Source: Candidatus Latescibacterota bacterium (GTDB lineage Bacteria; Latescibacterota; UBA2968; UBA8231). From it: a stretch of DNA of 64,000 nucleotides. The stretch lies in the NCBI GenBank assembly GCA_965223905.1, contig CBDCXV010000001.1:1536001-1600000 (forward strand), in the 5' to 3' direction. Shown here piece by piece: positions 1 through 64,000 of the stretch (position 1 is its first letter; the number at the start of each line of letters is the position of its first letter). A program made the position numbers and the translations under genes. The notes below the pieces were generated by a model. It was not told the origin of the DNA. It did no database searches and saw only the letters and a list, made by a program, of their open reading frames with translations.

Positions 1-1
1 T

Positions 2-2230
2 GCGATAGCGGCCGACGAAGGTGAGATGCCCGGGTGGTTCGGCGCACCCGTGGAGCGCGACCGGCAGACGACCTTGATCGCCCGTTTCGACGATTCAGAG
101 AGCAGCGATGCCGACTACGCGCGGGCGGACGGGCGCTCCAACGGTCTGTGGTTCGACGCCTCCGTGGCGGGCAAACACGGTGGTGGAGTCGAGGTCGATG
201 CGGGCCAGTCGCAGCTGCATTTCTCCGCCAAGGGCAACATGTGCCCGGACCGTGGCACCTTGCAGTTCTGGGTGCGCGCCAGGCAGGGTGGGAATATCTG
301 GAACGACGGCAAGGAGCATTGGTTCGTCTCGGCTCGCGCCATCGACAACGATCTGCAGCTGTACAAGCATTCCGACAACACACTCCGTCTGGTCTGGGGC
401 CGGCGGCCGTACCGGGGCACGGACAACGTGATCGGTTCGGTGGAGATTCCGGTCGACGACCTGAAGGCTGAGGAGTGGCATCACCTGGCGGTCTCGTGGG
501 ACTCCGATGGCGCCCGGATGTGGCTTGCCGTAAACGGTAAATGGCGCAGCACCCGCCTGGAGAGCGCCATGGACGTCGACGAGTTCTACATCCTTTTCCT
601 GGGCGCCTCTCACGATGGCGGCTGGGACAAAAAGGATGCGAGCATCGCTTTTTCCACGGCAGGAGCAACGCTGGACGAGCTCAAAATCAGCGACATCACC
701 ATGCCGGAGATGATGCGGCTGCGCAACGCCGAGACCTACCTGCCCGAAGACCTGGCCTTGAGGCTCGAAGACGCCGTGTCCAGGCATCTGGATTTCATGG
801 CCCGGTATCAGCACAACGGAGCCTGGAGCGCGCCGGCCTATTCATGGCCGACGATGATACCGTGCGAGACCAGCTACCGCCCGTTTGCCCACGCGGGCCG
901 CTGGGTGAATTTGGTCCACGGCGCCAACGGCACCCCCGGTCTGGGTCAGCTGTACCTGCTGGCCTACAGAGTCCTCCGCGACCGGCGCTACCTCGAGGTC
1001 GCGGAAAAGGCCGGCGAATGGGTGGTCGCTGCCCAGGAGCCGGAAGGCTACTGGTTCTTCCGCTACGATCGCCACGGGGCCAGCAGCCCCACGGTGAAGG
1101 GGGACGCCAGGCGCTCGGCCTTTCACGACGGTCTGCAGCACATTCCCGCGTTGCTTCTCGCCGCGATCTTCGAGGAAACGGGAGAGGAAAAATGGCTGCA
1201 GGCATTCAAGCGCTCGTCCGAGTTTCTGGTGGGGGCGCAGAACCCGAACGGGAGCTGGTCCCACAACTGGGACGTGGCCGGCAAACGCGGCGTCAACCGC
1301 TTCGACGAGTGGCAGGCGGGCGACTTCAGCAACGGCATCATGCACTCGCAGATGACGGTCATGCTGGTGGCCTACGAAATCACCAGAGAGAAGAAATACC
1401 TCGATTCACTGGTACGAGCGGCCGACTGGATCGTCGAAGCCCAGCTGGGGCCTCCCACTTACGGCTGGGCGGCGCATTACGACGAGAACAACGAACCGAC
1501 ATGGGGGCGCGTCTTCGAACCGCCGTCGATGTCGGGTGTGGGCGCCCAGGATCTGCTGCTCTCCATGTACGACATGTCCGGTGACAGGAGGTATCTCGAG
1601 CCTGTCGCAAAATTTGCCAAGTGGGAGCGGGAGCACTCGACGGTCGCGCTGAGATTCGCCGACGGGACAGGGAAGCAGGGGCGTTCCCAGTATTACGACC
1701 ACCGGACAGGCCGGCCGATTCGGTCGAACAACAGGACCATCGTTCATCTGGACGACCCCGAAGAGCGCGCCGCGATGTTGCTCGATCTCATGGCCAATCC
1801 CCAAGGGCTCTCCGACCGGGAATTTCGCTGGGTGGGCAGGCCCGATCCTGACGTTACGTCGAAAAAGATGGCCGCCAGGCAGGGCGGGGCCAGGCCGGAA
1901 CCTCAGGCCCGGACCCGGTCCGAGATGATCGCGTCGATACGGGAGTTGGAGAAGGAGGCCGAAGAGATGCTGGCCGATCAGAACGAGTACGGGGTCTGGC
2001 CACGCGTGGATGATCGCATCGCCACGATCGGAGAGAAGGTGATGCTGTTCGAGCACAACATCAGCGCGATGTTCACGCTCCTGCAGCAATCGCAGATCGT
2101 TTCGGGGGAGTTGGAAGGACAGGTCTGGGATTACCCTTCGATCCTGCCATACTACCACGGACTTCCTCTGTTGCAGTACCGCAACTGGCGTGAGGCGGCG
2201 ACAAGGGCGTTGATGTCGCCCGCGCAATAA
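2..2230 (+). CDS. LamG/ConA-like domain plus alpha/alpha-barrel pectate-lyase (PL10-like) protein; probably 5'-truncated by the window
   Basis: Frame is open upstream of ATG 26 to the window edge. N-terminal GTLQFW...WHHLAVSWD...LDELKIS is LamG-like. Repeated AQxxxGxW helices, WAAHYD and GRVFEPPS resemble PL10/Pec_lyase barrels. Confidence 0.6.
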   Translation, partial: AIAADEGEMPGWFGAPVERDRQTTLIARFDDSESSDADYARADGRSNGLWFDASVAGKHGGGVEVDAGQSQLHFSAKGNMCPDRGTLQFWVRARQGGNIWNDGKEHWFVSARAIDNDLQLYKHSDNTLRLVWGRRPYRGTDNVIGSVEIPVDDLKAEEWHHLAVSWDSDGARMWLAVNGKWRSTRLESAMDVDEFYILFLGASHDGGWDKKDASIAFSTAGATLDELKISDITMPEMMRLRNAETYLPEDLALRLEDAVSRHLDFMARYQHNGAWSAPAYSWPTMIPCETSYRPFAHAGRWVNLVHGANGTPGLGQLYLLAYRVLRDRRYLEVAEKAGEWVVAAQEPEGYWFFRYDRHGASSPTVKGDARRSAFHDGLQHIPALLLAAIFEETGEEKWLQAFKRSSEFLVGAQNPNGSWSHNWDVAGKRGVNRFDEWQAGDFSNGIMHSQMTVMLVAYEITREKKYLDSLVRAADWIVEAQLGPPTYGWAAHYDENNEPTWGRVFEPPSMSGVGAQDLLLSMYDMSGDRRYLEPVAKFAKWEREHSTVALRFADGTGKQGRSQYYDHRTGRPIRSNNRTIVHLDDPEERAAMLLDLMANPQGLSDREFRWVGRPDPDVTSKKMAARQGGARPEPQARTRSEMIASIRELEKEAEEMLADQNEYGVWPRVDDRIATIGEKVMLFEHNISAMFTLLQQSQIVSGELEGQVWDYPSILPYYHGLPLLQYRNWREAATRALMSPAQ

Positions 2231-2307
2231 GGACTCTCATCCCTCTCTGTCACTTTTTCTGTACCGACGTGCCTTACGGTGGCGATTAAGTCGAGGGCGG
2301 GGGGCCT

Positions 2308-4203
2308 TCAGAAGCCGACCTTCATCAGAAGTGGGGCATTGAGCGCCCACGAGCGCCCCAGTTCCTGGAACCGCTCATCGCGTTTCTTCCCGAGCTCGAG
2401 GTGCCTCTGTTGCGCCGCCGGATCTCCCCGCTGCGACTCTTCCCTGGCGAGTATGTAATCGCGACTGAGGGGAACGTAGTCGAGGCCCGTACGCAGAAAC
2501 TGTATGCGTTCCGCGATCGCGTCATCCCCGGCCGCCCGGTCTTCGGCCTCCTCTAGGAGAGCTAGCAGTTCGTCGATCAGGTCATCGGTGTAGAACTCGG
2601 CAAGTACACCCGAATCCACCTCCCACACCTCGAAGGCCCGCCGGGCAGCGATCTGCGTCGTTACCTGCTCGAGCCGGTCGAAATAGCGGCGGATCTCGGC
2701 GCCCGCGGGTCCGAACCCGGCCTTGCAGTACTCGTCGATGATCTCGTCGACGTCCCTGTAGGGGTCCCACAACAGTCTCGCCAGGACGTAGTAGTTGAGA
2801 CCGTTCGTGGACCAGAAGTGTTCGAGACAGTCGTAGTCCGTGAACAGCAGCCCATGATCGGCAAAGAAGCGCAGGTCCGCGGCCAGGCGATGGGCGTAGA
2901 CGGTCGGGAAATTGTAGAGCGCCCGCAGGGAGTTCGGCCTGAGGAAGAGCTGCTCTGCCGACTGCGACCACCCGTACCAGGTGCCGCGCATCTCCTCGCG
3001 CAGATCGTCGTTCTGGTAGACCTTGGGCAGCGGCGCGATACCGATGATGACATTCGGATGCAATTTGGCGCGCACGGGCGCCGGGTAGTAGGACTCGTAG
3101 GCGTAGGCCCCCAGGTGGCGGTCCGGAAATTCGCGCGCCACAATCCTGGCGACGGCTGAATAGAACCGCACGTACCGGTCCGTGAGCGCGGGGATCTCTT
3201 TGGGCCTGCCGCCTTCCCAGATCGATATGGTCTCGGCGTCGGGCTCGTCCCAGGCCCTGCACCGGTCGCACAGGCAATGAGTAGTGCCGCTGGCGTCGTT
3301 GGGCGAGATCGATTCGCAATCCATAGTCGGATGTTGCCTCAGCGTTTCGATCGCCTGCCGGGCCACGTGCGCAATCAGCTCCGGGTTCGAGACACACAGG
3401 CGGGCGTTGGTTCCGCCGCCGCGCTCGGGGCTGTTGTCGCGCGAGCCGTCCGGCTGCAGGGCGAACCAATCGGGATGGTCTTTGTGATACCTCTCCCAGT
3501 AGCGGCTGAAGGCGTGCCCGTAGTTGCCGCGGTAACTGCCTCCGAGGCGATGAAACCGGAACCAGGGCGCCGCCTCGGCCCGGTAGTCGAAGTCCTCCCG
3601 TCGCCATCCCAGCTCCTCGATGTACTGCCCCAGCCACTCGTTGATCTGGAGGTTGCGTATTCTGCGCTGGAGCAGCGGCGGTTTGTGGCGAATGGCCACG
3701 TCACCGACGGCCACCGTGGTCCTCGTCGGGACGGCTGCTCCGAGCTCTCCCGGCCACAGGAACTTTACACCCAGGATCTCATCGACGAAGGTGTTCACCG
3801 CTGCCAGCGTTCCCCGGAGCTGCAACCCGTCCGGCCGTTCATCGTCGCCGAGGATGACGAGGGCTCGGGGGAACGCCTGGATTACGAATTCCTCGATCGC
3901 CAATGCACCGGAATCCACTCCGAGAGCCCTCGTCCGCTCCGAATCACCCACGAGGATGAGCACCTCCTCCGTTGCCTCCGGCACCTCGCTTTCGCTGATG
4001 ATTTCGATGGTCGCGCCGCTCGATTTCCGCAGCCACATCCGCAGGTCGGCGGCGCCCTCTCGCGCCGCTTCCGTAGGACGGTCGGCAATGACGATGGTCG
4101 ACGTCGGCTCACCGTTGCTAATCAGAACGACCGCCCCGGCCTTCGGGATGGCCAGCGCGCTCAATTGGAGTATGACGGCGACGGCGATGAAGGTTTTTCT
4201 CAT
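2308..4203 (-). CDS. DUF4838 family secreted protein (glycoside-hydrolase-like)
   Basis: Signal peptide from MRKTFIAVAV (ATG 4203); motifs HAF..HPDWFAL, LCVSNP, SISPND, CLCDRC, YYVLARLLWDP. Confidence 0.75.
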   Translation of the reverse strand: MRKTFIAVAVILQLSALAIPKAGAVVLISNGEPTSTIVIADRPTEAAREGAADLRMWLRKSSGATIEIISESEVPEATEEVLILVGDSERTRALGVDSGALAIEEFVIQAFPRALVILGDDERPDGLQLRGTLAAVNTFVDEILGVKFLWPGELGAAVPTRTTVAVGDVAIRHKPPLLQRRIRNLQINEWLGQYIEELGWRREDFDYRAEAAPWFRFHRLGGSYRGNYGHAFSRYWERYHKDHPDWFALQPDGSRDNSPERGGGTNARLCVSNPELIAHVARQAIETLRQHPTMDCESISPNDASGTTHCLCDRCRAWDEPDAETISIWEGGRPKEIPALTDRYVRFYSAVARIVAREFPDRHLGAYAYESYYPAPVRAKLHPNVIIGIAPLPKVYQNDDLREEMRGTWYGWSQSAEQLFLRPNSLRALYNFPTVYAHRLAADLRFFADHGLLFTDYDCLEHFWSTNGLNYYVLARLLWDPYRDVDEIIDEYCKAGFGPAGAEIRRYFDRLEQVTTQIAARRAFEVWEVDSGVLAEFYTDDLIDELLALLEEAEDRAAGDDAIAERIQFLRTGLDYVPLSRDYILAREESQRGDPAAQQRHLELGKKRDERFQELGRSWALNAPLLMKVGF

Positions 4204-4312
4204 CCAGATTCTCCTGCGATGCTTGGCGGGCGTTGCCTGCGCAAGCCGTATTCCTGCCATACGACCTCTCAGTGCGAATCGCTCACCTTGATGAATGCCT
4301 GCCCGGGGATGC

Positions 4313-5737
4313 ATGATGAAACGGAAAAGATCGATCGTCCGCTCCTGTTTCGTTCTGACCATGGTACTCTCGTTCCCCGTGTGTGGTCAGGCAAGCGACC
4401 TCGTGAAGAAAGTCATCTCCTTCAGCGGCACCCCCAACGCACGTGTGTTTCACGAGAACGTGGAAGAGATGGAAAGGCTCATGCCCGTCGTCGACGGCGT
4501 CACCATCTACCCGGTGACCGACAAGGGCGGCGTGACTACCGAAGCACTCGGCCGCCTGTTCCGCGCCGACTTTCATCGCCTCGAAGATTTCGACACCGGT
4601 ATAGATCTCATGAGGACCGCCAGTACCCGTCTTTACAGGGACAACTTCCTGCTCGTCTACCTGACTTCCGGCGTCCACAGCCTGGAAATCCCGGACTGGC
4701 TCGACCCCGAATTCGAGGCCGTCGTCAATAACTGGATGGTGGCCGCCGAGTACTGCAAGCTCGCCGGCATGCGGGGACTTCTCTTCGACAACGAAGCGTA
4801 CTACGGTACGAATCTGTGGACCTACCAGAACCTGAAGCACAAAAACAGTACGACGGCCGACGAGTACCGCGACCTGGTGTTCGAACGCGGCGCCCAGATC
4901 ATGCGCGCCATCAACACCGTCTACCCGGACATCGCGATTCTCTGCCTCTACGGACCGACACAGGCGTCGCTGAGCGGGGGCCGGCGCGCCTACAATCGTT
5001 TCGAGATGATGCGCGCTTTCTTCGACGGCCTCCTGTCGGAATGCACCGGCGCCGCCGCCATTATCGATGGCTCCGAGCGGACGTACGGATACAGGGATGC
5101 GAGCCAGTTCGAAAGAGCGGCCGGTACGTTCAGGGATGCGCGCAGACACAGCCGGGTGCCGGAAAAGTTCGACCGTCATGCCCAGGTCGCCTTCCCGGTT
5201 TTTCTCGGCTCGGCGGGTTTTTCCTCTGAAGATTTCGGGCGCAACAACTACTCGCCCGAAGAGCTGACAGCCGCGCTGCGCGGCGCCCTCGAACACACCG
5301 ACCAATACGTCTGGATCTACACGGAGAATGTCAGCCTCTGGGATCGCCCTGGCTTGGCGTTTCTTCCAGACGAATACCGCGATGCCATGCTTGCGGCGCA
5401 CGACCCGGCACGCAATGCGCCCACCTCCGTGGCACAGTCCTCGCCGAGCGTGCTACCTGGGAAGAATGTGTTGGAGCAGAACTTCCCCAACCCGTTCAAC
5501 GGCACAACCATCTTCCGCTTCTCTCTGCCCAGGCCCGGAAAGGTCGAGTTGGCCGTCTACGACCTGGCCGGCAGGAAGGTGGCCACGCTGGCGGACATGG
5601 CGCTTCCTGGCGGCTCCCATTCCGTCCGCTGGAACGGGCTTGATGCCAGTGGACGCGAACTCGCCACCGGTCCTTACCTGTATCGACTGCGGGTGGGAGA
5701 ATGGCAGGAAACCCGGAAGCTGCTGCTGGTGCGCTGA
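4313..5737 (+). CDS. Secreted protein, TIM-barrel-like domain plus C-terminal FlgD-Ig/T9SS-like sorting domain
   Basis: Signal peptide; GLLFDNEAY motif; C-terminus LEQNFPNPFN...VYDLAGRKV...WNGLDASG...GPYLYRL...RKLLLVR. Confidence 0.7.
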   Translation: MMKRKRSIVRSCFVLTMVLSFPVCGQASDLVKKVISFSGTPNARVFHENVEEMERLMPVVDGVTIYPVTDKGGVTTEALGRLFRADFHRLEDFDTGIDLMRTASTRLYRDNFLLVYLTSGVHSLEIPDWLDPEFEAVVNNWMVAAEYCKLAGMRGLLFDNEAYYGTNLWTYQNLKHKNSTTADEYRDLVFERGAQIMRAINTVYPDIAILCLYGPTQASLSGGRRAYNRFEMMRAFFDGLLSECTGAAAIIDGSERTYGYRDASQFERAAGTFRDARRHSRVPEKFDRHAQVAFPVFLGSAGFSSEDFGRNNYSPEELTAALRGALEHTDQYVWIYTENVSLWDRPGLAFLPDEYRDAMLAAHDPARNAPTSVAQSSPSVLPGKNVLEQNFPNPFNGTTIFRFSLPRPGKVELAVYDLAGRKVATLADMALPGGSHSVRWNGLDASGRELATGPYLYRLRVGEWQETRKLLLVR

Positions 5738-5847
5738 GTGCAGCCGCCGGGCGTCATGTTCAGGGAGGTGACACGACCGTCCCTTGCGAACAGTCTCTCC
5801 AAAGGCGGCCGCCCTGCTCATCGCCGACTGGCCCGAGCAACCGCGGC

Positions 5848-7035
5848 TCAGCGTGAAAGATCTCCGCAAAAAACCTGGCGAGCGGGTTTGCAAGGAATCC
5901 AGGGATGGTAGATGGCGAAGAAGAGGCCTCCATCTCCCGACCGGCAGAAAATCTCCATCGCACGCCGCATGATGCGCTCTTCGCTGATGAATGGCACGTC
6001 GAGCTCCCGTACGCTCCAGTGGGCGAGGTTCAACTCCCTGTAGCCCACCATCTTCATCGAATCCACCATGTGCGGTCCCAATGCCGGATCCAGCCTCTCC
6101 GTCGATGTCGCAGGCAGGAAGAGGACGACTTGTTGCTGTCGCCCGCTGTACAGATGGAAGGACAGGTAACGATCCCAGAGGCCGGTGTAGTAGGCCGCGG
6201 GCATGGCCAGGACGAGAACGGCGACGAGGGCCGCCAACCCCTGTAACCGCCCTCCCTGGAGGAAGGCTTCGCGCCAGCGGACGGGAGGGCCCCGGAAGAA
6301 GAGGGACAGCGCGATGAGGAGCATGCAGATGTTCCAAGGCCAGACGACGACGTTGGCGTGTTCCCTGGGTGCAATCAGCAGGAGGATGATCAGATGCATC
6401 GAGCAGGCCAGGATGGCGGCCCGGTTGCGGGTTCGATTGAAGCAGAGTCCCAGTGCGATTCCCAGCTCTATCCAGGGGATCAACCGCCCGCAAAGGAGAA
6501 CGGCCTCGCGAAGGCCCCCCTCGAGGGTTCCGATAACCGGCGCCAGGAGATACCCCTCGTAGAGATTGGCAAAACCGGAGCCCATGAAGTCCAACTTGTG
6601 GACCCCTCCCCAGAACAGTACCCCGACCACGACCATCCTCTGGATGTGAAGGAGCACCGGGTGCCCGGCAGCGGCCGACAGGGAAACCGCCAGGGGCAGC
6701 GTCATGAGGAGATAGAAGTAGAACCAGGGTTGCCACCGCATCTGATCGAGGAACAGCAGGACCGCACCGAGGGCCAGGAACAGGATCGGGAAAGCCCGGC
6801 GCAGGGGTTTTGCCGCGATGCCCGCCGCCGCGGCGAGCAGGGCAAGAACGAGGACGATGTCGGTGGGATAGGGCGGCTGCGGGACGCCGTCGACGACGGG
6901 GAAATGGGGGAAATGCCTCGACGTCACCCAGAGCTTCCAGGAGATCAGGACCCCCAGGATGGCGCCGCAAGCGACAACTCGCTGGGTGAACAGGACCCGT
7001 GATAGGTGGCCTGCTTTTGCCTCCTCGTGGATCAT
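5848..7035 (-). CDS. Polytopic membrane protein (HTTM/DoxX-like)
   Basis: About 8 hydrophobic segments; DQMRWQPWFY motif; start taken at MIHEE (7035). Confidence 0.55.
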   Translation of the reverse strand: MIHEEAKAGHLSRVLFTQRVVACGAILGVLISWKLWVTSRHFPHFPVVDGVPQPPYPTDIVLVLALLAAAAGIAAKPLRRAFPILFLALGAVLLFLDQMRWQPWFYFYLLMTLPLAVSLSAAAGHPVLLHIQRMVVVGVLFWGGVHKLDFMGSGFANLYEGYLLAPVIGTLEGGLREAVLLCGRLIPWIELGIALGLCFNRTRNRAAILACSMHLIILLLIAPREHANVVVWPWNICMLLIALSLFFRGPPVRWREAFLQGGRLQGLAALVAVLVLAMPAAYYTGLWDRYLSFHLYSGRQQQVVLFLPATSTERLDPALGPHMVDSMKMVGYRELNLAHWSVRELDVPFISEERIMRRAMEIFCRSGDGGLFFAIYHPWIPCKPARQVFCGDLSR

Positions 7036-7202
7036 CGATACACCGGGAACCTGTCCGAGTATCCCGTCCTGGCTGCCTGCACGGCGGCAGCCAGGCGGCC
7101 GTCTGTCAAAGCGAACACCCGGGCAGGCTCGCTTCAACGATCCCGGCGAAGCCCGGGGTTGGCCACTCCCGAAAGGTCCAGTCGTTCCCGGCATGTTCTG
7201 GA

Positions 7203-7371
7203 ATCCGTATCGCCGGCACGGTACCTTTCTGCAAAGAAACAAATTTAACCGCTACGATAGCGAAGCAGCCTGCCAAAATTAAGAAAGCCAAGGGTTGCGC
7301 CGGTGAAAGCCGCCCGGGGAGCAGCCCGGCGGCGTCCCGGACATCCTCCGCAGGATGCCGGCGATACGGAT
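7203..7371. repeat. 16-bp perfect inverted repeat enclosing an AT-rich intergenic core
   Basis: ATCCGTATCGCCGGCA (7203-7218) and TGCCGGCGATACGGAT (7356-7371) lie between divergent genes. Confidence 0.8.
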
Positions 7372-7470
7372 GCGGCTGACTGTCCACCTCGTTGGCGGCC
7401 CCTGCTGTTCCCGCGGCGTCCGCAGCGCGGCTACCGGGTTCGTGCCCCGGCCCGAGAAAGGGAGCAAGTC

Positions 7471-9537
7471 ATGAGATCGTTGCCGTTGATGCTGTTCACC
7501 TGCCTCTCCGTATCCGCCCAGGAAGTGCTGCTGGTGGATAAATCGCTGCAGGACCCCATCGCCTTCAAGCCTTTCTTCGAGGATTTTCCGAAAAACGGGC
7601 TCGAGCTCCGCTATCGCCGTTTCCACCCGTCCCTCGTCCTCGATGACGGCGAACGGTTCGATGTGATCATGGTGGCGGGAGGCACCCACCCCGACCCCGC
7701 TGCGACGCACTTGATTCCCGAAGAAGCGGCCCTGCTGACGCGGTTCGTCCGGGGCGGCGGCACCGCCGTCTTCCTGTTCGCCGACCGTTCGACCGACAAC
7801 TACATCTTCAACACCATCCTCGACTCGCTGGGAATCGCCGTGCGCATCGAGGGCAAGCGCATCGAGGACCCGCTGGGCCCGAAGGCGACCATCATTCCAG
7901 CCACCCACTATCTGCATCTGCCCCGGGTCTTCGTCTCCCCCGGTACGCCGCTGGGCGAGGGCATCGAAAACCCGATCGCCGGCGGCAGGTTGCTATCTCT
8001 CCTGATCGGACGGGCCGAGGGCCTGGAGATCCCGGCCTGGAGCGCCACTACCTCGATGCGGCGCGTCGAGGTTGCAGACACCCCCCAAAGGGCCCGCGAG
8101 GCGACCTACGCGGCACAGGCGCGCTCGTACGCGGCGGTGGTGACGGCCGGTGCCGGCAAGGGAAAGGTGATCCTGCTTCCCAGGTACCTGATCAACCTGA
8201 ACGGCTACACCGGCCTGGGGTCGGACAAGCCGGTCGTCCCCCCTTATTTCCTCGAGGACAACAGGCGCTTCGAGCACAATCTGGCACGCTACATCGGCGC
8301 CATCGCCCGCGGCGAATACACGCCGCGGGACGGGATCCCGCTCAGCCGCATCGACAACCTCGACGATTCCAGCGGACTCCCCGAGCCGGAGTTCAGGTTC
8401 CGGAAGGCCGCTCTCGATCCGTCCGCCCGCGAACAGGACTACGACCGGCTGTTGCCCTTTGCAGACGTGCCGCCCCGGCTGCCGGCCTTTCTCGGAGGCC
8501 AGAAGGTCAGGAGCGCCCACGTTTCCCCGCCGGCGAAAGAGCAGGCGCAGGCAGCCTGCCAGACCTTCGAGGATATGGGGCTGAATCTCCTTTACGTCTG
8601 GGGTCTGCGCATGGACCGGGATGAGTCGGGGGAGTTCGAGAAGATCAACGAGCGCAGCGCGGCCTTCCTCGACCATTGTGGCCAGGCAGGATTGAAGGTC
8701 ATGATCTGGGGGTATCACACGGCTACCTGGCTGTGGCAGAACAATGAGCTGCCAACTACCCTCGTTGACGGTACGGGCCGGGTCTACCGGCCGCCCTCCC
8801 CTGTCGATCCGGACACCTGGCACCGCAGCATGACCGAAAAAGCGCGTGAGTATGCCCTCATTGCACGCGAGTATCCGGAAACCGTGGTCGGCACCATGTG
8901 GGACCTGGAGATCTACAACCACCCCGGCCTGAGGATCACCGAAGCCCACGGCTTCGACAATCTCTCCTTCGCCACCTTCGTCGAGACCGAAGGGAAGCGC
9001 CTGCGCGAGGCCGGCCTGTTCGCGGAGGCCTACCGCGTCGACCAGGCGCGGCGCTTTCGCTGGCTCGAGTCGAACGGCCTGCTCAAGAGCTACTACCAAG
9101 CCCTCGAGGAGGGTGTCTACCGCCTTGCCACGCAGACCCGGGAAGAGATCGACGAGGTCTACCCCGGACTGTTGTGGGGACTCTATGCCCCCAACATACC
9201 CCAGAGCTGGTACTACCGGGGCGTGTTCCGCGGTCTGGTCGGCGAGGACAACTCCATCCTCCACATCACCTGGGCGTCCAGAGGCGCCCAGCAGGTCTCT
9301 TACTGGAAGAGCACAATCGGTATCGATCTCATCCACATGCCCGCCATGCTCATGGTGGTGCCGGAGGGCGCCGAATGGGAATCCTACCTGCGCATGTGTC
9401 TGGAAAACGAAGCCGGATACTGGCTCTACGACGCCACTTCACTGATACGGCCCGATCCCGCCAACTGGCGCAGCCGAATGGAGCTGCGAGAGCCTCCCGA
9501 CACCGTCATCGAACACATCAGACGGGCCAACGAATAA
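7471..9537 (+). CDS. Secreted hypothetical protein (GATase-like N-terminus, GH-like TIM-barrel C-terminus)
   Basis: Signal peptide MRSLPLMLFTCLSVSAQ after a GGGAG RBS; LTRFVRGGG and WDLEIY motifs. Confidence 0.55.
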   Translation: MRSLPLMLFTCLSVSAQEVLLVDKSLQDPIAFKPFFEDFPKNGLELRYRRFHPSLVLDDGERFDVIMVAGGTHPDPAATHLIPEEAALLTRFVRGGGTAVFLFADRSTDNYIFNTILDSLGIAVRIEGKRIEDPLGPKATIIPATHYLHLPRVFVSPGTPLGEGIENPIAGGRLLSLLIGRAEGLEIPAWSATTSMRRVEVADTPQRAREATYAAQARSYAAVVTAGAGKGKVILLPRYLINLNGYTGLGSDKPVVPPYFLEDNRRFEHNLARYIGAIARGEYTPRDGIPLSRIDNLDDSSGLPEPEFRFRKAALDPSAREQDYDRLLPFADVPPRLPAFLGGQKVRSAHVSPPAKEQAQAACQTFEDMGLNLLYVWGLRMDRDESGEFEKINERSAAFLDHCGQAGLKVMIWGYHTATWLWQNNELPTTLVDGTGRVYRPPSPVDPDTWHRSMTEKAREYALIAREYPETVVGTMWDLEIYNHPGLRITEAHGFDNLSFATFVETEGKRLREAGLFAEAYRVDQARRFRWLESNGLLKSYYQALEEGVYRLATQTREEIDEVYPGLLWGLYAPNIPQSWYYRGVFRGLVGEDNSILHITWASRGAQQVSYWKSTIGIDLIHMPAMLMVVPEGAEWESYLRMCLENEAGYWLYDATSLIRPDPANWRSRMELREPPDTVIEHIRRANE

Positions 9538-9931
9538 TCCTCGGCGACCGACCGGGAAGCAGACAGCGGACCGGGATCTCCTCCATCACCGCGGTCCCGT
9601 ATCGACGATGACCGGCAGGTGGCGCCATTCCCTGGCGGTTTCGGGTGGCTCCGGGGTTGGTCCGGCGATAGGGGCGGGTCATACGCCCAGATTCACCGGC
9701 ACGCCAGACTGCCTGCGCTGCCAATCGCTGGCACATGCGCCGCATCTGAGGGTGGCGGTCTTCCAACGCATGTCGGCTTCCTCGAGCGCGAGCGAGGCAA
9801 TATCTGCTTCGCGTCCCGCGCCCAGGCTTTCCGATGCGGTCCCCAATAGCTCCGCAGCTGACCGCCATATTTTTGACGGGGGCCGGGTCCGGGGTCATCC
9901 TCAGCCCTCAACCCAACAACGGAGTGGAACC

Positions 9932-10855
9932 ATGAATGTCGCCGATACCCGCGCTGTGCTGACAGGCAACGCGGTCGCCGTACCCACCACCATCTGGAAG
10001 CGGCCGGGGGTGCTCGATCCGGAAGCGAACGCCGCGAACGCCGAGTTCCTGTTCGCCAACGGCATCACCTCCGCCGTGTACGCCGGCGGCGTCGGCGAGC
10101 ACGACCGGCTGTCGCCGGAGCAGCAGGTCGAGCTGCTCGCCGCGGTCGCCGCCGCGGTCCGCGGCAAAGCGGACAATCCCTGCCTGGGGACCGGGCTCGG
10201 CCGCACCCTGGAGCGGGTGAAACAGCTGGCGCCAGCCCTTGCCGATCTCGACATCGCCTTCGCCATGATGATGCCCCCGGCCACCGGCGATCCGGAGGAG
10301 CAGTTCGCCTATTTCAGCGAGGTCATGGGGATTCTGACCGAGCACGGGATCGGGCCGATGCTCTACCCGCGGCCTGAGCACCCGATGGAGGTCTCCACTC
10401 TGGAGCGGCTGATGGACGTCTGCGAGGTGCCGGGGGTGAAGCTGGCGAACAACGGCATGCTGCTTGAGTACGCCGAAATGGTCGCCCGCCTCGGGCACGA
10501 GCGCACCGCCTGGCTGTGCGGTACAGCCGGGTGGTGGATGCCGGCGTACGCCGCGGTCGGGGCGGCGCGCGGCATGTCGACGGGGATCGGCAACGCCTTC
10601 CCGGACAAGCCCCTCGACCTGCTGAGGCGCCTTGCCGACGGCAGCTTCGAGCGGGACGACACCTACTGGACGATGGTCCGCATCGAGCAGATCCGCCAGC
10701 GCGACAAGTCGTACATCGCCCTGGTCATCAAGCAGCTGCAGGAGCTGGCCGGCCTTGCCGGCGGCATGAACGGGGACGGCTCCGAGCTGCCGGCCGCGGT
10801 CAAGAGCGAGGTCGAGACCCTGGTGCGGGAGGCCTGCTGGCTGAGCGGCCGCTGA
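9932..10855 (+). CDS. Dihydrodipicolinate synthase family (DapA-like) aldolase/dehydratase
   Basis: VAVPTT, YAGGVGE, MLYPR and GVKLA (Schiff-base Lys) motifs; GGAG RBS before ATG 9932. Confidence 0.8.
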   Translation: MNVADTRAVLTGNAVAVPTTIWKRPGVLDPEANAANAEFLFANGITSAVYAGGVGEHDRLSPEQQVELLAAVAAAVRGKADNPCLGTGLGRTLERVKQLAPALADLDIAFAMMMPPATGDPEEQFAYFSEVMGILTEHGIGPMLYPRPEHPMEVSTLERLMDVCEVPGVKLANNGMLLEYAEMVARLGHERTAWLCGTAGWWMPAYAAVGAARGMSTGIGNAFPDKPLDLLRRLADGSFERDDTYWTMVRIEQIRQRDKSYIALVIKQLQELAGLAGGMNGDGSELPAAVKSEVETLVREACWLSGR

Positions 10856-10993
10856 GCTCTCCCGCCGGGGTCAGAACTTCCCGCTCTGAAGGTCGCCGAC
10901 GATGTCGGCGAGGCAGCCGGCGATCGCCTCGAACATGCGCTCCCCCTTTTCCGCCGAGCCGAAGGTGGGGTCGCCGTAGATCCCCTGCTCCGT
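10819..10993 (+). repeat. 175-bp direct repeat, copy 1 (real DapA-like 3' end plus silent creatininase 3' end)
   Basis: Matches 13818-13992 with 6 mismatches by manual alignment. Confidence 0.95.
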
Positions 10994-11038
10994 GTTTTGT
11001 CCATCTTATGGGCACGTTTCCGGGAGGAGACGACAGTG

Positions 11039-13330
11039 ATGAAGCTTGACCGTTCTCAGTTAGAATTCTGCCGCTCGGACGCGGATCACATCCGGCTGTT
11101 GGCGCCCGCAGGGTGCGGCAAGACGTTTGCACTGCTGCATCGGTGCCGTGAGCTGGCAAGTCAGGCGCGCCACGCCGAACGATTTCTGATCGTCACGTTC
11201 ACCAAGTCAGCGACCACTGAGCTTGAACTACGGCTTGCGCGCGATCGGGATTTTGAGTCGATCCGGGATCAGGTGACGATCAGCACATTGAACGCGTACG
11301 GTTTTCGTCGAATGCGGAATGAGATCAAGGCGCCAAAGCTGCTCTCCTCAAGGAATGATCTGCATTTCGCCATGAGGAATCAGTTGCGGCCGCTGTGGAC
11401 CGTCAAACCCCACTTGGAGGGTGTGATCAATCGGCGCGGAAACGGCGCGCGACAGTTGATGACCGTGATGGACAGCCTGAAGGCGCTGGGGTTCGATCAC
11501 ACCAAGGACACAAACTTCGACAGGTTCAGCGAACATCTGCAGCGGCTACGGGGTCAAGGCTTGGACGCGCAAATCGACGCTCAGTTTGACGTACTGACGA
11601 GGGTGAAGGTGTTGGAGAGCAAGTCCCGCAATGGCGAAGAGGCCCCGGAAGACAGCCCGCGGCAAATGTACAACCGATTCTTCACCTTCTGGCGCGATGC
11701 GGTCTCGCGTCTGCACGAGGAGTCGACCTTTACCTTCGAGGACCAGAAATACTGGTGTTGGCTCGACCTACGGTCCCCGGACAAGGCGGGTAAACGGAAG
11801 CCCCCGGTGACGGGTGTAGCCCGTTTCGACCACATCCTGATCGACGAGTTTCAAGACATCAACCCACTCGACCTGGAACTGATTCGGACGCTGGCGGACC
11901 GACACCGCGCGAGCATCGCGATCGTCGGCGACGACGACCAGGCCATCTTCGAGTGGCGCGGAGCTACGCCTGAGTACATCCTCAATCCCGAGGTCTACTT
12001 CGGCAACCCGTTCCAGACGTACGTGCTTGGCGTCAACTACCGGTCGCCGGCAAACATCGTCGAGTTATCGCAAAACCTCATTCGACATAATTTGAGCCGC
12101 GTCGGGAAGCAGGTGACTGCCGTTCCCGGAGCGCCACGAGCGGTGATTGAGATGCGACCAACTGATTCGATTGGCGAACGTCTCGAACTGGTTTCGAAGA
12201 TCGCGCGAAAACTTCCGCATCCCGGAAAAGTCGCCGTGATTGGGCGCACCCGGGCTCAACTGATCCCCTACGAGGTGTATTACGCCTCCGATGGCGGACC
12301 TGTGCAGATGGCGACTGACCTGGATGTCTTCGCGAGCACGGCATTTGACGGACTTCTCCACCTGCTCGAAATCTGGGAACGACGCGAGGACCGGCGGAGA
12401 TCCCGACAAGTGATTGAGGAGGCCGTCGATGTGTTCAATGCGATCCGCCGTGCGCCCTTCAGCAAAAAGAATGATCGCGAGGTTCGCACCTTTCTCCAGC
12501 GTCTGGATGCGCGAACCTGTGCGGACGCTATCAAGTCGATGGCCGACTACGAGGGGCCTAGATTGTCCGGTAAGACCCACGAGCATCTCGCCGAAATGGG
12601 CAGCAATTTCATTTGCACAGGTGAAGTGTGGGAAGCGATCAGCGCGATCGCCGATGGATTCGACGGTCTGCGATTCGATTTTGAGAAGGCTGAAGACGAC
12701 GTTTGGTACACTGACCCGCCACTCCAGCAGTTGGCCGATATGGCCCACGAGCAGCAAATGAATGTGGACGACCTGATCGACCGCTTGGAGCGAGCTCGCG
12801 ATCAACTTCGGCACTATCAGGGATTCGAGGATGATTCAGGCGATGGTGGCGACGACGCTGAGCGTCCGCTGCATCTGATGACGGCAACCCGGGCGAAGGG
12901 GAAAGAATTCGACACCGTCATCATGCTCGACACGGTCGAGACAATCTGGCCTCACAGGCGCGCACACTCCGTCCGAGAAATCGAGGCTGAGCGACGGCTC
13001 TTCTACGTCGCCTTCACACGGGCGCGACAGCGCGTGATCATGCTCACGGCCGAGGGCGCACCGACCAGCCGCTTCGTCAGGGAGCTGGAGCTCCCAAAAG
13101 TTTGCGGTATTGATAACACGCCCGGGGTCAGCGGCGGAGAACCTCGCATTGTTGGCAGCCGCATTCCGGTCTGGGTTTTGGTGCAGGCCAGCAAATTGGG
13201 CATGGATGAAGCTGACCTTTTGCGCACCTACCCCACCTTGAAGTCGGAGGACTTGGCCAATGCCCGGGCTTATTTCAGGTCGCACCGCGCAGAAATCGAA
13301 CAGCAGATCGCCGACAACGAGTCGGCTTGA
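11039..13330 (+). CDS. UvrD/Rep (SF1) helicase fused to C-terminal DUF433 antitoxin domain
   Basis: GGAGGAG RBS. SF1 motifs APAGCGKT, VTFTKSA, IDEFQD, VGDDDQAIFEWRGA, NYRS, AKGKEFD, ERRLFYVAFTRAR. C-terminal GIDNTPGVSGGEPRIVGSRIPVW...YPTL...L is DUF433. Confidence 0.9.
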   Translation: MKLDRSQLEFCRSDADHIRLLAPAGCGKTFALLHRCRELASQARHAERFLIVTFTKSATTELELRLARDRDFESIRDQVTISTLNAYGFRRMRNEIKAPKLLSSRNDLHFAMRNQLRPLWTVKPHLEGVINRRGNGARQLMTVMDSLKALGFDHTKDTNFDRFSEHLQRLRGQGLDAQIDAQFDVLTRVKVLESKSRNGEEAPEDSPRQMYNRFFTFWRDAVSRLHEESTFTFEDQKYWCWLDLRSPDKAGKRKPPVTGVARFDHILIDEFQDINPLDLELIRTLADRHRASIAIVGDDDQAIFEWRGATPEYILNPEVYFGNPFQTYVLGVNYRSPANIVELSQNLIRHNLSRVGKQVTAVPGAPRAVIEMRPTDSIGERLELVSKIARKLPHPGKVAVIGRTRAQLIPYEVYYASDGGPVQMATDLDVFASTAFDGLLHLLEIWERREDRRRSRQVIEEAVDVFNAIRRAPFSKKNDREVRTFLQRLDARTCADAIKSMADYEGPRLSGKTHEHLAEMGSNFICTGEVWEAISAIADGFDGLRFDFEKAEDDVWYTDPPLQQLADMAHEQQMNVDDLIDRLERARDQLRHYQGFEDDSGDGGDDAERPLHLMTATRAKGKEFDTVIMLDTVETIWPHRRAHSVREIEAERRLFYVAFTRARQRVIMLTAEGAPTSRFVRELELPKVCGIDNTPGVSGGEPRIVGSRIPVWVLVQASKLGMDEADLLRTYPTLKSEDLANARAYFRSHRAEIEQQIADNESA

Positions 13331-13334
13331 AAAC

Positions 13335-13673
13335 GTGGCGCGCCTGTACTCCAATGAGAATTTCCCCTTCCCGGTGGTAGAGGCGCTCCGCGGGTTGGGC
13401 TACGACGTGTTGACCATTCAGGAAACAGGCAAAGGGGGCAAAAGCATCGAGGACGAGAAGGTTCTGGAATTTGCCTGTGCCGGCGATCGGATTCTTCTCA
13501 CTCTCAACCGCAAGCATTTTATCGGCCTGCATCAGAAACAACCGGATCACTGTGGCATTATCGTTTGTACTTTTGACCCGGATTTTGTCGGGCAGGCCCA
13601 ACGCATTCACGAGGCCATAGCTGGATCCCCAACTTCTGGAAAGTTGCTTCGCGTCAACAGGCCTGCGATTTGA
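13335..13673 (+). CDS. DUF5615 family PIN-like toxin (VapC45-like)
   Basis: GTG start 4 nt after the helicase stop; RLYSNENFP, GYDVLT, DEKVL and RILLTLNRKHF motifs. Confidence 0.85.
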   Translation: MARLYSNENFPFPVVEALRGLGYDVLTIQETGKGGKSIEDEKVLEFACAGDRILLTLNRKHFIGLHQKQPDHCGIIVCTFDPDFVGQAQRIHEAIAGSPTSGKLLRVNRPAI

Positions 13674-13817
13674 GATTCGGCTACTTGTGGAAGCAAGGGT
13701 TCTTCGAGGGGCCAATCAGTCAGAATGACCTCGTCTCCTGGTTGGAAGAGCTTGCCGGGGTAACGAAGCGCCTCGCGTCTGTGAAAATTCTGTCTCCAAC
13801 GGCGACTCGTACCCAAG

Positions 13818-13992
13818 CCTGGTGCGGGAGGCCTGCTGGCTGAGCGGCCGCTGAGCTTTCGCGCCGGCCTCAGAACTTCCCGCTCTGAAGGTCGCCGACG
13901 ATGTCGGCGAGGCAGCCGGCGATCGCCTCGAACATGCGTTCCCCCTTCTCCGCCGAGCCGAAGGTGGGGTCGCCGTAGATCCCCTGCTCCGT
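13818..13992 (+). repeat. 175-bp direct repeat, copy 2 (silent DapA-like 3' end plus real creatininase 3' end)
   Basis: Matches 10819-10993. Confidence 0.95.
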
Positions 13993-14613
13993 CATCTCGT
14001 CCATGCGCAGGAACTGCGACACCCGGTCCTCGTACTCCGATTCGGGATGAGTGCCGTCGCGCGGGGGCAGCTCCCCTTTGACGAGATCCGGCCGGATCGA
14101 CAGCATCAGCGACGTCTCCATCTCGCCGGCATGCCCCCAGCCGTGAGGGCCGGCCTCGCGGATCTCGTCGAGAAGGGGCTCGGCCGCCTTCCAGTGCGAC
14201 ACCGCGAACACGCGCGATTCCGGGTAGCGCTCCTTCACCTTCTGCAGGGCGACGGCCATGTCCGGCTGGTTGCCGCCGTGGCCGTTGACGATCAGCACCC
14301 TGGGAAAGCCGGCTTCGATCAGGCAGCCGACGGTCTCGGCGATGAGGTTGACGTGGGTCTCCGAGGTCGCCGTAATGCTGCCGGCGAAGCGCATGTGGTG
14401 GAAGGAGTACCCCAGCCACTGCGTCGGCAGGCAGACGACCTCGCCGGGCAGCTGCCGCTCGAGGCGCGCGACCACCTCGTCGGTCTCCATGGTGTCGGTG
14501 AGGAACGGCAGGTGGGGGCCGTGCTGCTCGAAGGAGGCGATCGGGTAGACGGCCACCAGGTTGCTCTTGTCGAGGGCCGCGACTTCCGGCCAGGTCATTT
14601 CACCCAGTTTCAT
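13870..14613 (-). CDS. Creatininase/creatinine amidohydrolase family protein
   Basis: EQHGPHLP..TD, NGHGGN, HAGEMETS and GIYGDP motifs. Confidence 0.92.
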   Translation of the reverse strand: MKLGEMTWPEVAALDKSNLVAVYPIASFEQHGPHLPFLTDTMETDEVVARLERQLPGEVVCLPTQWLGYSFHHMRFAGSITATSETHVNLIAETVGCLIEAGFPRVLIVNGHGGNQPDMAVALQKVKERYPESRVFAVSHWKAAEPLLDEIREAGPHGWGHAGEMETSLMLSIRPDLVKGELPPRDGTHPESEYEDRVSQFLRMDEMTEQGIYGDPTFGSAEKGERMFEAIAGCLADIVGDLQSGKF

Positions 14614-14651
14614 GAAGCTCCTTTCAGTTTTCGGATCGAGGGACTAACGCC

Positions 14652-15710
14652 GTGAACGATGCAAAGAAACGCAGGATCGCGACAGTGGGCGGAGACGGCG
14701 TCATCCGCCTCGAGGAACAGAACCTGCCACCACTCGGGGACGGCGCCGTTCTCGTGGAGGTGCACGCGTCGCTGGTCAGTCCGGGCAGCGAGCTGGGCGG
14801 CTGGCGCGGGCTGAGCCGCAGGCGCAGGTCGCCGGACCGCAGCATCGAACCGAAGCCGTTCGGCTACGCCAACTCCGGGGTGGTGCTCGAGGTCGGCGGC
14901 GGCGTCGACCGGTTCGAGGTGGGGGACCGGGTCTGCTGCATGGGCGGGGGGTACGCCTGCCACAGCGACTATGCGGTGGTGCCGCATCACCTGTGCGTCC
15001 ACCTGCCGGATGAGGTGACCTTCGCCCAGGGGGCCTACGGCCACCTGGCGGCCACGGCCCTCCACGCCTTGCGCCGCAACGCCCCGGAGTTCGGGGAGTA
15101 CACCGCGGTCGTCGGCCTCGGCCTCGTCGGACAGCTGACCGCCCAGGTCCACCGCCTGGCCGGCTGTTACGTGATCGGCTGGGACACCGTCGACCTGCGC
15201 CTGGAGACCGCCCGCAGGACCGGCATCGACGCCGCCGTCGACAGCGCCGCGGAAAGCGCCGCCGAGGCCACCGCCGCCTTCACCAGGGGGGAGGGCCTCG
15301 ACTCCGGGGTGATGGCCTTCGGAGGGGACGGCACCGAGGCGTTCGAGCAGCTGCAGGGCTGCCTGAAACGCGCCCCGGACGGCCCGCGCACCGGGCGCAT
15401 CGTCGTCGTCGGCGGAACCACCATCGACTACGCCGCGGCCACCTTCAACGTCGACATCCGCCGCTCCGCCCGGACCGGTCCGGGGTACCACGACGAGGAG
15501 TGGGAGCATGGAGCGGATTACCCGAAGGTGTACATGCGCTGGACCACGCGCACCAACCTCGAGCTCTGCATGCGGCTGATCGCCGAAGGGAAGCTGCAGG
15601 TCGACCCGCTGACGACGCATACGATCGCGCTGGAGGATGTGGAGAAGGAGGTCGAGCGCATCGTCGGAGAGCCGGACCGCATTCTCGGGGTGGTGTTCCG
15701 CTGCCGCTGA
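14652..15710 (+). CDS. Zinc-binding (MDR) alcohol dehydrogenase family protein
   Basis: SPGSE, GYANSG, GDRV and VVGLGLVGQ (Rossmann) motifs. Confidence 0.85.
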   Translation: MNDAKKRRIATVGGDGVIRLEEQNLPPLGDGAVLVEVHASLVSPGSELGGWRGLSRRRRSPDRSIEPKPFGYANSGVVLEVGGGVDRFEVGDRVCCMGGGYACHSDYAVVPHHLCVHLPDEVTFAQGAYGHLAATALHALRRNAPEFGEYTAVVGLGLVGQLTAQVHRLAGCYVIGWDTVDLRLETARRTGIDAAVDSAAESAAEATAAFTRGEGLDSGVMAFGGDGTEAFEQLQGCLKRAPDGPRTGRIVVVGGTTIDYAAATFNVDIRRSARTGPGYHDEEWEHGADYPKVYMRWTTRTNLELCMRLIAEGKLQVDPLTTHTIALEDVEKEVERIVGEPDRILGVVFRCR

Positions 15711-15725
15711 AGCGCCGCGGCAGGT

Positions 15726-16667
15726 TCAGCGCAGGAAGTCGAGGTCCTTCAGGCCCTGCTCCAGCCGCTCCATCTGCGCCTCGGTGAGGGTGTAGTACGG
15801 CAGCGGCAGGTGCCGGCCGCTGATGCCGAACAGCTCGGACATCCCGTGCCAGACCGGGTTGAGGCTGACCCCGAAGCTCCCCATCAGGTCCCGCAGCGGC
15901 CACTCGATTTCGCGGACGACGCGCCAGGCCTCCGCAAAGCGCCCTTCCTTGACGGCGTCGAAGTATTGCCAGGCGATGTCGGGCCGGAAGCTCATGGTCG
16001 GGCAGAGGTAGCCGTCGACGCCGTAGGGGACCTGGAGGGTGTGGTTGGACATCCACCCGCCCGAGACCACCGCCCAGCGGTCGTGGACGAGCATGCACAT
16101 GCGGTTGCCGGCCTCGCCGAGCACGTCGTCCTTGACGGCGACGAGGTTGGGGCAGCGTTCGTACAGTTCCCGCACCACCTCGAGCTGGCGGCCCGGCGGG
16201 CGCGGGCCCATGTGGGTGAAGAAGGCGGTCACGATCATCGTCGGCATGTGTTGCCCGACGGCGTTGAAATGTTCGACCAGGGTGTCCGTCGTCGTCGACG
16301 CGGCCCAGTCCGGGGGCAGCAGCATGAGCAGGTCGGCGCCGATCCCCTTGCAGTACTCGGCAAAGGCGGCCGCCTTCGGGGTCGCCCAGGAGTTGTCGGC
16401 GGCGATGACCATGGTACGGCCGCGGCTTTGCTCGACGACGACCCTGACGAGCTCGGCGATCTGGTCGTCGGTCAGCACCGAGTACTGGCTGTCTCCCCAG
16501 GTAACCATCACCGTACCCGCCCTGGCGGCGACGGCAAACTCCACCTGGGCGCGCACCCCGTCGAAATCGATCTCTCCCGATTTGGTGAACGGCGTGCGCA
16601 GCGAGGGCACCGGGCAGTCGAGGGCGGCTCTCAGCCCGGCCGGACAACCCGCTTCTTTCGAGGCCAT
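15726..16667 (-). CDS. Dihydrodipicolinate synthase family protein
   Basis: TPFTKSGEID, GDSQYS, GADLLMLLPP and AVKDD motifs; start MASKE abuts the upstream SDR stop. Confidence 0.85.
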   Translation of the reverse strand: MASKEAGCPAGLRAALDCPVPSLRTPFTKSGEIDFDGVRAQVEFAVAARAGTVMVTWGDSQYSVLTDDQIAELVRVVVEQSRGRTMVIAADNSWATPKAAAFAEYCKGIGADLLMLLPPDWAASTTTDTLVEHFNAVGQHMPTMIVTAFFTHMGPRPPGRQLEVVRELYERCPNLVAVKDDVLGEAGNRMCMLVHDRWAVVSGGWMSNHTLQVPYGVDGYLCPTMSFRPDIAWQYFDAVKEGRFAEAWRVVREIEWPLRDLMGSFGVSLNPVWHGMSELFGISGRHLPLPYYTLTEAQMERLEQGLKDLDFLR

Positions 16668-17407
16668 CAGTAGGTCGCCCTGCCGCCGCTGGCGTCGAAG
16701 CACTGGCCGGTGGCGAAGGTCGACTCGTCGGAGGCGAGGAAGAGAATCGTCGCCGCCACCTCCTCCGGCCGGCCCAGCCTGCCCAAGGGGATCTTCGAGG
16801 TCAGGAAGTCGACCCGATCCGGCTCCATCTCCCGGAGGATCGGCGTGTCGATCAGCGCCGGGGCGACGCAGTTGACGCGGATGCCGTCGGCGAGCACCTC
16901 CTTCGCCAGGGTTTTCGTGAAGCAGATCACCCCGGCCTTCGACACGGAGTAGGGGGCCATGTTGGCGTTCCCCTCCTTGCCGGAGATCGACGCCATCGAC
17001 ACGATGGCTCCCGACTGCCGCGGGATCATGTGGCGCACGGCCTCCCGCGAGCACAGGAAGGTTCCCTTGAGATTGACGTCGAGGACGCGGTTCCAGTCCG
17101 CCTCGTCGAGATCCCTGACCGGGGAGTCGCTGCCGACGATCCCGGCGTTGTTGACCAGGATGTCGAGGCTGCCGAAACGGGCGACGACCCCGGCGAAGGC
17201 GCTCTCGACGGAAGCGGCATCGGCGACGTCGGCGCGGAAGGCGGATGCGCCGAGCTCGTCGGCGGCCTGCTCCGCCTTCTCCAGGTCGATGTCGAGGATC
17301 GCCACGCGCGCCCCCTCGGCGACGAAACGGCGGGCGATGGCGTAGCCGATCCCCTGGGCCGCCCCGGTGACGACGGCGTTCCTGTTCTCGAGCAGTTGAA
17401 GTTTCAT
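16667..17407 (-). CDS. SDR family NAD(P)-dependent oxidoreductase
   Basis: TGAAQGIG, NNAG and YSVSK motifs. Confidence 0.93.
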   Translation of the reverse strand: MKLQLLENRNAVVTGAAQGIGYAIARRFVAEGARVAILDIDLEKAEQAADELGASAFRADVADAASVESAFAGVVARFGSLDILVNNAGIVGSDSPVRDLDEADWNRVLDVNLKGTFLCSREAVRHMIPRQSGAIVSMASISGKEGNANMAPYSVSKAGVICFTKTLAKEVLADGIRVNCVAPALIDTPILREMEPDRVDFLTSKIPLGRLGRPEEVAATILFLASDESTFATGQCFDASGGRATY

Positions 17408-17501
17408 CCGGTCTCCTTGCCTGGTGTGACTTCTGGCACCTGGGCGCGCGTCCGGGGGACAGAGTTCAGGTGCCGGCTCGCCTCGGCGTCGGGGTACTCG
17501 A

Positions 17502-18170
17502 TCAGTAGGGCGTCGTCTGCACGGCGAGGGCGATGGAGAGCTCGATGTCGACGATGGCCTGCGACACGGCGCGGCCGATCAGGTCGAGCTGGCGCACCTC
17601 GTCGATGCGGGCGGCGACGTTGGCGAGCTCGCGGTCGGACAGTATCTGCCGGAACAGGTCGCAGGCATGCACCAGGCCGATGATGACCACGTCGCGCGGC
17701 AGGGGAACCTGGTCGCTGAACAGGATCTCCATGATTCGGAGCTTCACCTCCCGTTCGGCGGTGCCGTCGATGGCCGGGTAGCGGCGAGCCTGGAAGACCC
17801 ACAGAAAGCGGTCGTCCCGGCATTCGAGAATCCCCCGGTCCACCAGCCGGTTGAGCGCCTTGTGGCGGATCGCCTCGGCGCTGAGACGGGCGGTGCGTTC
17901 CACCCAGAAGCGCGCGTCGTGGGTCTCCGTCGCCTGGGCAATGTCGGCGAGCGTCGGGTCGAGCAGGCTGTCCTCAAGGGGTTCCGGGTTGACGAGAATG
18001 AGCTTCTCCAGGTCGGTGTCGATGCGGTCCTCGAGCGCCAGGTCCATCAGCACCCCGCCGGCGAGGGCGTAGCGCAACAGCCGGTCCGGCACCCTGGCGA
18101 ATTTGCCGTTCTCGTCGTCGAGCATGAGCAGCATGAGTTCTTCGGGAAATCTCAGCATCGTCCGATCCAT
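17502..18170 (-). CDS. GPP34/GOLPH3 family protein
   Basis: EELMLLMLDD, LAGGVLMDLAL..RI, LVDRGIL and FLWVF..RRYP motifs. Confidence 0.8.
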   Translation of the reverse strand: MDRTMLRFPEELMLLMLDDENGKFARVPDRLLRYALAGGVLMDLALEDRIDTDLEKLILVNPEPLEDSLLDPTLADIAQATETHDARFWVERTARLSAEAIRHKALNRLVDRGILECRDDRFLWVFQARRYPAIDGTAEREVKLRIMEILFSDQVPLPRDVVIIGLVHACDLFRQILSDRELANVAARIDEVRQLDLIGRAVSQAIVDIELSIALAVQTTPY

Positions 18171-18253
18171 CTTTGCGTCTCTTTCGGGGTTGGTTGAGGG
18201 ACTCTTGTCGTCAGAGCCAAGGTGAACCGGCCCCTGACTGCAAGCTATATGAA

Positions 18254-19834
18254 CCCTTGTTATTCATACAACCAGCGCCTAAGCGGGCATAGGCGCTTCC
18301 GAGACCCCATTGCATAGCCTCCAAGGCCTGCCTCCCTTCTATAGTTGCCTTTTTTGGTAGAGCCGTCCCCCCTATCTCTACCGACCTTGTTGAAATTGTA
18401 CGCGCCTCCGTGGAGACGCTTCGCTTGCGAGCCGATTACCCCAACCGACCCGGCCCGGGGTTACGCCATTCCCATATCCACGGGTCTGAGCGTGGCCAGG
18501 AATCTCCACAGACGGTCCCAGGGAGCCGCCATCCCTTGGGTCAGGATGACGCCCACCCTGCGTCCGTGCAAGGTGACGCGGGACGGCAGGCGCAGGTAGC
18601 GCCGTCGAAAGCTGTCCAGGCTCAGGGCCGTCGTCGAGCTTCCGTACTTGCGGGGCCCGCCCGCGTCGGGCCTCGGCGCGCTCGGCGACTTGACGGCCCA
18701 GATGCAGCAGGTTGTAGGCCAGCAGGTTCAGGGTCAGAATCGCCTGGTTGGCGGCGAAGGCATCCCGGGACGGGGTGCGCTGACCCGGTGGACGACCGCG
18801 GTAGTGCTGTTTGCGACGGGTGGTCGAGGAGAGCTGGGGCTGAAGGGTGGAGCTCAGCTCTCCGAGCATGCGCTCGAAGAGGCCGCGCTGACGGTAGAAG
18901 GCGACCACGTCGCGGCCGCGCATCGTCTGGGGACTGCGGTCGGTGATCAGGAAAAAGTGGCGGGCGATGGGCAACTCCTCCGTTTCGGAAGGGACCAATA
19001 CCAATACCACCCGTCGGGGCTGCGCCCAGGACTTGGCTTGATAGCGCAGCTCGCGACAGCGAAAGCCCTCTTCGCGCAGCCGCTCCGGGTGCTGCGCCAA
19101 CTCCTGCTGATAGGCTTCCACATACGGACGAGCCACGTCCTCCAGGCGCGCATTCTTCTTGATGCGCGACACGTACGAGGTGTCGGCCCGCGCTTCCAGC
19201 CGGCTCAGGAAGGGCCCGCTCACCGAGGCCGCGTCGAAGCGCAGGAGGACGCGGCCGGCCAGGTGCGATTGAATCCAGTCCAGGCGCTCCAGGATAGCCG
19301 CCTCGGCGCCCTCATGCGCGTGCACGTTGCCCGGCCGCAACACGGCGCCGAAGAAGTCGCCCGTCTGCGCCGAGCCGATGATCAGAGGATGGAACCCCGA
19401 GGCGTGGAAGTAGCCGTTGTACTCCACCCCCTGCTGGTGTCCGTGCACCGGCATCGGCAGGGCATCCATGTCGACGGCCAACTCCTCAAAGTTCCGACAG
19501 CGGGTGCGTGATCTGGTCCGGGCTACGGCGATCCTCGAAGTGGGCATCCACCCAATCCAGGACCTGGCTGTGTTCGAGCAGTTGCCGCAACACCAGCGCA
19601 CCGGTGTCGCCGCTGAGGTGAGTGGGGCGAGCTTCGATGTGGATAGAGCGGTTGAAAGACGGCTGAATCGGCCCGGCTTGCTGGGACGGGGTGGGGGACG
19701 GTAATTCACCCATTGGGTGTCCTCCTGTGTGGTTGGATCAAAGGGTAACCATGGCTTGTGTTCCCCTCTGAAACCTAAGCATGGGAGGCACCCCAGTACA
19801 GCTCCTTTCACTAAAATTCCATGAATAACAAGGG
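18254..19834 (-). mobile_element. IS1380-family insertion sequence (defective)
   Basis: 14-bp terminal inverted repeats CCCTTGTTATTCAT (18254-18267) and ATGAATAACAAGGG (19821-19834) enclose transposase fragments; target duplication is ambiguous (TGAA/TGA). Confidence 0.85.
18461..19713 (-). pseudogene. IS1380 transposase, broken
   Basis: N-terminus LSGDTGALVLR...DRR...ITHPL; frameshift/deletion near 19490; DDE core VDMD..VHGHQQG, LRPGN, LRFDA, FYRQRG..E; second frameshift near 18655 with the C-terminus SFRRRYLRLPSRV in another frame. Confidence 0.85.
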
Positions 19835-19894
19835 TTGAAACAATCTCCCTGGAGAGGTCAAAACTACCCTGACCACGGTCCGGAAGTCCTTGCC

Positions 19895-22096
19895 CTATTC
19901 GAGGACCAGCATCTTGCGTCCCTGTATGACCGGACCGGCCTGCAACCGGTAAAAATAGACTCCGTTGGCGACGCGCTCACCGCGATGATCGCGGCCGTCC
20001 CAATGGACCCGGTAGGAGTCGGGGGTCTGCAACTGGTCCACCAGGGTGCGCACCGGCTGCCCGAGGATATTGTAAATCTTCAGTTCCACCGGTCCGGAGA
20101 CTGCCAGCCGGTAGGGGATCCAGGTGCCTGGGTTGAAGGGGTTGGGATAGTTGGCCAACAGTGCTGTCTGCGTAGGAAGAAGCTCCGGGGATGAAAGGAC
20201 AGTGGACACCGGGAATTTGTAGTACGGCGACATGTCCCACAGCAGTATCGTGCCGTCCAGACTGGCACTGGCCAAGGTGGGCTCAACCGGAGAATACGAC
20301 ATGGAATAGATAGACCCCGTATGCCCTTCAAGAGCGGCCTGGGGCTGGCCGCTGACCGCATCCCACAACCGGATCGTCCCATCGTAACTGGAGCCGGCCA
20401 GGATCGAGCCATCTGGAGAATACAATACGGAGCTGACCCCCTCCGGTTGCCCTTCGAGAGTGGCCTTGAGCTGGCCGCTGACCGCACTCCACAACCGAAC
20501 CGAACCGTCGCCACTGCCACTGGCCAAGGTGGATCCATCCGGCGAAAATGCCACGGACCAGACTGTCCCCGTATGTCCTTCGAGGGTGGCCTGGAGCTTA
20601 CCGCTGACCACATTCCACAATCGGACCGTTTTGTCTCGCCTCACACTGGCGGCAAGGGTATGCCCATCCGGGGAAAACGATACGGAAACAACTTCCTCAC
20701 CATGCCCTACGAGGGAGGCCTTGTGCAGCCCGGTAACCGCATCCCACAACCCGATTTCATCCCAACTGCCAACAGCCAGGGTGGCCCCATCCGGTGAAAA
20801 GGCCACGGAATAGGCCCCCGCCGTCGTATTATTCGCCAGCCTCGCCCCCGGGAGGGTGGCCTTGACTTGGCCGCTGACCGCATCCAACAACCAGAGCCCT
20901 TCCCAATCGGCACTGGCAAGGGTGGCCCCATCCGGCGAATACAATACGGAACCGACTGTCCCCGTATGCCCTTCGAGGGTAGCCTGGAGCTGCCCGGTAA
21001 CCGCATCCCACAACCGGATCGAATTATACGTCCGGCTTCCACTGGCGAGAGTGGAGCCATCCGGCGAATACGCAACGGAGAGAACAGCGTCTGTATGCCC
21101 GACAATGGTGGCAATTACTTTGGGGAAAAGCGGAGGTACCTCCCACAATCGGACCGTCTGGTCCAAGCTGGCACTGGCGAGGGTGGAGCCATCCGGCGAA
21201 TACAACAAGCAAGTGGCATGAGGCAAATTCTCGCTGAGGGCCTTGGGCTGCCCGCTGCCCGCATCCCACCACACCACCTTGCCGTCGGCACCGCTACTGA
21301 CCAGGGTAGACCCATCTGGAGAAAACGACACGGAATAGATAGACCCCGTATGCCATTCTAGGGTGGCTTTTTGCTGTCCGCTGCCCGCATACCACAGCAG
21401 AATCATGCCGTCGGAACTGCTACTGGCCAAGGTGGACCCATCCGGCGAATACAACACGTCATAGACCGGACTCCTATGCCCTTCTAGGGTGGCCTTTTGC
21501 TGTCCGCTAACCGCATCCCACAACCGCACCGTCTGGTCGAAACTGCCACTGGCCAAGGTGGACCCATCGGGCGAAAACGACACGGAACCGACTGCCGCCT
21601 TATGCCCTTCTAGGGTGGCCTTTTGCTGCCCGCTGACCGCATCCCACAACCGGACCGTTTGGTCCCAACTGCCACTGGCCAGGGTGGATCCATCCGGCGA
21701 AAACGACACGGAACTGACTGCCGCCTCATGCCCTTCTAGGGTGGCCTTTTGCTGCCCGCTGACCACATCCCACAATAGGATTTTCAGCCCAGTGCCGGCC
21801 AGGGTGGTCCCATCCGGCGAAAACAACACGGAACCGACTGCCCCCGGGAGCAGGGCGACTTCCGCGCGGGTGTGGGCATCGTAGAGCCAGATACCGATGG
21901 TGCCGGCCACCGCGAGCCGTGTGCCATCGGGCGAATAGGCCACCGCCCGGCTGTGGGAACTGATGCTTCCTTTGCCTAGGCGGGCGATAGCGCCATCGGG
22001 CAAACTCCAGCGGGTATGATTTTGGGCGCCGCTGGCATGCACACAGAGGACGGAAAAGAACAGAATGGTGAGACTGAAAAAACCGGGATTGCTCAT
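19895..22096 (-). CDS. Secreted WD40-repeat protein with C-terminal FlgD-Ig/T9SS-like domain
   Basis: Signal peptide; more than 12 repeats of LEGH...V.SV.FSPDG.TLASGS.D.TVRLWD; C-terminus NYPNPFNP...WDGRD..G...GVYFYRL...RKMLVLE. Confidence 0.9.
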   Translation of the reverse strand: MSNPGFFSLTILFFSVLCVHASGAQNHTRWSLPDGAIARLGKGSISSHSRAVAYSPDGTRLAVAGTIGIWLYDAHTRAEVALLPGAVGSVLFSPDGTTLAGTGLKILLWDVVSGQQKATLEGHEAAVSSVSFSPDGSTLASGSWDQTVRLWDAVSGQQKATLEGHKAAVGSVSFSPDGSTLASGSFDQTVRLWDAVSGQQKATLEGHRSPVYDVLYSPDGSTLASSSSDGMILLWYAGSGQQKATLEWHTGSIYSVSFSPDGSTLVSSGADGKVVWWDAGSGQPKALSENLPHATCLLYSPDGSTLASASLDQTVRLWEVPPLFPKVIATIVGHTDAVLSVAYSPDGSTLASGSRTYNSIRLWDAVTGQLQATLEGHTGTVGSVLYSPDGATLASADWEGLWLLDAVSGQVKATLPGARLANNTTAGAYSVAFSPDGATLAVGSWDEIGLWDAVTGLHKASLVGHGEEVVSVSFSPDGHTLAASVRRDKTVRLWNVVSGKLQATLEGHTGTVWSVAFSPDGSTLASGSGDGSVRLWSAVSGQLKATLEGQPEGVSSVLYSPDGSILAGSSYDGTIRLWDAVSGQPQAALEGHTGSIYSMSYSPVEPTLASASLDGTILLWDMSPYYKFPVSTVLSSPELLPTQTALLANYPNPFNPGTWIPYRLAVSGPVELKIYNILGQPVRTLVDQLQTPDSYRVHWDGRDHRGERVANGVYFYRLQAGPVIQGRKMLVLE
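21352..21780 (-). repeat. Near-identical 126-bp tandem WD40 coding units
   Basis: GCCCTTCTAGGGTGGCCTTTTGCTG at 21478, 21604 and 21730, with a variant at 21352; exact 126-bp period. Confidence 0.9.
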
Positions 22097-22283
22097 CCGG
22101 ACTTCCCTTTGCTTTACGCAGCTATAACCGCTTACAGCTTTCCCTCGGTACCGGTTTGGAAAAAGAAATGATGTACGGGGGTACTTTCGTCATCGCCTGA
22201 TCAAGACTAGGGCGGGGCACTGCGCCTTGTTCAGGACAGCGGAGCCGGCTGGAAGTCAGGTGGGGCAACAAGAAAACCGCCCG

Positions 22284-22718
22284 TTACGCCGCGCGCGACT
22301 CCACGATGAGTTCTTGGCCGGGGGCTCGCAGGGCTTTGTGGATTCGGTTGGCTGCGGTGTGTTGGCGCGGATCGAGTATGCGCCGCACGACCTTTTCGTC
22401 GACCCCGAGGCGGCGAGCGAAAGCAAGACGCGAAAGTCCGCTGGCTCGGAACGCGAGGGCGAAGGCAGCCTTCGCAGCCATGTCCGGGGGCACCGCGATG
22501 AGCTGCTCGCCGGCACGTCGCGGGCTTGGCACCGGAATGGGTTCCCCGTCGTCGATGCGGCCCGCAACCGTTTCCTCGAGCGCGTCGCGAGCCTCCATGA
22601 ACGACGAGTCCTTGTCGGCGCCGGATGTGAGACATTCCGGAAAGTCCCGGAACGAGACGATGATCGCCCCTGAGCGATCGGGATCGAACCTGGCGGGATA
22701 GCAGAATTGCATGACCAT
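22284..22718 (-). CDS. hicB: HicB family antitoxin with C-terminal HTH
   Basis: YPARF...VSFRDFPECLTSG...ARDAL...GEPIPVPS plus HTH (FARRLGVDEKVVRRILDP); AGGAAGGAG RBS. Confidence 0.85.
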   Translation of the reverse strand: MVMQFCYPARFDPDRSGAIIVSFRDFPECLTSGADKDSSFMEARDALEETVAGRIDDGEPIPVPSPRRAGEQLIAVPPDMAAKAAFALAFRASGLSRLAFARRLGVDEKVVRRILDPRQHTAANRIHKALRAPGQELIVESRAA

Positions 22719-22730
22719 CTCCTTCCTGGT

Positions 22731-22799
22731 TCAACGGAAGTCGCTGCGTTCGAGGCCAAGCTGACGGATCATGGCGGAGAGAAGGCTACCGAGATTCAC
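22731..22799 (-). pseudogene. C-terminal remnant of HicA toxin
   Basis: LGSLLSAMIRQLGLERSDF* resembles the HicA terminal helix and sits directly upstream of hicB; the G-S-H catalytic N-terminal part is absent. Confidence 0.6.
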
Positions 22800-23473
22800 C
22801 CGCCCGCCCGCTGGTGCAGCCGCAGCAGGTCGGCGTTGCTGTGGAACGGCTGGTACTTCTCCACGAACTCGGCCAGGGTCTCCTTCACGGTCGCGGTCGA
22901 GGTGTCGAGGACGATCCGCTTGCGGATCAGCGAGGCCTCGAACTCCTCCTCGAACCGCGCCAGCACGTGCTCGACGTCCTCGTCCCGGACGATCTGGTGG
23001 GTGTGCGGCGCCTCCTGCATGCGTCGGCGGATCACCGCCGGGTCCGCCTTGAACAGCACCAGCACGGTGTCCGGGGCCTCCTGCAGCATCTTTGCCTCGA
23101 ATAAGCGGGCCATCTCGGTGCGCTGGCCCTCCGGGCTGCGCTGCGGCGACTGGCTGTCGGGGCCGCCGTACCCGTAGTAGAGCGGCGCGTACACCGCCTC
23201 CTCGATCACGAACCCCATGAGGTTGTGGTCGGGGGCGCCGTAGAAGCCGGGGTCGAGGTGGTAGGTCAGCGAGAAGCGCTGGAACATCTCGAGGAACTGG
23301 GGGTGCGCGTTCTTCGCCGATTCCTGGGCTTCGGGAGTCAGCTCGCTCGAGGGGATGCTGAAGTGGTCGTGGAAATGGCTGGCGCCGCCCAGGGTCTGCT
23401 CCGCCCACTCCATCACTTCCGCGGCCAGCGTCGATTTGCCGGTGTACTCGCTGCCGACGAAGACAAGGTTCAC
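22796..23473 (-). CDS. P-loop nucleoside/nucleotide kinase-like protein
   Basis: GTG start overlaps the upstream stop (GTGA); VFVGSEYTGKST Walker A. Confidence 0.7.
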   Translation of the reverse strand: MNLVFVGSEYTGKSTLAAEVMEWAEQTLGGASHFHDHFSIPSSELTPEAQESAKNAHPQFLEMFQRFSLTYHLDPGFYGAPDHNLMGFVIEEAVYAPLYYGYGGPDSQSPQRSPEGQRTEMARLFEAKMLQEAPDTVLVLFKADPAVIRRRMQEAPHTHQIVRDEDVEHVLARFEEEFEASLIRKRIVLDTSTATVKETLAEFVEKYQPFHSNADLLRLHQRAGG

Positions 23474-24306
23474 GGGTTGCTCCTTTCGCTTTTCGCTGCT
23501 GCCGAATGGTTGTCGACGACCGCCCTCGATTCCGCGAGGGCGTTTCCGTACCCGGCGGTGACGGCGCGCAGCTCGTGGCAGCAGTTGAGCCAGCGCACCC
23601 CGCGTTTCACGACTTCGGCCATCTCCGCGCCCGGGTCGACCGCGGTGCCCATCACCTTGCCGTTTGCCCGGCAGGCGGCGCCGACGCGCTCGTAGGCGGC
23701 CAGCACCGGGGCGTGCAGGTGCGGCTTTCCCGGCTCGCGGATGGTGCCGCAGCTGTGGGAGAGATCTCCGGGCCCGACGAACAGCAGGTCGATCCCGGGG
23801 ACCGCGGCGATCTCCTCGACCACCTCCACCCCTTCCGCATCCTCGATCATCACCCCGAGCAGCGTCTGCTCGTTGGCGCGGTCGAGGTACTCGGCGGTAT
23901 CGTCGGCGCCGTAGCGGGAGTCGCGGCCGCCGCCCATGCCGCGCAGGCCGAGCGGCTGAAACTTCCCCATGCTGACGAACCGGCGCGCCTCCTCGGCGCT
24001 GCGGCAGTGCGGCCAGATCAGGCCGGCGGCACCGAGCTCGAGCGGTTTGATCACCTGGTTGTACGGCCCCTTCGGTATGCGCACGAAGAGGTCGAGGCCG
24101 ACAGTGCGCGCCGCCAGGATCATCGACGACAGCTTGTCGAGGCTGGCGTGGGAGTGCTCCATGTCGACCCAGGCGCAGCGGTACCCGGCCTCGGCGATCA
24201 GCTCGATGACCACCGGATCGAAAATCCGGTTGATCTCGGGGACGAAGACGGTCTCGCCGCGGGCGGCGGCCGCCTTGGTTCTGTTGGTCCGGTCCAGTTG
24301 TTCCAT
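23470..24306 (-). CDS. HpcH/HpaI aldolase family protein
   Basis: WVDMEHS, VRIP, VMIED and LFVGPGDLS motifs. Confidence 0.9.
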   Translation of the reverse strand: MEQLDRTNRTKAAAARGETVFVPEINRIFDPVVIELIAEAGYRCAWVDMEHSHASLDKLSSMILAARTVGLDLFVRIPKGPYNQVIKPLELGAAGLIWPHCRSAEEARRFVSMGKFQPLGLRGMGGGRDSRYGADDTAEYLDRANEQTLLGVMIEDAEGVEVVEEIAAVPGIDLLFVGPGDLSHSCGTIREPGKPHLHAPVLAAYERVGAACRANGKVMGTAVDPGAEMAEVVKRGVRWLNCCHELRAVTAGYGNALAESRAVVDNHSAAAKSERSNP

Positions 24307-24318
24307 GATCGATCCTCC

Positions 24319-25491
24319 TCAACCCGCCGCGGCCGCGGCGACGGCGTCGAATTTCGGCATCACCTCCCTGCCGAACCACTCGATGTTGCGCCTGAGCACG
24401 CTCGGCGGAATCGCCAGGGCCCCGGCTCCCACCGAGACCCGCCGCAGCCCGGGCAGCCGCTCCTGGTAGTCGCAGATCCGTTCGTACACCAGCTCCGGCG
24501 GCCCGCAGATCCAGGCGCCGTCGCGCTGCAGGTCGCGCACCGTCGGCAGGCCCGCGTTCGGGGCTTCCTGCGGATCGTAGGTCGCCAGGATCTGCTCCCG
24601 CTTGAGGAACGGCATCCTGCCGAGGGGCGACAGCACCTTGAGCTGCTCCTCGAACCAGACCTCGGCCTCGGCGATCGCCTCCTCCTCGGTGTCGCCGAGC
24701 ATCACCTGCAGCACCAGCGCCAGGTCCTCGCCGAGCTCGGTGTCGCGGCCGCGCTCGGCGTGCGCCGCCTGCCACTTGCGGGCGATCTCGTCGACGCGCC
24801 CGCCTCCCGGGACGACCCCCTTGATTCCGTGTTTCATCATGAAGTCGATGCCGCGCGGGCTGACGCTGAAGATCGGCTGCCAGCACTCGACCGGCAGGGT
24901 CCGCGGGCGCGGGACCAGGGTGAGCTCTTCCAGCTCCTGTTCGCGGTAGATGACCCTCGGCGGGATGTCGAAGTGCCTGCCCCGGTGCGAGAAGCTCTGC
25001 TCGTTCCAGGCATTGAAGATGACGTCGACCTGTTCCTCGAAGCGCACGCGGTTGGCCTCGTCGTCGTCGAGGGGGGACCCCAGGGTCTCGACCTCGCGGT
25101 TGATGTAGCCGCGGCCGATGCCGAAGCGCACCCGGCCCTCGGTGAGGATGTCGGCTGCGGCGAAGTCCTCGGCCAGCCGCAGCGGGTGCCAGGCCGGCAC
25201 CGTGTTGAACATCGCTCCGAACTTGAGCCGCTCCGTCTTGCCGGCGAGCCAGACGCTGAGCAGCGGGATGTTGCCGATGCCGCCGTACCCCTCGCGCTGG
25301 AAATGGTGCTCGGCCAGCCACAGGGTGTCGTAGTTCAGCGGCTCCATCAGCTGCGCCATGGACAGGGCTTCGTCGAACACGGTCGCCAGGTGCCCGTCGC
25401 TCTCGATGCGGTCGTCGACGCGGCGGCCGGCGAACCCCATGTCCGTCATCTCGACGTGGCCGCCGAAGAAATAGTCGAAGGATTCGATCAT
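24319..25491 (-). CDS. LLM-class (luciferase-like) flavin-dependent oxidoreductase
   Basis: WLAEHHF, HPLRLAED and GRVRFGIGRG motifs. Confidence 0.9.
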   Translation of the reverse strand: MIESFDYFFGGHVEMTDMGFAGRRVDDRIESDGHLATVFDEALSMAQLMEPLNYDTLWLAEHHFQREGYGGIGNIPLLSVWLAGKTERLKFGAMFNTVPAWHPLRLAEDFAAADILTEGRVRFGIGRGYINREVETLGSPLDDDEANRVRFEEQVDVIFNAWNEQSFSHRGRHFDIPPRVIYREQELEELTLVPRPRTLPVECWQPIFSVSPRGIDFMMKHGIKGVVPGGGRVDEIARKWQAAHAERGRDTELGEDLALVLQVMLGDTEEEAIAEAEVWFEEQLKVLSPLGRMPFLKREQILATYDPQEAPNAGLPTVRDLQRDGAWICGPPELVYERICDYQERLPGLRRVSVGAGALAIPPSVLRRNIEWFGREVMPKFDAVAAAAAG

Positions 25492-25841
25492 CCGTTACCT
25501 CTGTGGATTGGCTGTTTCCGTTTCAGTGCCGGGTGATCCGCGGGGCTATGTCCTGCCATTGCATCAAGGGGCCGCTCACTGCCGCCTGCAAGGCGGGCGG
25601 TGGCCATGAATTCGGCCGCCGGAATGCGGTCCCAATTCTCCGGGGGATTGCGGCTCGGGCGGGTTCCCTGTTGAAGCGTCGAGGGTTTGAGGCATCCCAT
25701 GGCGAATCGACCCTCAGCCGCGGCAAGTCCCGGCCGCGACAGCTCCCGCCGGGGTAGCAGGGTCGGCGACTGATGCCTGGGCGCGTAAGCTGGCGTTTGA
25801 GCGAGGGCGGCCGAATTGACGCGGAATTGCGCGCGCAGGCA

Positions 25842-26657
25842 CTACGCTACCAGGTGCCGCACCAGCGGCTTCACCTCTTCGGGCAGCCGCTCGTACACCT
25901 CCGGCCGCACACCGGGGGTGATGTTCGGCTTGCCCTCCGTCTCGACCACCATGCGGACGAAATCGGGGGAGCCCTCCCGCGTCGGCTCGATGCTGAGCCA
26001 CCAGGGCAGGTAGCCGACGTTCATCGCCACCCGCGGCTCGTCGCTCAGGTTGCGGGCGACGCAGTGCCACAGGCGGCTGTCGAACAGCATGACGCTGCCG
26101 GGGCCTCCGGATATCTGCAGCTCCGAGGGATGCGGCTGCTCGCGGTCGAACACCCCGTCCCCGCCGGAAGGGTTGTTGCGGGCGCGGTGGCTGCCGGGAA
26201 CCACCAGCGTGCCCCCGGTCAGCGGCGAGAACTCCGACAGCATCCAGAGCGAAGACAGCTTCAGCACCTCGTCGGGGTACGGCGCCGGGATGTGGGCGGC
26301 GTTGGTCTGGTTGTAGGGCCAGTCGGCGTGCCAGTAGGCGCGGTCGTTGCCCGGATAGTTGACCAGCCCCGCGGTGTTGCTCAGGCGCACCCAGTCGCCG
26401 AACAGCGTCCCGGCGATCGCCATGATCCGCGGCTCGGCGAGCCAGGGGGCCGCCGACTGGTCGAGGTTGAGCAGCCCCGGGACCGCCTGCACCCCCAGCG
26501 CGTTGAGGCGATGCCCCTGGGCGCGCACCGCCGCGGCCAGCACCGCGTCGCGCACGGCGCCGACTTCGGCGGCCGGGATCACTTTCTCGATGATGCAGAA
26601 CCCCTCGACCTCGAGGCGGGCGAGGTGGCGCTCGATCTCCCCGGCGCGGTCGCTCAC
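25842..26657 (-). CDS. Phytanoyl-CoA dioxygenase (PhyH) family protein
   Basis: WHAD, GGTLVVPGSH and GSVMLFDSRLWH motifs (HxD...H triad). Confidence 0.9.
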   Translation of the reverse strand: MSDRAGEIERHLARLEVEGFCIIEKVIPAAEVGAVRDAVLAAAVRAQGHRLNALGVQAVPGLLNLDQSAAPWLAEPRIMAIAGTLFGDWVRLSNTAGLVNYPGNDRAYWHADWPYNQTNAAHIPAPYPDEVLKLSSLWMLSEFSPLTGGTLVVPGSHRARNNPSGGDGVFDREQPHPSELQISGGPGSVMLFDSRLWHCVARNLSDEPRVAMNVGYLPWWLSIEPTREGSPDFVRMVVETEGKPNITPGVRPEVYERLPEEVKPLVRHLVA

Positions 26658-26857
26658 GATTTCCCGCGCTGCAGGGCCGCGGTCCCCAGGCGGATGGCCC
26701 CGTCGATGGCGAACCAGGTTGCCAGGAAGGCGACGGTCTCGAGCGCGAAGCTGTGGAGCTTGTAGAACGTCTCGGCGATGACGAAGGAGAGGGTGAAGGC
26801 GGGCAGTTGCTGCAGCAGCAGTTGCCGCAGCGGCAGGAGCTGGATCAGCGTGAACAT
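26654..26857 (-). CDS. Small membrane protein
   Basis: 67 aa with two hydrophobic helices; GGGAGA RBS; 4-bp overlap with the PhyH gene. Confidence 0.65.
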   Translation of the reverse strand: MFTLIQLLPLRQLLLQQLPAFTLSFVIAETFYKLHSFALETVAFLATWFAIDGAIRLGTAALQRGKS

Positions 26858-26897
26858 GGTTTTCTCCCGAATGAGTGTGTGATGCTGCTATATGCTG

Positions 26898-28835
26898 CTA
26901 CTGGTTCTCTTCGATGACGACCGTCTGGTTGCATTCGACTCCGGCGAGCGACTGCTTCCCTCCGCCCGGCCAGGTCACCTCGACGAGGTCGACCCTGCCG
27001 GCGTCACCGAGGCCAAAATAGAGCGGCAGGCTGCTCTGTGACAGGTATCCCGACTGCCCGTCGTTGACCTTGGTGTAGCGTCTGCCCCCGGCGGTGACCT
27101 CGACCCTGGCGCCGAGGCCGTCGCGGTTGGAGCTGCGGCCCTGCAGGCGCACCCCGAGGTAGCGAATGCTCCTGCGCTCGGACAGGTCGCTGACCAGCAC
27201 CATCGGCCTGTCGTTGAACTCGTTGGTGACGATGTCGAGATCCCCGTCGCCGTCGAAGTCGAAGATCGCCGACGAGCGCGTGCCGACCGCGGCCCAGACC
27301 TCGAACTCCCCCACCTGTCCCTCGCAGTGCTGGTGCCCGGCGTCGGCCCCGCCGCAGTCGAGGTAGAACCAGGGCTTCGAGGTTACGCCTGCCTTGCGGG
27401 GCTCGACGCCGAGCAGGTACTCGCTGTCGAGAAACCCGGAGCCCCGGTTGTTGATCAGCACGGTGTTGACCCCGTAGCGGAACGGGTAGTTCATGCTCGA
27501 GGCGAGGAAGACGTCCTCGAAGCCGTCGGCGTTCAGGTCGCCGGTGCTCAGGCCCCAGGGCCAGTAGTTCTCGGCGCCGGCCGCGTCGGAGATCTCCTCG
27601 TAGCTGCCGGGGCCGGTCTTCCTGTAGAAGGCGTTGCCGTAAAGGCTCATGCCCCCGCTGACGAGGAAGGATTCGGGGAACTGTATGCTCGCCTTCCACT
27701 TCTCGTCCCAGGGCCCGACCTCGGCGCTCATGTCGGAGTGCATGTCGCTTATGAAGAGGTCGAGCAGGCCGTCGTTGTCGTAGTCGAAGACCTTGACGCC
27801 CATCGAGCCCCACGGTGTGCGCGGGAAGAGCTCGCGGCTTTTCCTGACGAACCGCTTTCCCTGGCGGTTCTCGAAGTACTCGTCGTGGCCCTGCATGTCG
27901 AGCACGTAGAGGTCGATCCAGCCGTCCTCGTCGGCATCGATCGGCGTCGCCGCTCCCGACCAGCTCGAGTCGGCCAGCCCCATCGCCGAGGTGACGTCCT
28001 CGAACGCGGAGCCCGCCTTGTTCCTGTACAGAATGGAGGGCTCGTTCCGCTCCGGTTTGAGGTGCCCGGCAAAGGCGTCCGGGTGGGCCTCGAAGTAACT
28101 GTATTCTCCCGGCGTGGCGGGGTGCAGGGCATCGAGGGGAGCGGTGACGACGGTTTCCGTGGTGAACACGCCGACGTTGGCGACGAACAGATCGAGCATG
28201 CCGTCGAGGTCGTAGTCGAAGAACACCGCGGCCGAGGAGTGGCCTTCGTACTCCATGCCCGCCCGCCGGGTGACGTCGGCGAACTCTGCCTGTCCGCCGT
28301 TCTCGAACAGGTAGTTGCCGCCCCGGACAGTGGTCGCGAACAGGTCGGGGTCGCCGTCGTTGTCGACGTCGGCGAAGGAGGCGGCCACCCCGATCGCCTG
28401 CGACAGGGCCAGGACTTCCGAAGGGACCGCCTCGAAGCGTCCGGAGCCGGCGTTGCGCCACAGCTCGTTGGCCGCGGCCATGTTGGAGAAGTAGATGTCG
28501 GGGCGGCCGTCGCCGTCGGCGTCGGCGACCGCAATGCCGTTGCCGTGGTCGTAGTGGGAGGCCTTGTAGCGCTTGCCGGTGTCGCTGGGGGAGACGTTGG
28601 CAAAGGTGATCCCGGTCTCTTCCCGGCGGTCGGCGAAGCTGAAATCGATGTATGCGTCGAACCGTTCCCGGCTCTCCAGCTGGCGCGCCCGGCGGCTCTC
28701 GACCCACTCGGGGGCTGCGACCTCCGGGGGGTAGGGGACCACGGTGCGCTCCGCCGCCCGGGTGGACCCGGCGAGGAGGGGGGGCGACAGGATGGCGAGG
28801 ATTCCCCATTTCCAATAGATGAACCGGATGCTCAT
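26898..28835 (-). CDS. CRTAC1 family protein (FG-GAP/VCBS repeats plus ASPIC/UnbV)
   Basis: Repeated DxDxDGxxD motifs; C-terminal SNRDGLGARV...SGYLSQS..PLYFGLG; signal peptide from MSIRF. Confidence 0.88.
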   Translation of the reverse strand: MSIRFIYWKWGILAILSPPLLAGSTRAAERTVVPYPPEVAAPEWVESRRARQLESRERFDAYIDFSFADRREETGITFANVSPSDTGKRYKASHYDHGNGIAVADADGDGRPDIYFSNMAAANELWRNAGSGRFEAVPSEVLALSQAIGVAASFADVDNDGDPDLFATTVRGGNYLFENGGQAEFADVTRRAGMEYEGHSSAAVFFDYDLDGMLDLFVANVGVFTTETVVTAPLDALHPATPGEYSYFEAHPDAFAGHLKPERNEPSILYRNKAGSAFEDVTSAMGLADSSWSGAATPIDADEDGWIDLYVLDMQGHDEYFENRQGKRFVRKSRELFPRTPWGSMGVKVFDYDNDGLLDLFISDMHSDMSAEVGPWDEKWKASIQFPESFLVSGGMSLYGNAFYRKTGPGSYEEISDAAGAENYWPWGLSTGDLNADGFEDVFLASSMNYPFRYGVNTVLINNRGSGFLDSEYLLGVEPRKAGVTSKPWFYLDCGGADAGHQHCEGQVGEFEVWAAVGTRSSAIFDFDGDGDLDIVTNEFNDRPMVLVSDLSERRSIRYLGVRLQGRSSNRDGLGARVEVTAGGRRYTKVNDGQSGYLSQSSLPLYFGLGDAGRVDLVEVTWPGGGKQSLAGVECNQTVVIEENQ

Positions 28836-29317
28836 TGCGCCTCCCCCTCCTCGGCGGCGCGCCGCATCCAGTCGTCGAAGTCCCGCTGCGAGTGCACGTA
28901 CAGGGTTCCCAACAGGGAGTCGTGGCTGAAGCCGCACATCTGGTCTCCTTCGAGCCGGTAGTTCTTTTCCATGTCCACTTTCAGGGAGAGTGAAAACCAG
29001 AGATCCGGGACCGCCACCTGCGACAGCCCGAGCTCGGGGAGGGCGAACAAGTAGAGGAAATCCGCGCTGGTCAACCTGATCTCCGCGGCTTCGCCGGCAG
29101 GCAGGTGCAGGTCGCTCACCGCGGTGACGTCGTCCCGGGTGTGCAGCACCCCGTCCGGCCCGGGGTAACGCAGATACCAGTAGTAGTCGTCGCCGGTCAC
29201 CTCGACCACCAGCGGCGGCCGCTCCTCCTGCTGGCAGGCGGCCAGCAGCAAGGGGATGATCCACGGCAGCGGGCTCTTCCGGTTCGTCAAGCCAGCCTTT
29301 TGCGCTTCTGCAGGCAC
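28832..29317 (-). CDS. Cytochrome c oxidase subunit II-like cupredoxin lipoprotein with degenerate CuA site; start uncertain (29317 or 29290)
   Basis: Lipobox LLAAC; VEVTG..YYW..RYPGPDG, LHLP, LTSAD and MCGFSH motifs. Confidence 0.7.
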   Translation of the reverse strand: MPAEAQKAGLTNRKSPLPWIIPLLLAACQQEERPPLVVEVTGDDYYWYLRYPGPDGVLHTRDDVTAVSDLHLPAGEAAEIRLTSADFLYLFALPELGLSQVAVPDLWFSLSLKVDMEKNYRLEGDQMCGFSHDSLLGTLYVHSQRDFDDWMRRAAEEGEAQ

Positions 29318-29646
29318 GTGATCCCGCTCAGGGAGTTGCCCCGCCGGCGTGCAGCCATGCGGCAGGAACAAGGGGCGCGGCCGCTGCGGGCGCGACGCGG
29401 AATTCGGAAAGATCTTCGAGAGTTTCAGGAGGCGTCGAAGCCATTTCCGACACGAACCGAAAGGAGTTGCGGCCGCCGGGACCGGCAGCGGCCGGGACCG
29501 TTTCAACGGGCATTTTAAGCTACGCCTGCCGGAGGGTGGGAACCAATCCCCAGGTTTGACGGAAGCGCCTTCAGGCCCTTTACTTGCGTCTCCGCATTTC
29601 GCGGCTGTCGCAAAAAATCCCCATCGCATAAAACACCAAGGAACCC

Positions 29647-30558
29647 ATGCCTGCACTCGAAGAGCGCCGTCTGGGCAGCACGGAAATGCGCCCGAATTCG
29701 ATCGGGCTGGGTGCGGCCTGGTGGGGCCGGAGCACGGACCGGGAAACCATCGCGGCGATTCACCGTGCCCTGGAACTGGGGATCAACTACTTCGACACCT
29801 ATCCCGGCCAGGACGAGGAGCGCTGGGGCAAGGCCCTGTCCGGCGGAAGGCGGGAAAAGGTCTACCTGCAAGCGAAGGTCAGCCGCGGGACGCAGCGGAA
29901 ATCCGATCACTCCGCGGCCGCCACCCGCGCCAGTCTCGAGGCCAGCCTGCGGCAGCTGCAGACCGACTACGCCGACGCCGTGCTGATTCACGGGTACGAC
30001 AAACCGGAGGATCTCCCGTCGCAAGAGATGCTCGACCCGCTGGCTCCCGGGAACGCCCTCGACGAGCTGCTGAAGATGAAGGAGGAGGGCAAGCTCAGGC
30101 ACATCGGGATCGGCGCTCGCTCGGACGCCGTCATGGAGCGTGCCATCGCCACCGGCCATATCGAAGTCGTGCTCACCTACCTCGAGTACAACCTGCTGAC
30201 CCAGGGGGCTCTCGACAGGATGTTCCCGGTCTGCCGCGAGCACGACGTCGGCGTGCAGCTCGCCAGCCCGCTGGGGATGGGCCTGCTCACCGGCGAGGTG
30301 CCGCCGGCCTCGGAGGAGGAGCGCAAGGTACCGGACAGGAAACCGCGGGTCGCCCGCATGCTCGAGTGGTGCGCCGAAAGGGGGGTCGACATCCGCCACC
30401 TGGCGATCCAGTTCTGCCTGTCGGCGCCGGTCGACAGCATCGTCCTGCCGGGGCCGGGCAGCCTGGAGGAGGTCGAGAGCGCCGTCGAGGCCGCCACCGC
30501 CGGGATCCCGGAAGCGATCTGGGAGGAGTTCGAAGCGGATTTCGGCGTCGCCCGCTGA
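29647..30558 (+). CDS. Aldo/keto reductase
   Basis: GINYFDTYP, SLRQLQTDYAD, GKLRHIG, YNLL and SPLGMGLL motifs. Confidence 0.92.
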   Translation: MPALEERRLGSTEMRPNSIGLGAAWWGRSTDRETIAAIHRALELGINYFDTYPGQDEERWGKALSGGRREKVYLQAKVSRGTQRKSDHSAAATRASLEASLRQLQTDYADAVLIHGYDKPEDLPSQEMLDPLAPGNALDELLKMKEEGKLRHIGIGARSDAVMERAIATGHIEVVLTYLEYNLLTQGALDRMFPVCREHDVGVQLASPLGMGLLTGEVPPASEEERKVPDRKPRVARMLEWCAERGVDIRHLAIQFCLSAPVDSIVLPGPGSLEEVESAVEAATAGIPEAIWEEFEADFGVAR

Positions 30559-30604
30559 GGTCCGCTGCACCTGCAGGCTGCCGCCCACAGAGAAGGAGAA
30601 CACC

Positions 30605-31249
30605 ATGCCGGAAGAATCCCTGAAACAGCGCCTTCACCGGGGCGGCGACGTCGCCGTGGTCCGGACCCCGCTCACCTCGACCCGGCAACAGCTCGAAGAG
30701 GTCGCCGCCGGGGAGATCGATATGTTTTCGACGGACGCGCAGCACGCCCCGTACAACGAAGAGAGCCTCGTCTCCTTCTGCGCAACCGCCCGGGAGCTCG
30801 ACATCCCCGTGCAACTGCGCATCAAGCACACCCGCCACGCCTTCCTCGTCGGCAACTACCTCGACCTCGGACCGATGGCCATCATGGTGCCCCAGGTCGA
30901 GACCGTGGAGACCATCGACGAGGCGATCGACGCCTTCTACTACCCGCCTCTCGGCAAGCGCAGCTGGGGTCCGCTCCACGGCTACAAGTTCGACGGCCGC
31001 GAGCGCCTCGAGTACGCCGGGTGGTGGAACGAAACCGGCATCCTCATCGTTCAGCTGGAGTCGGTAAACGCCGTGACCAACGCCCGGCATCTCGCCAAGC
31101 CCGGCATCGACATGGTCGTCTTCGGGCCCAACGACCTGGAGTTCAGCCTCGAGGCGTACCCCGGCCATCCCTTCAAATCGGTCGCTGACTGCGTCGCCCA
31201 CGTCGAGGAGCAGCTGGCCGGTACCGGGGTGAAGGTCGGGGGCGTTTAG
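30605..31249 (+). CDS. HpcH/HpaI aldolase family protein
   Basis: DAQH, YPPLGKRSWG, VQLES and FGPNDL motifs. Confidence 0.85.
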   Translation: MPEESLKQRLHRGGDVAVVRTPLTSTRQQLEEVAAGEIDMFSTDAQHAPYNEESLVSFCATARELDIPVQLRIKHTRHAFLVGNYLDLGPMAIMVPQVETVETIDEAIDAFYYPPLGKRSWGPLHGYKFDGRERLEYAGWWNETGILIVQLESVNAVTNARHLAKPGIDMVVFGPNDLEFSLEAYPGHPFKSVADCVAHVEEQLAGTGVKVGGV

Positions 31250-31461
31250 GTCTCCTGTGGCTCCCCGGGTGCCTGGGAATCCGGGCGCCTCTGAGGCCGG
31301 GTTTCGGGGCAATCCATTCCGGGACAGGAGACCGGCAGCCCTTGGCGGCACGTTCCGTGCCGGATCCATCCTTTTTGCAGCCGGTTCTCGTTACGATTTC
31401 CACTCGCCGGGAAAGCAGCCTTGACCAGGGGCTGTCAGCCCCGCGCTGAAAAGGCCGGACC

Positions 31462-32625
31462 ATGAGCGAAAGCATCGCACCGCTTTCTGCAGCCGACTTC
31501 GACGAGGCCATGGCGGTGATGAACCTCGCCTTCGACCAGTCGCCCCCTGCCGATTTCGAAAACCTCCTTCCCAAGCTCTACCGCGCCGACGATGGCCTCA
31601 TGGGCTGCCTCTACGCGCTTCGCCGAGGCGGCGGCATCCGCGCCGTCGCCGGGGTTCATCCGCTCACCTGGAAAGTGGGCGCGGCGACCCTGCCGATCGC
31701 CGGCATCGGCGGGGTCTCGACCCATCCCGACTGCCGCGGTCAGGGGATGATGCAGCGCCTGATGACCCACTGCGTCGGCGTCATGAAGGAGGAGGGGTAC
31801 CCGATCTCCGTTCTTGGCGGCCAGCGCCAGCGCTACGGCTACTTCGGTTACGAAAGGTGCGGCGTCGAGGTGGAGTTGCGGCTGAACAAGAGCAACATCC
31901 GGCACTGTTTCGGCACTCCCTCGAATATCCGGTTCGAGCCGCTCGATCGCGGGAAGGCGGAGCGCATGGAGGCGGCCCGCGGCTTCCACGACGCCCTGAC
32001 GGTGCGGGCCGAACGCTCTCCCCAGGACTTCCACACCGTGCTGAGAAGCTGGCGCGCTGTCCCGTACGCCGCCCTTGAGAAGGGCGAGCTGGCCGGGTAC
32101 GTCGCCGTGAGCCTGGAGGGGAACGAACTGGCGGAGGTGGTGGGACGGGACGGAGACACGGCGTTCGAGATCGCCCGCGCCTGGGTCGAGCAGGGGGACG
32201 CGGAGAGCCTGACCCTTGCTGTGGGACCGCTGGCCGGCCGCTTCCTCCACCGGCTCGGTGAGGTCTGCGAGGCGTCGGCGCTGCGCGGCTCGGGGAACTG
32301 GCAGGTGTTCGACTGGCCCGGGGTGATCTCCGCCCTGCTCGCCGCCAAGGCCGCCGCAGCCCCTTCCGGTGCGCCGCTGGCGGACGGGCGCGTGACCCTC
32401 GGCATAGGGGGCTACGGCGCCGTCGCGATCTCCGCAGCCGCCGGCGAGGTCTCGTGCGAACGGGTAGAGGAGCCGCCGGCGATCTCCTGCGACCCCCATC
32501 TCGCCCACCGGCTGCTGTTCGGTCCGCTGGGGCCGTCGCAGTCGCTCCCGTTGCCGAAGGTGGCCGCGGCGCTGGAGTCCTGGTGCCCGCTGCCGCTTTT
32601 CTGGCCCAGGCAGGACGCCGTGTGA
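31462..32625 (+). CDS. Eis-like GNAT acetyltransferase
   Basis: GIGGVSTHPDCRGQG acetyl-CoA motif; RYGYFGYE. Confidence 0.85.
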   Translation: MSESIAPLSAADFDEAMAVMNLAFDQSPPADFENLLPKLYRADDGLMGCLYALRRGGGIRAVAGVHPLTWKVGAATLPIAGIGGVSTHPDCRGQGMMQRLMTHCVGVMKEEGYPISVLGGQRQRYGYFGYERCGVEVELRLNKSNIRHCFGTPSNIRFEPLDRGKAERMEAARGFHDALTVRAERSPQDFHTVLRSWRAVPYAALEKGELAGYVAVSLEGNELAEVVGRDGDTAFEIARAWVEQGDAESLTLAVGPLAGRFLHRLGEVCEASALRGSGNWQVFDWPGVISALLAAKAAAAPSGAPLADGRVTLGIGGYGAVAISAAAGEVSCERVEEPPAISCDPHLAHRLLFGPLGPSQSLPLPKVAAALESWCPLPLFWPRQDAV

Positions 32626-32983
32626 GCGGCGCCGGCTGGAGGCCGGACCGCACTGTCGCAGGCGGGAGCCAGGATCGGTGGAGGCTTGGCAGCGAAGTAG
32701 TGGGGCCGTCATCGAGCGGCGCCCGGGGTAACCGGGGCGCGCATCCGCCGGGTGAAGGCCGTACTCTGTCGGACCAGCTTCTTCCGGCATGGTAAGGGCT
32801 TTCCCACACCAGGCGTGGTGACCGCGGCCGCACAGACTCCGCCCCCTTTGCGGTCCCCCACTCACAGCAGTTGGATTTCCGACCGGCAGTCAGGCCGCTT
32901 GAGTGCTCCCCAAATGTGCCTGGGAATGCCGCCTGCAACCGACCGCTTCTCGAAGCCCGAAAGACCCCGGGATACGGCCGGCC

Positions 32984-33370
32984 TCACTTCCCCTTCTTCT
33001 GCCGGTTTTCCGCCTCCGCCTTTCTGATGAGCGCCACCAGCCCCTCGAGCTCCTCTTCCTCGAGCATGCTGCCGAAGCCGGGCATGCCTGCCCGCGGGAT
33101 GCCGGCGGCGATGTTGGTGCGGACGCGGCCGTCATCGCCTCCGTACATCCAGACGCCGTCGACGAGGCTCTTGCTGCGGCCCCCCTCCATGCTCTCGCCG
33201 TGACAGTGGGCGCACAGGTTGGCGTAGGTCGCCATGGCCGCGGCCTCTTGCGCGGCCGTCATGGCCGGGACCTTTGCCGCCGCGGGGGTGGCGTCATCGG
33301 TTTCCTGCGAGCCGTTGTCGCAGCTCGAGGCGAGGAGCGCGGCCCCGAGAATGAGTCCGTACCGGGTCAT
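32984..33370 (-). CDS. Mono-haem c-type cytochrome lipoprotein
   Basis: Lipobox LASSC; CAHCH; GMPGF distal Met. Confidence 0.85.
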   Translation of the reverse strand: MTRYGLILGAALLASSCDNGSQETDDATPAAAKVPAMTAAQEAAAMATYANLCAHCHGESMEGGRSKSLVDGVWMYGGDDGRVRTNIAAGIPRAGMPGFGSMLEEEELEGLVALIRKAEAENRQKKGK

Positions 33371-33686
33371 TGGCGAAGGTCGACAGGTTGGTGAAGGGGA
33401 TTGCCCTGCCGGGAGATTACCCACGCGATGGCAAGCCGGCCGAGGTTGTCAGACAGGCGCACCGGGCGTGCCGGGAGATTATCCCGGCGACCGCCTGAAT
33501 ATACGGTCCTGTATCCTCGAAATCCGCGAATGGGCCGAGGCTCCATCCTGCCTGTCGGTTTCCCTCGCCCCTCGAGGAACGCCACCCGGGGCGGGTTGGA
33601 CCGGACGCCTGTTTCCTCCCTACTGGTCCCCCACTTCCAGGTAAATGTGCCGATCAACACCGGCCGACAACCGAAAAAGGAAGAGC

Positions 33687-34100
33687 ATGAACCACATCCA
33701 CACCCCCGAAGACCTCGCGCCTTTCGCCGGGTTTCTGCACCGCCCCGAGCCGGAGGGGTTCTCCACCATCATCGCCGGCCCGCCCGGGATCTACGGACCG
33801 GATAAGACCGGGAAGGAGCTGAACCAGTTTCCGACGCGGCGGATTCAGCTCTCCATCCACACCTGGCCTCCCGGCAAGGCGCACGGCAGCCACAGCCACG
33901 AATCCTGGGAGCAGTGCTACTACATCTTCTCAGGACAGGCGAGAATCAGGGTGGGAAAGGAAGAGAGGATGGTCGGTCCGGGCGGCTCCGCCTTCATGCC
34001 CCCCGGGGTTGAGCACGACATCGAGGCGGTCGGGGAGGAGGAGCTGGTCGCCGCGGTCGTCACCTGTCACCTCGACGACCGGGACCTTTCGGGTTCGTGA
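33687..34100 (+). CDS. Cupin domain protein
   Basis: HSH..WEQ.YY..SG and PPGVEH motifs. Confidence 0.88.
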   Translation: MNHIHTPEDLAPFAGFLHRPEPEGFSTIIAGPPGIYGPDKTGKELNQFPTRRIQLSIHTWPPGKAHGSHSHESWEQCYYIFSGQARIRVGKEERMVGPGGSAFMPPGVEHDIEAVGEEELVAAVVTCHLDDRDLSGS

Positions 34101-34317
34101 TGGGAAGGGCTCCGCGGTTCATCTGGTCGCCTGAAGAGCGTTCAACACCGGCCAGCCGGCTGAGTGGAACGCGGGATGGCGTGCCCTCGCGCGGCCGGCA
34201 GGGTGACTTCGCTGAACCGGGCGGGGGACGCCGCCCAAATTGCATCCCGAATCCTGTTGCATGGATCGCCGAGCCCAAGGTCGCGGGTGCAGCCAAATCC
34301 CAACCGCCACTCGCAGT

Positions 34318-35250
34318 TCAGGGCTTCCCCGCGCTCCCGCCCGGGTCGCGCTGTACCAGGGCCACCCCAACCGAGATGACGATGCCGCCGGCCACCGCGG
34401 TGGCGAGGCTGGCCGGCACCCGCAGCCCCAGGCCCGGAGCGGCGGCGTCGACGAACACCTGCAGGGCCACGGTCAGGAACGAGACCGACAGAAAAAGCAC
34501 GGCGCACCGGGAAGCGCCGATCTGCCTCATGGCCGCGTTGTAGGTCGCCCAGGATATCCCGAGCAGCAGGCCGCGGACCACAATCAGCAGGAGGAACAGA
34601 GGCGCGGTGAGCAGGGAAGGCCCCTTCGGAAGGCTGTTGTCGGCGTAGAGAAAGGGCCCCAGGCAGACGGCGCCCGCGATCAGCCCGAGCCCGGAGACGA
34701 AGCGGGCGTCCCGCCGCATCAGCAGCGGCTTCAGGATGACGATGCCGGCGGCCACCGCGAGGGCGGCGGACAGGGTCAGGGCGTCCCCCCAGGAAAGCGC
34801 CGGCTGCAGGACCCCGGGATCGAAGCTGATCAGCGTGGCCCCGGCGAGCGCCAGGAAGGAGGCTGACCAGTGCCGGGCCGACCAGCGTTCTCCGAGAAAG
34901 ATCACGGCGAAAGCGACGACGAAGATCGCCTCGACGCGGCCGAGCAGGATGACCTTGCTGGAGCCGACCCGGGCGATGGCGGCGAACAGCATCACGAACC
35001 CGGCCGCGTAGATCGTCACTCCAGAGATAGCCAAGCGAAGCCAGTCCCCCGCGGGCCAGCCCTGCCAGGGGCGGCCCCCGCGAAGGAACGGGAGGAGCAG
35101 GAAGACCCCGCCGACGATGTTCGCCAGGAAGGCGATCTGCAGGGTGGTCGCCGCGTAGAAGTTGAGGGCGATCTCGGTGAGCAGCAGTCCGGCCGCGGCA
35201 GCCGCGGCCGAGACCAGCACATACAGCGAGCAGCGGAGGTCCGCCTTCAT
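34318..35250 (-). CDS. DMT/EamA family transporter
   Basis: About 10 transmembrane helices; IFLGER motif. Confidence 0.85.
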   Translation of the reverse strand: MKADLRCSLYVLVSAAAAAAGLLLTEIALNFYAATTLQIAFLANIVGGVFLLLPFLRGGRPWQGWPAGDWLRLAISGVTIYAAGFVMLFAAIARVGSSKVILLGRVEAIFVVAFAVIFLGERWSARHWSASFLALAGATLISFDPGVLQPALSWGDALTLSAALAVAAGIVILKPLLMRRDARFVSGLGLIAGAVCLGPFLYADNSLPKGPSLLTAPLFLLLIVVRGLLLGISWATYNAAMRQIGASRCAVLFLSVSFLTVALQVFVDAAAPGLGLRVPASLATAVAGGIVISVGVALVQRDPGGSAGKP

Positions 35251-35314
35251 GCAGCGCTGTTGCGATTCACGAGCCGGCCTGTTTGCAGATCAATCGGGGT
35301 GCACTGTGCGGGAG

Positions 35315-37369
35315 TCACTCCAGCAATGCCTTCAGCAGGGCATCCGGGGTGCCGGAGTAGAACTGCACGTTGACGCGCGTCGCCATGTCGTCGGAGAGAT
35401 CGAACAACTGCTTCCGATCCGAGACAGGGATCAGCACCGTTTCCGCCCCTTTCTCGACCGCGGCTTCCACGATGCCGACGGCATTCGCCAATGGCTCCAC
35501 CGAGCCTCCGAGGTTAAGGGCACCCACCACGATCAGGCCGCCCTTCAGGCTCTTCTCCAGCAAGGCGCCACAGAGCGCCAGCAACGCCGGCAGTCCGAGA
35601 GACGCCCCCGAACGATCATTGTCCATGGCGCGAAGCTGCACGGAGAATTCATGGCTTCGGGGGTCGCGGTCTCCAACCAGCTCCCTCGCCCGGGTGTACA
35701 GGTTCTGCTCGGCGTACCGGGTGCTCTCGCGAAACGCCTGAGGGACGGGCGAATTCAGAATCCTTACCCCGCTGCCCCGGCCCGTCGTAACCTCGATTCG
35801 ATACAGGGAGGGGCCCGTCTCCTGCCCGCCCGGACCGATTCCCCACACCTGGCCCGGAGGCAACGGGTCCGGATCGATGGCGTCGTCGCTGCGCAGCTCC
35901 GGCGTGGCGACGAACTTCTCTATTCCGTCTTCGCCCATCGCGTAACTGAACTGGGTGTTGCGGAACTCGCTCTTGAACACCCGCTTCTGCTGCTCCTTGA
36001 CCCGGCGGCGGGTCTCCATAGCCAGGCGCACCAGCGGCTCCAACTCATCGTCCGGAACCGACATCTCCGGGTCCGGGTACAACAGCTTGAGCAGGCCGCT
36101 CACGGTCTTGTTGACCGCGGTGATGTCCCGTCCGCTGAGCGCGCCGCCGTAGTTCACTCTTCCCTGCAATTGCTGAACGCGGCTGCCGGTGCGCAACCGG
36201 CTCCAGCACTCCGAGAGGAAATCGCTGACCAGGCCGAAGTGGCTGGTGAAGTGCTCGTTCGGGTTGAGCTTGGGGAAGTCCCATCCGGGCACGTAGGCAT
36301 GGATGCGATCCATGAAGGCCGTATCGTCGCGCATGTCCGCGGACAGGGGACTGAACAGGTGCCCGACCCGTTGCTGGTGCTCGACCTCCACGTCGAGGTT
36401 GCCGACCATGACTACGCCGCCATCTGCGCGAATGCTCTCCTTGCCGCGCGAGAACTCGCCTGACTCCATGTACCCCTTGAGAATGTTGACGCCGTCCTTC
36501 TGATCGAAGGAGACGCTGGCAATCTCGTCGAAACAGACCACGTCGTATTGGCAGACGAGGCCGCGCTGCCCCGTGGCGTTGTTGACGAACATCTTGGCAA
36601 CCGTCGCCTTGCCGCCGGAGATCAAGTGGGCGTAGGGGGAGATCTGCTGGAACAGGTGGCTCTTGCCGGTCCCGCGCGGCCCCAGCTCGACCATGTTGTA
36701 GTTGCGCTCGACGAACGGCGTCATCCGGATCAGCGCGACCATCTGCGCTCTTTCGGAGAGCGCGGCGGGCTCCAGTCCGATGCTGCGCAGCAGGATTCGC
36801 TTCCACTCCTCGCTGGTAAACTGGCTGCGGCCGTGCCGGAGGGTATCCAGCGTGTCGGCTTTGGAGAGCTGAATGGCGCGGAGACCATCTACGGCAAAGG
36901 GGCGCCCGTTCTTCTCCTGGGCGATGGCGGCGTCGTAGCTCAGCGTCACCTCGGCGTAGAAGCCGTCGGTCAGCATGCGCTCGTGCTGCTTGACCAGACT
37001 GTCGTCGATACGGACATCCTTGAGCGCGAGGCTGGGAAGCTCGGCAATCAGCGAATCAGTCCTGGCGTCCAACCTCGCCTTGACGATGTCGATCAGCTTG
37101 ATGGAACCGAGGTCGCGCGCCCGCGCCTTGAACAGCTCTTCTTCCCCGCTCCGTACCGTGCGGTCGGCCAGCTGCCGCTCCACGATTTCGAGCCCTTCCT
37201 CGATTTCCCGCTCGTCGGTGGTGGCGCAGTAGCGCCCGAGCAGGAACTCGACGACGTAGGTGGGAACCGGGTACTGGCGACTGTACTTGCGCACAAGGTC
37301 CTTGCGGACCAGGTAGCCGTCGAAGGCCTTTGCCGCCCGCTGGTCGAGTTCGTCGAGTTCCAGTCTCAC
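35315..37369 (-). CDS. brxL: BREX Lon-like AAA+ protein BrxL
   Basis: VPTYVVEFLLGRYC, ELGPRGTGKSH, VCFDEI, LKGYMESGEFSRG motifs; C-terminal Lon-like domain. Confidence 0.93.
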   Translation of the reverse strand: MRLELDELDQRAAKAFDGYLVRKDLVRKYSRQYPVPTYVVEFLLGRYCATTDEREIEEGLEIVERQLADRTVRSGEEELFKARARDLGSIKLIDIVKARLDARTDSLIAELPSLALKDVRIDDSLVKQHERMLTDGFYAEVTLSYDAAIAQEKNGRPFAVDGLRAIQLSKADTLDTLRHGRSQFTSEEWKRILLRSIGLEPAALSERAQMVALIRMTPFVERNYNMVELGPRGTGKSHLFQQISPYAHLISGGKATVAKMFVNNATGQRGLVCQYDVVCFDEIASVSFDQKDGVNILKGYMESGEFSRGKESIRADGGVVMVGNLDVEVEHQQRVGHLFSPLSADMRDDTAFMDRIHAYVPGWDFPKLNPNEHFTSHFGLVSDFLSECWSRLRTGSRVQQLQGRVNYGGALSGRDITAVNKTVSGLLKLLYPDPEMSVPDDELEPLVRLAMETRRRVKEQQKRVFKSEFRNTQFSYAMGEDGIEKFVATPELRSDDAIDPDPLPPGQVWGIGPGGQETGPSLYRIEVTTGRGSGVRILNSPVPQAFRESTRYAEQNLYTRARELVGDRDPRSHEFSVQLRAMDNDRSGASLGLPALLALCGALLEKSLKGGLIVVGALNLGGSVEPLANAVGIVEAAVEKGAETVLIPVSDRKQLFDLSDDMATRVNVQFYSGTPDALLKALLE

Positions 37370-39696
37370 TGTTCACCTCCGATGATCGTCGACTGCTGCG
37401 CGATGACTTGACCGCCGGCATCGAGGACGACAATCGCCGCGGTTGTTCCCTCGAGCTCATCGTCGCCGACCAACAGGCTTGCGGCGCCATCGCCATCCAC
37501 GGGACGCGCGGTGCTGACGCTCGAATTCGCGTCTCCTATGCGGGTCCTCAGATCGACCGAGAGTCCCGGAAGGACGGGCTCGACCCGCACCCGGCACCGG
37601 AAGCCGACCCAGGAGAGGTCGGCAATGCGAATGTCGACCGTTCCAGAGCCCGCCCCCCCGGTGATCCGAATAACCGGGACCAGGCTCTCCTGGAGACTCA
37701 AGCCTCCGTGGGCGTACTCGTGGCCCTCTACGAAGCAGGCGATTCCGGGCGCAACTGCGATACGTTCCTGGGGGTTCCAATCCCAACTCACGACCGGCGT
37801 CTCGACGTTGGAGCCGCCCTCGATGGCCGCGCAGCGCGCCCAACGGCTGATGGTCAGATACCTGGGCAGGTCGACCTTCGGCAGGCCGCCCGGAAGCCAC
37901 AGCCAACCGTGATCCGTCACCACGCGAACCTCCTTCCACCCTTCATCCAACAGCATCGCAACCCGTTCGCGCAGCAGCTCGATCTGGTCGTCGATTCGGG
38001 GGGCCAGTCCCGCTTTCAGCAAATGGCCCAGCTTGTCTATCTCTCCATGCTCGGTCCAGGCCCGGCCCGAAGGATCTCCCGTCTCGTTCGATCCGAGGCA
38101 CTGGTATCCGGCAGCCTCCAGGAGCCCGCGAAATCGATCGGTGGTCAAGGGGCGTTCGGTGTCCGCGGTTACCGGCTGGAATTGCTCCCCCAGGGAAAGG
38201 CCCGTGATGCCCTTGATCACCGGCGAGACCGCCGGCTTCGAGGTCGCGGTAACTGTGGGGTGAGCGGACCATTGCGTTGCCGTCGACACGGAACGGCCCC
38301 CTGTCCGCAGCAGCTCAACGAGGCGCTGGGACACGTCGAAACGCAGGCCGTCCGCGAAGAGAATCACCGTCCCGGGTTCAATCCGCGAATCATAGGATTC
38401 CTGCCGGTCGCGTACCACAACCGGCCGTTCCAGCGCCTGCAGATGCCGGGCGGCGGACTCCAGCCAGGGACGGTAGATCGCGTCCAGGGCCCGGCTTACG
38501 GCATGGGTATCCGCGGCCGACTTCACCGCGGCCATGCTGCGGAGGGCCGCATCGTCGATTTTCCAGGCCTCCTCGGCGTACAGCTCTGCCATCTGCTCAA
38601 TGGAGGCACCGCCCAGCTCGCTGGAAGCGCCCGACGCCAAAACGGCCAAGTGCTCGAGAGCATCCGCCAGAGGTGCCTTGCCCAGCTTCGCCCAGACCCA
38701 GCCGCGTCGTTCTCCGTGCTTCTTTTCGAGCTCGATGACTTTTTTCCGGGCTGCGGCCGGTGGGCCTTCGAGTTTCTGAAGAGCCTCCCGCAGGACGTTT
38801 TCGTCCGCTTCGTTGTTCTGGGGCCAGGAAGAACGCTGGGCGAACAGGTCGTTCGGCATGGCCTTGCCCAACAACTCGGGCACACCCGCGAACGGCGCCG
38901 GGGACTCGGCAAAACGGTTCCATACCGGTTCCCAGGTCCCTTCGCGCTTCCCGAGCAGCTCCGCCGCGGCCAGGTCACCGTCCTTCTGCGGGTCGAAGCC
39001 GAAATCCGCCTGGCAACGCGACCGGAAGGCATTCCACCTCGCACCAGTCCAGCGGCCCTTCACCTGCTCGGAGTCGCTCATCCAGGTCAGCACGTCCCTG
39101 ACCGGATCGTCGGAGAAGAGGCGGTCGAAATCCTCCGCTTCGAGGCGCCGGCCTTGCAGGGACTGCACCGGGGTGGCAGCCAGCTCCGCGAGAGCGCGGT
39201 GCATGGCATCACGAGTGGCCGCGTCCTTGGCGATGTCCAGTCCAAGGCCGCCGTCCGGGGATGCGAGGAAGGCTTCCACCGTCCAGTCCCTGCCGTTCCT
39301 CTGTTTCCAGCAGGCTCCTCGGTACTGGAGCTCGACCAGGGGTTTCAGGTGATGCGGGCAGGATTCCGCGGCGCCCAGTTCCCCGCGGCCCACACCGGGC
39401 AGGTAGAGGACCGGCGTCGACCCGTCGGGGATCTGGGGAGGCACCGGAGCCCTCTCGATGACGCAACGCAGCCAGATCGCGGGTCCGCTGCGGTTCTCAG
39501 GATCGTACTCGCCCAGGAGCAGCAGGTGCGGCATGAGGGGGAGCAGCTGCGGGATGATGGGCTGCCAGCGCGCGTCGGGGTCCGTCCACAAGATGGCTGC
39601 CGGCTGCACGGCGTCGTTCGGGTTGTGGGCGGCAGCGGTTTCGAGGGACGCCTTCAGTCTCTCTACTACGGTCAGCGCAGGGTCGACGTCATGCAT
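37366..39696 (-). CDS. pglZ: BREX-1 PglZ phosphatase/phosphodiesterase
   Basis: FADGLRFD, VVTDHGW and YAHGGLSLQE motifs; position directly before brxL. Confidence 0.9.
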   Translation of the reverse strand: MHDVDPALTVVERLKASLETAAAHNPNDAVQPAAILWTDPDARWQPIIPQLLPLMPHLLLLGEYDPENRSGPAIWLRCVIERAPVPPQIPDGSTPVLYLPGVGRGELGAAESCPHHLKPLVELQYRGACWKQRNGRDWTVEAFLASPDGGLGLDIAKDAATRDAMHRALAELAATPVQSLQGRRLEAEDFDRLFSDDPVRDVLTWMSDSEQVKGRWTGARWNAFRSRCQADFGFDPQKDGDLAAAELLGKREGTWEPVWNRFAESPAPFAGVPELLGKAMPNDLFAQRSSWPQNNEADENVLREALQKLEGPPAAARKKVIELEKKHGERRGWVWAKLGKAPLADALEHLAVLASGASSELGGASIEQMAELYAEEAWKIDDAALRSMAAVKSAADTHAVSRALDAIYRPWLESAARHLQALERPVVVRDRQESYDSRIEPGTVILFADGLRFDVSQRLVELLRTGGRSVSTATQWSAHPTVTATSKPAVSPVIKGITGLSLGEQFQPVTADTERPLTTDRFRGLLEAAGYQCLGSNETGDPSGRAWTEHGEIDKLGHLLKAGLAPRIDDQIELLRERVAMLLDEGWKEVRVVTDHGWLWLPGGLPKVDLPRYLTISRWARCAAIEGGSNVETPVVSWDWNPQERIAVAPGIACFVEGHEYAHGGLSLQESLVPVIRITGGAGSGTVDIRIADLSWVGFRCRVRVEPVLPGLSVDLRTRIGDANSSVSTARPVDGDGAASLLVGDDELEGTTAAIVVLDAGGQVIAQQSTIIGGEQ

Positions 39697-40927
39697 GGGC
39701 GCTTCTGCGCAGTGTCAACCTCAAATGGTCCTCAGTCGCCTCGAACTCCGGGTCGACCCCGTTATGCGCCCGCATCAGCGGGATAATCTTGTTTCGGACC
39801 CCCATACCGCGGGCGTCCGCGTAGTTGTAGTCGCGCAACACTTCGGAGATGAGCAGATTCCGCGGCACCCGCTGGCCCGCCACCATCTTGTCGACCGTCA
39901 TGCCGTTTTGGAGGGCTCCGGGGCTCAGAATCTCCACGCGGTCCTCATATCGGAATACTTCGGCCTCCTGGTAGCGCGTCCAGTCCCGGTGGGCAAGCGC
40001 ATTGACGATACCTTCGCGCAAGGCTTCCAATGGGTAGTGCCAATGCCGTTCCCTGCGGAGGGATTCATCCACTTCGCTGCTTTCTTCGGATACGAACGGC
40101 CGCATGGCGTCCATGAGGCGGTCGATGAGACCCTTTTCAACCAGTTCCCGGCCGCCGGACAATACGCGCCACAGACCGACGAGCGGTCCCTCGATCACCT
40201 GATCGTCCAGGGCATCGTAGGCCTTGTCCCGATCCTTGAAGCATATCCAGCGGACGCCGGCGTGACGCAACAGGCGGCGGGGCCGGTAGCCGAACAGGAT
40301 CAGACCCGCAATCGTGCAGGCGGGCGGCGCGTCTTCCCGCTCGACCATGAAGCCGAGTGCGCAAAGGCGCTCGTGCCACGCAGCATCGGTCTGGGGCGCG
40401 TTCGCATCGCCCGTGAAGGCGGTGAGGTAGTCCGCCAGCCGTTCACGGCTGAGGTCGGCGAGACCGCTGCCGGAGACGGGCAGCAGCTCCGTGTGGATCA
40501 GCCCTCCGGCCGCGAACAGCCGCGCCTGTTGTTCGCGGCTGGCGAGCCGCGAAGTGCTGCCGACTCGCACGTAGATTTCCTCGCGACCCCGATGCCGGAC
40601 GACATACGGTTTGGTAACGCCTTGGCTGACCGTGATGACCGCGACCCGGCGAGCGCCGTCTATCGCGACTTCTTCATAGAACGGCAGCATTACCGGATGG
40701 ACCGCCTGTCCGAACACGGCATCCATTACCCAGTGTTCGAGACCTTCGCGACGGATACCGGTAATGGCGCCATCGTCCTCCACGCCGAGAAGAATGCGGC
40801 CGCCTTGGAAGTTGGCGAGGGCGACGACCTCCCGAGCCAGTTGCTCGGGGCGCAGATCGTCGCGCTTGAACTCGACTCCGGAGTTCTCGCCATTGGCAAT
40901 CAGCTCCATGAGCGTGGCCTTGTTCAT
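39689..40927 (-). CDS. Schlafen/AlbA_2 plus HATPase_c_4 (RecG-C-like) protein
   Basis: GENSGVEFK..ALANFQGGRILLGVEDDG; REGIVNALAHRDW, SPG, RN and GMG motifs. Confidence 0.85.
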   Translation of the reverse strand: MNKATLMELIANGENSGVEFKRDDLRPEQLAREVVALANFQGGRILLGVEDDGAITGIRREGLEHWVMDAVFGQAVHPVMLPFYEEVAIDGARRVAVITVSQGVTKPYVVRHRGREEIYVRVGSTSRLASREQQARLFAAGGLIHTELLPVSGSGLADLSRERLADYLTAFTGDANAPQTDAAWHERLCALGFMVEREDAPPACTIAGLILFGYRPRRLLRHAGVRWICFKDRDKAYDALDDQVIEGPLVGLWRVLSGGRELVEKGLIDRLMDAMRPFVSEESSEVDESLRRERHWHYPLEALREGIVNALAHRDWTRYQEAEVFRYEDRVEILSPGALQNGMTVDKMVAGQRVPRNLLISEVLRDYNYADARGMGVRNKIIPLMRAHNGVDPEFEATEDHLRLTLRRSAHA

Positions 40928-41766
40928 GGGGCCGATCCCCCGGGTGCCGCGTAGATCGTCAGGAGAAGCTCGGCATCGCCGAACAGCCGGTATTCCGGCT
41001 CCCTTCCGGAGATCTCTGCGCTCCGATCGAAGATCGCCGCCACGCCCTCGCCGCGGCGATCCATCAATCTGTCGCTTTGCGTGTCGAGACCGGCGATGCA
41101 CGGGACAGCGCATCGGGTCAGCAGGGCTGCGATCGCTTCGTTGCGGGTCGCCTGGCGGTAAGCGAGCGTTTCGACGGTCAGCGATCCCGCCAGTCCACCC
41201 GGCGAATACAGATCGATGCGATCCGCGAACATCTTAAGCCGGATCTTCGACCCATACGCGGAATAGTCGCGGTGGGCCACGGCATTGACCACCGCCTCGA
41301 AGACCGCGGTCATGTCGTATTGCGGATAGTCCACCCGGCCCATGGTCTTTCGCGCCGCCACCTTCTGGTTCTTGAGGACGAAGTGGCAGGCGTCAGCCAC
41401 CTGCACGTCAAGCGGCCCGAAGAGGTCTCGGGCATCTACCTGGTAGTAGTGGAACTGCATCGATTCCGAGACGCTCTTGCCCCGGTAGGCCACCGCCTGG
41501 ATGAAGGCGTTGCGCACCCAGCGTTCCGGGTGACGGGTGCAAAGCAGGATGCCCGCGACCGTCGGCCTCAGCTCGCCGTCCTCATCGGGTGAGGCGATGG
41601 CCAGCTTCTGCGCGAGGGCTTCCCGGTCATCCCGGGCGCGCGGCGCGCGGAAACGCTCGATCAGGGCCGGGTCGATGTCGTCGAAGGCGGCGTCTGCGAC
41701 GACCTCCTCATCGAAAGGGGCAAGCTGCTGGATCAGCTGCCGGAGTTGGTCGGGTGACTCAGGCAT
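40924..41766 (-). CDS. HATPase_c_4 protein lacking the AlbA_2 domain (likely in-frame deletion)
   Basis: EAVVNAVAHRDY, SPGGL, TRN and RGEGV motifs present; no EFK/GG AlbA segment after the first 14 aa. Confidence 0.7.
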   Translation of the reverse strand: MPESPDQLRQLIQQLAPFDEEVVADAAFDDIDPALIERFRAPRARDDREALAQKLAIASPDEDGELRPTVAGILLCTRHPERWVRNAFIQAVAYRGKSVSESMQFHYYQVDARDLFGPLDVQVADACHFVLKNQKVAARKTMGRVDYPQYDMTAVFEAVVNAVAHRDYSAYGSKIRLKMFADRIDLYSPGGLAGSLTVETLAYRQATRNEAIAALLTRCAVPCIAGLDTQSDRLMDRRGEGVAAIFDRSAEISGREPEYRLFGDAELLLTIYAAPGGSAP

Positions 41767-41800
41767 TCCGTTGGACCGTTCTTACCATGCCGTATCAGGG

Positions 41801-42016
41801 TCAACCAACCCGTGAATATGGATAGAAATCGCGGATGTACATGTTGAGGAATCGCCCCTTGGAGGAAGCCTCCATCATCTGGTCATGAATGTGGCCAGGC
41901 ACACCGTAGTATTGGTATACCCAACCACTCAGAAATTCGACCTCGAGGGTTTGGGTCTGGGGGTCATATCCCATTGATCTCACGGTCGACGACGCAGCAA
42001 CTGGATGCTTGTCCAT
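41801..42016 (-). CDS. KTSC domain protein
   Basis: SSTVRSMGYDP..QTLEVEF..G.VYQYYGVP...SKGRF motif. Confidence 0.88.
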   Translation of the reverse strand: MDKHPVAASSTVRSMGYDPQTQTLEVEFLSGWVYQYYGVPGHIHDQMMEASSKGRFLNMYIRDFYPYSRVG

Positions 42017-42053
42017 GGTCTGCACCATTCGTTTGTCGAATCCAAATAGCATT

Positions 42054-42691
42054 CTACTTCTGCAGCAATCGATTCGTCCATTCCTGATCTATTTTGGCGA
42101 GCCTCTTCTTGTCAATTCCAATTCGTGATCCAAAACGCTTGTACTCCGCGTTTCGGAGGAAACGACATAGCACCCAGGATAGAACTGGAATCGCCGATCT
42201 GTTTAGTCTCTTGCACTCATTTCTCAACCTTTCCCGGTTAATCCTTCCGGTTCGGATTTTTGCTTCTGCGGCGGTCAAGAGGTCCGAGGGCGGCAAATCC
42301 TCTAGTCTTGCGGCCTCGGCCCAAAGAAGATCTATCAAGATGAGACATCTACGCCGAATACCATCGTGGTAAATCAGCCAATTTTGAACCTCTTTCCTGA
42401 TCCTCGTGTGTTGAGGGCAAGAAAATTGTGCATCGGACGGGTATGTTTTGACTGACTCTCTATCTCGTCTCGGCCAAGGACTTGATAGTATTCGTCCTCG
42501 TCGCGCCCAATAAAGACGACGATACCCCAGGCCCCTATGTTATCCCTCCATCTCCGGCGGTACTCCTCTATCAGTGCAAGCTGGCTCTGGCGGCGCTGGG
42601 CTCGGAGTATCCCAATCTGCGCAATTCCCACAATTACCAGGAGAGTTGTCGACAACGCTGTGATTGTGCTGCTATTCATCCCAATTTCCAC
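42054..42691 (-). pseudogene. AT-rich hypothetical membrane-anchored protein split by a frameshift or deletion
   Basis: ORF 42374-42691 has an N-terminal TM helix; the frame of ORF 42054-42338 stays open upstream and overlaps it. Confidence 0.45.
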
Positions 42692-42696
42692 TTCGG

Positions 42697-42724
42697 GCGC
42701 ACGATTCCGGGCTCATTTCGCACG
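42697..42724 (+). repeat. 28-bp direct repeat, copy 1
   Basis: GCGCACGATTCCGGGCTCATTTCGCACG; 27/28 identical to 43043-43070. Confidence 0.9.
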
Positions 42725-42747
42725 TTTCTGCGGAGGAAACCTCGATC

Positions 42748-42969
42748 TCAAACCTGCGGGTCATCTGCCACAAGCTGCCGGGTGCGCTCATCAAGGGCTC
42801 GGATCGCTCCCTGGATCGCATCGACCTCCCGCTCCTCGAAGTAGGGCTCACCGCATTGGCCGCAAACCCAGGCCGGGACGCCATCAAAGGCCAGGTGGTA
42901 GCCGTTCCGGTCAACACGGAACGGGGCCGTCAAGCGGTTCATTGCCGCGCGACAGTGGATGCACTCCAT
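42748..42969 (-). CDS. YgiT-type zinc finger protein (MqsA-like antitoxin domain)
   Basis: MECIHC...VPAWVCGQCGEPYF motif. Confidence 0.88.
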   Translation of the reverse strand: MECIHCRAAMNRLTAPFRVDRNGYHLAFDGVPAWVCGQCGEPYFEEREVDAIQGAIRALDERTRQLVADDPQV

Positions 42970-43042
42970 GAATCAATTGGTCCTCGTCCGCGTGCATTGA
43001 TCTTGCTCGCACCGGAACAGGGAACAAGCAAGCGGTAATTGT

Positions 43043-43070
43043 GCGCACGTTTCCGGGCTCATTTCGCACG
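43043..43070 (+). repeat. 28-bp direct repeat, copy 2 (contains the stop codon of the upstream wHTH frame)
   Basis: GCGCACGTTTCCGGGCTCATTTCGCACG. Confidence 0.9.
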
Positions 43071-44211
43071 ATTTCCGGGCACGTCGAAGGACGCCTCGGG
43101 GAGATAGTGGACGCCCCTGCCCTTTCCCTCCATACGCAGGAGACCGCTCTCGACGAGTCGCCGCAGCTCGCGGGCGGCGGTATAGCGGCTGACCTCGAAG
43201 ATCTTGCGGTAGTCGGCGTTGGTCAGGCTCGGGTGCCGGAGGAAGTGCTCGCGCAGGCGGGCAAGACGCGAGGTGGCGAATTGGGCGGTCCCGGGGATTG
43301 CATCCAGCGGCCCAGCCAACCGGCTCGTTGTAGAGACGGACGGAGAACACGCCGTCCTCCATCTCGACCTCCGGCTCCCGCAGGGAGCTCGCCGCCATCT
43401 CTTCGAAGATCCGCGCGACGCCCTCTCCTTCGCGCATGACCCCGGCATCGGCCAGCACGCGCACGATGAGCGGATTGCGAGTGGCGTGGGCAGGAAGGCG
43501 CTCCCGAAGCCTGGCGAGGGTCACCGGGGGGAGGAGGTCTCCAGGGCTCGACACCTCCATTCCGTCTTCATAGAACCAGGCTTCCACTTCGCGGCCCTGA
43601 TACTCGTAGTCCCGGTGAGCGAAGGCATTGACGATCGCCTCCTGCCACGCGAAGTCGGGATATTCGGGCACCTCTTCGAAATAGAGGCCGTTGAGCTTTT
43701 CGGAGCGGCGAACCTGCTGCCCGGCGAGCCGGTGGGCTTCGGCGATTGCGCTCGCGAGCGGCGGGTCGGCGCGGCCGGTCCGCGTCACGTTTCTTCGCCG
43801 GCCATGCTGGCGGCTCGTCCCGGCGATCCGAAACAGCCGCAGTCCGGCGCGCGGATGCCACCGGAGCGCGGGGGCCCTGGCGAACAGCAGGAGCGCGGCG
43901 TTCGTGACCCGCCACTCCTGCGCGGCCTGCTCGATCAGGCCGTAGTAGCTGAGTGCTTCCGTGACCGGGCGCGCTCCGAATGGGGTCCGGGCCAAGAATT
44001 CCCGGGCAAGCTCCAGGTCGAGGTCGTCCAGGGTCGCGTCCGCGCGGAAGCGTTGCTCGTAACCGACCCGGCGGTAGACTTGCTTGCGTTCGTTGATGAC
44101 TTCCTGCGGCTCTCGCGTCACGTGGTCGCCGCCTCTCGACAGCAGATGTCCGATTGCGTGCAGGTCGTCCTTGCCCTCCACCCACAGAATGGAGGTTTCC
44201 GGCTGAGGCAT
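43059..44211 (-). pseudogene. Chimera: DUF3226/TOPRIM-like N-terminus fused to HATPase_c_4 body, with frameshifted C-terminal wHTH
   Basis: ILWVEGKDDLHAI (about 28 aa), then EAIVNAFAHRDY, SPG, TRNP and EGEG motifs; LTNADYRKIF..TAARELRRLV..G wHTH is in another frame (shift near 43300). Confidence 0.7.
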
Positions 44212-45305
44212 CAGCGAACCTCGATCTCCTGCTCCACGGCGATCCCGATCTGCTCGCCCCGTAGAGGCACGGCATGATCGAGGTCAGCATGCACCTTTTG
44301 CAGGGAGACCTTCTCCGCAAGGCCGGGTCGAGACCTGACCAGTGTTCCGAGTCCGCGAATGCAGTCATGGCTGTGCGTCGTTGCGAATATCTGCACGTTG
44401 CATCTGTCCGCCACCTCAACGAGGAGCCGCCATACATCCTCGATAACAGTCCAGTGCAGGCCGGCGTCGATCTCGTCGATCAGCAGGTATCCGTCCGTCG
44501 CCGAGACCAGGGCCAGCCGCAAAGCCAGCAGGCGGCGCAGGCCATCGCCGTAACTGCCGATCGGCATCCGGCGTCCTCCGCCTCGAAGCCCGACCAGGAT
44601 CCCCCCGGGGCCGGGTCTGCCAGTCAGAAAGTGAATTGAGTCGATTTCCGGCACGAGAAGCCGCATGTCTTTCGCGATTTCATCTTCTAGGCCGTCAGCA
44701 AGAACCTTGTCCCATGCGTCTCCCATACGCTCGGATGCAAAGGACTCCAGCCCGAGAAAGCGAACCGGGGACAAGGAGACGCCATTGCGCCAAGATGATC
44801 TCCGCCAGAAGTCATGCAGGATCGTCCCGTCTTCGGCCATCGGTAGAGCGATGGCCTCCTCCTCTGCGCCGGGCGCAATGCGCAGGCCGAAGGCGGGCTC
44901 GGTTTCTTCGTCCTCATCGAGTTCCCGCCGCCGCTCACGATTCCTTCCGGTCTCCCATAGATCGGCGTCTTCTCCCACTTCATCGAGGGACAGTATCGTC
45001 GTAGACAATTCGCGACCATCGTCGGAAGACAACTCGAAAGAGGCGCCGGGTTCGCAAGTGTGGCCGAAGAACAAGTGGGAGGCGTTCACTTCATGCCGTC
45101 GCCGATAGGAGATCCCTTCGTCATGGCGCTGGGCGACCTCGGAGAAAACAGAAAGGTGGCCGTTGGAAACGAGGAGCTCGACCGCTTCGAGAAGGGACGT
45201 CTTGCCGCAGTTGTTCTTGCCGACGAGAAGGTTCACGGTTGCCAGTTCGGCCAACTCGTAGGATTCGAAGGCGCGGAATCCACGCAGCGCGAGGGATTTC
45301 AGCAT
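44211..45305 (-). CDS. ABC-type ATPase (AAA_15/AAA_21)
   Basis: GKNNCGKT, YGDG signature, LIDEIDAGLH and TTHS motifs. Confidence 0.88.
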   Translation of the reverse strand: MLKSLALRGFRAFESYELAELATVNLLVGKNNCGKTSLLEAVELLVSNGHLSVFSEVAQRHDEGISYRRRHEVNASHLFFGHTCEPGASFELSSDDGRELSTTILSLDEVGEDADLWETGRNRERRRELDEDEETEPAFGLRIAPGAEEEAIALPMAEDGTILHDFWRRSSWRNGVSLSPVRFLGLESFASERMGDAWDKVLADGLEDEIAKDMRLLVPEIDSIHFLTGRPGPGGILVGLRGGGRRMPIGSYGDGLRRLLALRLALVSATDGYLLIDEIDAGLHWTVIEDVWRLLVEVADRCNVQIFATTHSHDCIRGLGTLVRSRPGLAEKVSLQKVHADLDHAVPLRGEQIGIAVEQEIEVR

Positions 45306-45417
45306 CCTGGTGCTACCTCGTTTCGGATCACGCAGGATCCGGGAGAGTCGACCCTCATGTTGAGGACTCCCCAAGGGTACCGGGGGGGCCGCGCCTCGAT
45401 CAAGACGCTGAAGGTCC

Positions 45418-48400
45418 TCAGAGACACGGGTTCGCTTCGTCTCTGGCGCGCTGCTTGTGCGCCATGGTCAGATGCAGGTCGTTGACCCGGTCGCCGGTGA
45501 ACTCGCCGTTGCGCCAGAACCAGGGGAACTCCCCCCTTGGACGCAGCTCCTCGTCGGCGTCCGGGTCCCAGACATCGTCTTCGAGCCAAGGAGGCTTCGA
45601 CCGTTTGCCGCGAGTCAGAGGTTCTTTGCCGCGGTCCTTGCGCCAGTGAAGGTTCGGCTTGGAGCGCAGGATACCCGCACCCCTCTTGCCGCCGGGGAGG
45701 TCCTCCGCAATGAAGGGCCGGATGTTGATACGCACGCCGTCGTTGATGTCCGGCTGCCAGCCGATGGCCTGCTCTTTGAGGGGCTTCCAGCGGACGAAGA
45801 TGTCGAAGGGGGGCTCACCTTCGAGGATGGCGGCAAGACGCTGTTGCAGCTCAAGCGCAGCGAGGAGACGGTCGTCCGCGCCGCCTTCGCCGCGTTTCCT
45901 GCCGTCCTCCTGGCGGGTGATCCAGTCGCCGAGATAGCTGTAGGTCAGAGTTTCGAGAAGCTGGCGGCCCTTGCCTCCGCCCTCTACCAGTTTGTGATAA
46001 TTAACCAGGGCTTGGAAGCCGTCGCGCCGGCCGTCATGGATGTGCCAGACGAAGGGGCGGTGGTGGAACAGCTTGCAGTGGTCGTTGAAGAAACGATTGC
46101 GCAGCCAGTCATCGAGAGTCGCGCTTCCTGCCTCGGCGAGGAGTTTGCTGAGCACGCCGTCGTTCCAGGCGTCGCCGAAGGCGGCTGCCAGCAGTCCGAG
46201 GAGCCGGTCTCCCGCGGGCGGCTCGCCGCGTACGGAAGGGATGCAGACGATGCCGTCCTCGTCGGCGTGGTCAAGCAATTTGTCGCAACGGCGCACCCAT
46301 TCGCGCTGCTCGTCGGCTAGCTCCATGCCGGCATCCTGCTCCGCTGGCCACCGGTAGCCGAGCAGGCGGGTAACCGCGACTTGCAATACAGTGGGGTCGG
46401 TGCGGAGCGGACCATGTGCGGTCCACTTCTTGGTTTCGTCCCAGACAACCGAGCCGCAAGGGTGGCCGTGAAAGATCCATTGGGTGGGATCGTCGGAGTA
46501 GGGGTGGGGAAGGCCGTAAGGAAACCGTTCGGCGGCATTGGTTTGCCAACGGCACGGATCGAATCTCACCTGATTCAGGGTGCCCGGAGTAGTGTTGATT
46601 TTCGCCGTCAGCTTTCGAACTTCCCCGCGAAATTCCTCACTACTACAGAAAGACCAGACCATTGGTAATTGATCTTCAAAATGGCTCTCATTGAAAACAA
46701 GTGGCGCTACCGTGTCACCGAAGATTTCTCCATCGTACAAAGTTGCCGACAAGTTCCCCATTCTCTGAATTGCAACGCCTTTCCTGCCAACTACATATTT
46801 GGGCGGGAAATTGTGGGCTTTAGAATCATGGTGCAAAGTCCCTTTGCCTTGTTCCCAACGGATAAGTCTTGATCTTCCGGTCCAATGTTCGGTAATCTGC
46901 GGGGGAAGTATGAGGGCTTCCCATATAATTTGCCAACGACACGAGATTTCCCAAAAACACACTACGAACCGATTATCATCGCCAGTAACAATACCTTGCC
47001 ATGCTTTGCAACTTTCGGACAGAGATTTACCACACGTTATCTCATCAAAGGATATAATAGAACTTGGATGATCAGCCTGGATTATTTGGCTCGAGCTTTG
47101 TAATGTTCCATCACGCAACGTCGACGCTTTCTCCTCGGCTGTGCAAAACTCTGAAACGTCTAGGCCGTACATCTTGCGGGTTGCCGTAGCCCCGTTGAAC
47201 CGGCCACCCGAACCGTCGAGCGGGCTCCCGCAGCCCAGAGTGAGAAGGATCGCCTTAACGACTTCTCCGCTGATTGTCTCAAAGGCTCCTGGTCCCAGCC
47301 GGGCAAGCAGATGCCAAGTCTCCGTTTCCAGAAGTTTCTCCCGAAGCTTTCGGTAGCTGGCGAGGAACAGCCAGTTCTGCGGCAGTACGAGGCTGACGGT
47401 TCCGCCCTCGGCGCACAGCTCCAGGCAGCGCTCAAGGAACACCGTGGCCAGATCGTTCTTTGCGGCGGGGTATTTCGCCTGGCAGAAGTCGCGCAGCGTC
47501 TTGCCCTGCTTGCCGCGGGCGAGATACGGAACGTTGGTGATCACGAGGTGATAGTTGCCTGCCAGCAACTCCGCGGCGCGCGCCATCCCCTGCGCGGCTA
47601 CGGCCCGTTCCGCCTGCTCGTCGGAGGTCAGCTCCTGTTCGAGGACCGCGGCGAAGAGCGACCGCACCGACTCGTAGTCGTGCTGGAAGAGGTCCCCCTT
47701 CAGCTCGCGCGGGTCGATCAGGGAGCCGCGCTCCGGCGCCTTCCCGAAGAGATCGTGGAGCTCTTCCAGGCTGTTGCGGACCTGCGTCGATAGCAGGTTG
47801 TCATCGACCCCGAAGAGGTTGCGGTCGGCCGGCATCCCGCCGGCCTCCGCGGCCTGCTGCGCCAGCTCGATCCACTGTTCCTTGGTCGCGTTGGGGGCGA
47901 GGCCGGAGCAGGCGAGGCGCATATCCGGCAGGGGACGGTACCCGCCCGCCCCGGGGTACGTCCAGGCGGCGAGAGCGAGGGCGAAGGCCGCCAGCTCGAC
48001 GCAGCGGGGGTCGATCTCGAGTCCGTGCAGGTTATCCCGCAACACCTCGTCGACGGCGTCGCGTACGGAAAGCCCTTCCCGCTCCATGCGCATGGGAACC
48101 ATCATGGAAAGGGCGGCGACCAGGAAGTGTCCCGAGCCGCAGCAGGGGTCGAGAACCTTCAAGTCTCCAAGGTGTTCCGGCCAGCTGTCGAAGGCACCGG
48201 CGGCAGGGCGCCAACTTTCCTGCTCCGCAGTGTCCTCACTTCGCACGAAGCGCAGGAAATCGAGGGGCGCGCCGGGGACCGCCGCCTTCCGGCGCAGAGC
48301 GGCTTCGGTGTCAGCTTCCCGCAGATCGGCTTCGCTCAGGAGGCGTGACGCCCACCACGCTCCGAGGGTGTTGTCGAGCAGGAAGCTCACCATGTAGGGC

Positions 48401-49050
48401 TCAGTGAAGAGTTGCGTCACTGCGGGCAACTCGTCGGCGCCGACCTTGACCTCGGAACGGTTGACCTCGGCTTTCTTCCTCGACTGCCAGAACTGGTAGA
48501 CCCAGCCGAGGGAATCGGTCGCCGCGAACACCTCGGGGGGAAGACCCTCGACAAGCCCTTCCAGCTTCAGCCGGTGTTCCCGCGCCATGCTGACCTCGAA
48601 GGCCGGGTGATCTGGCCGAAATACCTGGGGCAGCATGCCATGGGCGAACCGCGCGGCCATCGTCCACTTGTCGGCGCCCTCCTCCTTGCCCAGCTCCTCG
48701 CACTCTTCCAGCGTGACCGCGACGCCAAGCTCCGGCTCGATGAGCAGTTGGTTCTCGGCGAGGAAGCGGGCGAACAGCATGCCGTGCCAGTGCTCGTACG
48801 CGCATTCGTGCGCCAAGTGCCCGATCTCATGGCTTCCGGAGCGAGGGTCGCGGGAGTCGCCGAGTTGCCGGGCGCGGGCGCGCAGCCGCTTGCGCAGGGC
48901 GCGCTGGGCGGCGCTCATGTGGGCGTACGGTTCCCGGTGGTCAACGGCGAGCGTTTCCAGGGCAACGCGGGCGCCGGTTTCCGCGACGTCTCGTGCATCC
49001 GCGATCGTCCGCTCAAGCTGCTTTCGAAGGTTTGGGGGAAGCGGCTTCAC
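45418..49050 (-). CDS. pglX: BREX PglX-type N6-adenine DNA methyltransferase
   Basis: LGWVYQFW, TQLFTEPYMV, DPCCGSGHF (motif I) and TNVPY (motif IV variant); lies between brxC and pglZ; start GTG 49050 or TTG 49077. Confidence 0.88.
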   Translation of the reverse strand: MKPLPPNLRKQLERTIADARDVAETGARVALETLAVDHREPYAHMSAAQRALRKRLRARARQLGDSRDPRSGSHEIGHLAHECAYEHWHGMLFARFLAENQLLIEPELGVAVTLEECEELGKEEGADKWTMAARFAHGMLPQVFRPDHPAFEVSMAREHRLKLEGLVEGLPPEVFAATDSLGWVYQFWQSRKKAEVNRSEVKVGADELPAVTQLFTEPYMVSFLLDNTLGAWWASRLLSEADLREADTEAALRRKAAVPGAPLDFLRFVRSEDTAEQESWRPAAGAFDSWPEHLGDLKVLDPCCGSGHFLVAALSMMVPMRMEREGLSVRDAVDEVLRDNLHGLEIDPRCVELAAFALALAAWTYPGAGGYRPLPDMRLACSGLAPNATKEQWIELAQQAAEAGGMPADRNLFGVDDNLLSTQVRNSLEELHDLFGKAPERGSLIDPRELKGDLFQHDYESVRSLFAAVLEQELTSDEQAERAVAAQGMARAAELLAGNYHLVITNVPYLARGKQGKTLRDFCQAKYPAAKNDLATVFLERCLELCAEGGTVSLVLPQNWLFLASYRKLREKLLETETWHLLARLGPGAFETISGEVVKAILLTLGCGSPLDGSGGRFNGATATRKMYGLDVSEFCTAEEKASTLRDGTLQSSSQIIQADHPSSIISFDEITCGKSLSESCKAWQGIVTGDDNRFVVCFWEISCRWQIIWEALILPPQITEHWTGRSRLIRWEQGKGTLHHDSKAHNFPPKYVVGRKGVAIQRMGNLSATLYDGEIFGDTVAPLVFNESHFEDQLPMVWSFCSSEEFRGEVRKLTAKINTTPGTLNQVRFDPCRWQTNAAERFPYGLPHPYSDDPTQWIFHGHPCGSVVWDETKKWTAHGPLRTDPTVLQVAVTRLLGYRWPAEQDAGMELADEQREWVRRCDKLLDHADEDGIVCIPSVRGEPPAGDRLLGLLAAAFGDAWNDGVLSKLLAEAGSATLDDWLRNRFFNDHCKLFHHRPFVWHIHDGRRDGFQALVNYHKLVEGGGKGRQLLETLTYSYLGDWITRQEDGRKRGEGGADDRLLAALELQQRLAAILEGEPPFDIFVRWKPLKEQAIGWQPDINDGVRINIRPFIAEDLPGGKRGAGILRSKPNLHWRKDRGKEPLTRGKRSKPPWLEDDVWDPDADEELRPRGEFPWFWRNGEFTGDRVNDLHLTMAHKQRARDEANPCL

Positions 49051-49151
49051 GTGTGCGTCAGCCCTCACGGGGTTCAACTTGGGTCACGCGGTTCATCGCT
49101 TGCTCCACCTGTTGCGCGCTCGCTCATGGTACCCGCCGCCGTTTCCGGCCT

Positions 49152-50744
49152 TCACATGCCCCACACAGTGATCTTCGCATTCCCCATGCCCTCCTCGCGA
49201 CGAAACAGCTTTTCATCCCACGACTTGCCGGCAGTGCGGTCAAAGACGATGAGGTGGCCTTCTGCCGCGTCGCAGCGATCCATGTAGGCGCGCGTCTGGT
49301 CGAGACCCGCGCGCACGGTCTCTTCCAGGCCCCTGTAAAGCAATTTGCATTCGACCACCGCCTTCTGAACCGCTTGATCCGGTTGGCCATCGCTTGGTGC
49401 CGGCCACAAGATCAACAGGTCGGTACGCATCCGACCCAGGCCATACTCGCGTTCGATCCGGCCGCCGCTGTTGACGATGCGCTGGAGAAACGCCTGCAAC
49501 AGCAACTGCGGACCGGCCTCCTTGTATTGGAACCGCTCGACCCAGTGTTCCGAATGTTCGCGGAAGAATTCCTGAAACGCGGCCAGGAGATCGTCGAGAC
49601 GCAAGCGGCCATCTGCATCGACATACCAGGCCGGGTCTTGAACGAGGTATTCCTGCGTGGTATAGGTCAGGTCTCGGGGAATGACCTCCTGATAGATCGG
49701 ATTGGCGATGGCGACAGGGCGTTGACGGCTCACAAGGCCCAGATCGCGCGCATATTCCAGATCGTCCTGGGGAATCGCCTCATCCGCTGCAGCACCGCTC
49801 AACAGGGGTTCAACCACGCGCCGCACCCGCTCCTCCTGTAATTTGTCGGTCAGTTGGTCGAGGTGGGTCTCGCGGCGCAGGATGAGTTGCTCTCTGGCGT
49901 CGCATATTGCGTTGGCCGTGATGGGTTGGTTGCGATCTCGCCCGGCCTTGTTATCAAAACAAGCTTCGTAAGCCAGGGCGTTGACGAGCCAGGGCTGGCC
50001 CTGGGTCAGTTCCCAAACCTTGTTCTGCGCATCTTCGGAAAAGACCTGTCCTGTCGCCTCGGTGTGTTGCGCCAGGAGCGTATGCACTTCGTCCGGTGTG
50101 AAATCGTCTAGGCGCAGGGACTTGGCGCGAATGTTGAACGCGCTGCCACCGGCAATCATCGCGTTTTCTGCGGTGGATCGGATGCGGTAATCGCGCACGT
50201 CGCGCACGCCGCACAGGATGACGGTCTGCGGGTAGTGGCGCGGGCGGGCGGGATAGCCCGCCCTGAGTTGGCGCAACACCGACAGCAGAGAATCGCCGAT
50301 CAAGGAATCGATCTCATCGACAAGCAGCACCAGCGGTCTCGGATCGGCCTGTGTCCAGCGCGTCAAGGCCTCGCGCAACGCTCCCGCACCGAACTCGGCG
50401 AGGATGCCAGACCAGGTCTTGGTCAAGAATTCGTCGTCCAGCGTCAACCGCGCCCACGAAGCCAAATCGCCTAAAATGACCTGCATCGCCCGTTCCACGT
50501 CTTCGCGCATGGCCTGGGCACCCTCGATATTGACGTACACACATCGGTAATTGCCCTCGGCATTGAGCAGGTCGCGCAGTGCCAGCAGGGCAGAGGTCTT
50601 GCCCGTCTGCCGGGGCGCGTGCAGGACAAAGTACCTCTGCTGCTCGATCAGCATCAGCACCTCGTCCAGGTCAATCCGTTCCAATGGCGGGACATGGTAG
50701 TGAATATCCGGCTTGATGGGACCGGCCGTGTTGAAGAAACGCAT
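49152..50744 (-). CDS. AAA ATPase with C-terminal PD-(D/E)XK nuclease-like domain
   Basis: MRFFNTAGP, APRQTGKTS, LVDEID and GQPWLV motifs; C-terminal ERE..G..RTDL...VECK. Confidence 0.8.
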   Translation of the reverse strand: MRFFNTAGPIKPDIHYHVPPLERIDLDEVLMLIEQQRYFVLHAPRQTGKTSALLALRDLLNAEGNYRCVYVNIEGAQAMREDVERAMQVILGDLASWARLTLDDEFLTKTWSGILAEFGAGALREALTRWTQADPRPLVLLVDEIDSLIGDSLLSVLRQLRAGYPARPRHYPQTVILCGVRDVRDYRIRSTAENAMIAGGSAFNIRAKSLRLDDFTPDEVHTLLAQHTEATGQVFSEDAQNKVWELTQGQPWLVNALAYEACFDNKAGRDRNQPITANAICDAREQLILRRETHLDQLTDKLQEERVRRVVEPLLSGAAADEAIPQDDLEYARDLGLVSRQRPVAIANPIYQEVIPRDLTYTTQEYLVQDPAWYVDADGRLRLDDLLAAFQEFFREHSEHWVERFQYKEAGPQLLLQAFLQRIVNSGGRIEREYGLGRMRTDLLILWPAPSDGQPDQAVQKAVVECKLLYRGLEETVRAGLDQTRAYMDRCDAAEGHLIVFDRTAGKSWDEKLFRREEGMGNAKITVWGM

Positions 50745-50779
50745 GCCTCCGTATCCTTTCCCTCCCATTGTGACCGTCG

Positions 50780-51385
50780 TTACGAGGTCTTGTTTAGCAG
50801 CGTGTTGATGAACCGCTTGGCTTGCGGCGAGGCGCCTGTCACCTTGTCAGGATCCAGCTCAGCAAGGATTCCGAACGAGTGGCTGCCTTTGTCGTATTGA
50901 CCCTTCTTGCACTGCCGGGTTGCCGCCTTCAGGCCGGCTTCGATGTCACTCTTCGAAATGGCTTCTACCTCCAGTCGGCCCGGCAGCGATTTCATGTTGA
51001 AGTCGTCTCCAAAATACCCCGCCAGTGCCTCCTTGTCGGCGAGGAACCAGGCTTCCATGCACTGAACCATCAGATGGGCGTTTTCGTCCATGGCGCCGGC
51101 GGGCTTGTCCCAATTGTCGCGGTTCTCCAAGTGCAGCCAAGGTCCGGTTTTCTGGGCAACTGGGGCTTCGCTGTCGACAAGAAGGACGATAAAGTTGTTA
51201 TCCGTGGCTTTGGTCAACGCTGAACGGAACTTGTCGAAGGTTATTTCCCTGCTTCCACAGGCGATGACGTTCGGCATCCGGCCTTCCAAATGTGCCTTCT
51301 GGAAAAAAGATCTAAATCCCTGGCGGCACCTTGCCTTGAGCTCCCCTCTGTCTCCACCCCCTTCTACATAAATCCTGACGTTCAC
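50780..51385 (-). CDS. DUF4276 family (TOPRIM-like) protein
   Basis: IYVEGGG, LLVDSE, MEAWFLAD and Y.KGSHS motifs; GTGA overlap with the upstream ATPase. Confidence 0.85.
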   Translation of the reverse strand: MNVRIYVEGGGDRGELKARCRQGFRSFFQKAHLEGRMPNVIACGSREITFDKFRSALTKATDNNFIVLLVDSEAPVAQKTGPWLHLENRDNWDKPAGAMDENAHLMVQCMEAWFLADKEALAGYFGDDFNMKSLPGRLEVEAISKSDIEAGLKAATRQCKKGQYDKGSHSFGILAELDPDKVTGASPQAKRFINTLLNKTS

Positions 51386-52554
51386 CACCGATTCCCTCCC
51401 AATTCCCCGGAGGTCCACAAGTCTCCGAGACGGTACTTATCCAGCCAGTGGGCAAGGTCGTCTTTGTCCAGACGCTTCATCGTCGTTTGTCCCTCATGTT
51501 TCTCGCACACGACAATGCTTTCCGGAGTTTCGGTAAGTGCGTCGACGAGAACATCAGAATGGGTGGTGACAATCAACTGGCAGCGCTCCGATGCTTCGCG
51601 CAGAAGGTCTGCGAGGCCTGGGAGGATGTCGGGATGGAGGCCCAGTTCGGGTTCCTCGATGCAAACCAGGGGCGGTGGGTTCGGGTGGCAAAGAATGACC
51701 AGCAGGCAGAGGTATCGAAGGGTACCATCGGACAAACGTGTCGCCGGGACCGCGACCTTCCCCTCTTGGAGAAAAACCTGGACCGTGCCGTACTCGATGT
51801 TGACGTGGAAATCGGATACACCCTCGTAAAGGTCCCGCAGGGCCTTGAGGAGGCGCTGTTTGACCTCGAACTCTCGCATCAGACGGTTCAGTACCAATCC
51901 CAGGTTCTGCAAGCTCTCAAGAAGAAAGTTGTTAGGTAGATCTGGCTTCTGGGGTAGGCGGACCGGAGTGATCCTGCCGAGAGACCACTCTCGATAGAGA
52001 TGTATCCGGTCAAATTCGTTGCCGATATAAGTTATCTCAGGGTAGCTGTTTGGATCTTTCAGCTTCGACAGAACGGACTTGCCATCGTGGCCCAGTTCCC
52101 ACTGCTTGGGTCCGTTTCCGTCGCCCGACGCCAGATCGTTGATCGTGGCCCCCATTTCGTCAGCTTCAAAGCAGACCCGTGGATCGTCCCCTTCAGGGCA
52201 GGTTCCTTCCTCCTCAAGCCGTTCACCGGCCATCCAGAAATTGTGGTTGCGTTGGGCGAATTCGAACCCGTAACGAAGGGGTAGTCGCCCTTGAGGACTA
52301 TCTACAGTGACCTCGACACGCGCAGACATGGCCTCGGGTTCCCCTCGCCAGATCCAGTCAGCGACACCCCCTCCCTCCAGTATCGGTTCCCGTATATCGC
52401 GAGGCGCGGCCTTCAACAGTCCCAATACCTCCATGAAATTCGACTTTCCCGAGCCGTTCGGACCGATCAATACATTTAGGGGCTTTAGTTCCAGCTCCAG
52501 TCCTTTCGGACCGAACGAAAGAATGTTCTTAAGCCTGATTCGGTGAATAAACAT
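51382..52554 (-). CDS. ABC-type ATPase (AAA_21)
   Basis: GPNGSGKSN, LSDGT, IEEPELGLHP and TTHS motifs. Confidence 0.9.
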   Translation of the reverse strand: MFIHRIRLKNILSFGPKGLELELKPLNVLIGPNGSGKSNFMEVLGLLKAAPRDIREPILEGGGVADWIWRGEPEAMSARVEVTVDSPQGRLPLRYGFEFAQRNHNFWMAGERLEEEGTCPEGDDPRVCFEADEMGATINDLASGDGNGPKQWELGHDGKSVLSKLKDPNSYPEITYIGNEFDRIHLYREWSLGRITPVRLPQKPDLPNNFLLESLQNLGLVLNRLMREFEVKQRLLKALRDLYEGVSDFHVNIEYGTVQVFLQEGKVAVPATRLSDGTLRYLCLLVILCHPNPPPLVCIEEPELGLHPDILPGLADLLREASERCQLIVTTHSDVLVDALTETPESIVVCEKHEGQTTMKRLDKDDLAHWLDKYRLGDLWTSGELGGNRW

Positions 52555-52566
52555 CGCCTGTCTCCT

Positions 52567-52603
52567 TCACCTGATTACGATTGGGCACTGCTTTACCTGC
52601 TGC
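52567..52603 (-). repeat. Diverged duplicate of the brxC 3' end
   Basis: Reads QQVKQCPIVIR* versus brxC RQVEQGPIVIR* (52869-52905); 29/35 nt identical over 52569-52603. Confidence 0.85.
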
Positions 52604-52625
52604 CAACCGGGGAGCGATAACCTTC

Positions 52626-52838
52626 TCACCTGGGCTGCCGAATCAGCGCCACCAGCGCCGCCGTGAATCCCGCGATCTCTTCCGGGGTTCCTTCGTTCAC
52701 GACTTTTCGCAGCGCCTTCCCGATTTTCTCGTCATCGTATCTGTGCTCTTGTACGTATGCCACCGCAGTTTGCAGGTCCAGCGATTTTGACCCTGAAGGT
52801 GTCTCCGGCACCGGCTGCGGGGCGGTCTGATCCGGCAT
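52626..52838 (-). CDS. Small hypothetical protein
   Basis: 70-aa co-oriented ORF between brxC and its duplicated end; no recognised motif. Confidence 0.5.
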   Translation of the reverse strand: MPDQTAPQPVPETPSGSKSLDLQTAVAYVQEHRYDDEKIGKALRKVVNEGTPEEIAGFTAALVALIRQPR

Positions 52839-52868
52839 ACGGTTGCTATCCGTTTGTTGGCGGTTCGC

Positions 52869-55800
52869 CTACCTGATCACGATGGGCCCCTGCTCTACCT
52901 GCCGCAGGAGATCCTCCTCCGTCTTCCTCACCCATGCGTCCACATCCTCCGCCGTCCGCAGGGTGGGGCTCTCCAGTTTCACATGACAGATCTCCGGTTC
53001 GACCAGCTTGTCCGCCTCGGCCCGGGCCTGCGCGAACAAGCTGGGGAGGGCGGCAATGCGCGTCCGCCAGGCGTCGAGGGAAATCCGTTCGAGGGATTCC
53101 ACCACTTCCTGTTCGCTGCCGGTCGCGCCCGTAGATGCCTTCGAGATGTGCATTCGCGCGAAAATCGCTTCCCGATTTTTCGGCTCGATCCGCCTCCAAC
53201 TCTCCGTCTCTTCCAGGCGTTTCTGCTCCTCGTCGTAGGTCTCGTCGTAACGATTCTGAGCCTCCGCCAGCGCACTCCGCAGCGCATTCGTCAGGTTCGC
53301 CGCGAGCCCGGGCACCGGATCCGAGGTGTCCAGCAGTCGCCGGTCCGCGACGATCGCTTCGATCTGGGGTTTTGCCTCCAGCGCGGCGTCCAGGCCATCA
53401 GCGTGGCGCGCGAGAGTCTGTAGCCGCTGAAAATCGGGCAGGCGCTTGGTCGCGAGACTGCCTGCCTTGGTCCAGTCCTTGAAGTTAGCCGCGAGCTCGT
53501 CATGCTGACCCAGGACGGCCAGGAGTTGCTCGTTGCCTGCAAGCGACTGAAGGTCCGACAGATGGCGGGTATCGGGGCGCTCGGGTAGCGGGGCATCCCC
53601 GCCCGCGTTCCGGGCAAACTCCTCTAACCTGTGCAGCAACCGGCCTGCGGCCTCGGACTCCTCGTTCGGCTTGCACTCGATCTCCGCTGTTTGAAAGAGG
53701 CTGCGCAGCTTCAGGCGCTGCCGGGTATCGATGGTAGCGCTCTCGATCCGGAAGTCGGCGTTCGGCACTTTCCCCTGATCGAGCCCTCGTGGCTTCAGCG
53801 ACACGCCGTTCGCGGAGGCCCGTAAGTGCCCGGTTTCAAAGAGACTGATGAGGGCCGCGTCGATGGCGTCGCGCGGCCAGCCGAAGGGCGGACCGGAGAA
53901 GTGCGAACGGACCTCCTTTCCCTTTTTCCCTGACCCCACCGACTCCATCACGGCCGAGCACACCGGGTGCTCCTCGGTCTTGCCGCTGTATTCCAGGGCT
54001 TCCAGCGGGTGCTCCGCGCCCCGGCGGGCGCGCTCGATTACGTTCGGCCACCGGTGGTCGTCGGCGTCGCTGAAGCGGTGGAAAAGCCGGTCGAGGGAAG
54101 CGTTTGCGGCTTCCGTTGTTTTCTCAAACAGGCTCAACTCCAATCGTTCATTGCCGCCGCCCTGGAAAACCTTCGCGCCGTTGATGATTTCGGCCACCAG
54201 CGTCTGCTGAGCGTTCTCCGCCTGGGCGTGGCGGGTCTCCATTCCCTGGCGCGCCTCGGTGCCTTCGTCCCCTGCAGGCACGCCCTTGAAATCAAGCGTC
54301 TCCCTTGCGGCACTGCTTTCGGCGATGCGGCGGGCGAGTTCATCGGCGCGGGTCCTGGGCACGAATACGTGGAGCACGGGGCTGTCGGGTCCGGCCGCGC
54401 GCGCGTCGGCGATCACACTGCTCTCATCGGCCCCCCAGCCATCCCGTATCCACACCGGGATGTCGAGGCCGCTTTCCGGCGGGGGCTCGGCACCGAAGTG
54501 CAGCGAGAGCTTTCGAGGCTCCTTGCACCTTCCGTGCACCAGCCGCACGGATCTTACGGCCTCCTGCACCGCGGCGCCGAGAAGCTGGCTGCGCCTACTG
54601 CTCATGCTCGCCAGATCGTTGGCGAGCCGGTTCTGCCGGTTGCGGAATTCGGCTTCCCATTCGCTGCTCTCCCGCGTCTGCAGGCTGTACTCGTCCTCGA
54701 GCTTCATCAGCGTTCCCGCTTCCACCAGCTCGTCGAGGAGCGCCGGAAGCCTCCCCCGCAGGGCGGCCCCTTCCTTGGCCAGGTCCTCAACCAGCAGATC
54801 CGCCAGCGCCCCGGGGGTTGCCCGTACGCCGATGTCCGCGCCGGCTTCGCGCGGGAGCTTGCGGATCAGGAACACCAGGGCGCAGAGCCGGGACTTGAGC
54901 TCGCCATCGGAGGTGCCGTCCCGCAGCTTGACGATGGTCTCGTGAAGCTCGCGCAGCAGCATGCCGGAGTTCAGCAGGTTGGTCTTCAGCTCCTCGAACA
55001 GGAAGTTCGCCGACACCACCGTACCGAGCGGTTTATCGGCCGTGCGGCGGATGGCTTCGTAGACGATGTGCAGCTGCGTGCGCAACTGGCCCGCCATCCC
55101 CGGGCGGTCGACGGCGCGCAGGGTATGTTCCCAGAAGCGCCGGCGAACGGGAAGCAACGGGTAATCCTCCACCAGGACCTGCTTGTCCTCGCCGCGGGGG
55201 CTGATGCGGCTGCCCACGAGGTGACGGTCGATCTCCCCGGCGCTCGCTTCCAGGGCAGCCTCGATGTCGTTGACACGGTCCGGACGTTTCGCCAGGACGA
55301 CCCGCCGGATCACTGTCTCCACGTCCTGGTCGGACAACTCCACGTTGATCCTGAAACGGCCCTGGAGACGCTGCAGCGCCGCGGTGCCCGACAGCGCCGT
55401 CTGTCCGGTGCCCACGAAGAGCAGGCGGTCGCCGAACCGCTTGCTGCAGGCTTCGACCAGATCCTGGACGATATAGGAGCGGTCGGTGCCCTCTCCGATG
55501 TACTGCTGCACCTCGTCGAGGACGATGACGCTGCAGGGCATCCCGCCGTCGGGAGCCAAGGTGTCCTGCAATGCGGCGATGAATCCGTCCGTGGTGATGT
55601 CATTTGGCTTTGGAAACTGGGCGCGCAACGCCGCCCTGGCTTCCCTTTCGCTGTTGGCGAAGCCGGGGTCGGCGGCGAGCAGTGCCTTGGCGATCACCGG
55701 GCTCACATACAGGTCGTTCAGCTCACGCCGAAACTCCCGGCCTTCCGCCTCGACCGTGTCATGCACCTGGTCGTAGATGTTGTTTTTCTTGAGCCAGAGG

Positions 55801-56309
55801 CAGAACTGCGCCTGGGGGTAGCTCTCGGGGAGCCCCGCGGATTTGAACACGATCCCGAGCAACGCGAGCCGGACGCTATCCCCGGCGCCGTCGAGCGTTC
55901 CGGCGGCGGCGTGCAGTCCATTCCCCCGCCGGCCGAGGGTGGAGATCTCGGTCAACAGTTCCTGCACGTCGGCCGGCAACCGGGCGAGGCCCCGGGCGTT
56001 GGCGCCGTCCTCGGGGAAGGTGTGGTCCGACCACAGGAAGCGCAGCATCTTCGCCAGGTGCGACTTGCCGCTGCCGAAGAAGCCGCTGATCCAGGCAGCC
56101 GGCTGCTCCGGCTGACCTTGGTGGCTGATGTAGGATTCCAGGATGCGAACGAGCCCGCTGCGGTACTGTCCTTCGCAGACGAAATGCTCCAGCTCGAAGC
56201 GGAGCGTGCGGCGCTCCTCGTCGGTGGCCGCATCGGTCACGGCCGCGACGCCGTTGTTCAGGAGCGTGATCTTGTCGGGATCTTTCTGGTAGACCGCCCG
56301 GTTCTTCAT
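52869..56309 (-). CDS. brxC: BREX P-loop ATPase BrxC
   Basis: WISGFFGSGKSHLAKML, LDEVQQY, GTGQ, LQGRF, YPLLP and PPFGWP motifs; 1146 aa. Confidence 0.92.
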   Translation of the reverse strand: MKNRAVYQKDPDKITLLNNGVAAVTDAATDEERRTLRFELEHFVCEGQYRSGLVRILESYISHQGQPEQPAAWISGFFGSGKSHLAKMLRFLWSDHTFPEDGANARGLARLPADVQELLTEISTLGRRGNGLHAAAGTLDGAGDSVRLALLGIVFKSAGLPESYPQAQFCLWLKKNNIYDQVHDTVEAEGREFRRELNDLYVSPVIAKALLAADPGFANSEREARAALRAQFPKPNDITTDGFIAALQDTLAPDGGMPCSVIVLDEVQQYIGEGTDRSYIVQDLVEACSKRFGDRLLFVGTGQTALSGTAALQRLQGRFRINVELSDQDVETVIRRVVLAKRPDRVNDIEAALEASAGEIDRHLVGSRISPRGEDKQVLVEDYPLLPVRRRFWEHTLRAVDRPGMAGQLRTQLHIVYEAIRRTADKPLGTVVSANFLFEELKTNLLNSGMLLRELHETIVKLRDGTSDGELKSRLCALVFLIRKLPREAGADIGVRATPGALADLLVEDLAKEGAALRGRLPALLDELVEAGTLMKLEDEYSLQTRESSEWEAEFRNRQNRLANDLASMSSRRSQLLGAAVQEAVRSVRLVHGRCKEPRKLSLHFGAEPPPESGLDIPVWIRDGWGADESSVIADARAAGPDSPVLHVFVPRTRADELARRIAESSAARETLDFKGVPAGDEGTEARQGMETRHAQAENAQQTLVAEIINGAKVFQGGGNERLELSLFEKTTEAANASLDRLFHRFSDADDHRWPNVIERARRGAEHPLEALEYSGKTEEHPVCSAVMESVGSGKKGKEVRSHFSGPPFGWPRDAIDAALISLFETGHLRASANGVSLKPRGLDQGKVPNADFRIESATIDTRQRLKLRSLFQTAEIECKPNEESEAAGRLLHRLEEFARNAGGDAPLPERPDTRHLSDLQSLAGNEQLLAVLGQHDELAANFKDWTKAGSLATKRLPDFQRLQTLARHADGLDAALEAKPQIEAIVADRRLLDTSDPVPGLAANLTNALRSALAEAQNRYDETYDEEQKRLEETESWRRIEPKNREAIFARMHISKASTGATGSEQEVVESLERISLDAWRTRIAALPSLFAQARAEADKLVEPEICHVKLESPTLRTAEDVDAWVRKTEEDLLRQVEQGPIVIR

Positions 56310-56323
56310 TGCTGATATCCTTC

Positions 56324-56881
56324 TCAGTCTTGCTGCGCAGTAATCGGAACCGCGAGGTAGTTCCAGCCGTCCCGTGCGTCCAGCAGGCGATAGTTGCCGT
56401 CTTCATACTCGCCGGGGAAGAACACAGCGATCCGGCCTCTGACATCCCCCTCTACCGTCTTCATCAGCTCCGACACCCGGACGAAACCGAAAAGGGAAGC
56501 AATGCCGTAGACCCCGACGACCGTGTGGTCATCCGCTTCCGGCCCTGTCAGCTTCTGGCGTACAAGTCCGGCCACATGCGCCAGGAATTCGTCGTCGAGC
56601 TTGAGCTCCAGGTCTTGAGGGGACTCGAAGTAGCTGTCCCGATATTCCAGGCCCGCCATCCACTCGGCGAAGGCAGCCGTCAGGTCGCACTCGATCCAGC
56701 GGTGCCCCGCCTCCTTGGTCGCCAGCTCGAAGCGGGGCATGCGCACCCGCAGCCGCCGCTCGTCGGTCCTGTCGTACTGGATGAATATGGTGCGCTGCGC
56801 CCCGGCCAGATCCTTCTGCCATGGAAGGGCGATGTAGCGTTTGTAGCACTCGGCGAGTCTGTCGATGCGCCCCACGATCAA
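56324..56881 (-). CDS. brxB: BREX BrxB (DUF1788)
   Basis: VFFPGEY..GNYRLLDARDGWNYLA motif; position between brxA and brxC. Confidence 0.85.
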   Translation of the reverse strand: MIVGRIDRLAECYKRYIALPWQKDLAGAQRTIFIQYDRTDERRLRVRMPRFELATKEAGHRWIECDLTAAFAEWMAGLEYRDSYFESPQDLELKLDDEFLAHVAGLVRQKLTGPEADDHTVVGVYGIASLFGFVRVSELMKTVEGDVRGRIAVFFPGEYEDGNYRLLDARDGWNYLAVPITAQQD

Positions 56882-57726
56882 TGCTCCCTGACGGTGCCGG
56901 CGATCCCGGTTGGAAAAGATACGTCGATCATGGCGCCGGACTGCTTGAGGTCGAGCAGTCCCAGGCGTTTTGCTGCCCAGGCCAGTTCAACAAGCTCATC
57001 GGCTCCTGCGTCCAGGACCGCGCACCAGGGCGTCTCGAACAGGAGGCGGCCTCGACGGCCCGACCCGAATCCGATCAGGAGCGCGTACACGGTGGCGGCG
57101 GGAGTCGCCTGGACGCGCTGCCTGGTCTTTCTGCTCCTGCCCTGCAGATGGCCGGATTGAGTCCACGAGGAAGAGGCGTTGCGCACGACCTTGTCGAGGA
57201 TGTCTTCGTTAAGACGCTCCTCCGCGATTTCGGACAGGGAGTCCTTCATGGGTTGCCTGGCAAACTCGTGGCCGTGCGGTGTGCGCAGCACGGCTTCCGC
57301 AGTGGCTCGAAGCAGCGGGTCGCGCGCCAGGGCAAGGAGCAGTGCGAGGAGAGGGCGGCTCGATTCGTGACGCGGCCACAAGTCCTTCAGGGCTCGGAAC
57401 AGAAGCAGCCGCGGGTCGAGGCCGTATAGCTCGCTGAGTCGCTGGAGCGAGAGCTTGCGGGTTGCCGAAGTGAGCTTGCCCAGGCAGTTCTCCGCCATGA
57501 TGGCGTGCGCATAGTCCCGGCGGGAGGCCTCGATAGGAGCCGCATCCAGCAGATCCGACAGCTCATCGAGCATGATCGTACGGCTCGTATGGGTTCCCCG
57601 CTCACCACTGCGGAATCCCCAGAGAGCCGTCTGGTTCGGTGGGAGCTTGGCGATATCACGCTCGAAATCAAGGGCGGAAATCGCATTCATGAATGGGGAA
57701 GATACCGTTTGATTTGAGAGCGTCAA
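56878..57726 (-). CDS. brxA: BREX BrxA-like protein; start uncertain (57726 or 57690)
   Basis: First gene of the operon, 4-bp overlap with brxB; ENCLGK.T..TR and RN..SSWTQSGHL motifs. Confidence 0.7.
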   Translation of the reverse strand: MTLSNQTVSSPFMNAISALDFERDIAKLPPNQTALWGFRSGERGTHTSRTIMLDELSDLLDAAPIEASRRDYAHAIMAENCLGKLTSATRKLSLQRLSELYGLDPRLLLFRALKDLWPRHESSRPLLALLLALARDPLLRATAEAVLRTPHGHEFARQPMKDSLSEIAEERLNEDILDKVVRNASSSWTQSGHLQGRSRKTRQRVQATPAATVYALLIGFGSGRRGRLLFETPWCAVLDAGADELVELAWAAKRLGLLDLKQSGAMIDVSFPTGIAGTVREH

Positions 57727-57727
57727 C

Positions 57728-57753
57728 TTTCGCCGGCTGGTTTGCCGGCGAAA
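57728..57753. promoter_or_regulatory. Perfect 10-bp inverted repeat immediately upstream of brxA (candidate operator or hairpin)
   Basis: TTTCGCCGGC-TGGTTT-GCCGGCGAAA. Confidence 0.5.
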
Positions 57754-57950
57754 ATATGCTTTCGATTCGCTCTTTGTGGGTCGGTTTTTCTTCAGCTCGG
57801 AAAGCTAGACCTATTTGCCGTGGTCCAACTACATTTAGATAAGGCAAGGCACCCGGAATGGGTTGCATGGGATCGCATCCGAATTTCTCTTCCCTCCCCC
57901 GGAAATGGCCCAACCACTGCCGAAGGCCTCCCCAACCGGAGCAAATCCCC

Positions 57951-58970
57951 ATGAACCCTGAAATACCTCACACCGTCGCAACCGACCCGGGCATCGCCTG
58001 GACAAAGGACGAGGCGGTCGCCATCGACGCCCCTCCGGACAACGACACAGACCCCGCTCCCGAGGCGCGCTGGCCTCCCGCAGCCGTCCGCACCGGGTTG
58101 TGCGGGGCCGTGTCGCCCAACGTGGTCCCTCTTCCCGGGGGCGGCTACCGCATGTACTACACCCAGTTAACCCCGCGGCCCGGGTACCCTGCCGGCGCAA
58201 ACGACTACGACAACTGCACCGCGCGGATTCTCAGCGCCGTCTCCGCGGACGGGTCTTCCTGGACCCCGGAGCCTGGGGTGCGCCTTTCACCGAGGGACGG
58301 CGGGGCAGGGGAGTTCCGCGTCGTCAGCTCGGACGTCGTTCCGATCCCCGGGGGCGGCGGCAGGCTGCGGATGTATTTCGAGTGTTGCCCGGGGACCCAG
58401 GAGGGCGGCAGCACCATTCGCAGCGCCGTCTCCGACGACGGCCTCGACTGGAAGCTGGAACCCGGCGAGCGCCTGGAGTCCGGCAGCTTCAACTCCCCCC
58501 GCCTGCTCCACCTCGACGGCGGCACCTGCCGGCTCTACTGCAGCGACCGCTCAGGCGGCATCGCCAGCGCCCTCTCCGGCGACGGCGGCCTCACCTTCCG
58601 CATGGAACCGGGCAAGCGGATCGAGCAGGAGCTGCCGTACGAAGCGGCCACCGCGTTCGCCCCGGAGGTCCTGCGCATCGACAGCGGAGGCTACCGCATG
58701 TACTACGCCGGGTACAGCGACCGGACCCGGGCTTACGTCCTGACCGCGGCGTCGGAAGACGGCCTGGAATGGACCAAGGAGCCGGAGCCGGTCGTCGCCC
58801 CGGGCAGCCCGCTGGACCGCGCCAAGTGCTCGGAGATGTGCGTCGCTCAGCTGCCGGGGGTTGCCGGCGAGCCTCCGCGCTACCGCCTGTTCTACGAGGC
58901 CTGCGACGGCACCGCCCCTGAGGACCGGGGCGTCTGGCGTATCCTCAGCGCCACTTCCGCAATCGCCTGA
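57951..58970 (+). CDS. Beta-propeller glycosidase-like protein with Asp-box-like repeats
   Basis: Repeated YRMYY...SAxSxDGxxW..EPG units. Confidence 0.65.
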   Translation: MNPEIPHTVATDPGIAWTKDEAVAIDAPPDNDTDPAPEARWPPAAVRTGLCGAVSPNVVPLPGGGYRMYYTQLTPRPGYPAGANDYDNCTARILSAVSADGSSWTPEPGVRLSPRDGGAGEFRVVSSDVVPIPGGGGRLRMYFECCPGTQEGGSTIRSAVSDDGLDWKLEPGERLESGSFNSPRLLHLDGGTCRLYCSDRSGGIASALSGDGGLTFRMEPGKRIEQELPYEAATAFAPEVLRIDSGGYRMYYAGYSDRTRAYVLTAASEDGLEWTKEPEPVVAPGSPLDRAKCSEMCVAQLPGVAGEPPRYRLFYEACDGTAPEDRGVWRILSATSAIA

Positions 58971-59258
58971 GGGGGCCCCTCCCGAGCTGCCGGGATTCCC
59001 GAGGCCGTCCGCGCCAGAAGGGAGGCGAGCCGAGCTGGTGAGAGTCCGAACCCGTGGCCGCCCGCCCGACCCGGTCTGAGGGGATGCCAGGAACTGCGGG
59101 ATTCCCCGTGCCTTTCGACCCGACCAGCCCCGGCCTCAGGACCGGGTTCAGCAATCACGACCGCAGCTGATTTACCCGCCGACCCGCCCGGGAACGCCGC
59201 CCGCCAACCAGGCCTGAAACGGGCCCCCAGACCCGGCCCGCAGAACCGCCCCCCATCC

Positions 59259-60359
59259 TCAAGACCACGCCTGCCGAAAAAAGCGCAGCGCGTTCCCGTG
59301 CAGGATGCCCTCGACCTCCGCGCCCCCGATCCCGGCCTCGCCCAGCACCCCGGAAAACCCCTGCAGGTCGGCGATGGTGTCGATCCCGATCGGGGTCAGC
59401 TCGGCGCCGAAGCCCCCGTCCATGTCGGTGCCGATGGCGACGTTGGCGAGCGAGCCCCCGGCCAGCTCCGAGATCCTCTCGATATGGGGCAGCAACCCCT
59501 CCATCCCGTACTTCGCCTCCCGCGGCACCTCGAACAGCTCCTCGGTCCATTCGAACTCCGGGTTCATGAAGTACTGGCAGAACACCAGCCCGATGATCCC
59601 GCCGCGCCTTGCCAACTCGGCGATCATGTCGTCGGTGAGGTGCCGCTGCCCGGGAACGACGGCGCGGCTGACGCAGTGGGATGCCATCACCGGGCCGTCC
59701 CAGAGGTCGAACGACTCCCACACCGCCCGGTCGGCCATGTGGGTGATGTCGAGGATGATCCCCGCCTCGCGCATCGCCCGGAACAGCTCCGCCGCCGGCG
59801 GCTTCAGCCCGCCCTCGGTGAAGGTCCCGTGGATGTAGGTATTGTGCCCGAAGTGGGCGGGCCCGACGACGCGCAGCCCGGCGTCCCACCAGAAGCCGAC
59901 GTCCTCCGGGCCGGCGATCGGGTCGGCGCTCTCCATCGACAGGATGTGGTACACCGGGGTGCCGGGCGCCGGGTTTTTCCAAGCCTCGACCGCGGCTTCG
60001 AGATCGCCGAGCGAGGTCACCGGGGCGATCTCCCCTCGGCGCGCCATGGCCCGGTAGTACTCGAGATGGCCGCGGCCCATGGCGATCGCCTGCTCCTGGG
60101 TGCGCATGCCGTCGCGGCGCTTGCGGTAGCGCGGCTCGGTGCGCGACATGATGGTGCTGAGCATGATGCCGACCGAGCCCCGCCGCATCTCGGGAAAGGT
60201 CACCGTGCAGGAACCGGTGTCGTAGTCGTCGGCGACCTGCGGGATCTCGCTCCTCTCCTGCTCGCGGACCTCGTGCGCCGTCAGGGTCAGGTCGCGGTTC
60301 CAGAAGAGGGCGTCCCACGCCAGGTCGAGATGCAGGTCGATGATCAGTGGTTGTGACAT
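59259..60359 (-). CDS. Membrane dipeptidase (peptidase M19) family
   Basis: IDLHLD, SMESAD, DITHM, ASH and IGTDMDGG motifs; GGAGGG RBS. Confidence 0.9.
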   Translation of the reverse strand: MSQPLIIDLHLDLAWDALFWNRDLTLTAHEVREQERSEIPQVADDYDTGSCTVTFPEMRRGSVGIMLSTIMSRTEPRYRKRRDGMRTQEQAIAMGRGHLEYYRAMARRGEIAPVTSLGDLEAAVEAWKNPAPGTPVYHILSMESADPIAGPEDVGFWWDAGLRVVGPAHFGHNTYIHGTFTEGGLKPPAAELFRAMREAGIILDITHMADRAVWESFDLWDGPVMASHCVSRAVVPGQRHLTDDMIAELARRGGIIGLVFCQYFMNPEFEWTEELFEVPREAKYGMEGLLPHIERISELAGGSLANVAIGTDMDGGFGAELTPIGIDTIADLQGFSGVLGEAGIGGAEVEGILHGNALRFFRQAWS

Positions 60360-60499
60360 GCGCTGCCCTCCGTTAGTATGTGCGCTCCGCCAGTTGGAGC
60401 CGGCAATATATGAAGTCCCGCGAACCGGGCGCTTCTTCCGCTCGAGCCGCCATTTCCTCCTGACAGGACCCTCGCAATCCGCAGCGGAAAGTTCCCCCC

Positions 60500-60808
60500 G
60501 TGAACCCAAGGTACCAGATCGTCATCTACTGGAGCGACAACGACCGCAGCTTCGTCGCCGAAGTGCCGGAGCTCGACGGCCTCGAGGTCCTCGGGGAGAG
60601 CTACGAGGAGGCGCTCGCAAAGGCCAGGACCGCGATGGCGGAATGGATCGACAGGGCCCGCGCCGACGGAGAGGAAATCCCCGAGCCGCTGGGCCGCGTC
60701 GAGGTCGCCCCGAAGACCGGCCGCGCCGGCCGGCGGCAGGAGCGCATCGACAAGCGCCGCCGCCGAAGGGAGAAGGGGCGCCGGGAGCGGCGCGACGCCG
60801 CGGAGTAG
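60500..60808 (+). CDS. hicB: Orphan HicB family antitoxin with Arg-rich tail
   Basis: YQIVIYWS..D.SFVAEVPEL.G...GESYEEAL...GEEIPEP motif. Confidence 0.8.
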   Translation: MNPRYQIVIYWSDNDRSFVAEVPELDGLEVLGESYEEALAKARTAMAEWIDRARADGEEIPEPLGRVEVAPKTGRAGRRQERIDKRRRRREKGRRERRDAAE

Positions 60809-61161
60809 TGCCTGTCCGCACACATTCTGCGCGAATCCGGCTCGCCGATACAGTCCGTCCCGCGGCGATGCTTTCGCTCGCGGTCACAGTACGGCTCGGG
60901 CGCCTTGCCGGCCGGAGGCATCGGCAAAAGGACGCAGTTTGTCCTCGCCCTCGTCCGTACGCTTGCCGGCGCGCAGCAGGCTTGGACCCGGTTGAAGGCT
61001 CCCCGGCGCCGGGAGCGGCGCGAACGCAACGGGCAAGGAATGCTGCCTCCCCGCGCAGGCACCAGGTTGAATGCTGCACTGCCCCGGGGCCTCGCGGCTT
61101 CGCCGCAGTGTCGCTGCCGAGGGCCCATGAATTCCCAAGTCAATAACCGAAGGAGACCGCC

Positions 61162-62076
61162 ATGGCCAGCAGGCCGATCCAGATTCTCATCGTAGCCGCC
61201 CACCCGGCCGACAGCTTCGACCAGGCCGGAGGCACCGCCGCCCACCACGTCGCCCAGGGAGACAGGGTGACCGCCCTGGTCGCCACCACCGGGGTGCGCT
61301 CCCACCACTGGCAGCTCGCCGAGGAGAAGCGCCGGAAGGGGGGCGGCCTCGACATCGAGGAGCGCGTACAGGCCGCTGTCGAGGAGAAGCTCGAGGAGAC
61401 GCGCCGCGCCTGCCGCATCCTCGGGTTCGACGACGTGCGCGACCTCGGCTTCGAGGACGACGACATCCTCGTCACCCAGGACAAGGTCGAGGCGATCGCT
61501 TCGGCGATCCGCGAGGTCAGGCCGGACGTCATCATCACCCACCACCCGTACGAGACCGCCGGCCTCAAGATGCACGGCACTATCGGCCAGTGCACGGTCT
61601 ACGCCTCGCAGCTGGCCAGCGGCACCGGCCGCGGCACCGAGCAGCGGCACGTGGTCCCGGCCATCTATTTCATGAACCCGATCGCCTACGTCGGCAGCAA
61701 CAGCCTCGAGTACGCGAGCACCTGCCGCGTCGATCTCTACGTCGACATCAGCGACGTCATCGACCTCAAGGTCCGGGCCCTCGACCAGATCGGCAGCCAG
61801 TACTACGGCGGCCCGTACGCGCGCAAGCGCTCCGAGACCTCGGACGGGGCCTACGGGCAGAAGGCGTCGGTCGCCTACGCCGAGCCTTTCCAGCGCTACA
61901 CGCCGATGGTCCGCTACACCCTGCCGGTGACCGACGCCGAGCTCACCGCCAACGACACCGCCCCCGGGGAGACGATGGGCCGCCGCAGCGAAATCGTCGG
62001 CGGGCTGATGCCCCTGGAAGGCGGGGATGCCTACACCTCGGAGCACCGCTTCAGCAAAGAGCAGTACGATGACTGA
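61162..62076 (+). CDS. PIG-L family deacetylase
   Basis: VAAHPAD..D..GG, IREVRPDVIITHHP, VDISDVIDLK and AEPF motifs; AAGGAG RBS. Confidence 0.85.
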   Translation: MASRPIQILIVAAHPADSFDQAGGTAAHHVAQGDRVTALVATTGVRSHHWQLAEEKRRKGGGLDIEERVQAAVEEKLEETRRACRILGFDDVRDLGFEDDDILVTQDKVEAIASAIREVRPDVIITHHPYETAGLKMHGTIGQCTVYASQLASGTGRGTEQRHVVPAIYFMNPIAYVGSNSLEYASTCRVDLYVDISDVIDLKVRALDQIGSQYYGGPYARKRSETSDGAYGQKASVAYAEPFQRYTPMVRYTLPVTDAELTANDTAPGETMGRRSEIVGGLMPLEGGDAYTSEHRFSKEQYDD

Positions 62077-63508
62077 CACGCCATCGTCGTCCCTGCACTT
62101 CTTCGACGATTGGCGGCTGCGGCTGCGCGAGGGTTTCGACCGCGAGCAGGGGAGCCCCGAGCCGCTGCGCGAGATCCCGCTGGGCACCCGCCCGGAGCTC
62201 AAGATTCTGCGCGGCCTGGTCGGCACCCAGTACGATGAGCGCCGCGAGTGCTGGTTCAGTATCGTCGACTGTCACCCGGCCGACGGCAGCCCGCGGTTCG
62301 CGCTGCGCATGGAAACGGACGACCCCTGCCATTGGGAAGCGCCGGCGTGGTCGGAGGGCGGCGACCCGATCTGGCGCCGCACCGACAGCCTCGTGGTAGA
62401 TCAGTACGACGAGCCGATCGCCTGCTTCAACATCCTGCCGCTGGCCGGCACCCCGCACGAAGAGCGCGGCTATTTCATGAACATGTACCGCTACATCGCC
62501 GCCGACGGCACCCGAACTCCGGGCGCCGTCGCCTTCTCGCAGGATGGGTTCCGATTCGAAGTCGACGTGAACACCCGGTGGATCGACTATCTGAGCGACA
62601 CCGGAAATCCCACGATCTACGACCCCGTCATCGGCCAGTACCGCATCTACTGCCGGCCCCATTTCGTCGATCGGCGCGCCGCCATGCTGCTTTCACCGGA
62701 CCTGAACAGCTTTGGCGAGCCGACCGTCATCCTGCAGCCGGACGCATCGGACCCGCCAAACCGCGAGTTCTACGGCATCGAGCCGATACCCCTCGACGAC
62801 ATGTACGTTGCCCACCTGGCTGTTTACGATACCGAGCCTTCCGAAATCGAGTCGCCGGGCAAGATGCAGGGCACCACCCAGACCGAGCTCGCCTACAGTT
62901 ACAACGGCCAGAACTGGTACCGCGCCCGCCGCGAGCCGTTCCTGGCGCGCACCGGGGCGGGCAGCTTCTTCGGAGGCTCGGTCTATCCCTCCGCGCCGAT
63001 GCGCACGGCAGACGACCGCCTGCTTTTTCACTGTATGGGTCAGGGCGTTGAGCACGGCGCCCACGACGAAGAGATCCCGGAAGAGCGCCGCACCAAAGCG
63101 ACTGCCTGGAAGACGTTTCAGTACGAGATGCGCCTCGACGGTTGGAACTACCTGAGGACGCGGGCGAGGTACGGACGCATCCAGACGAAGGCCTTGATAC
63201 CCGCAGGCGGTCGGTTGATCGCCAATGTCCGCACCGCGCCCACCGGTGAGGCAAGGGCGGCGTTGCTCGACTACCGGACGCTGGAGCCGCTGCCCCACTA
63301 TACCCTGGACGAATGCGTGCCGATCAACGGCGACGCGGTGGCCGGGGTGGTGCGCTGGCAGGAACGGGAGGATCTCGAGGAGCTGAAGGACCGGCCCGTA
63401 ATACTGGAGGTGCAAGTGCGCGAGGGGGAGCTGTACTCGCTCCGCTTCGACTACCGCATGGCGGAGTTTACGTATACCGCTGAAGGGCCGGCGCTGCTGG
63501 AGAAATAG
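62069..63508 (+). CDS. Hypothetical glycosidase-like beta-propeller protein
   Basis: Overlaps the PIG-L stop; AFSQDG, YDP...YRIYCR, AYSYNG.NW and MRLDG motifs. Confidence 0.6.
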   Translation: MTDTPSSSLHFFDDWRLRLREGFDREQGSPEPLREIPLGTRPELKILRGLVGTQYDERRECWFSIVDCHPADGSPRFALRMETDDPCHWEAPAWSEGGDPIWRRTDSLVVDQYDEPIACFNILPLAGTPHEERGYFMNMYRYIAADGTRTPGAVAFSQDGFRFEVDVNTRWIDYLSDTGNPTIYDPVIGQYRIYCRPHFVDRRAAMLLSPDLNSFGEPTVILQPDASDPPNREFYGIEPIPLDDMYVAHLAVYDTEPSEIESPGKMQGTTQTELAYSYNGQNWYRARREPFLARTGAGSFFGGSVYPSAPMRTADDRLLFHCMGQGVEHGAHDEEIPEERRTKATAWKTFQYEMRLDGWNYLRTRARYGRIQTKALIPAGGRLIANVRTAPTGEARAALLDYRTLEPLPHYTLDECVPINGDAVAGVVRWQEREDLEELKDRPVILEVQVREGELYSLRFDYRMAEFTYTAEGPALLEK

Positions 63509-63517
63509 CAGCGCCGG

Positions 63518-64000
63518 CTATGCGATCAGCCCCTTGAGATATCGAACCGCGTCCGCGGTGCTCTGCGGCCCCAGGTGCTCGGGGACGATCACCCCGTCGT
63601 ACTGGTTCTCCACCAGGGCGCGCACGCAGCGGGCCATGTCGACGTCGCCGCTTTCCAACGGCACCTCGTCGTGGTCCATCAGCCCCGGGCCGGTTCTGAC
63701 CTGGTTGCGGGCGTGGGCGAAGAAGATCCGGTCCATGCCCCAGGTCTCGGCCGGGGTGTGCGGCTCCTCGCCGATCAGCCACATCCCCTGGCAGTAGGTC
63801 ACCCCGTTGTTGGGACTGGGCGCCGCCTCCCAGATCGAGTGCACGACGTCGACCGCCCACAGGTGATTCCCCAGCCTGAGGCCGGCCTCGTCCGCGGCGG
63901 CGACCACCTCCCTGAAGAAGCCGATCACGGCCCCCCAGTCCTCGTCTCCCGGCATCACCATCAGGGGCCGGCCCTCGTGGTATTCGTTGAAGTGCAGGAA
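63518..64000 (-). CDS. Xylose-isomerase-like TIM barrel (mannonate dehydratase-like), 5'-truncated by the window
   Basis: Frame is open to the window end; IFFAHARN, GDVDM and YDGVIVPEH motifs. Confidence 0.65.
   Translation of the reverse strand, partial: FLHFNEYHEGRPLMVMPGDEDWGAVIGFFREVVAAADEAGLRLGNHLWAVDVVHSIWEAAPSPNNGVTYCQGMWLIGEEPHTPAETWGMDRIFFAHARNQVRTGPGLMDHDEVPLESGDVDMARCVRALVENQYDGVIVPEHLGPQSTADAVRYLKGLIA

Follow-up and report, generated by a model that had tools for sequence, protein, structure and literature searches.

Introduction

Gabija consists of a GajB-type helicase and an adjacent GajA, an OLD-family ATPase-TOPRIM nuclease. In Pez-Ham, according to the accessible text of PMC13064477, a Hachiman helicase-nuclease is joined to PezAT, and the toxin-antitoxin pair tunes defence-gene expression rather than defending. 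In the accessible parts of PMC1484252 and PMC2610378, EcoprrI, a type Ic restriction enzyme, is described as keeping the PrrC anticodon nuclease silent until it is acted on by phage T4 Stp.

The PIN-COG2442 class of type II toxin-antitoxin systems was predicted in PMC2701414, and VapBC10 of Synechocystis (ssr2962/slr1767) was shown to be such a pair in PMC3834315; as far as the accessible portions of these papers go, they agree with the first-pass annotation of the DNA studied here, which had taken DUF433 and a PIN-like protein for a known type II pair. In VapB45/VapC45 (Rv2018/Rv2019), DUF433 is fused to an N-terminal wHTH (PMC2701414, in part), and PDB 5af3 is named for this pair in the accessible text of PMC5499597. 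In the corresponding part of Makarova et al. (PMC2701414), wHTH domains are the only fusion partners given for DUF433. Our literature search gave no description of a helicase-DUF433 architecture, which is consistent with the initial remark that no named system has it; the supplements of PMC5499597 and PMC2701414 may list DUF433 fusions.

Here we analyse such an architecture in the window, a stretch of 64,000 nt of contig CBDCXV010000001.1 from a Candidatus Latescibacterota bacterium, in which a UvrD-like helicase continues in frame into DUF433 and is followed by a DUF5615 gene (Table 1).

Table 1. Features of the cassette and its borders, in window coordinates.
Feature	Position	Strand	Basis or remark
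Left 175-nt repeat copy	10819..10993	.	true DHDPS-family 3' end (stop 10855) and duplicated creatininase 3' remnant
Cassette left end and fused-gene leader with GGGAGGAG	10994..11038	+	
UvrD-like SF1 helicase part, residues 1-689	11039..13105	+	Pfam, homologues, alignment, structure model
Fusion junction P686-K-V-C-G690	13094..13108	+	unfused homologues stop there or just after; TAA at the P686 codon in G012
Complete DUF433 (COG2442) antitoxin-type domain, tail ...AEIEQQIADNESA, stop	13109..13330	+	Pfam, alignment, dN/dS
DUF5615 (COG4634, Mut7-C group) PIN-like gene, 112 aa	13335..13673	+	Pfam E 7.8e-20, subfamily alignments
Cassette right end, non-coding or of unknown content	13674..13817	.	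varies in the X6 contig
Right 175-nt repeat copy	13818..13992	.	true creatininase 3' end and duplicated DHDPS-family 3' remnant
Creatininase gene	13873-14613	minus	

Results

The fused open reading frame

The plus-strand ORF runs from the ATG at 11039 to the TGA ending at 13330 and encodes 763 aa with no internal stop; GGGAGGAG (11022-11029) is located 10 nt 5' of the ATG. In the fused protein, Pfam matches UvrD-helicase at residues 5-316 (E 1.1e-32), UvrD_C at residues 597-671 (E 1.8e-23), and DUF433 at residues 691-745, which cover positions 1-55 of the 56 in the model (E 1.6e-14).

The helicase part is intact. It keeps every invariant column of a 100-sequence family alignment, including G25/G27/K28/T29, D269/E270/Q272/D273, G297-Q301, Y334/R335, T615/R618, and T660/R661, and the whole SF1 UvrD/Rep/PcrA-like signature (Walker A, DExx, motifs III-VI) is present. 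The Pfam matches, this alignment, and the ORF coordinates bear out the original observation of intact SF1 motifs and a stop-free run into DUF433. The predicted model of this part has a mean pLDDT of 84.6, and Pfam gives it no nuclease domain of its own.

The helicase is apparently an accessory enzyme, not UvrD, PcrA, or Rep proper. Its best score against the housekeeping UvrD/PcrA/Rep NCBIfam equivalogs is 146.7 bits, below the cut-off of 911, and a DNA search did not find the gene in 11 of 12 family relatives. The scan for promoters and terminators found 1 and 3 sites, no more than chance would give, with none promoter-like in the leader; the lone promoter-like site (13013-13041) is located just 5' of the junction and is not evidence for an internal transcript.

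The junction and the DUF433 tail

The junction reads ...SRFVRELELPKVC followed directly by GIDNTPGVSGG, as annotated before. In place of a small separate antitoxin of about 75-145 aa, the DUF433 domain is the C-terminal end of the fusion, and no in-frame ATG, GTG, or TTG occurs from M668 to the DUF433 core. The 11 unfused helicase homologues that were aligned end 0 to about 19 residues past ELxL, at about ELxLP.

Of the near-invariant DUF433 positions, 15 of the 17 checked are kept in the fused tail, and its end, ...AEIEQQIADNESA, is conserved directly before the stop codon. A tryptophan found in 55 of 59 relatives is replaced by R in the window, in the database protein P0001, and in the copy of genome G012, and by Q in the protein fragment P0242. 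Stand-alone DUF433 partners of the same toxin subfamily have 102-145 aa, and the conserved helix ...AEKAQLLQW... that precedes the domain in five of them is gone from the fused tail; this comparison agrees with the suspected loss of the N-terminal extension. The REL common to the helicase C-terminus (...VRELELP) and to the end of the stand-alone extension (...ARELNDEIPGI) is a possible microhomology behind the join.

Distribution of the fusion

P0001, of 762 aa, is 94% identical to the window fusion and carries PF04255. Its presumed neighbour, P0124, is a toxin homologue with 83% identity; the longest contig for both is 22,434 nt. P0242 begins inside the helicase C-terminus and reads through the junction, and the X6 contig from a third study spans 13019-13525 with 38 differences and no gaps. 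A region search with 38 candidates of 419-1336 aa gave only P0001 and one unrelated protein of 465 aa. The Atlas search with residues 590-763 returned UvrD_C clusters alone, with scores of 0.88 or less, and is no evidence either way.

The first-pass annotation had named two findings that would together refute it: that the closest helicase homologues are all unfused, and that the fusion is a singleton or an assembly join. The former holds, with 119 of 120 among the closest helicase matches listed lacking DUF433, and the latter does not, since other copies exist. The closest homologues, P0002-P0010, are 63-68% identical to the window helicase. DUF433 or DUF5615 neighbours were found at none of 12 helicase-homologue loci (141 ORFs), a set that leaves out P0002-P0010, and an ancestral arrangement of helicase, DUF433, and DUF5615 was not found there either. 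On the copies found, the fusion is of single origin and confined to one lineage.

Other enzymes are fused to the same DUF433/DUF5615 subfamily. In genome G020, a 1096-aa ResIII + RE_endonuc + DUF433 protein precedes DUF5615, behind which comes a 937-aa N6_N4 methylase, and in G140, a 390-aa Mrr_cat + DUF433 protein (also database protein P0246) is located behind an MmeI-family enzyme. Both the Res::DUF433 and the Mrr::DUF433 fusions lie inside restriction-modification loci. The fusion with the type III restriction enzyme and the one with the Mrr-type nuclease are independent.

Among 10 loci of the toxin subfamily outside the window lineage, 2 are fused, 7 have a stand-alone DUF433, and 1 is decayed; in 401 genomes of another phylum, open frames of at least 300 aa account for 2 of the 150 DUF433 matches listed. 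The toxin is present in 1 of 5 genomes of the genus of G020. More distant relatives of the helicase are located directly behind type III restriction enzymes at two loci (L020, L023).

The DUF5615 gene and its predicted interaction with the tail

The DUF5615 gene begins with GTG, and both its coordinates and its Pfam match agree with the earlier placement 4 nt past the stop of the fusion. The layout is that of a PIN-COG2442 pair, with DUF433 directly 5' of the PIN-like gene on the same strand and a 4-nt gap, and the gene order is the same in other DUF433/DUF5615 pairs, both of the same genome and foreign.

In PIN-like proteins of the Mut7-C group, conserved acidic residues of the active site follow strand 1 and recur in a T-x-D-x-D-F motif. 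The window toxin has SNEN and TLNRKHF where six paralogues in its own genome have D and DxD, and nuclease activity is not assured because N replaces the canonical D of these two motifs. Decay to a dead toxin was considered and set aside since the SNEN and TLNRKHF residues are conserved throughout the subfamily, as seen in alignments of 13 and 57 sequences out of 3072 search matches.

This subfamily is large and conserved, with the motifs LYSNENFP...LTLNRKHF...RVNRP, and 20 columns are invariant in the 57-sequence alignment. Its conserved, non-canonical polar set comprises E8, D40, N58, R59, H66, H72, D81, and H92, of which E8, D40, and D81 are invariant.

Foldseek with the toxin model had no match that reached E 0.001, and VIA-align attained a Z of 8.5 at most; these searches reached only generic flavodoxin- or receiver-like alpha/beta folds, which neither confirm nor exclude the PIN fold. 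PADLOC has no model for the DUF5615 protein. It should be noted that RNA run X21 contains one 196-nt contig at 13514-13709 with 1 difference, from a library that may contain DNA.

Complex prediction for the tail and the toxin gave a score of 0.52, a weak pass, against 0.00 for the best control, with at least 97% of contacts in common between runs and a partner pLDDT of at least 78. When the tool was calibrated, 58 of 80 solved complexes scored high enough to pass, as did 2 of 110 mismatched pairs; among these passes, scores of 0.60 or below belonged to just 7 of the 80 solved complexes and to both mismatches.

The insertion site

The fusion gene and the toxin gene form a two-gene, 2.8-kb low-GC insert between direct repeats, with a GC content of 0.54-0.60 over 11000-13999 and 0.65-0.70 on either side. 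The 175-nt repeat copies, absent from the first-pass annotation, are identical at 169 of 175 positions, and the cassette sits between two convergent metabolic genes, DHDPS-family and creatininase.

The same-genus genome G002 has an empty site, in which the flanks are contiguous and a single repeat copy is present; the window copies match it at 165 and 164 of 175 positions, which does not distinguish the native copy. G001, also of the same genus, has a different insert at this site, so that the cassette is missing from both. The GC profile, the flanking repeats, and the empty site agree with the initial description of a foreign low-GC cassette.

G012, which belongs to another genus, carries a copy of the cassette with about 90% identity together with a piece of the repeat, and its matches to the flanking genes are located elsewhere in its genome with about 70% identity. 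The cassette has moved horizontally and has spread to a second genus.

Selection and decay

Between the window and G012, dN/dS is 0.14 and 0.26 for two parts of the helicase, 0.19 for the DUF433 tail (10 synonymous and 7 non-synonymous differences in 79 codons), and 0.29 for the toxin. The DUF433 tail is under purifying selection. The G012 copy itself is a pseudogene: 316 nt are deleted, single nucleotides are inserted at two places, the junction codon reads TAA, and the toxin is truncated. Runs from two studies contain both the decayed and the intact form.

The tails of the fused copies are at least 89% identical, and at least two full-length variants with about 6% of residues different retain an intact ORF. 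The persistence of the fusion concerns one young lineage, for which there may have been too little time for decay.

Discussion

Taken together, the data favour, with a probability of roughly 0.6, a real in-frame fusion of single origin between an accessory helicase and a PIN-COG2442 pair, the tail of which would still neutralise the DUF5615 protein. The fusion is tolerated and probably functional.

In the course of events that we propose, a UvrD-like helicase of a kind usually found as a separate protein of about 690 aa would have lost its stop codon region, and the N-terminal extension of an adjacent DUF433 antitoxin gene, about 35 codons long, would have been lost as well. The outcome is a single 763-aa protein with the PIN-like gene 4 nt later, and both genes travel together as the 2.8-kb horizontally moved cassette. 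The DUF433 domain would still bind and neutralise the DUF5615 protein, the pair would act as an addiction or abortive-type module, and the antidote would now share the synthesis, stability, and location of the helicase. DUF433-DUF5615 binding, toxicity, and coupling to helicase activity are what we infer here; the helicase may control the toxin, but the join is young and confined to one lineage.

The assembly join considered in the first-pass annotation was rejected as an explanation, and a chimera or sequencing error at the junction is now a very slight possibility: no point was found in its support, and the same junction is present in the window genome, P0001, P0242, the gap-free X6 contig, and the G012 remnant. 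The fusion has three variants, either intact or partial, in addition to one copy in decay. A neutral accident, in which a deletion joined neighbouring genes and the product survives by recent transfer and residual addiction with no selected joint function, is rather unlikely. The single young lineage, the pseudogene in G012, the lack of the cassette in both same-genus genomes, and the absence of both the near-invariant W and the N-terminal helix would fit it, but dN/dS of 0.14-0.29 in all four segments, the intact ORF in at least two full-length variants, and the retention of all helicase invariants speak against it. We consider it clearly improbable that DUF433 was co-opted to dock the PIN-like protein, which would then supply the nuclease subunit in a two-part helicase-nuclease effector, like GajAB of Gabija or HamAB of Hachiman, and would not belong to a toxin-antitoxin switch. 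A helicase with no nuclease domain, the tight gene spacing, the weakly passing predicted tail-toxin interaction, and the conserved non-canonical polar residues of the toxin are consistent with such docking; however, 7 of the 10 other loci pair this toxin with a small stand-alone DUF433, in the manner of a toxin-antitoxin system, the fusion partners ResIII and Mrr have nucleases of their own, and all but one of the 120 helicase homologues listed manage without DUF433.

The remaining alternative is gated abortive infection, in which DUF433 parks the PIN-like toxin on a DNA-tracking enzyme and inhibition, degradation, or stalling of the latter by a phage releases it. It is a sharper form of the helicase-gated toxin release suggested in the first-pass annotation. 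It is unlikely, although it has the most to commend it among the explanations set against the tolerated fusion. It draws on the independent fusions in G020 and G140, on the share of fused loci (2, with 7 stand-alone and 1 decayed) compared with the 2 long frames among 150 DUF433 matches listed, on the helicase relatives behind type III restriction enzymes, on the intact helicase motifs, and on the PrrC-EcoprrI precedent (accessible parts of PMC1484252 and PMC2610378). On the other hand, every fusion is lineage-restricted, the toxin was found in 1 of 5 genomes of the genus of G020, and the fusion counts are low, with some of the cases having come to light through the focal one. All window-type copies derive from one fusion event, one of them being a pseudogene, the cassette lies among metabolic genes outside any defence island, and PADLOC offers only generic GajB/UvrD matches for the helicase and no DUF5615 model.

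A broader form of this idea is doubtful: the DUF433 of this subfamily might be a portable tether that covalently links a latent DUF5615 PIN-like nuclease to different DNA-tracking defence enzymes, in the window a UvrD-like helicase, in G020 a type III restriction enzyme, and in G140 an Mrr-type nuclease. The nuclease would then be freed or activated once the enzyme is interfered with or engages foreign DNA, which we put forward with low confidence, and the whole could, quite speculatively, form a modular guard layer analogous to PrrC-EcoprrI and built from a toxin-antitoxin pair.

If the tethered antitoxin of the preferred fusion model is functional, the locus would be a natural toxin-antitoxin pair with the antidote inside a DNA motor enzyme. 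In that case, the other two fusions, which are independent of it, would suggest a general way in which a suicide nuclease is wired to the state of defence enzymes, and, if true, this would bear on the question of how phage attack sets off type II toxin-antitoxin pairs. A fusion that is no more than tolerated would still indicate that this DUF433 domain works without its N-terminal helix and on a large protein, which helps to map the parts of the antitoxin.

Comparison with known systems

The window helicase resembles Gabija in matching GajB-type UvrD models (PADLOC, best E 4.3e-43), but these matches reflect generic UvrD similarity, as the PcrA, UvrD, and Rep models match equally well, far below cut-offs. 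Unlike Gabija, the cassette has no GajA inside or alongside it, the flanking genes being DHDPS-family and creatininase. Membership in Gabija was rejected since the cassette consists of two genes only, and the analogy drawn in the first-pass annotation fails because there is no GajA-like partner.

As in Pez-Ham, a type II toxin-antitoxin pair is coupled genetically to a defence helicase, but Pez-Ham, as it appears in the accessible text, has separate genes with no fusion, and its toxin-antitoxin and helicase families differ from those of the window.

The likeness to PrrC-EcoprrI, drawn from the accessible parts of the papers on it, is one of concept, in which a defence enzyme that tracks DNA keeps an RNase-type toxin latent. 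There is no sequence relationship, the tether in the window would be covalent and on the antitoxin side, and the window copy does not adjoin restriction-modification genes; what speaks to this comparison is the gene linkage in G020 and G140.

What the locus shares with VapBC10 is a complete DUF433/COG2442 domain encoded directly 5' of a PIN-like gene, in the same orientation and almost without a gap. Unlike in VapBC10, DUF433 is here the C-terminus of a 688-aa helicase and not a small labile protein, the N-terminal extension is missing, and the putative toxin, a COG4634/DUF5615 protein of the Mut7-C group, has N in place of two canonical D residues. VapB45/VapC45 has in common with the window a DUF433 at the C-terminal end of a longer protein that is paired with a PIN-like gene of the Mut7-C group; the partner domain in VapB45 is a small DNA-binding domain, whereas in the window it is an enzyme.

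Architecture of the Fused Gene

The first-pass annotation described an intact helicase running into a DUF433 domain with a DUF5615 gene 4 nt further on, and every particular of this is confirmed, since the ORF coordinates, the Pfam domains (see the table) and the conserved helicase residues agree. GGGAGGAG lies 10 nt before the ATG of the fused ORF. In an alignment with 99 relatives, the window helicase keeps all invariant columns (Walker A G25/G27/K28/T29, D269/E270/Q272/D273, G297–Q301, Y334/R335, T615/R618, and T660/R661). The AlphaFold model of the fused protein, built from a 100-sequence alignment, has a mean pLDDT of 84.6 and a pTM of 0.79, with low confidence at residues 689–707 and moderate confidence (~72–79 pLDDT) over the DUF433 helices, where the alignment consists of two sequences only.

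Features of the cassette, its surroundings, and related loci (window positions unless a locus is named)
Feature	Location	Strand	Remarks
175-nt direct repeat bracketing the insert	10819–10993 and 13818–13992	.	169/175 positions identical
DHDPS-family gene	ends at 10855		left flank of cassette
Fused ORF	ATG 11039 to TGA 13328–13330	+	763 aa
UvrD-helicase	residues 5–316 of fused protein	+	Pfam, E 1.1e-32
UvrD_C	residues 597–671 of fused protein	+	Pfam, E 1.8e-23
DUF433, complete	residues 691–745 of fused protein	+	Pfam model positions 1–55/56, E 1.6e-14
DUF5615 gene	GTG 13335 to 13673	+	112 aa; Pfam E 7.8e-20; start 4 nt past fused-ORF stop
Creatininase gene	13873–14613	-	right flank of cassette
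Surroundings of decayed cassette, G012	L108 (G012:C2) 3653–3916, about 6960–7067, 7030–8607
Locus with Mrr_cat + DUF433, G140	L116 (G140:C1) 5977–10488	-	fusion of 390 aa; behind 927-aa MmeI-family enzyme, then DUF5615
Operon with ResIII + RE_endonuc + DUF433, G020	L115 (G020:C1) 1318–7751	-	fusion of 1,096 aa; then DUF5615, then 937-aa N6_N4 methylase
Second C-terminal DUF433 fusion of window genome	L005/L092 (G000:C1 about 1294680–1296030)		402 aa, GC 0.50; then canonical DUF5615 gene

Reality and Origin of the Fusion

Helicase relatives at E ≤ 0.001 numbered 4,656 of 7,998 scored, and among the best 120 only the database protein P0001 (762 aa, 94% identical) carries DUF433. The remaining 119 are 612–838 aa long and 53–68% identical, with a query coverage of 79–92%; in a 13-sequence alignment, 11 unfused relatives stop 0 to about 19 residues past the conserved ELxL. 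A search with residues 684–763, the tail of the fused protein, among proteins of 419–1336 aa gave P0001 and one unrelated 465-aa protein from 38 candidates. When 1.84 billion cluster representatives were scanned by HMMER for this 80-aa tail, 1,686 matched at E ≤ 0.001; the top one, P0242 (96 aa, 90% identical), starts within the helicase C-terminus (MLTAEGAPTSRFV.ELELP...) and thus represents part of a third variant of this fusion. Six of the best 150 of these matches are at least 200 aa long, including P0246 (389 aa), an Mrr-type fusion, and P0370, in which Pfam finds no DUF433.

Contigs of the public sequencing runs X1 and X3, from two studies, contain both the window form and a decayed form like that of G012, a genome of another genus of the same family. 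A contig from a third study (X6) spans 13019–13525, gap-free and with 38 differences, which leaves the reading frame open across the junction there too. The first-pass annotation had considered that the closest homologues might all be unfused and the fusion a singleton or an assembly join: the former holds for 119 of the best 120 relatives, but the fusion recurs in P0001, P0242, and the public-run contigs, including gap-free X6, and is therefore neither. Identity in the tail is at least 89% among all fused copies, which go back to a single event. REL occurs both at the helicase end (...VRELELP) and where the stand-alone antitoxin extension ends (...ARELNDEIPGI), and judging from these motifs, an origin by microhomology-mediated deletion at REL is plausible. 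At 12 homologue loci (10 scanned fully, 2 partly), DUF433 or DUF5615 occurred in none of the 141 ORFs flanking the helicase, and an ancestral neighbourhood of unfused helicase, DUF433, and DUF5615 was not found there.

At the loci L020 (955–6094) and L023 (772–6094), the gene just upstream of a distant helicase relative (32–34% identical) encodes a type III restriction enzyme (PADLOC E about 1e-269), and its stop is overlapped by the helicase gene. At L011 (2795–6064), a 55% identical relative follows a 368-aa SMC_N-type ATPase matching the PADLOC model mad3.

Mobility of the Cassette

The cassette is indeed less GC-rich than its flanks, as noted at first pass, with a GC content of 0.54–0.60 between ~11000 and 14000 versus 0.65–0.70 on either side. 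The direct repeat contains the 3' ends of both convergent flanking genes; 175 nt is unusually long for a target duplication. Within the genus, the site is empty in G002, with contiguous flanks and one repeat copy, and in G001 the spot is occupied by another insert, of 2,268 bp, with ORFs of 419 aa (a putative IS256-type transposase, read from sequence), 160 aa, and 91 aa. The intergenic region that separates the DHDPS-family gene from the creatininase gene is a hot spot for insertions.

In G012, a copy of the cassette ~90% identical to that of the window stands in an unrelated place beside a putative hsdM, while its counterparts of the DHDPS-family and creatininase genes that flank the window cassette lie in other parts of that genome and are only ~70% identical. 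A 102-nt piece of the repeat comes after the G012 copy, and the cassette therefore moved horizontally, taking part of the repeat along. The G012 copy is bracketed by duplicated pieces of the putative hsdM 3' end and short upstream sequence, so at this second location, too, the cassette comes with flanking duplications.

In G012, a 147-aa ORF, putatively glyoxalase-like by eye, separates the left duplicate from the helicase remnant. In the window, ~1 kb adjoining the creatininase gene (about 14645–15633, or to 15717 against G001) has no counterpart in G001 or G002; same-genus matches skip from about 14644/14658 to 15634/15718, and an ORF at 14652–15710 sits there.

Constraint on the Fused Domain

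Codon-wise comparison of the window and G012 copies gave dN/dS values of 0.14 for the N part of the helicase, 0.26 for its C part, 0.19 for the DUF433 tail (10 synonymous and 7 non-synonymous changes in 79 codons), and 0.29 for the toxin. The G012 copy is a pseudogene: it has lost 316 nt by deletion, gained one nucleotide after 12844 and another after 13041, and acquired a TAA in place of the P686 codon, and its toxin is cut off at 13507. The window DUF433 keeps 15 of 17 tabulated subfamily positions, with T24 replaced by S; the position occupied by W in 55 of 59 relatives carries R in three fused copies (the window, P0001, G012) and Q in P0242. DUF433 proteins that accompany this toxin subfamily as separate genes have lengths of 102–145 aa, and five of them have a common N-terminal helix (...AEKAQLLQW..RDLGDAFPGIE); its absence from the fusion bears out the initial remark that the usual N-terminal extension is missing.

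The Toxin and Its Partners

The toxin subfamily comprises 3,072 matches, the best 65–89% identical, with the motifs LYSNENFP, LTLNRKHF, and RVNRP, and 20 columns are invariant in 57 sequences at 63–89% identity. Few small proteins in this analysis were as well conserved. Where the six DUF5615 paralogues of the window genome have the canonical D and DxD, the subfamily has N and N..H (SNEN, TLN). Because these residues are conserved throughout the subfamily, decay of the toxin is set aside: by sequence, N in place of the canonical PIN aspartates makes a putative variant active site, and the subfamily may follow a chemistry unlike that of typical PIN toxins.

The toxin model (pLDDT 90.9) matched generic alpha/beta folds only, in agreement with the part of PMC5499597 cited here, which ascribes to the Mut7-C group a PIN-like fold in reduced form and no solved structure. 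The complex of tail and toxin was predicted with weak support (score 0.52; best of three controls 0.00). In calibration, 58/80 solved complexes and 2/110 mismatched pairs reached the mark, and the passes at ≤0.60 consisted of only 7 of the 80 complexes and both mismatched pairs; contacts were reproduced between runs to at least 97%, and partner pLDDT is at least 78.

Searched for in the window's phylum (168 genomes), the toxin turned up in 6, two of them being the window genome and G012; in another phylum it turned up in 6 of 401 genomes. With the window lineage left out, the DUF433 partner is stand-alone at seven of ten toxin loci (G148, G145, G185, G278, G492, G336, G405), decayed at one (G465), and fused to a larger enzyme at two (G140, G020). 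The neighbourhood in G148 (L111) is as in G140, but with a stand-alone DUF433 of 108 aa; the G020 locus is a type III-like restriction-modification operon with DUF433 at the end of the Res protein. Among the best 150 of 726 DUF433 matches in the 401 genomes, open frames of at least 300 aa account for two (324 and 449 aa), and no frame reaches 600 aa; genomes marked as unpublished contribute to these counts only.

The window genome has 15 DUF433 and 7 DUF5615 matches. The N-terminal 320 aa of its second fusion (402 aa) had no Pfam or PADLOC match. At L002 (G000:C10, 922–1710), NUDIX and DUF433 share a 263-aa open frame, which may be another fusion or two genes without a stop between them.

Discussion

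The best-supported reading is that an accessory helicase was joined in frame, once and recently, to a PIN–COG2442 antitoxin, and that the fusion is carried by a small mobile cassette; the fused DUF433 domain remains constrained and probably continues to pair with its PIN-like partner. The first-pass annotation had proposed a helicase-gated defence system and pointed to Gabija. The locus is not Gabija, and what stands of that interpretation is a type II PIN–COG2442 pair with the antitoxin domain fused to an enzyme.

Toxin release gated by the helicase is a less likely possibility. A guard reading of it, analogous to PrrC–EcoprrI, a latent anticodon nuclease silenced by a restriction enzyme (in the parts of PMC1484252 and PMC2610378 drawn on here), is made worth testing by the independent fusions of Res and Mrr to DUF433. 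However, every fusion seen is young and lineage-restricted, one copy is a pseudogene, the near-invariant W of DUF433 is lost, and the window offers no defence-island context. The fused domain could serve autoregulation as well.

The PIN–COG2442 class was predicted by Makarova et al. (PMC2701414), and it was shown for VapBC10, where, in the excerpts cited, neutralisation of the PIN toxin is the work of the COG2442 protein, which also binds its own promoter and is subject to degradation by ClpXP2s (PMC3834315). Sponge symbionts are enriched in COGs among which COG4634 and COG2442 form a linked pair in a STRING network (PMC5649159). The cited part of PMC5499597 notes that PIN toxins occur close to restriction-modification genes, with no direct interaction demonstrated. 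The portions of the literature on this class consulted here name fusions to wHTH domains only; the pair in the window belongs to the same class and differs in that its antitoxin domain is fused to an enzyme.
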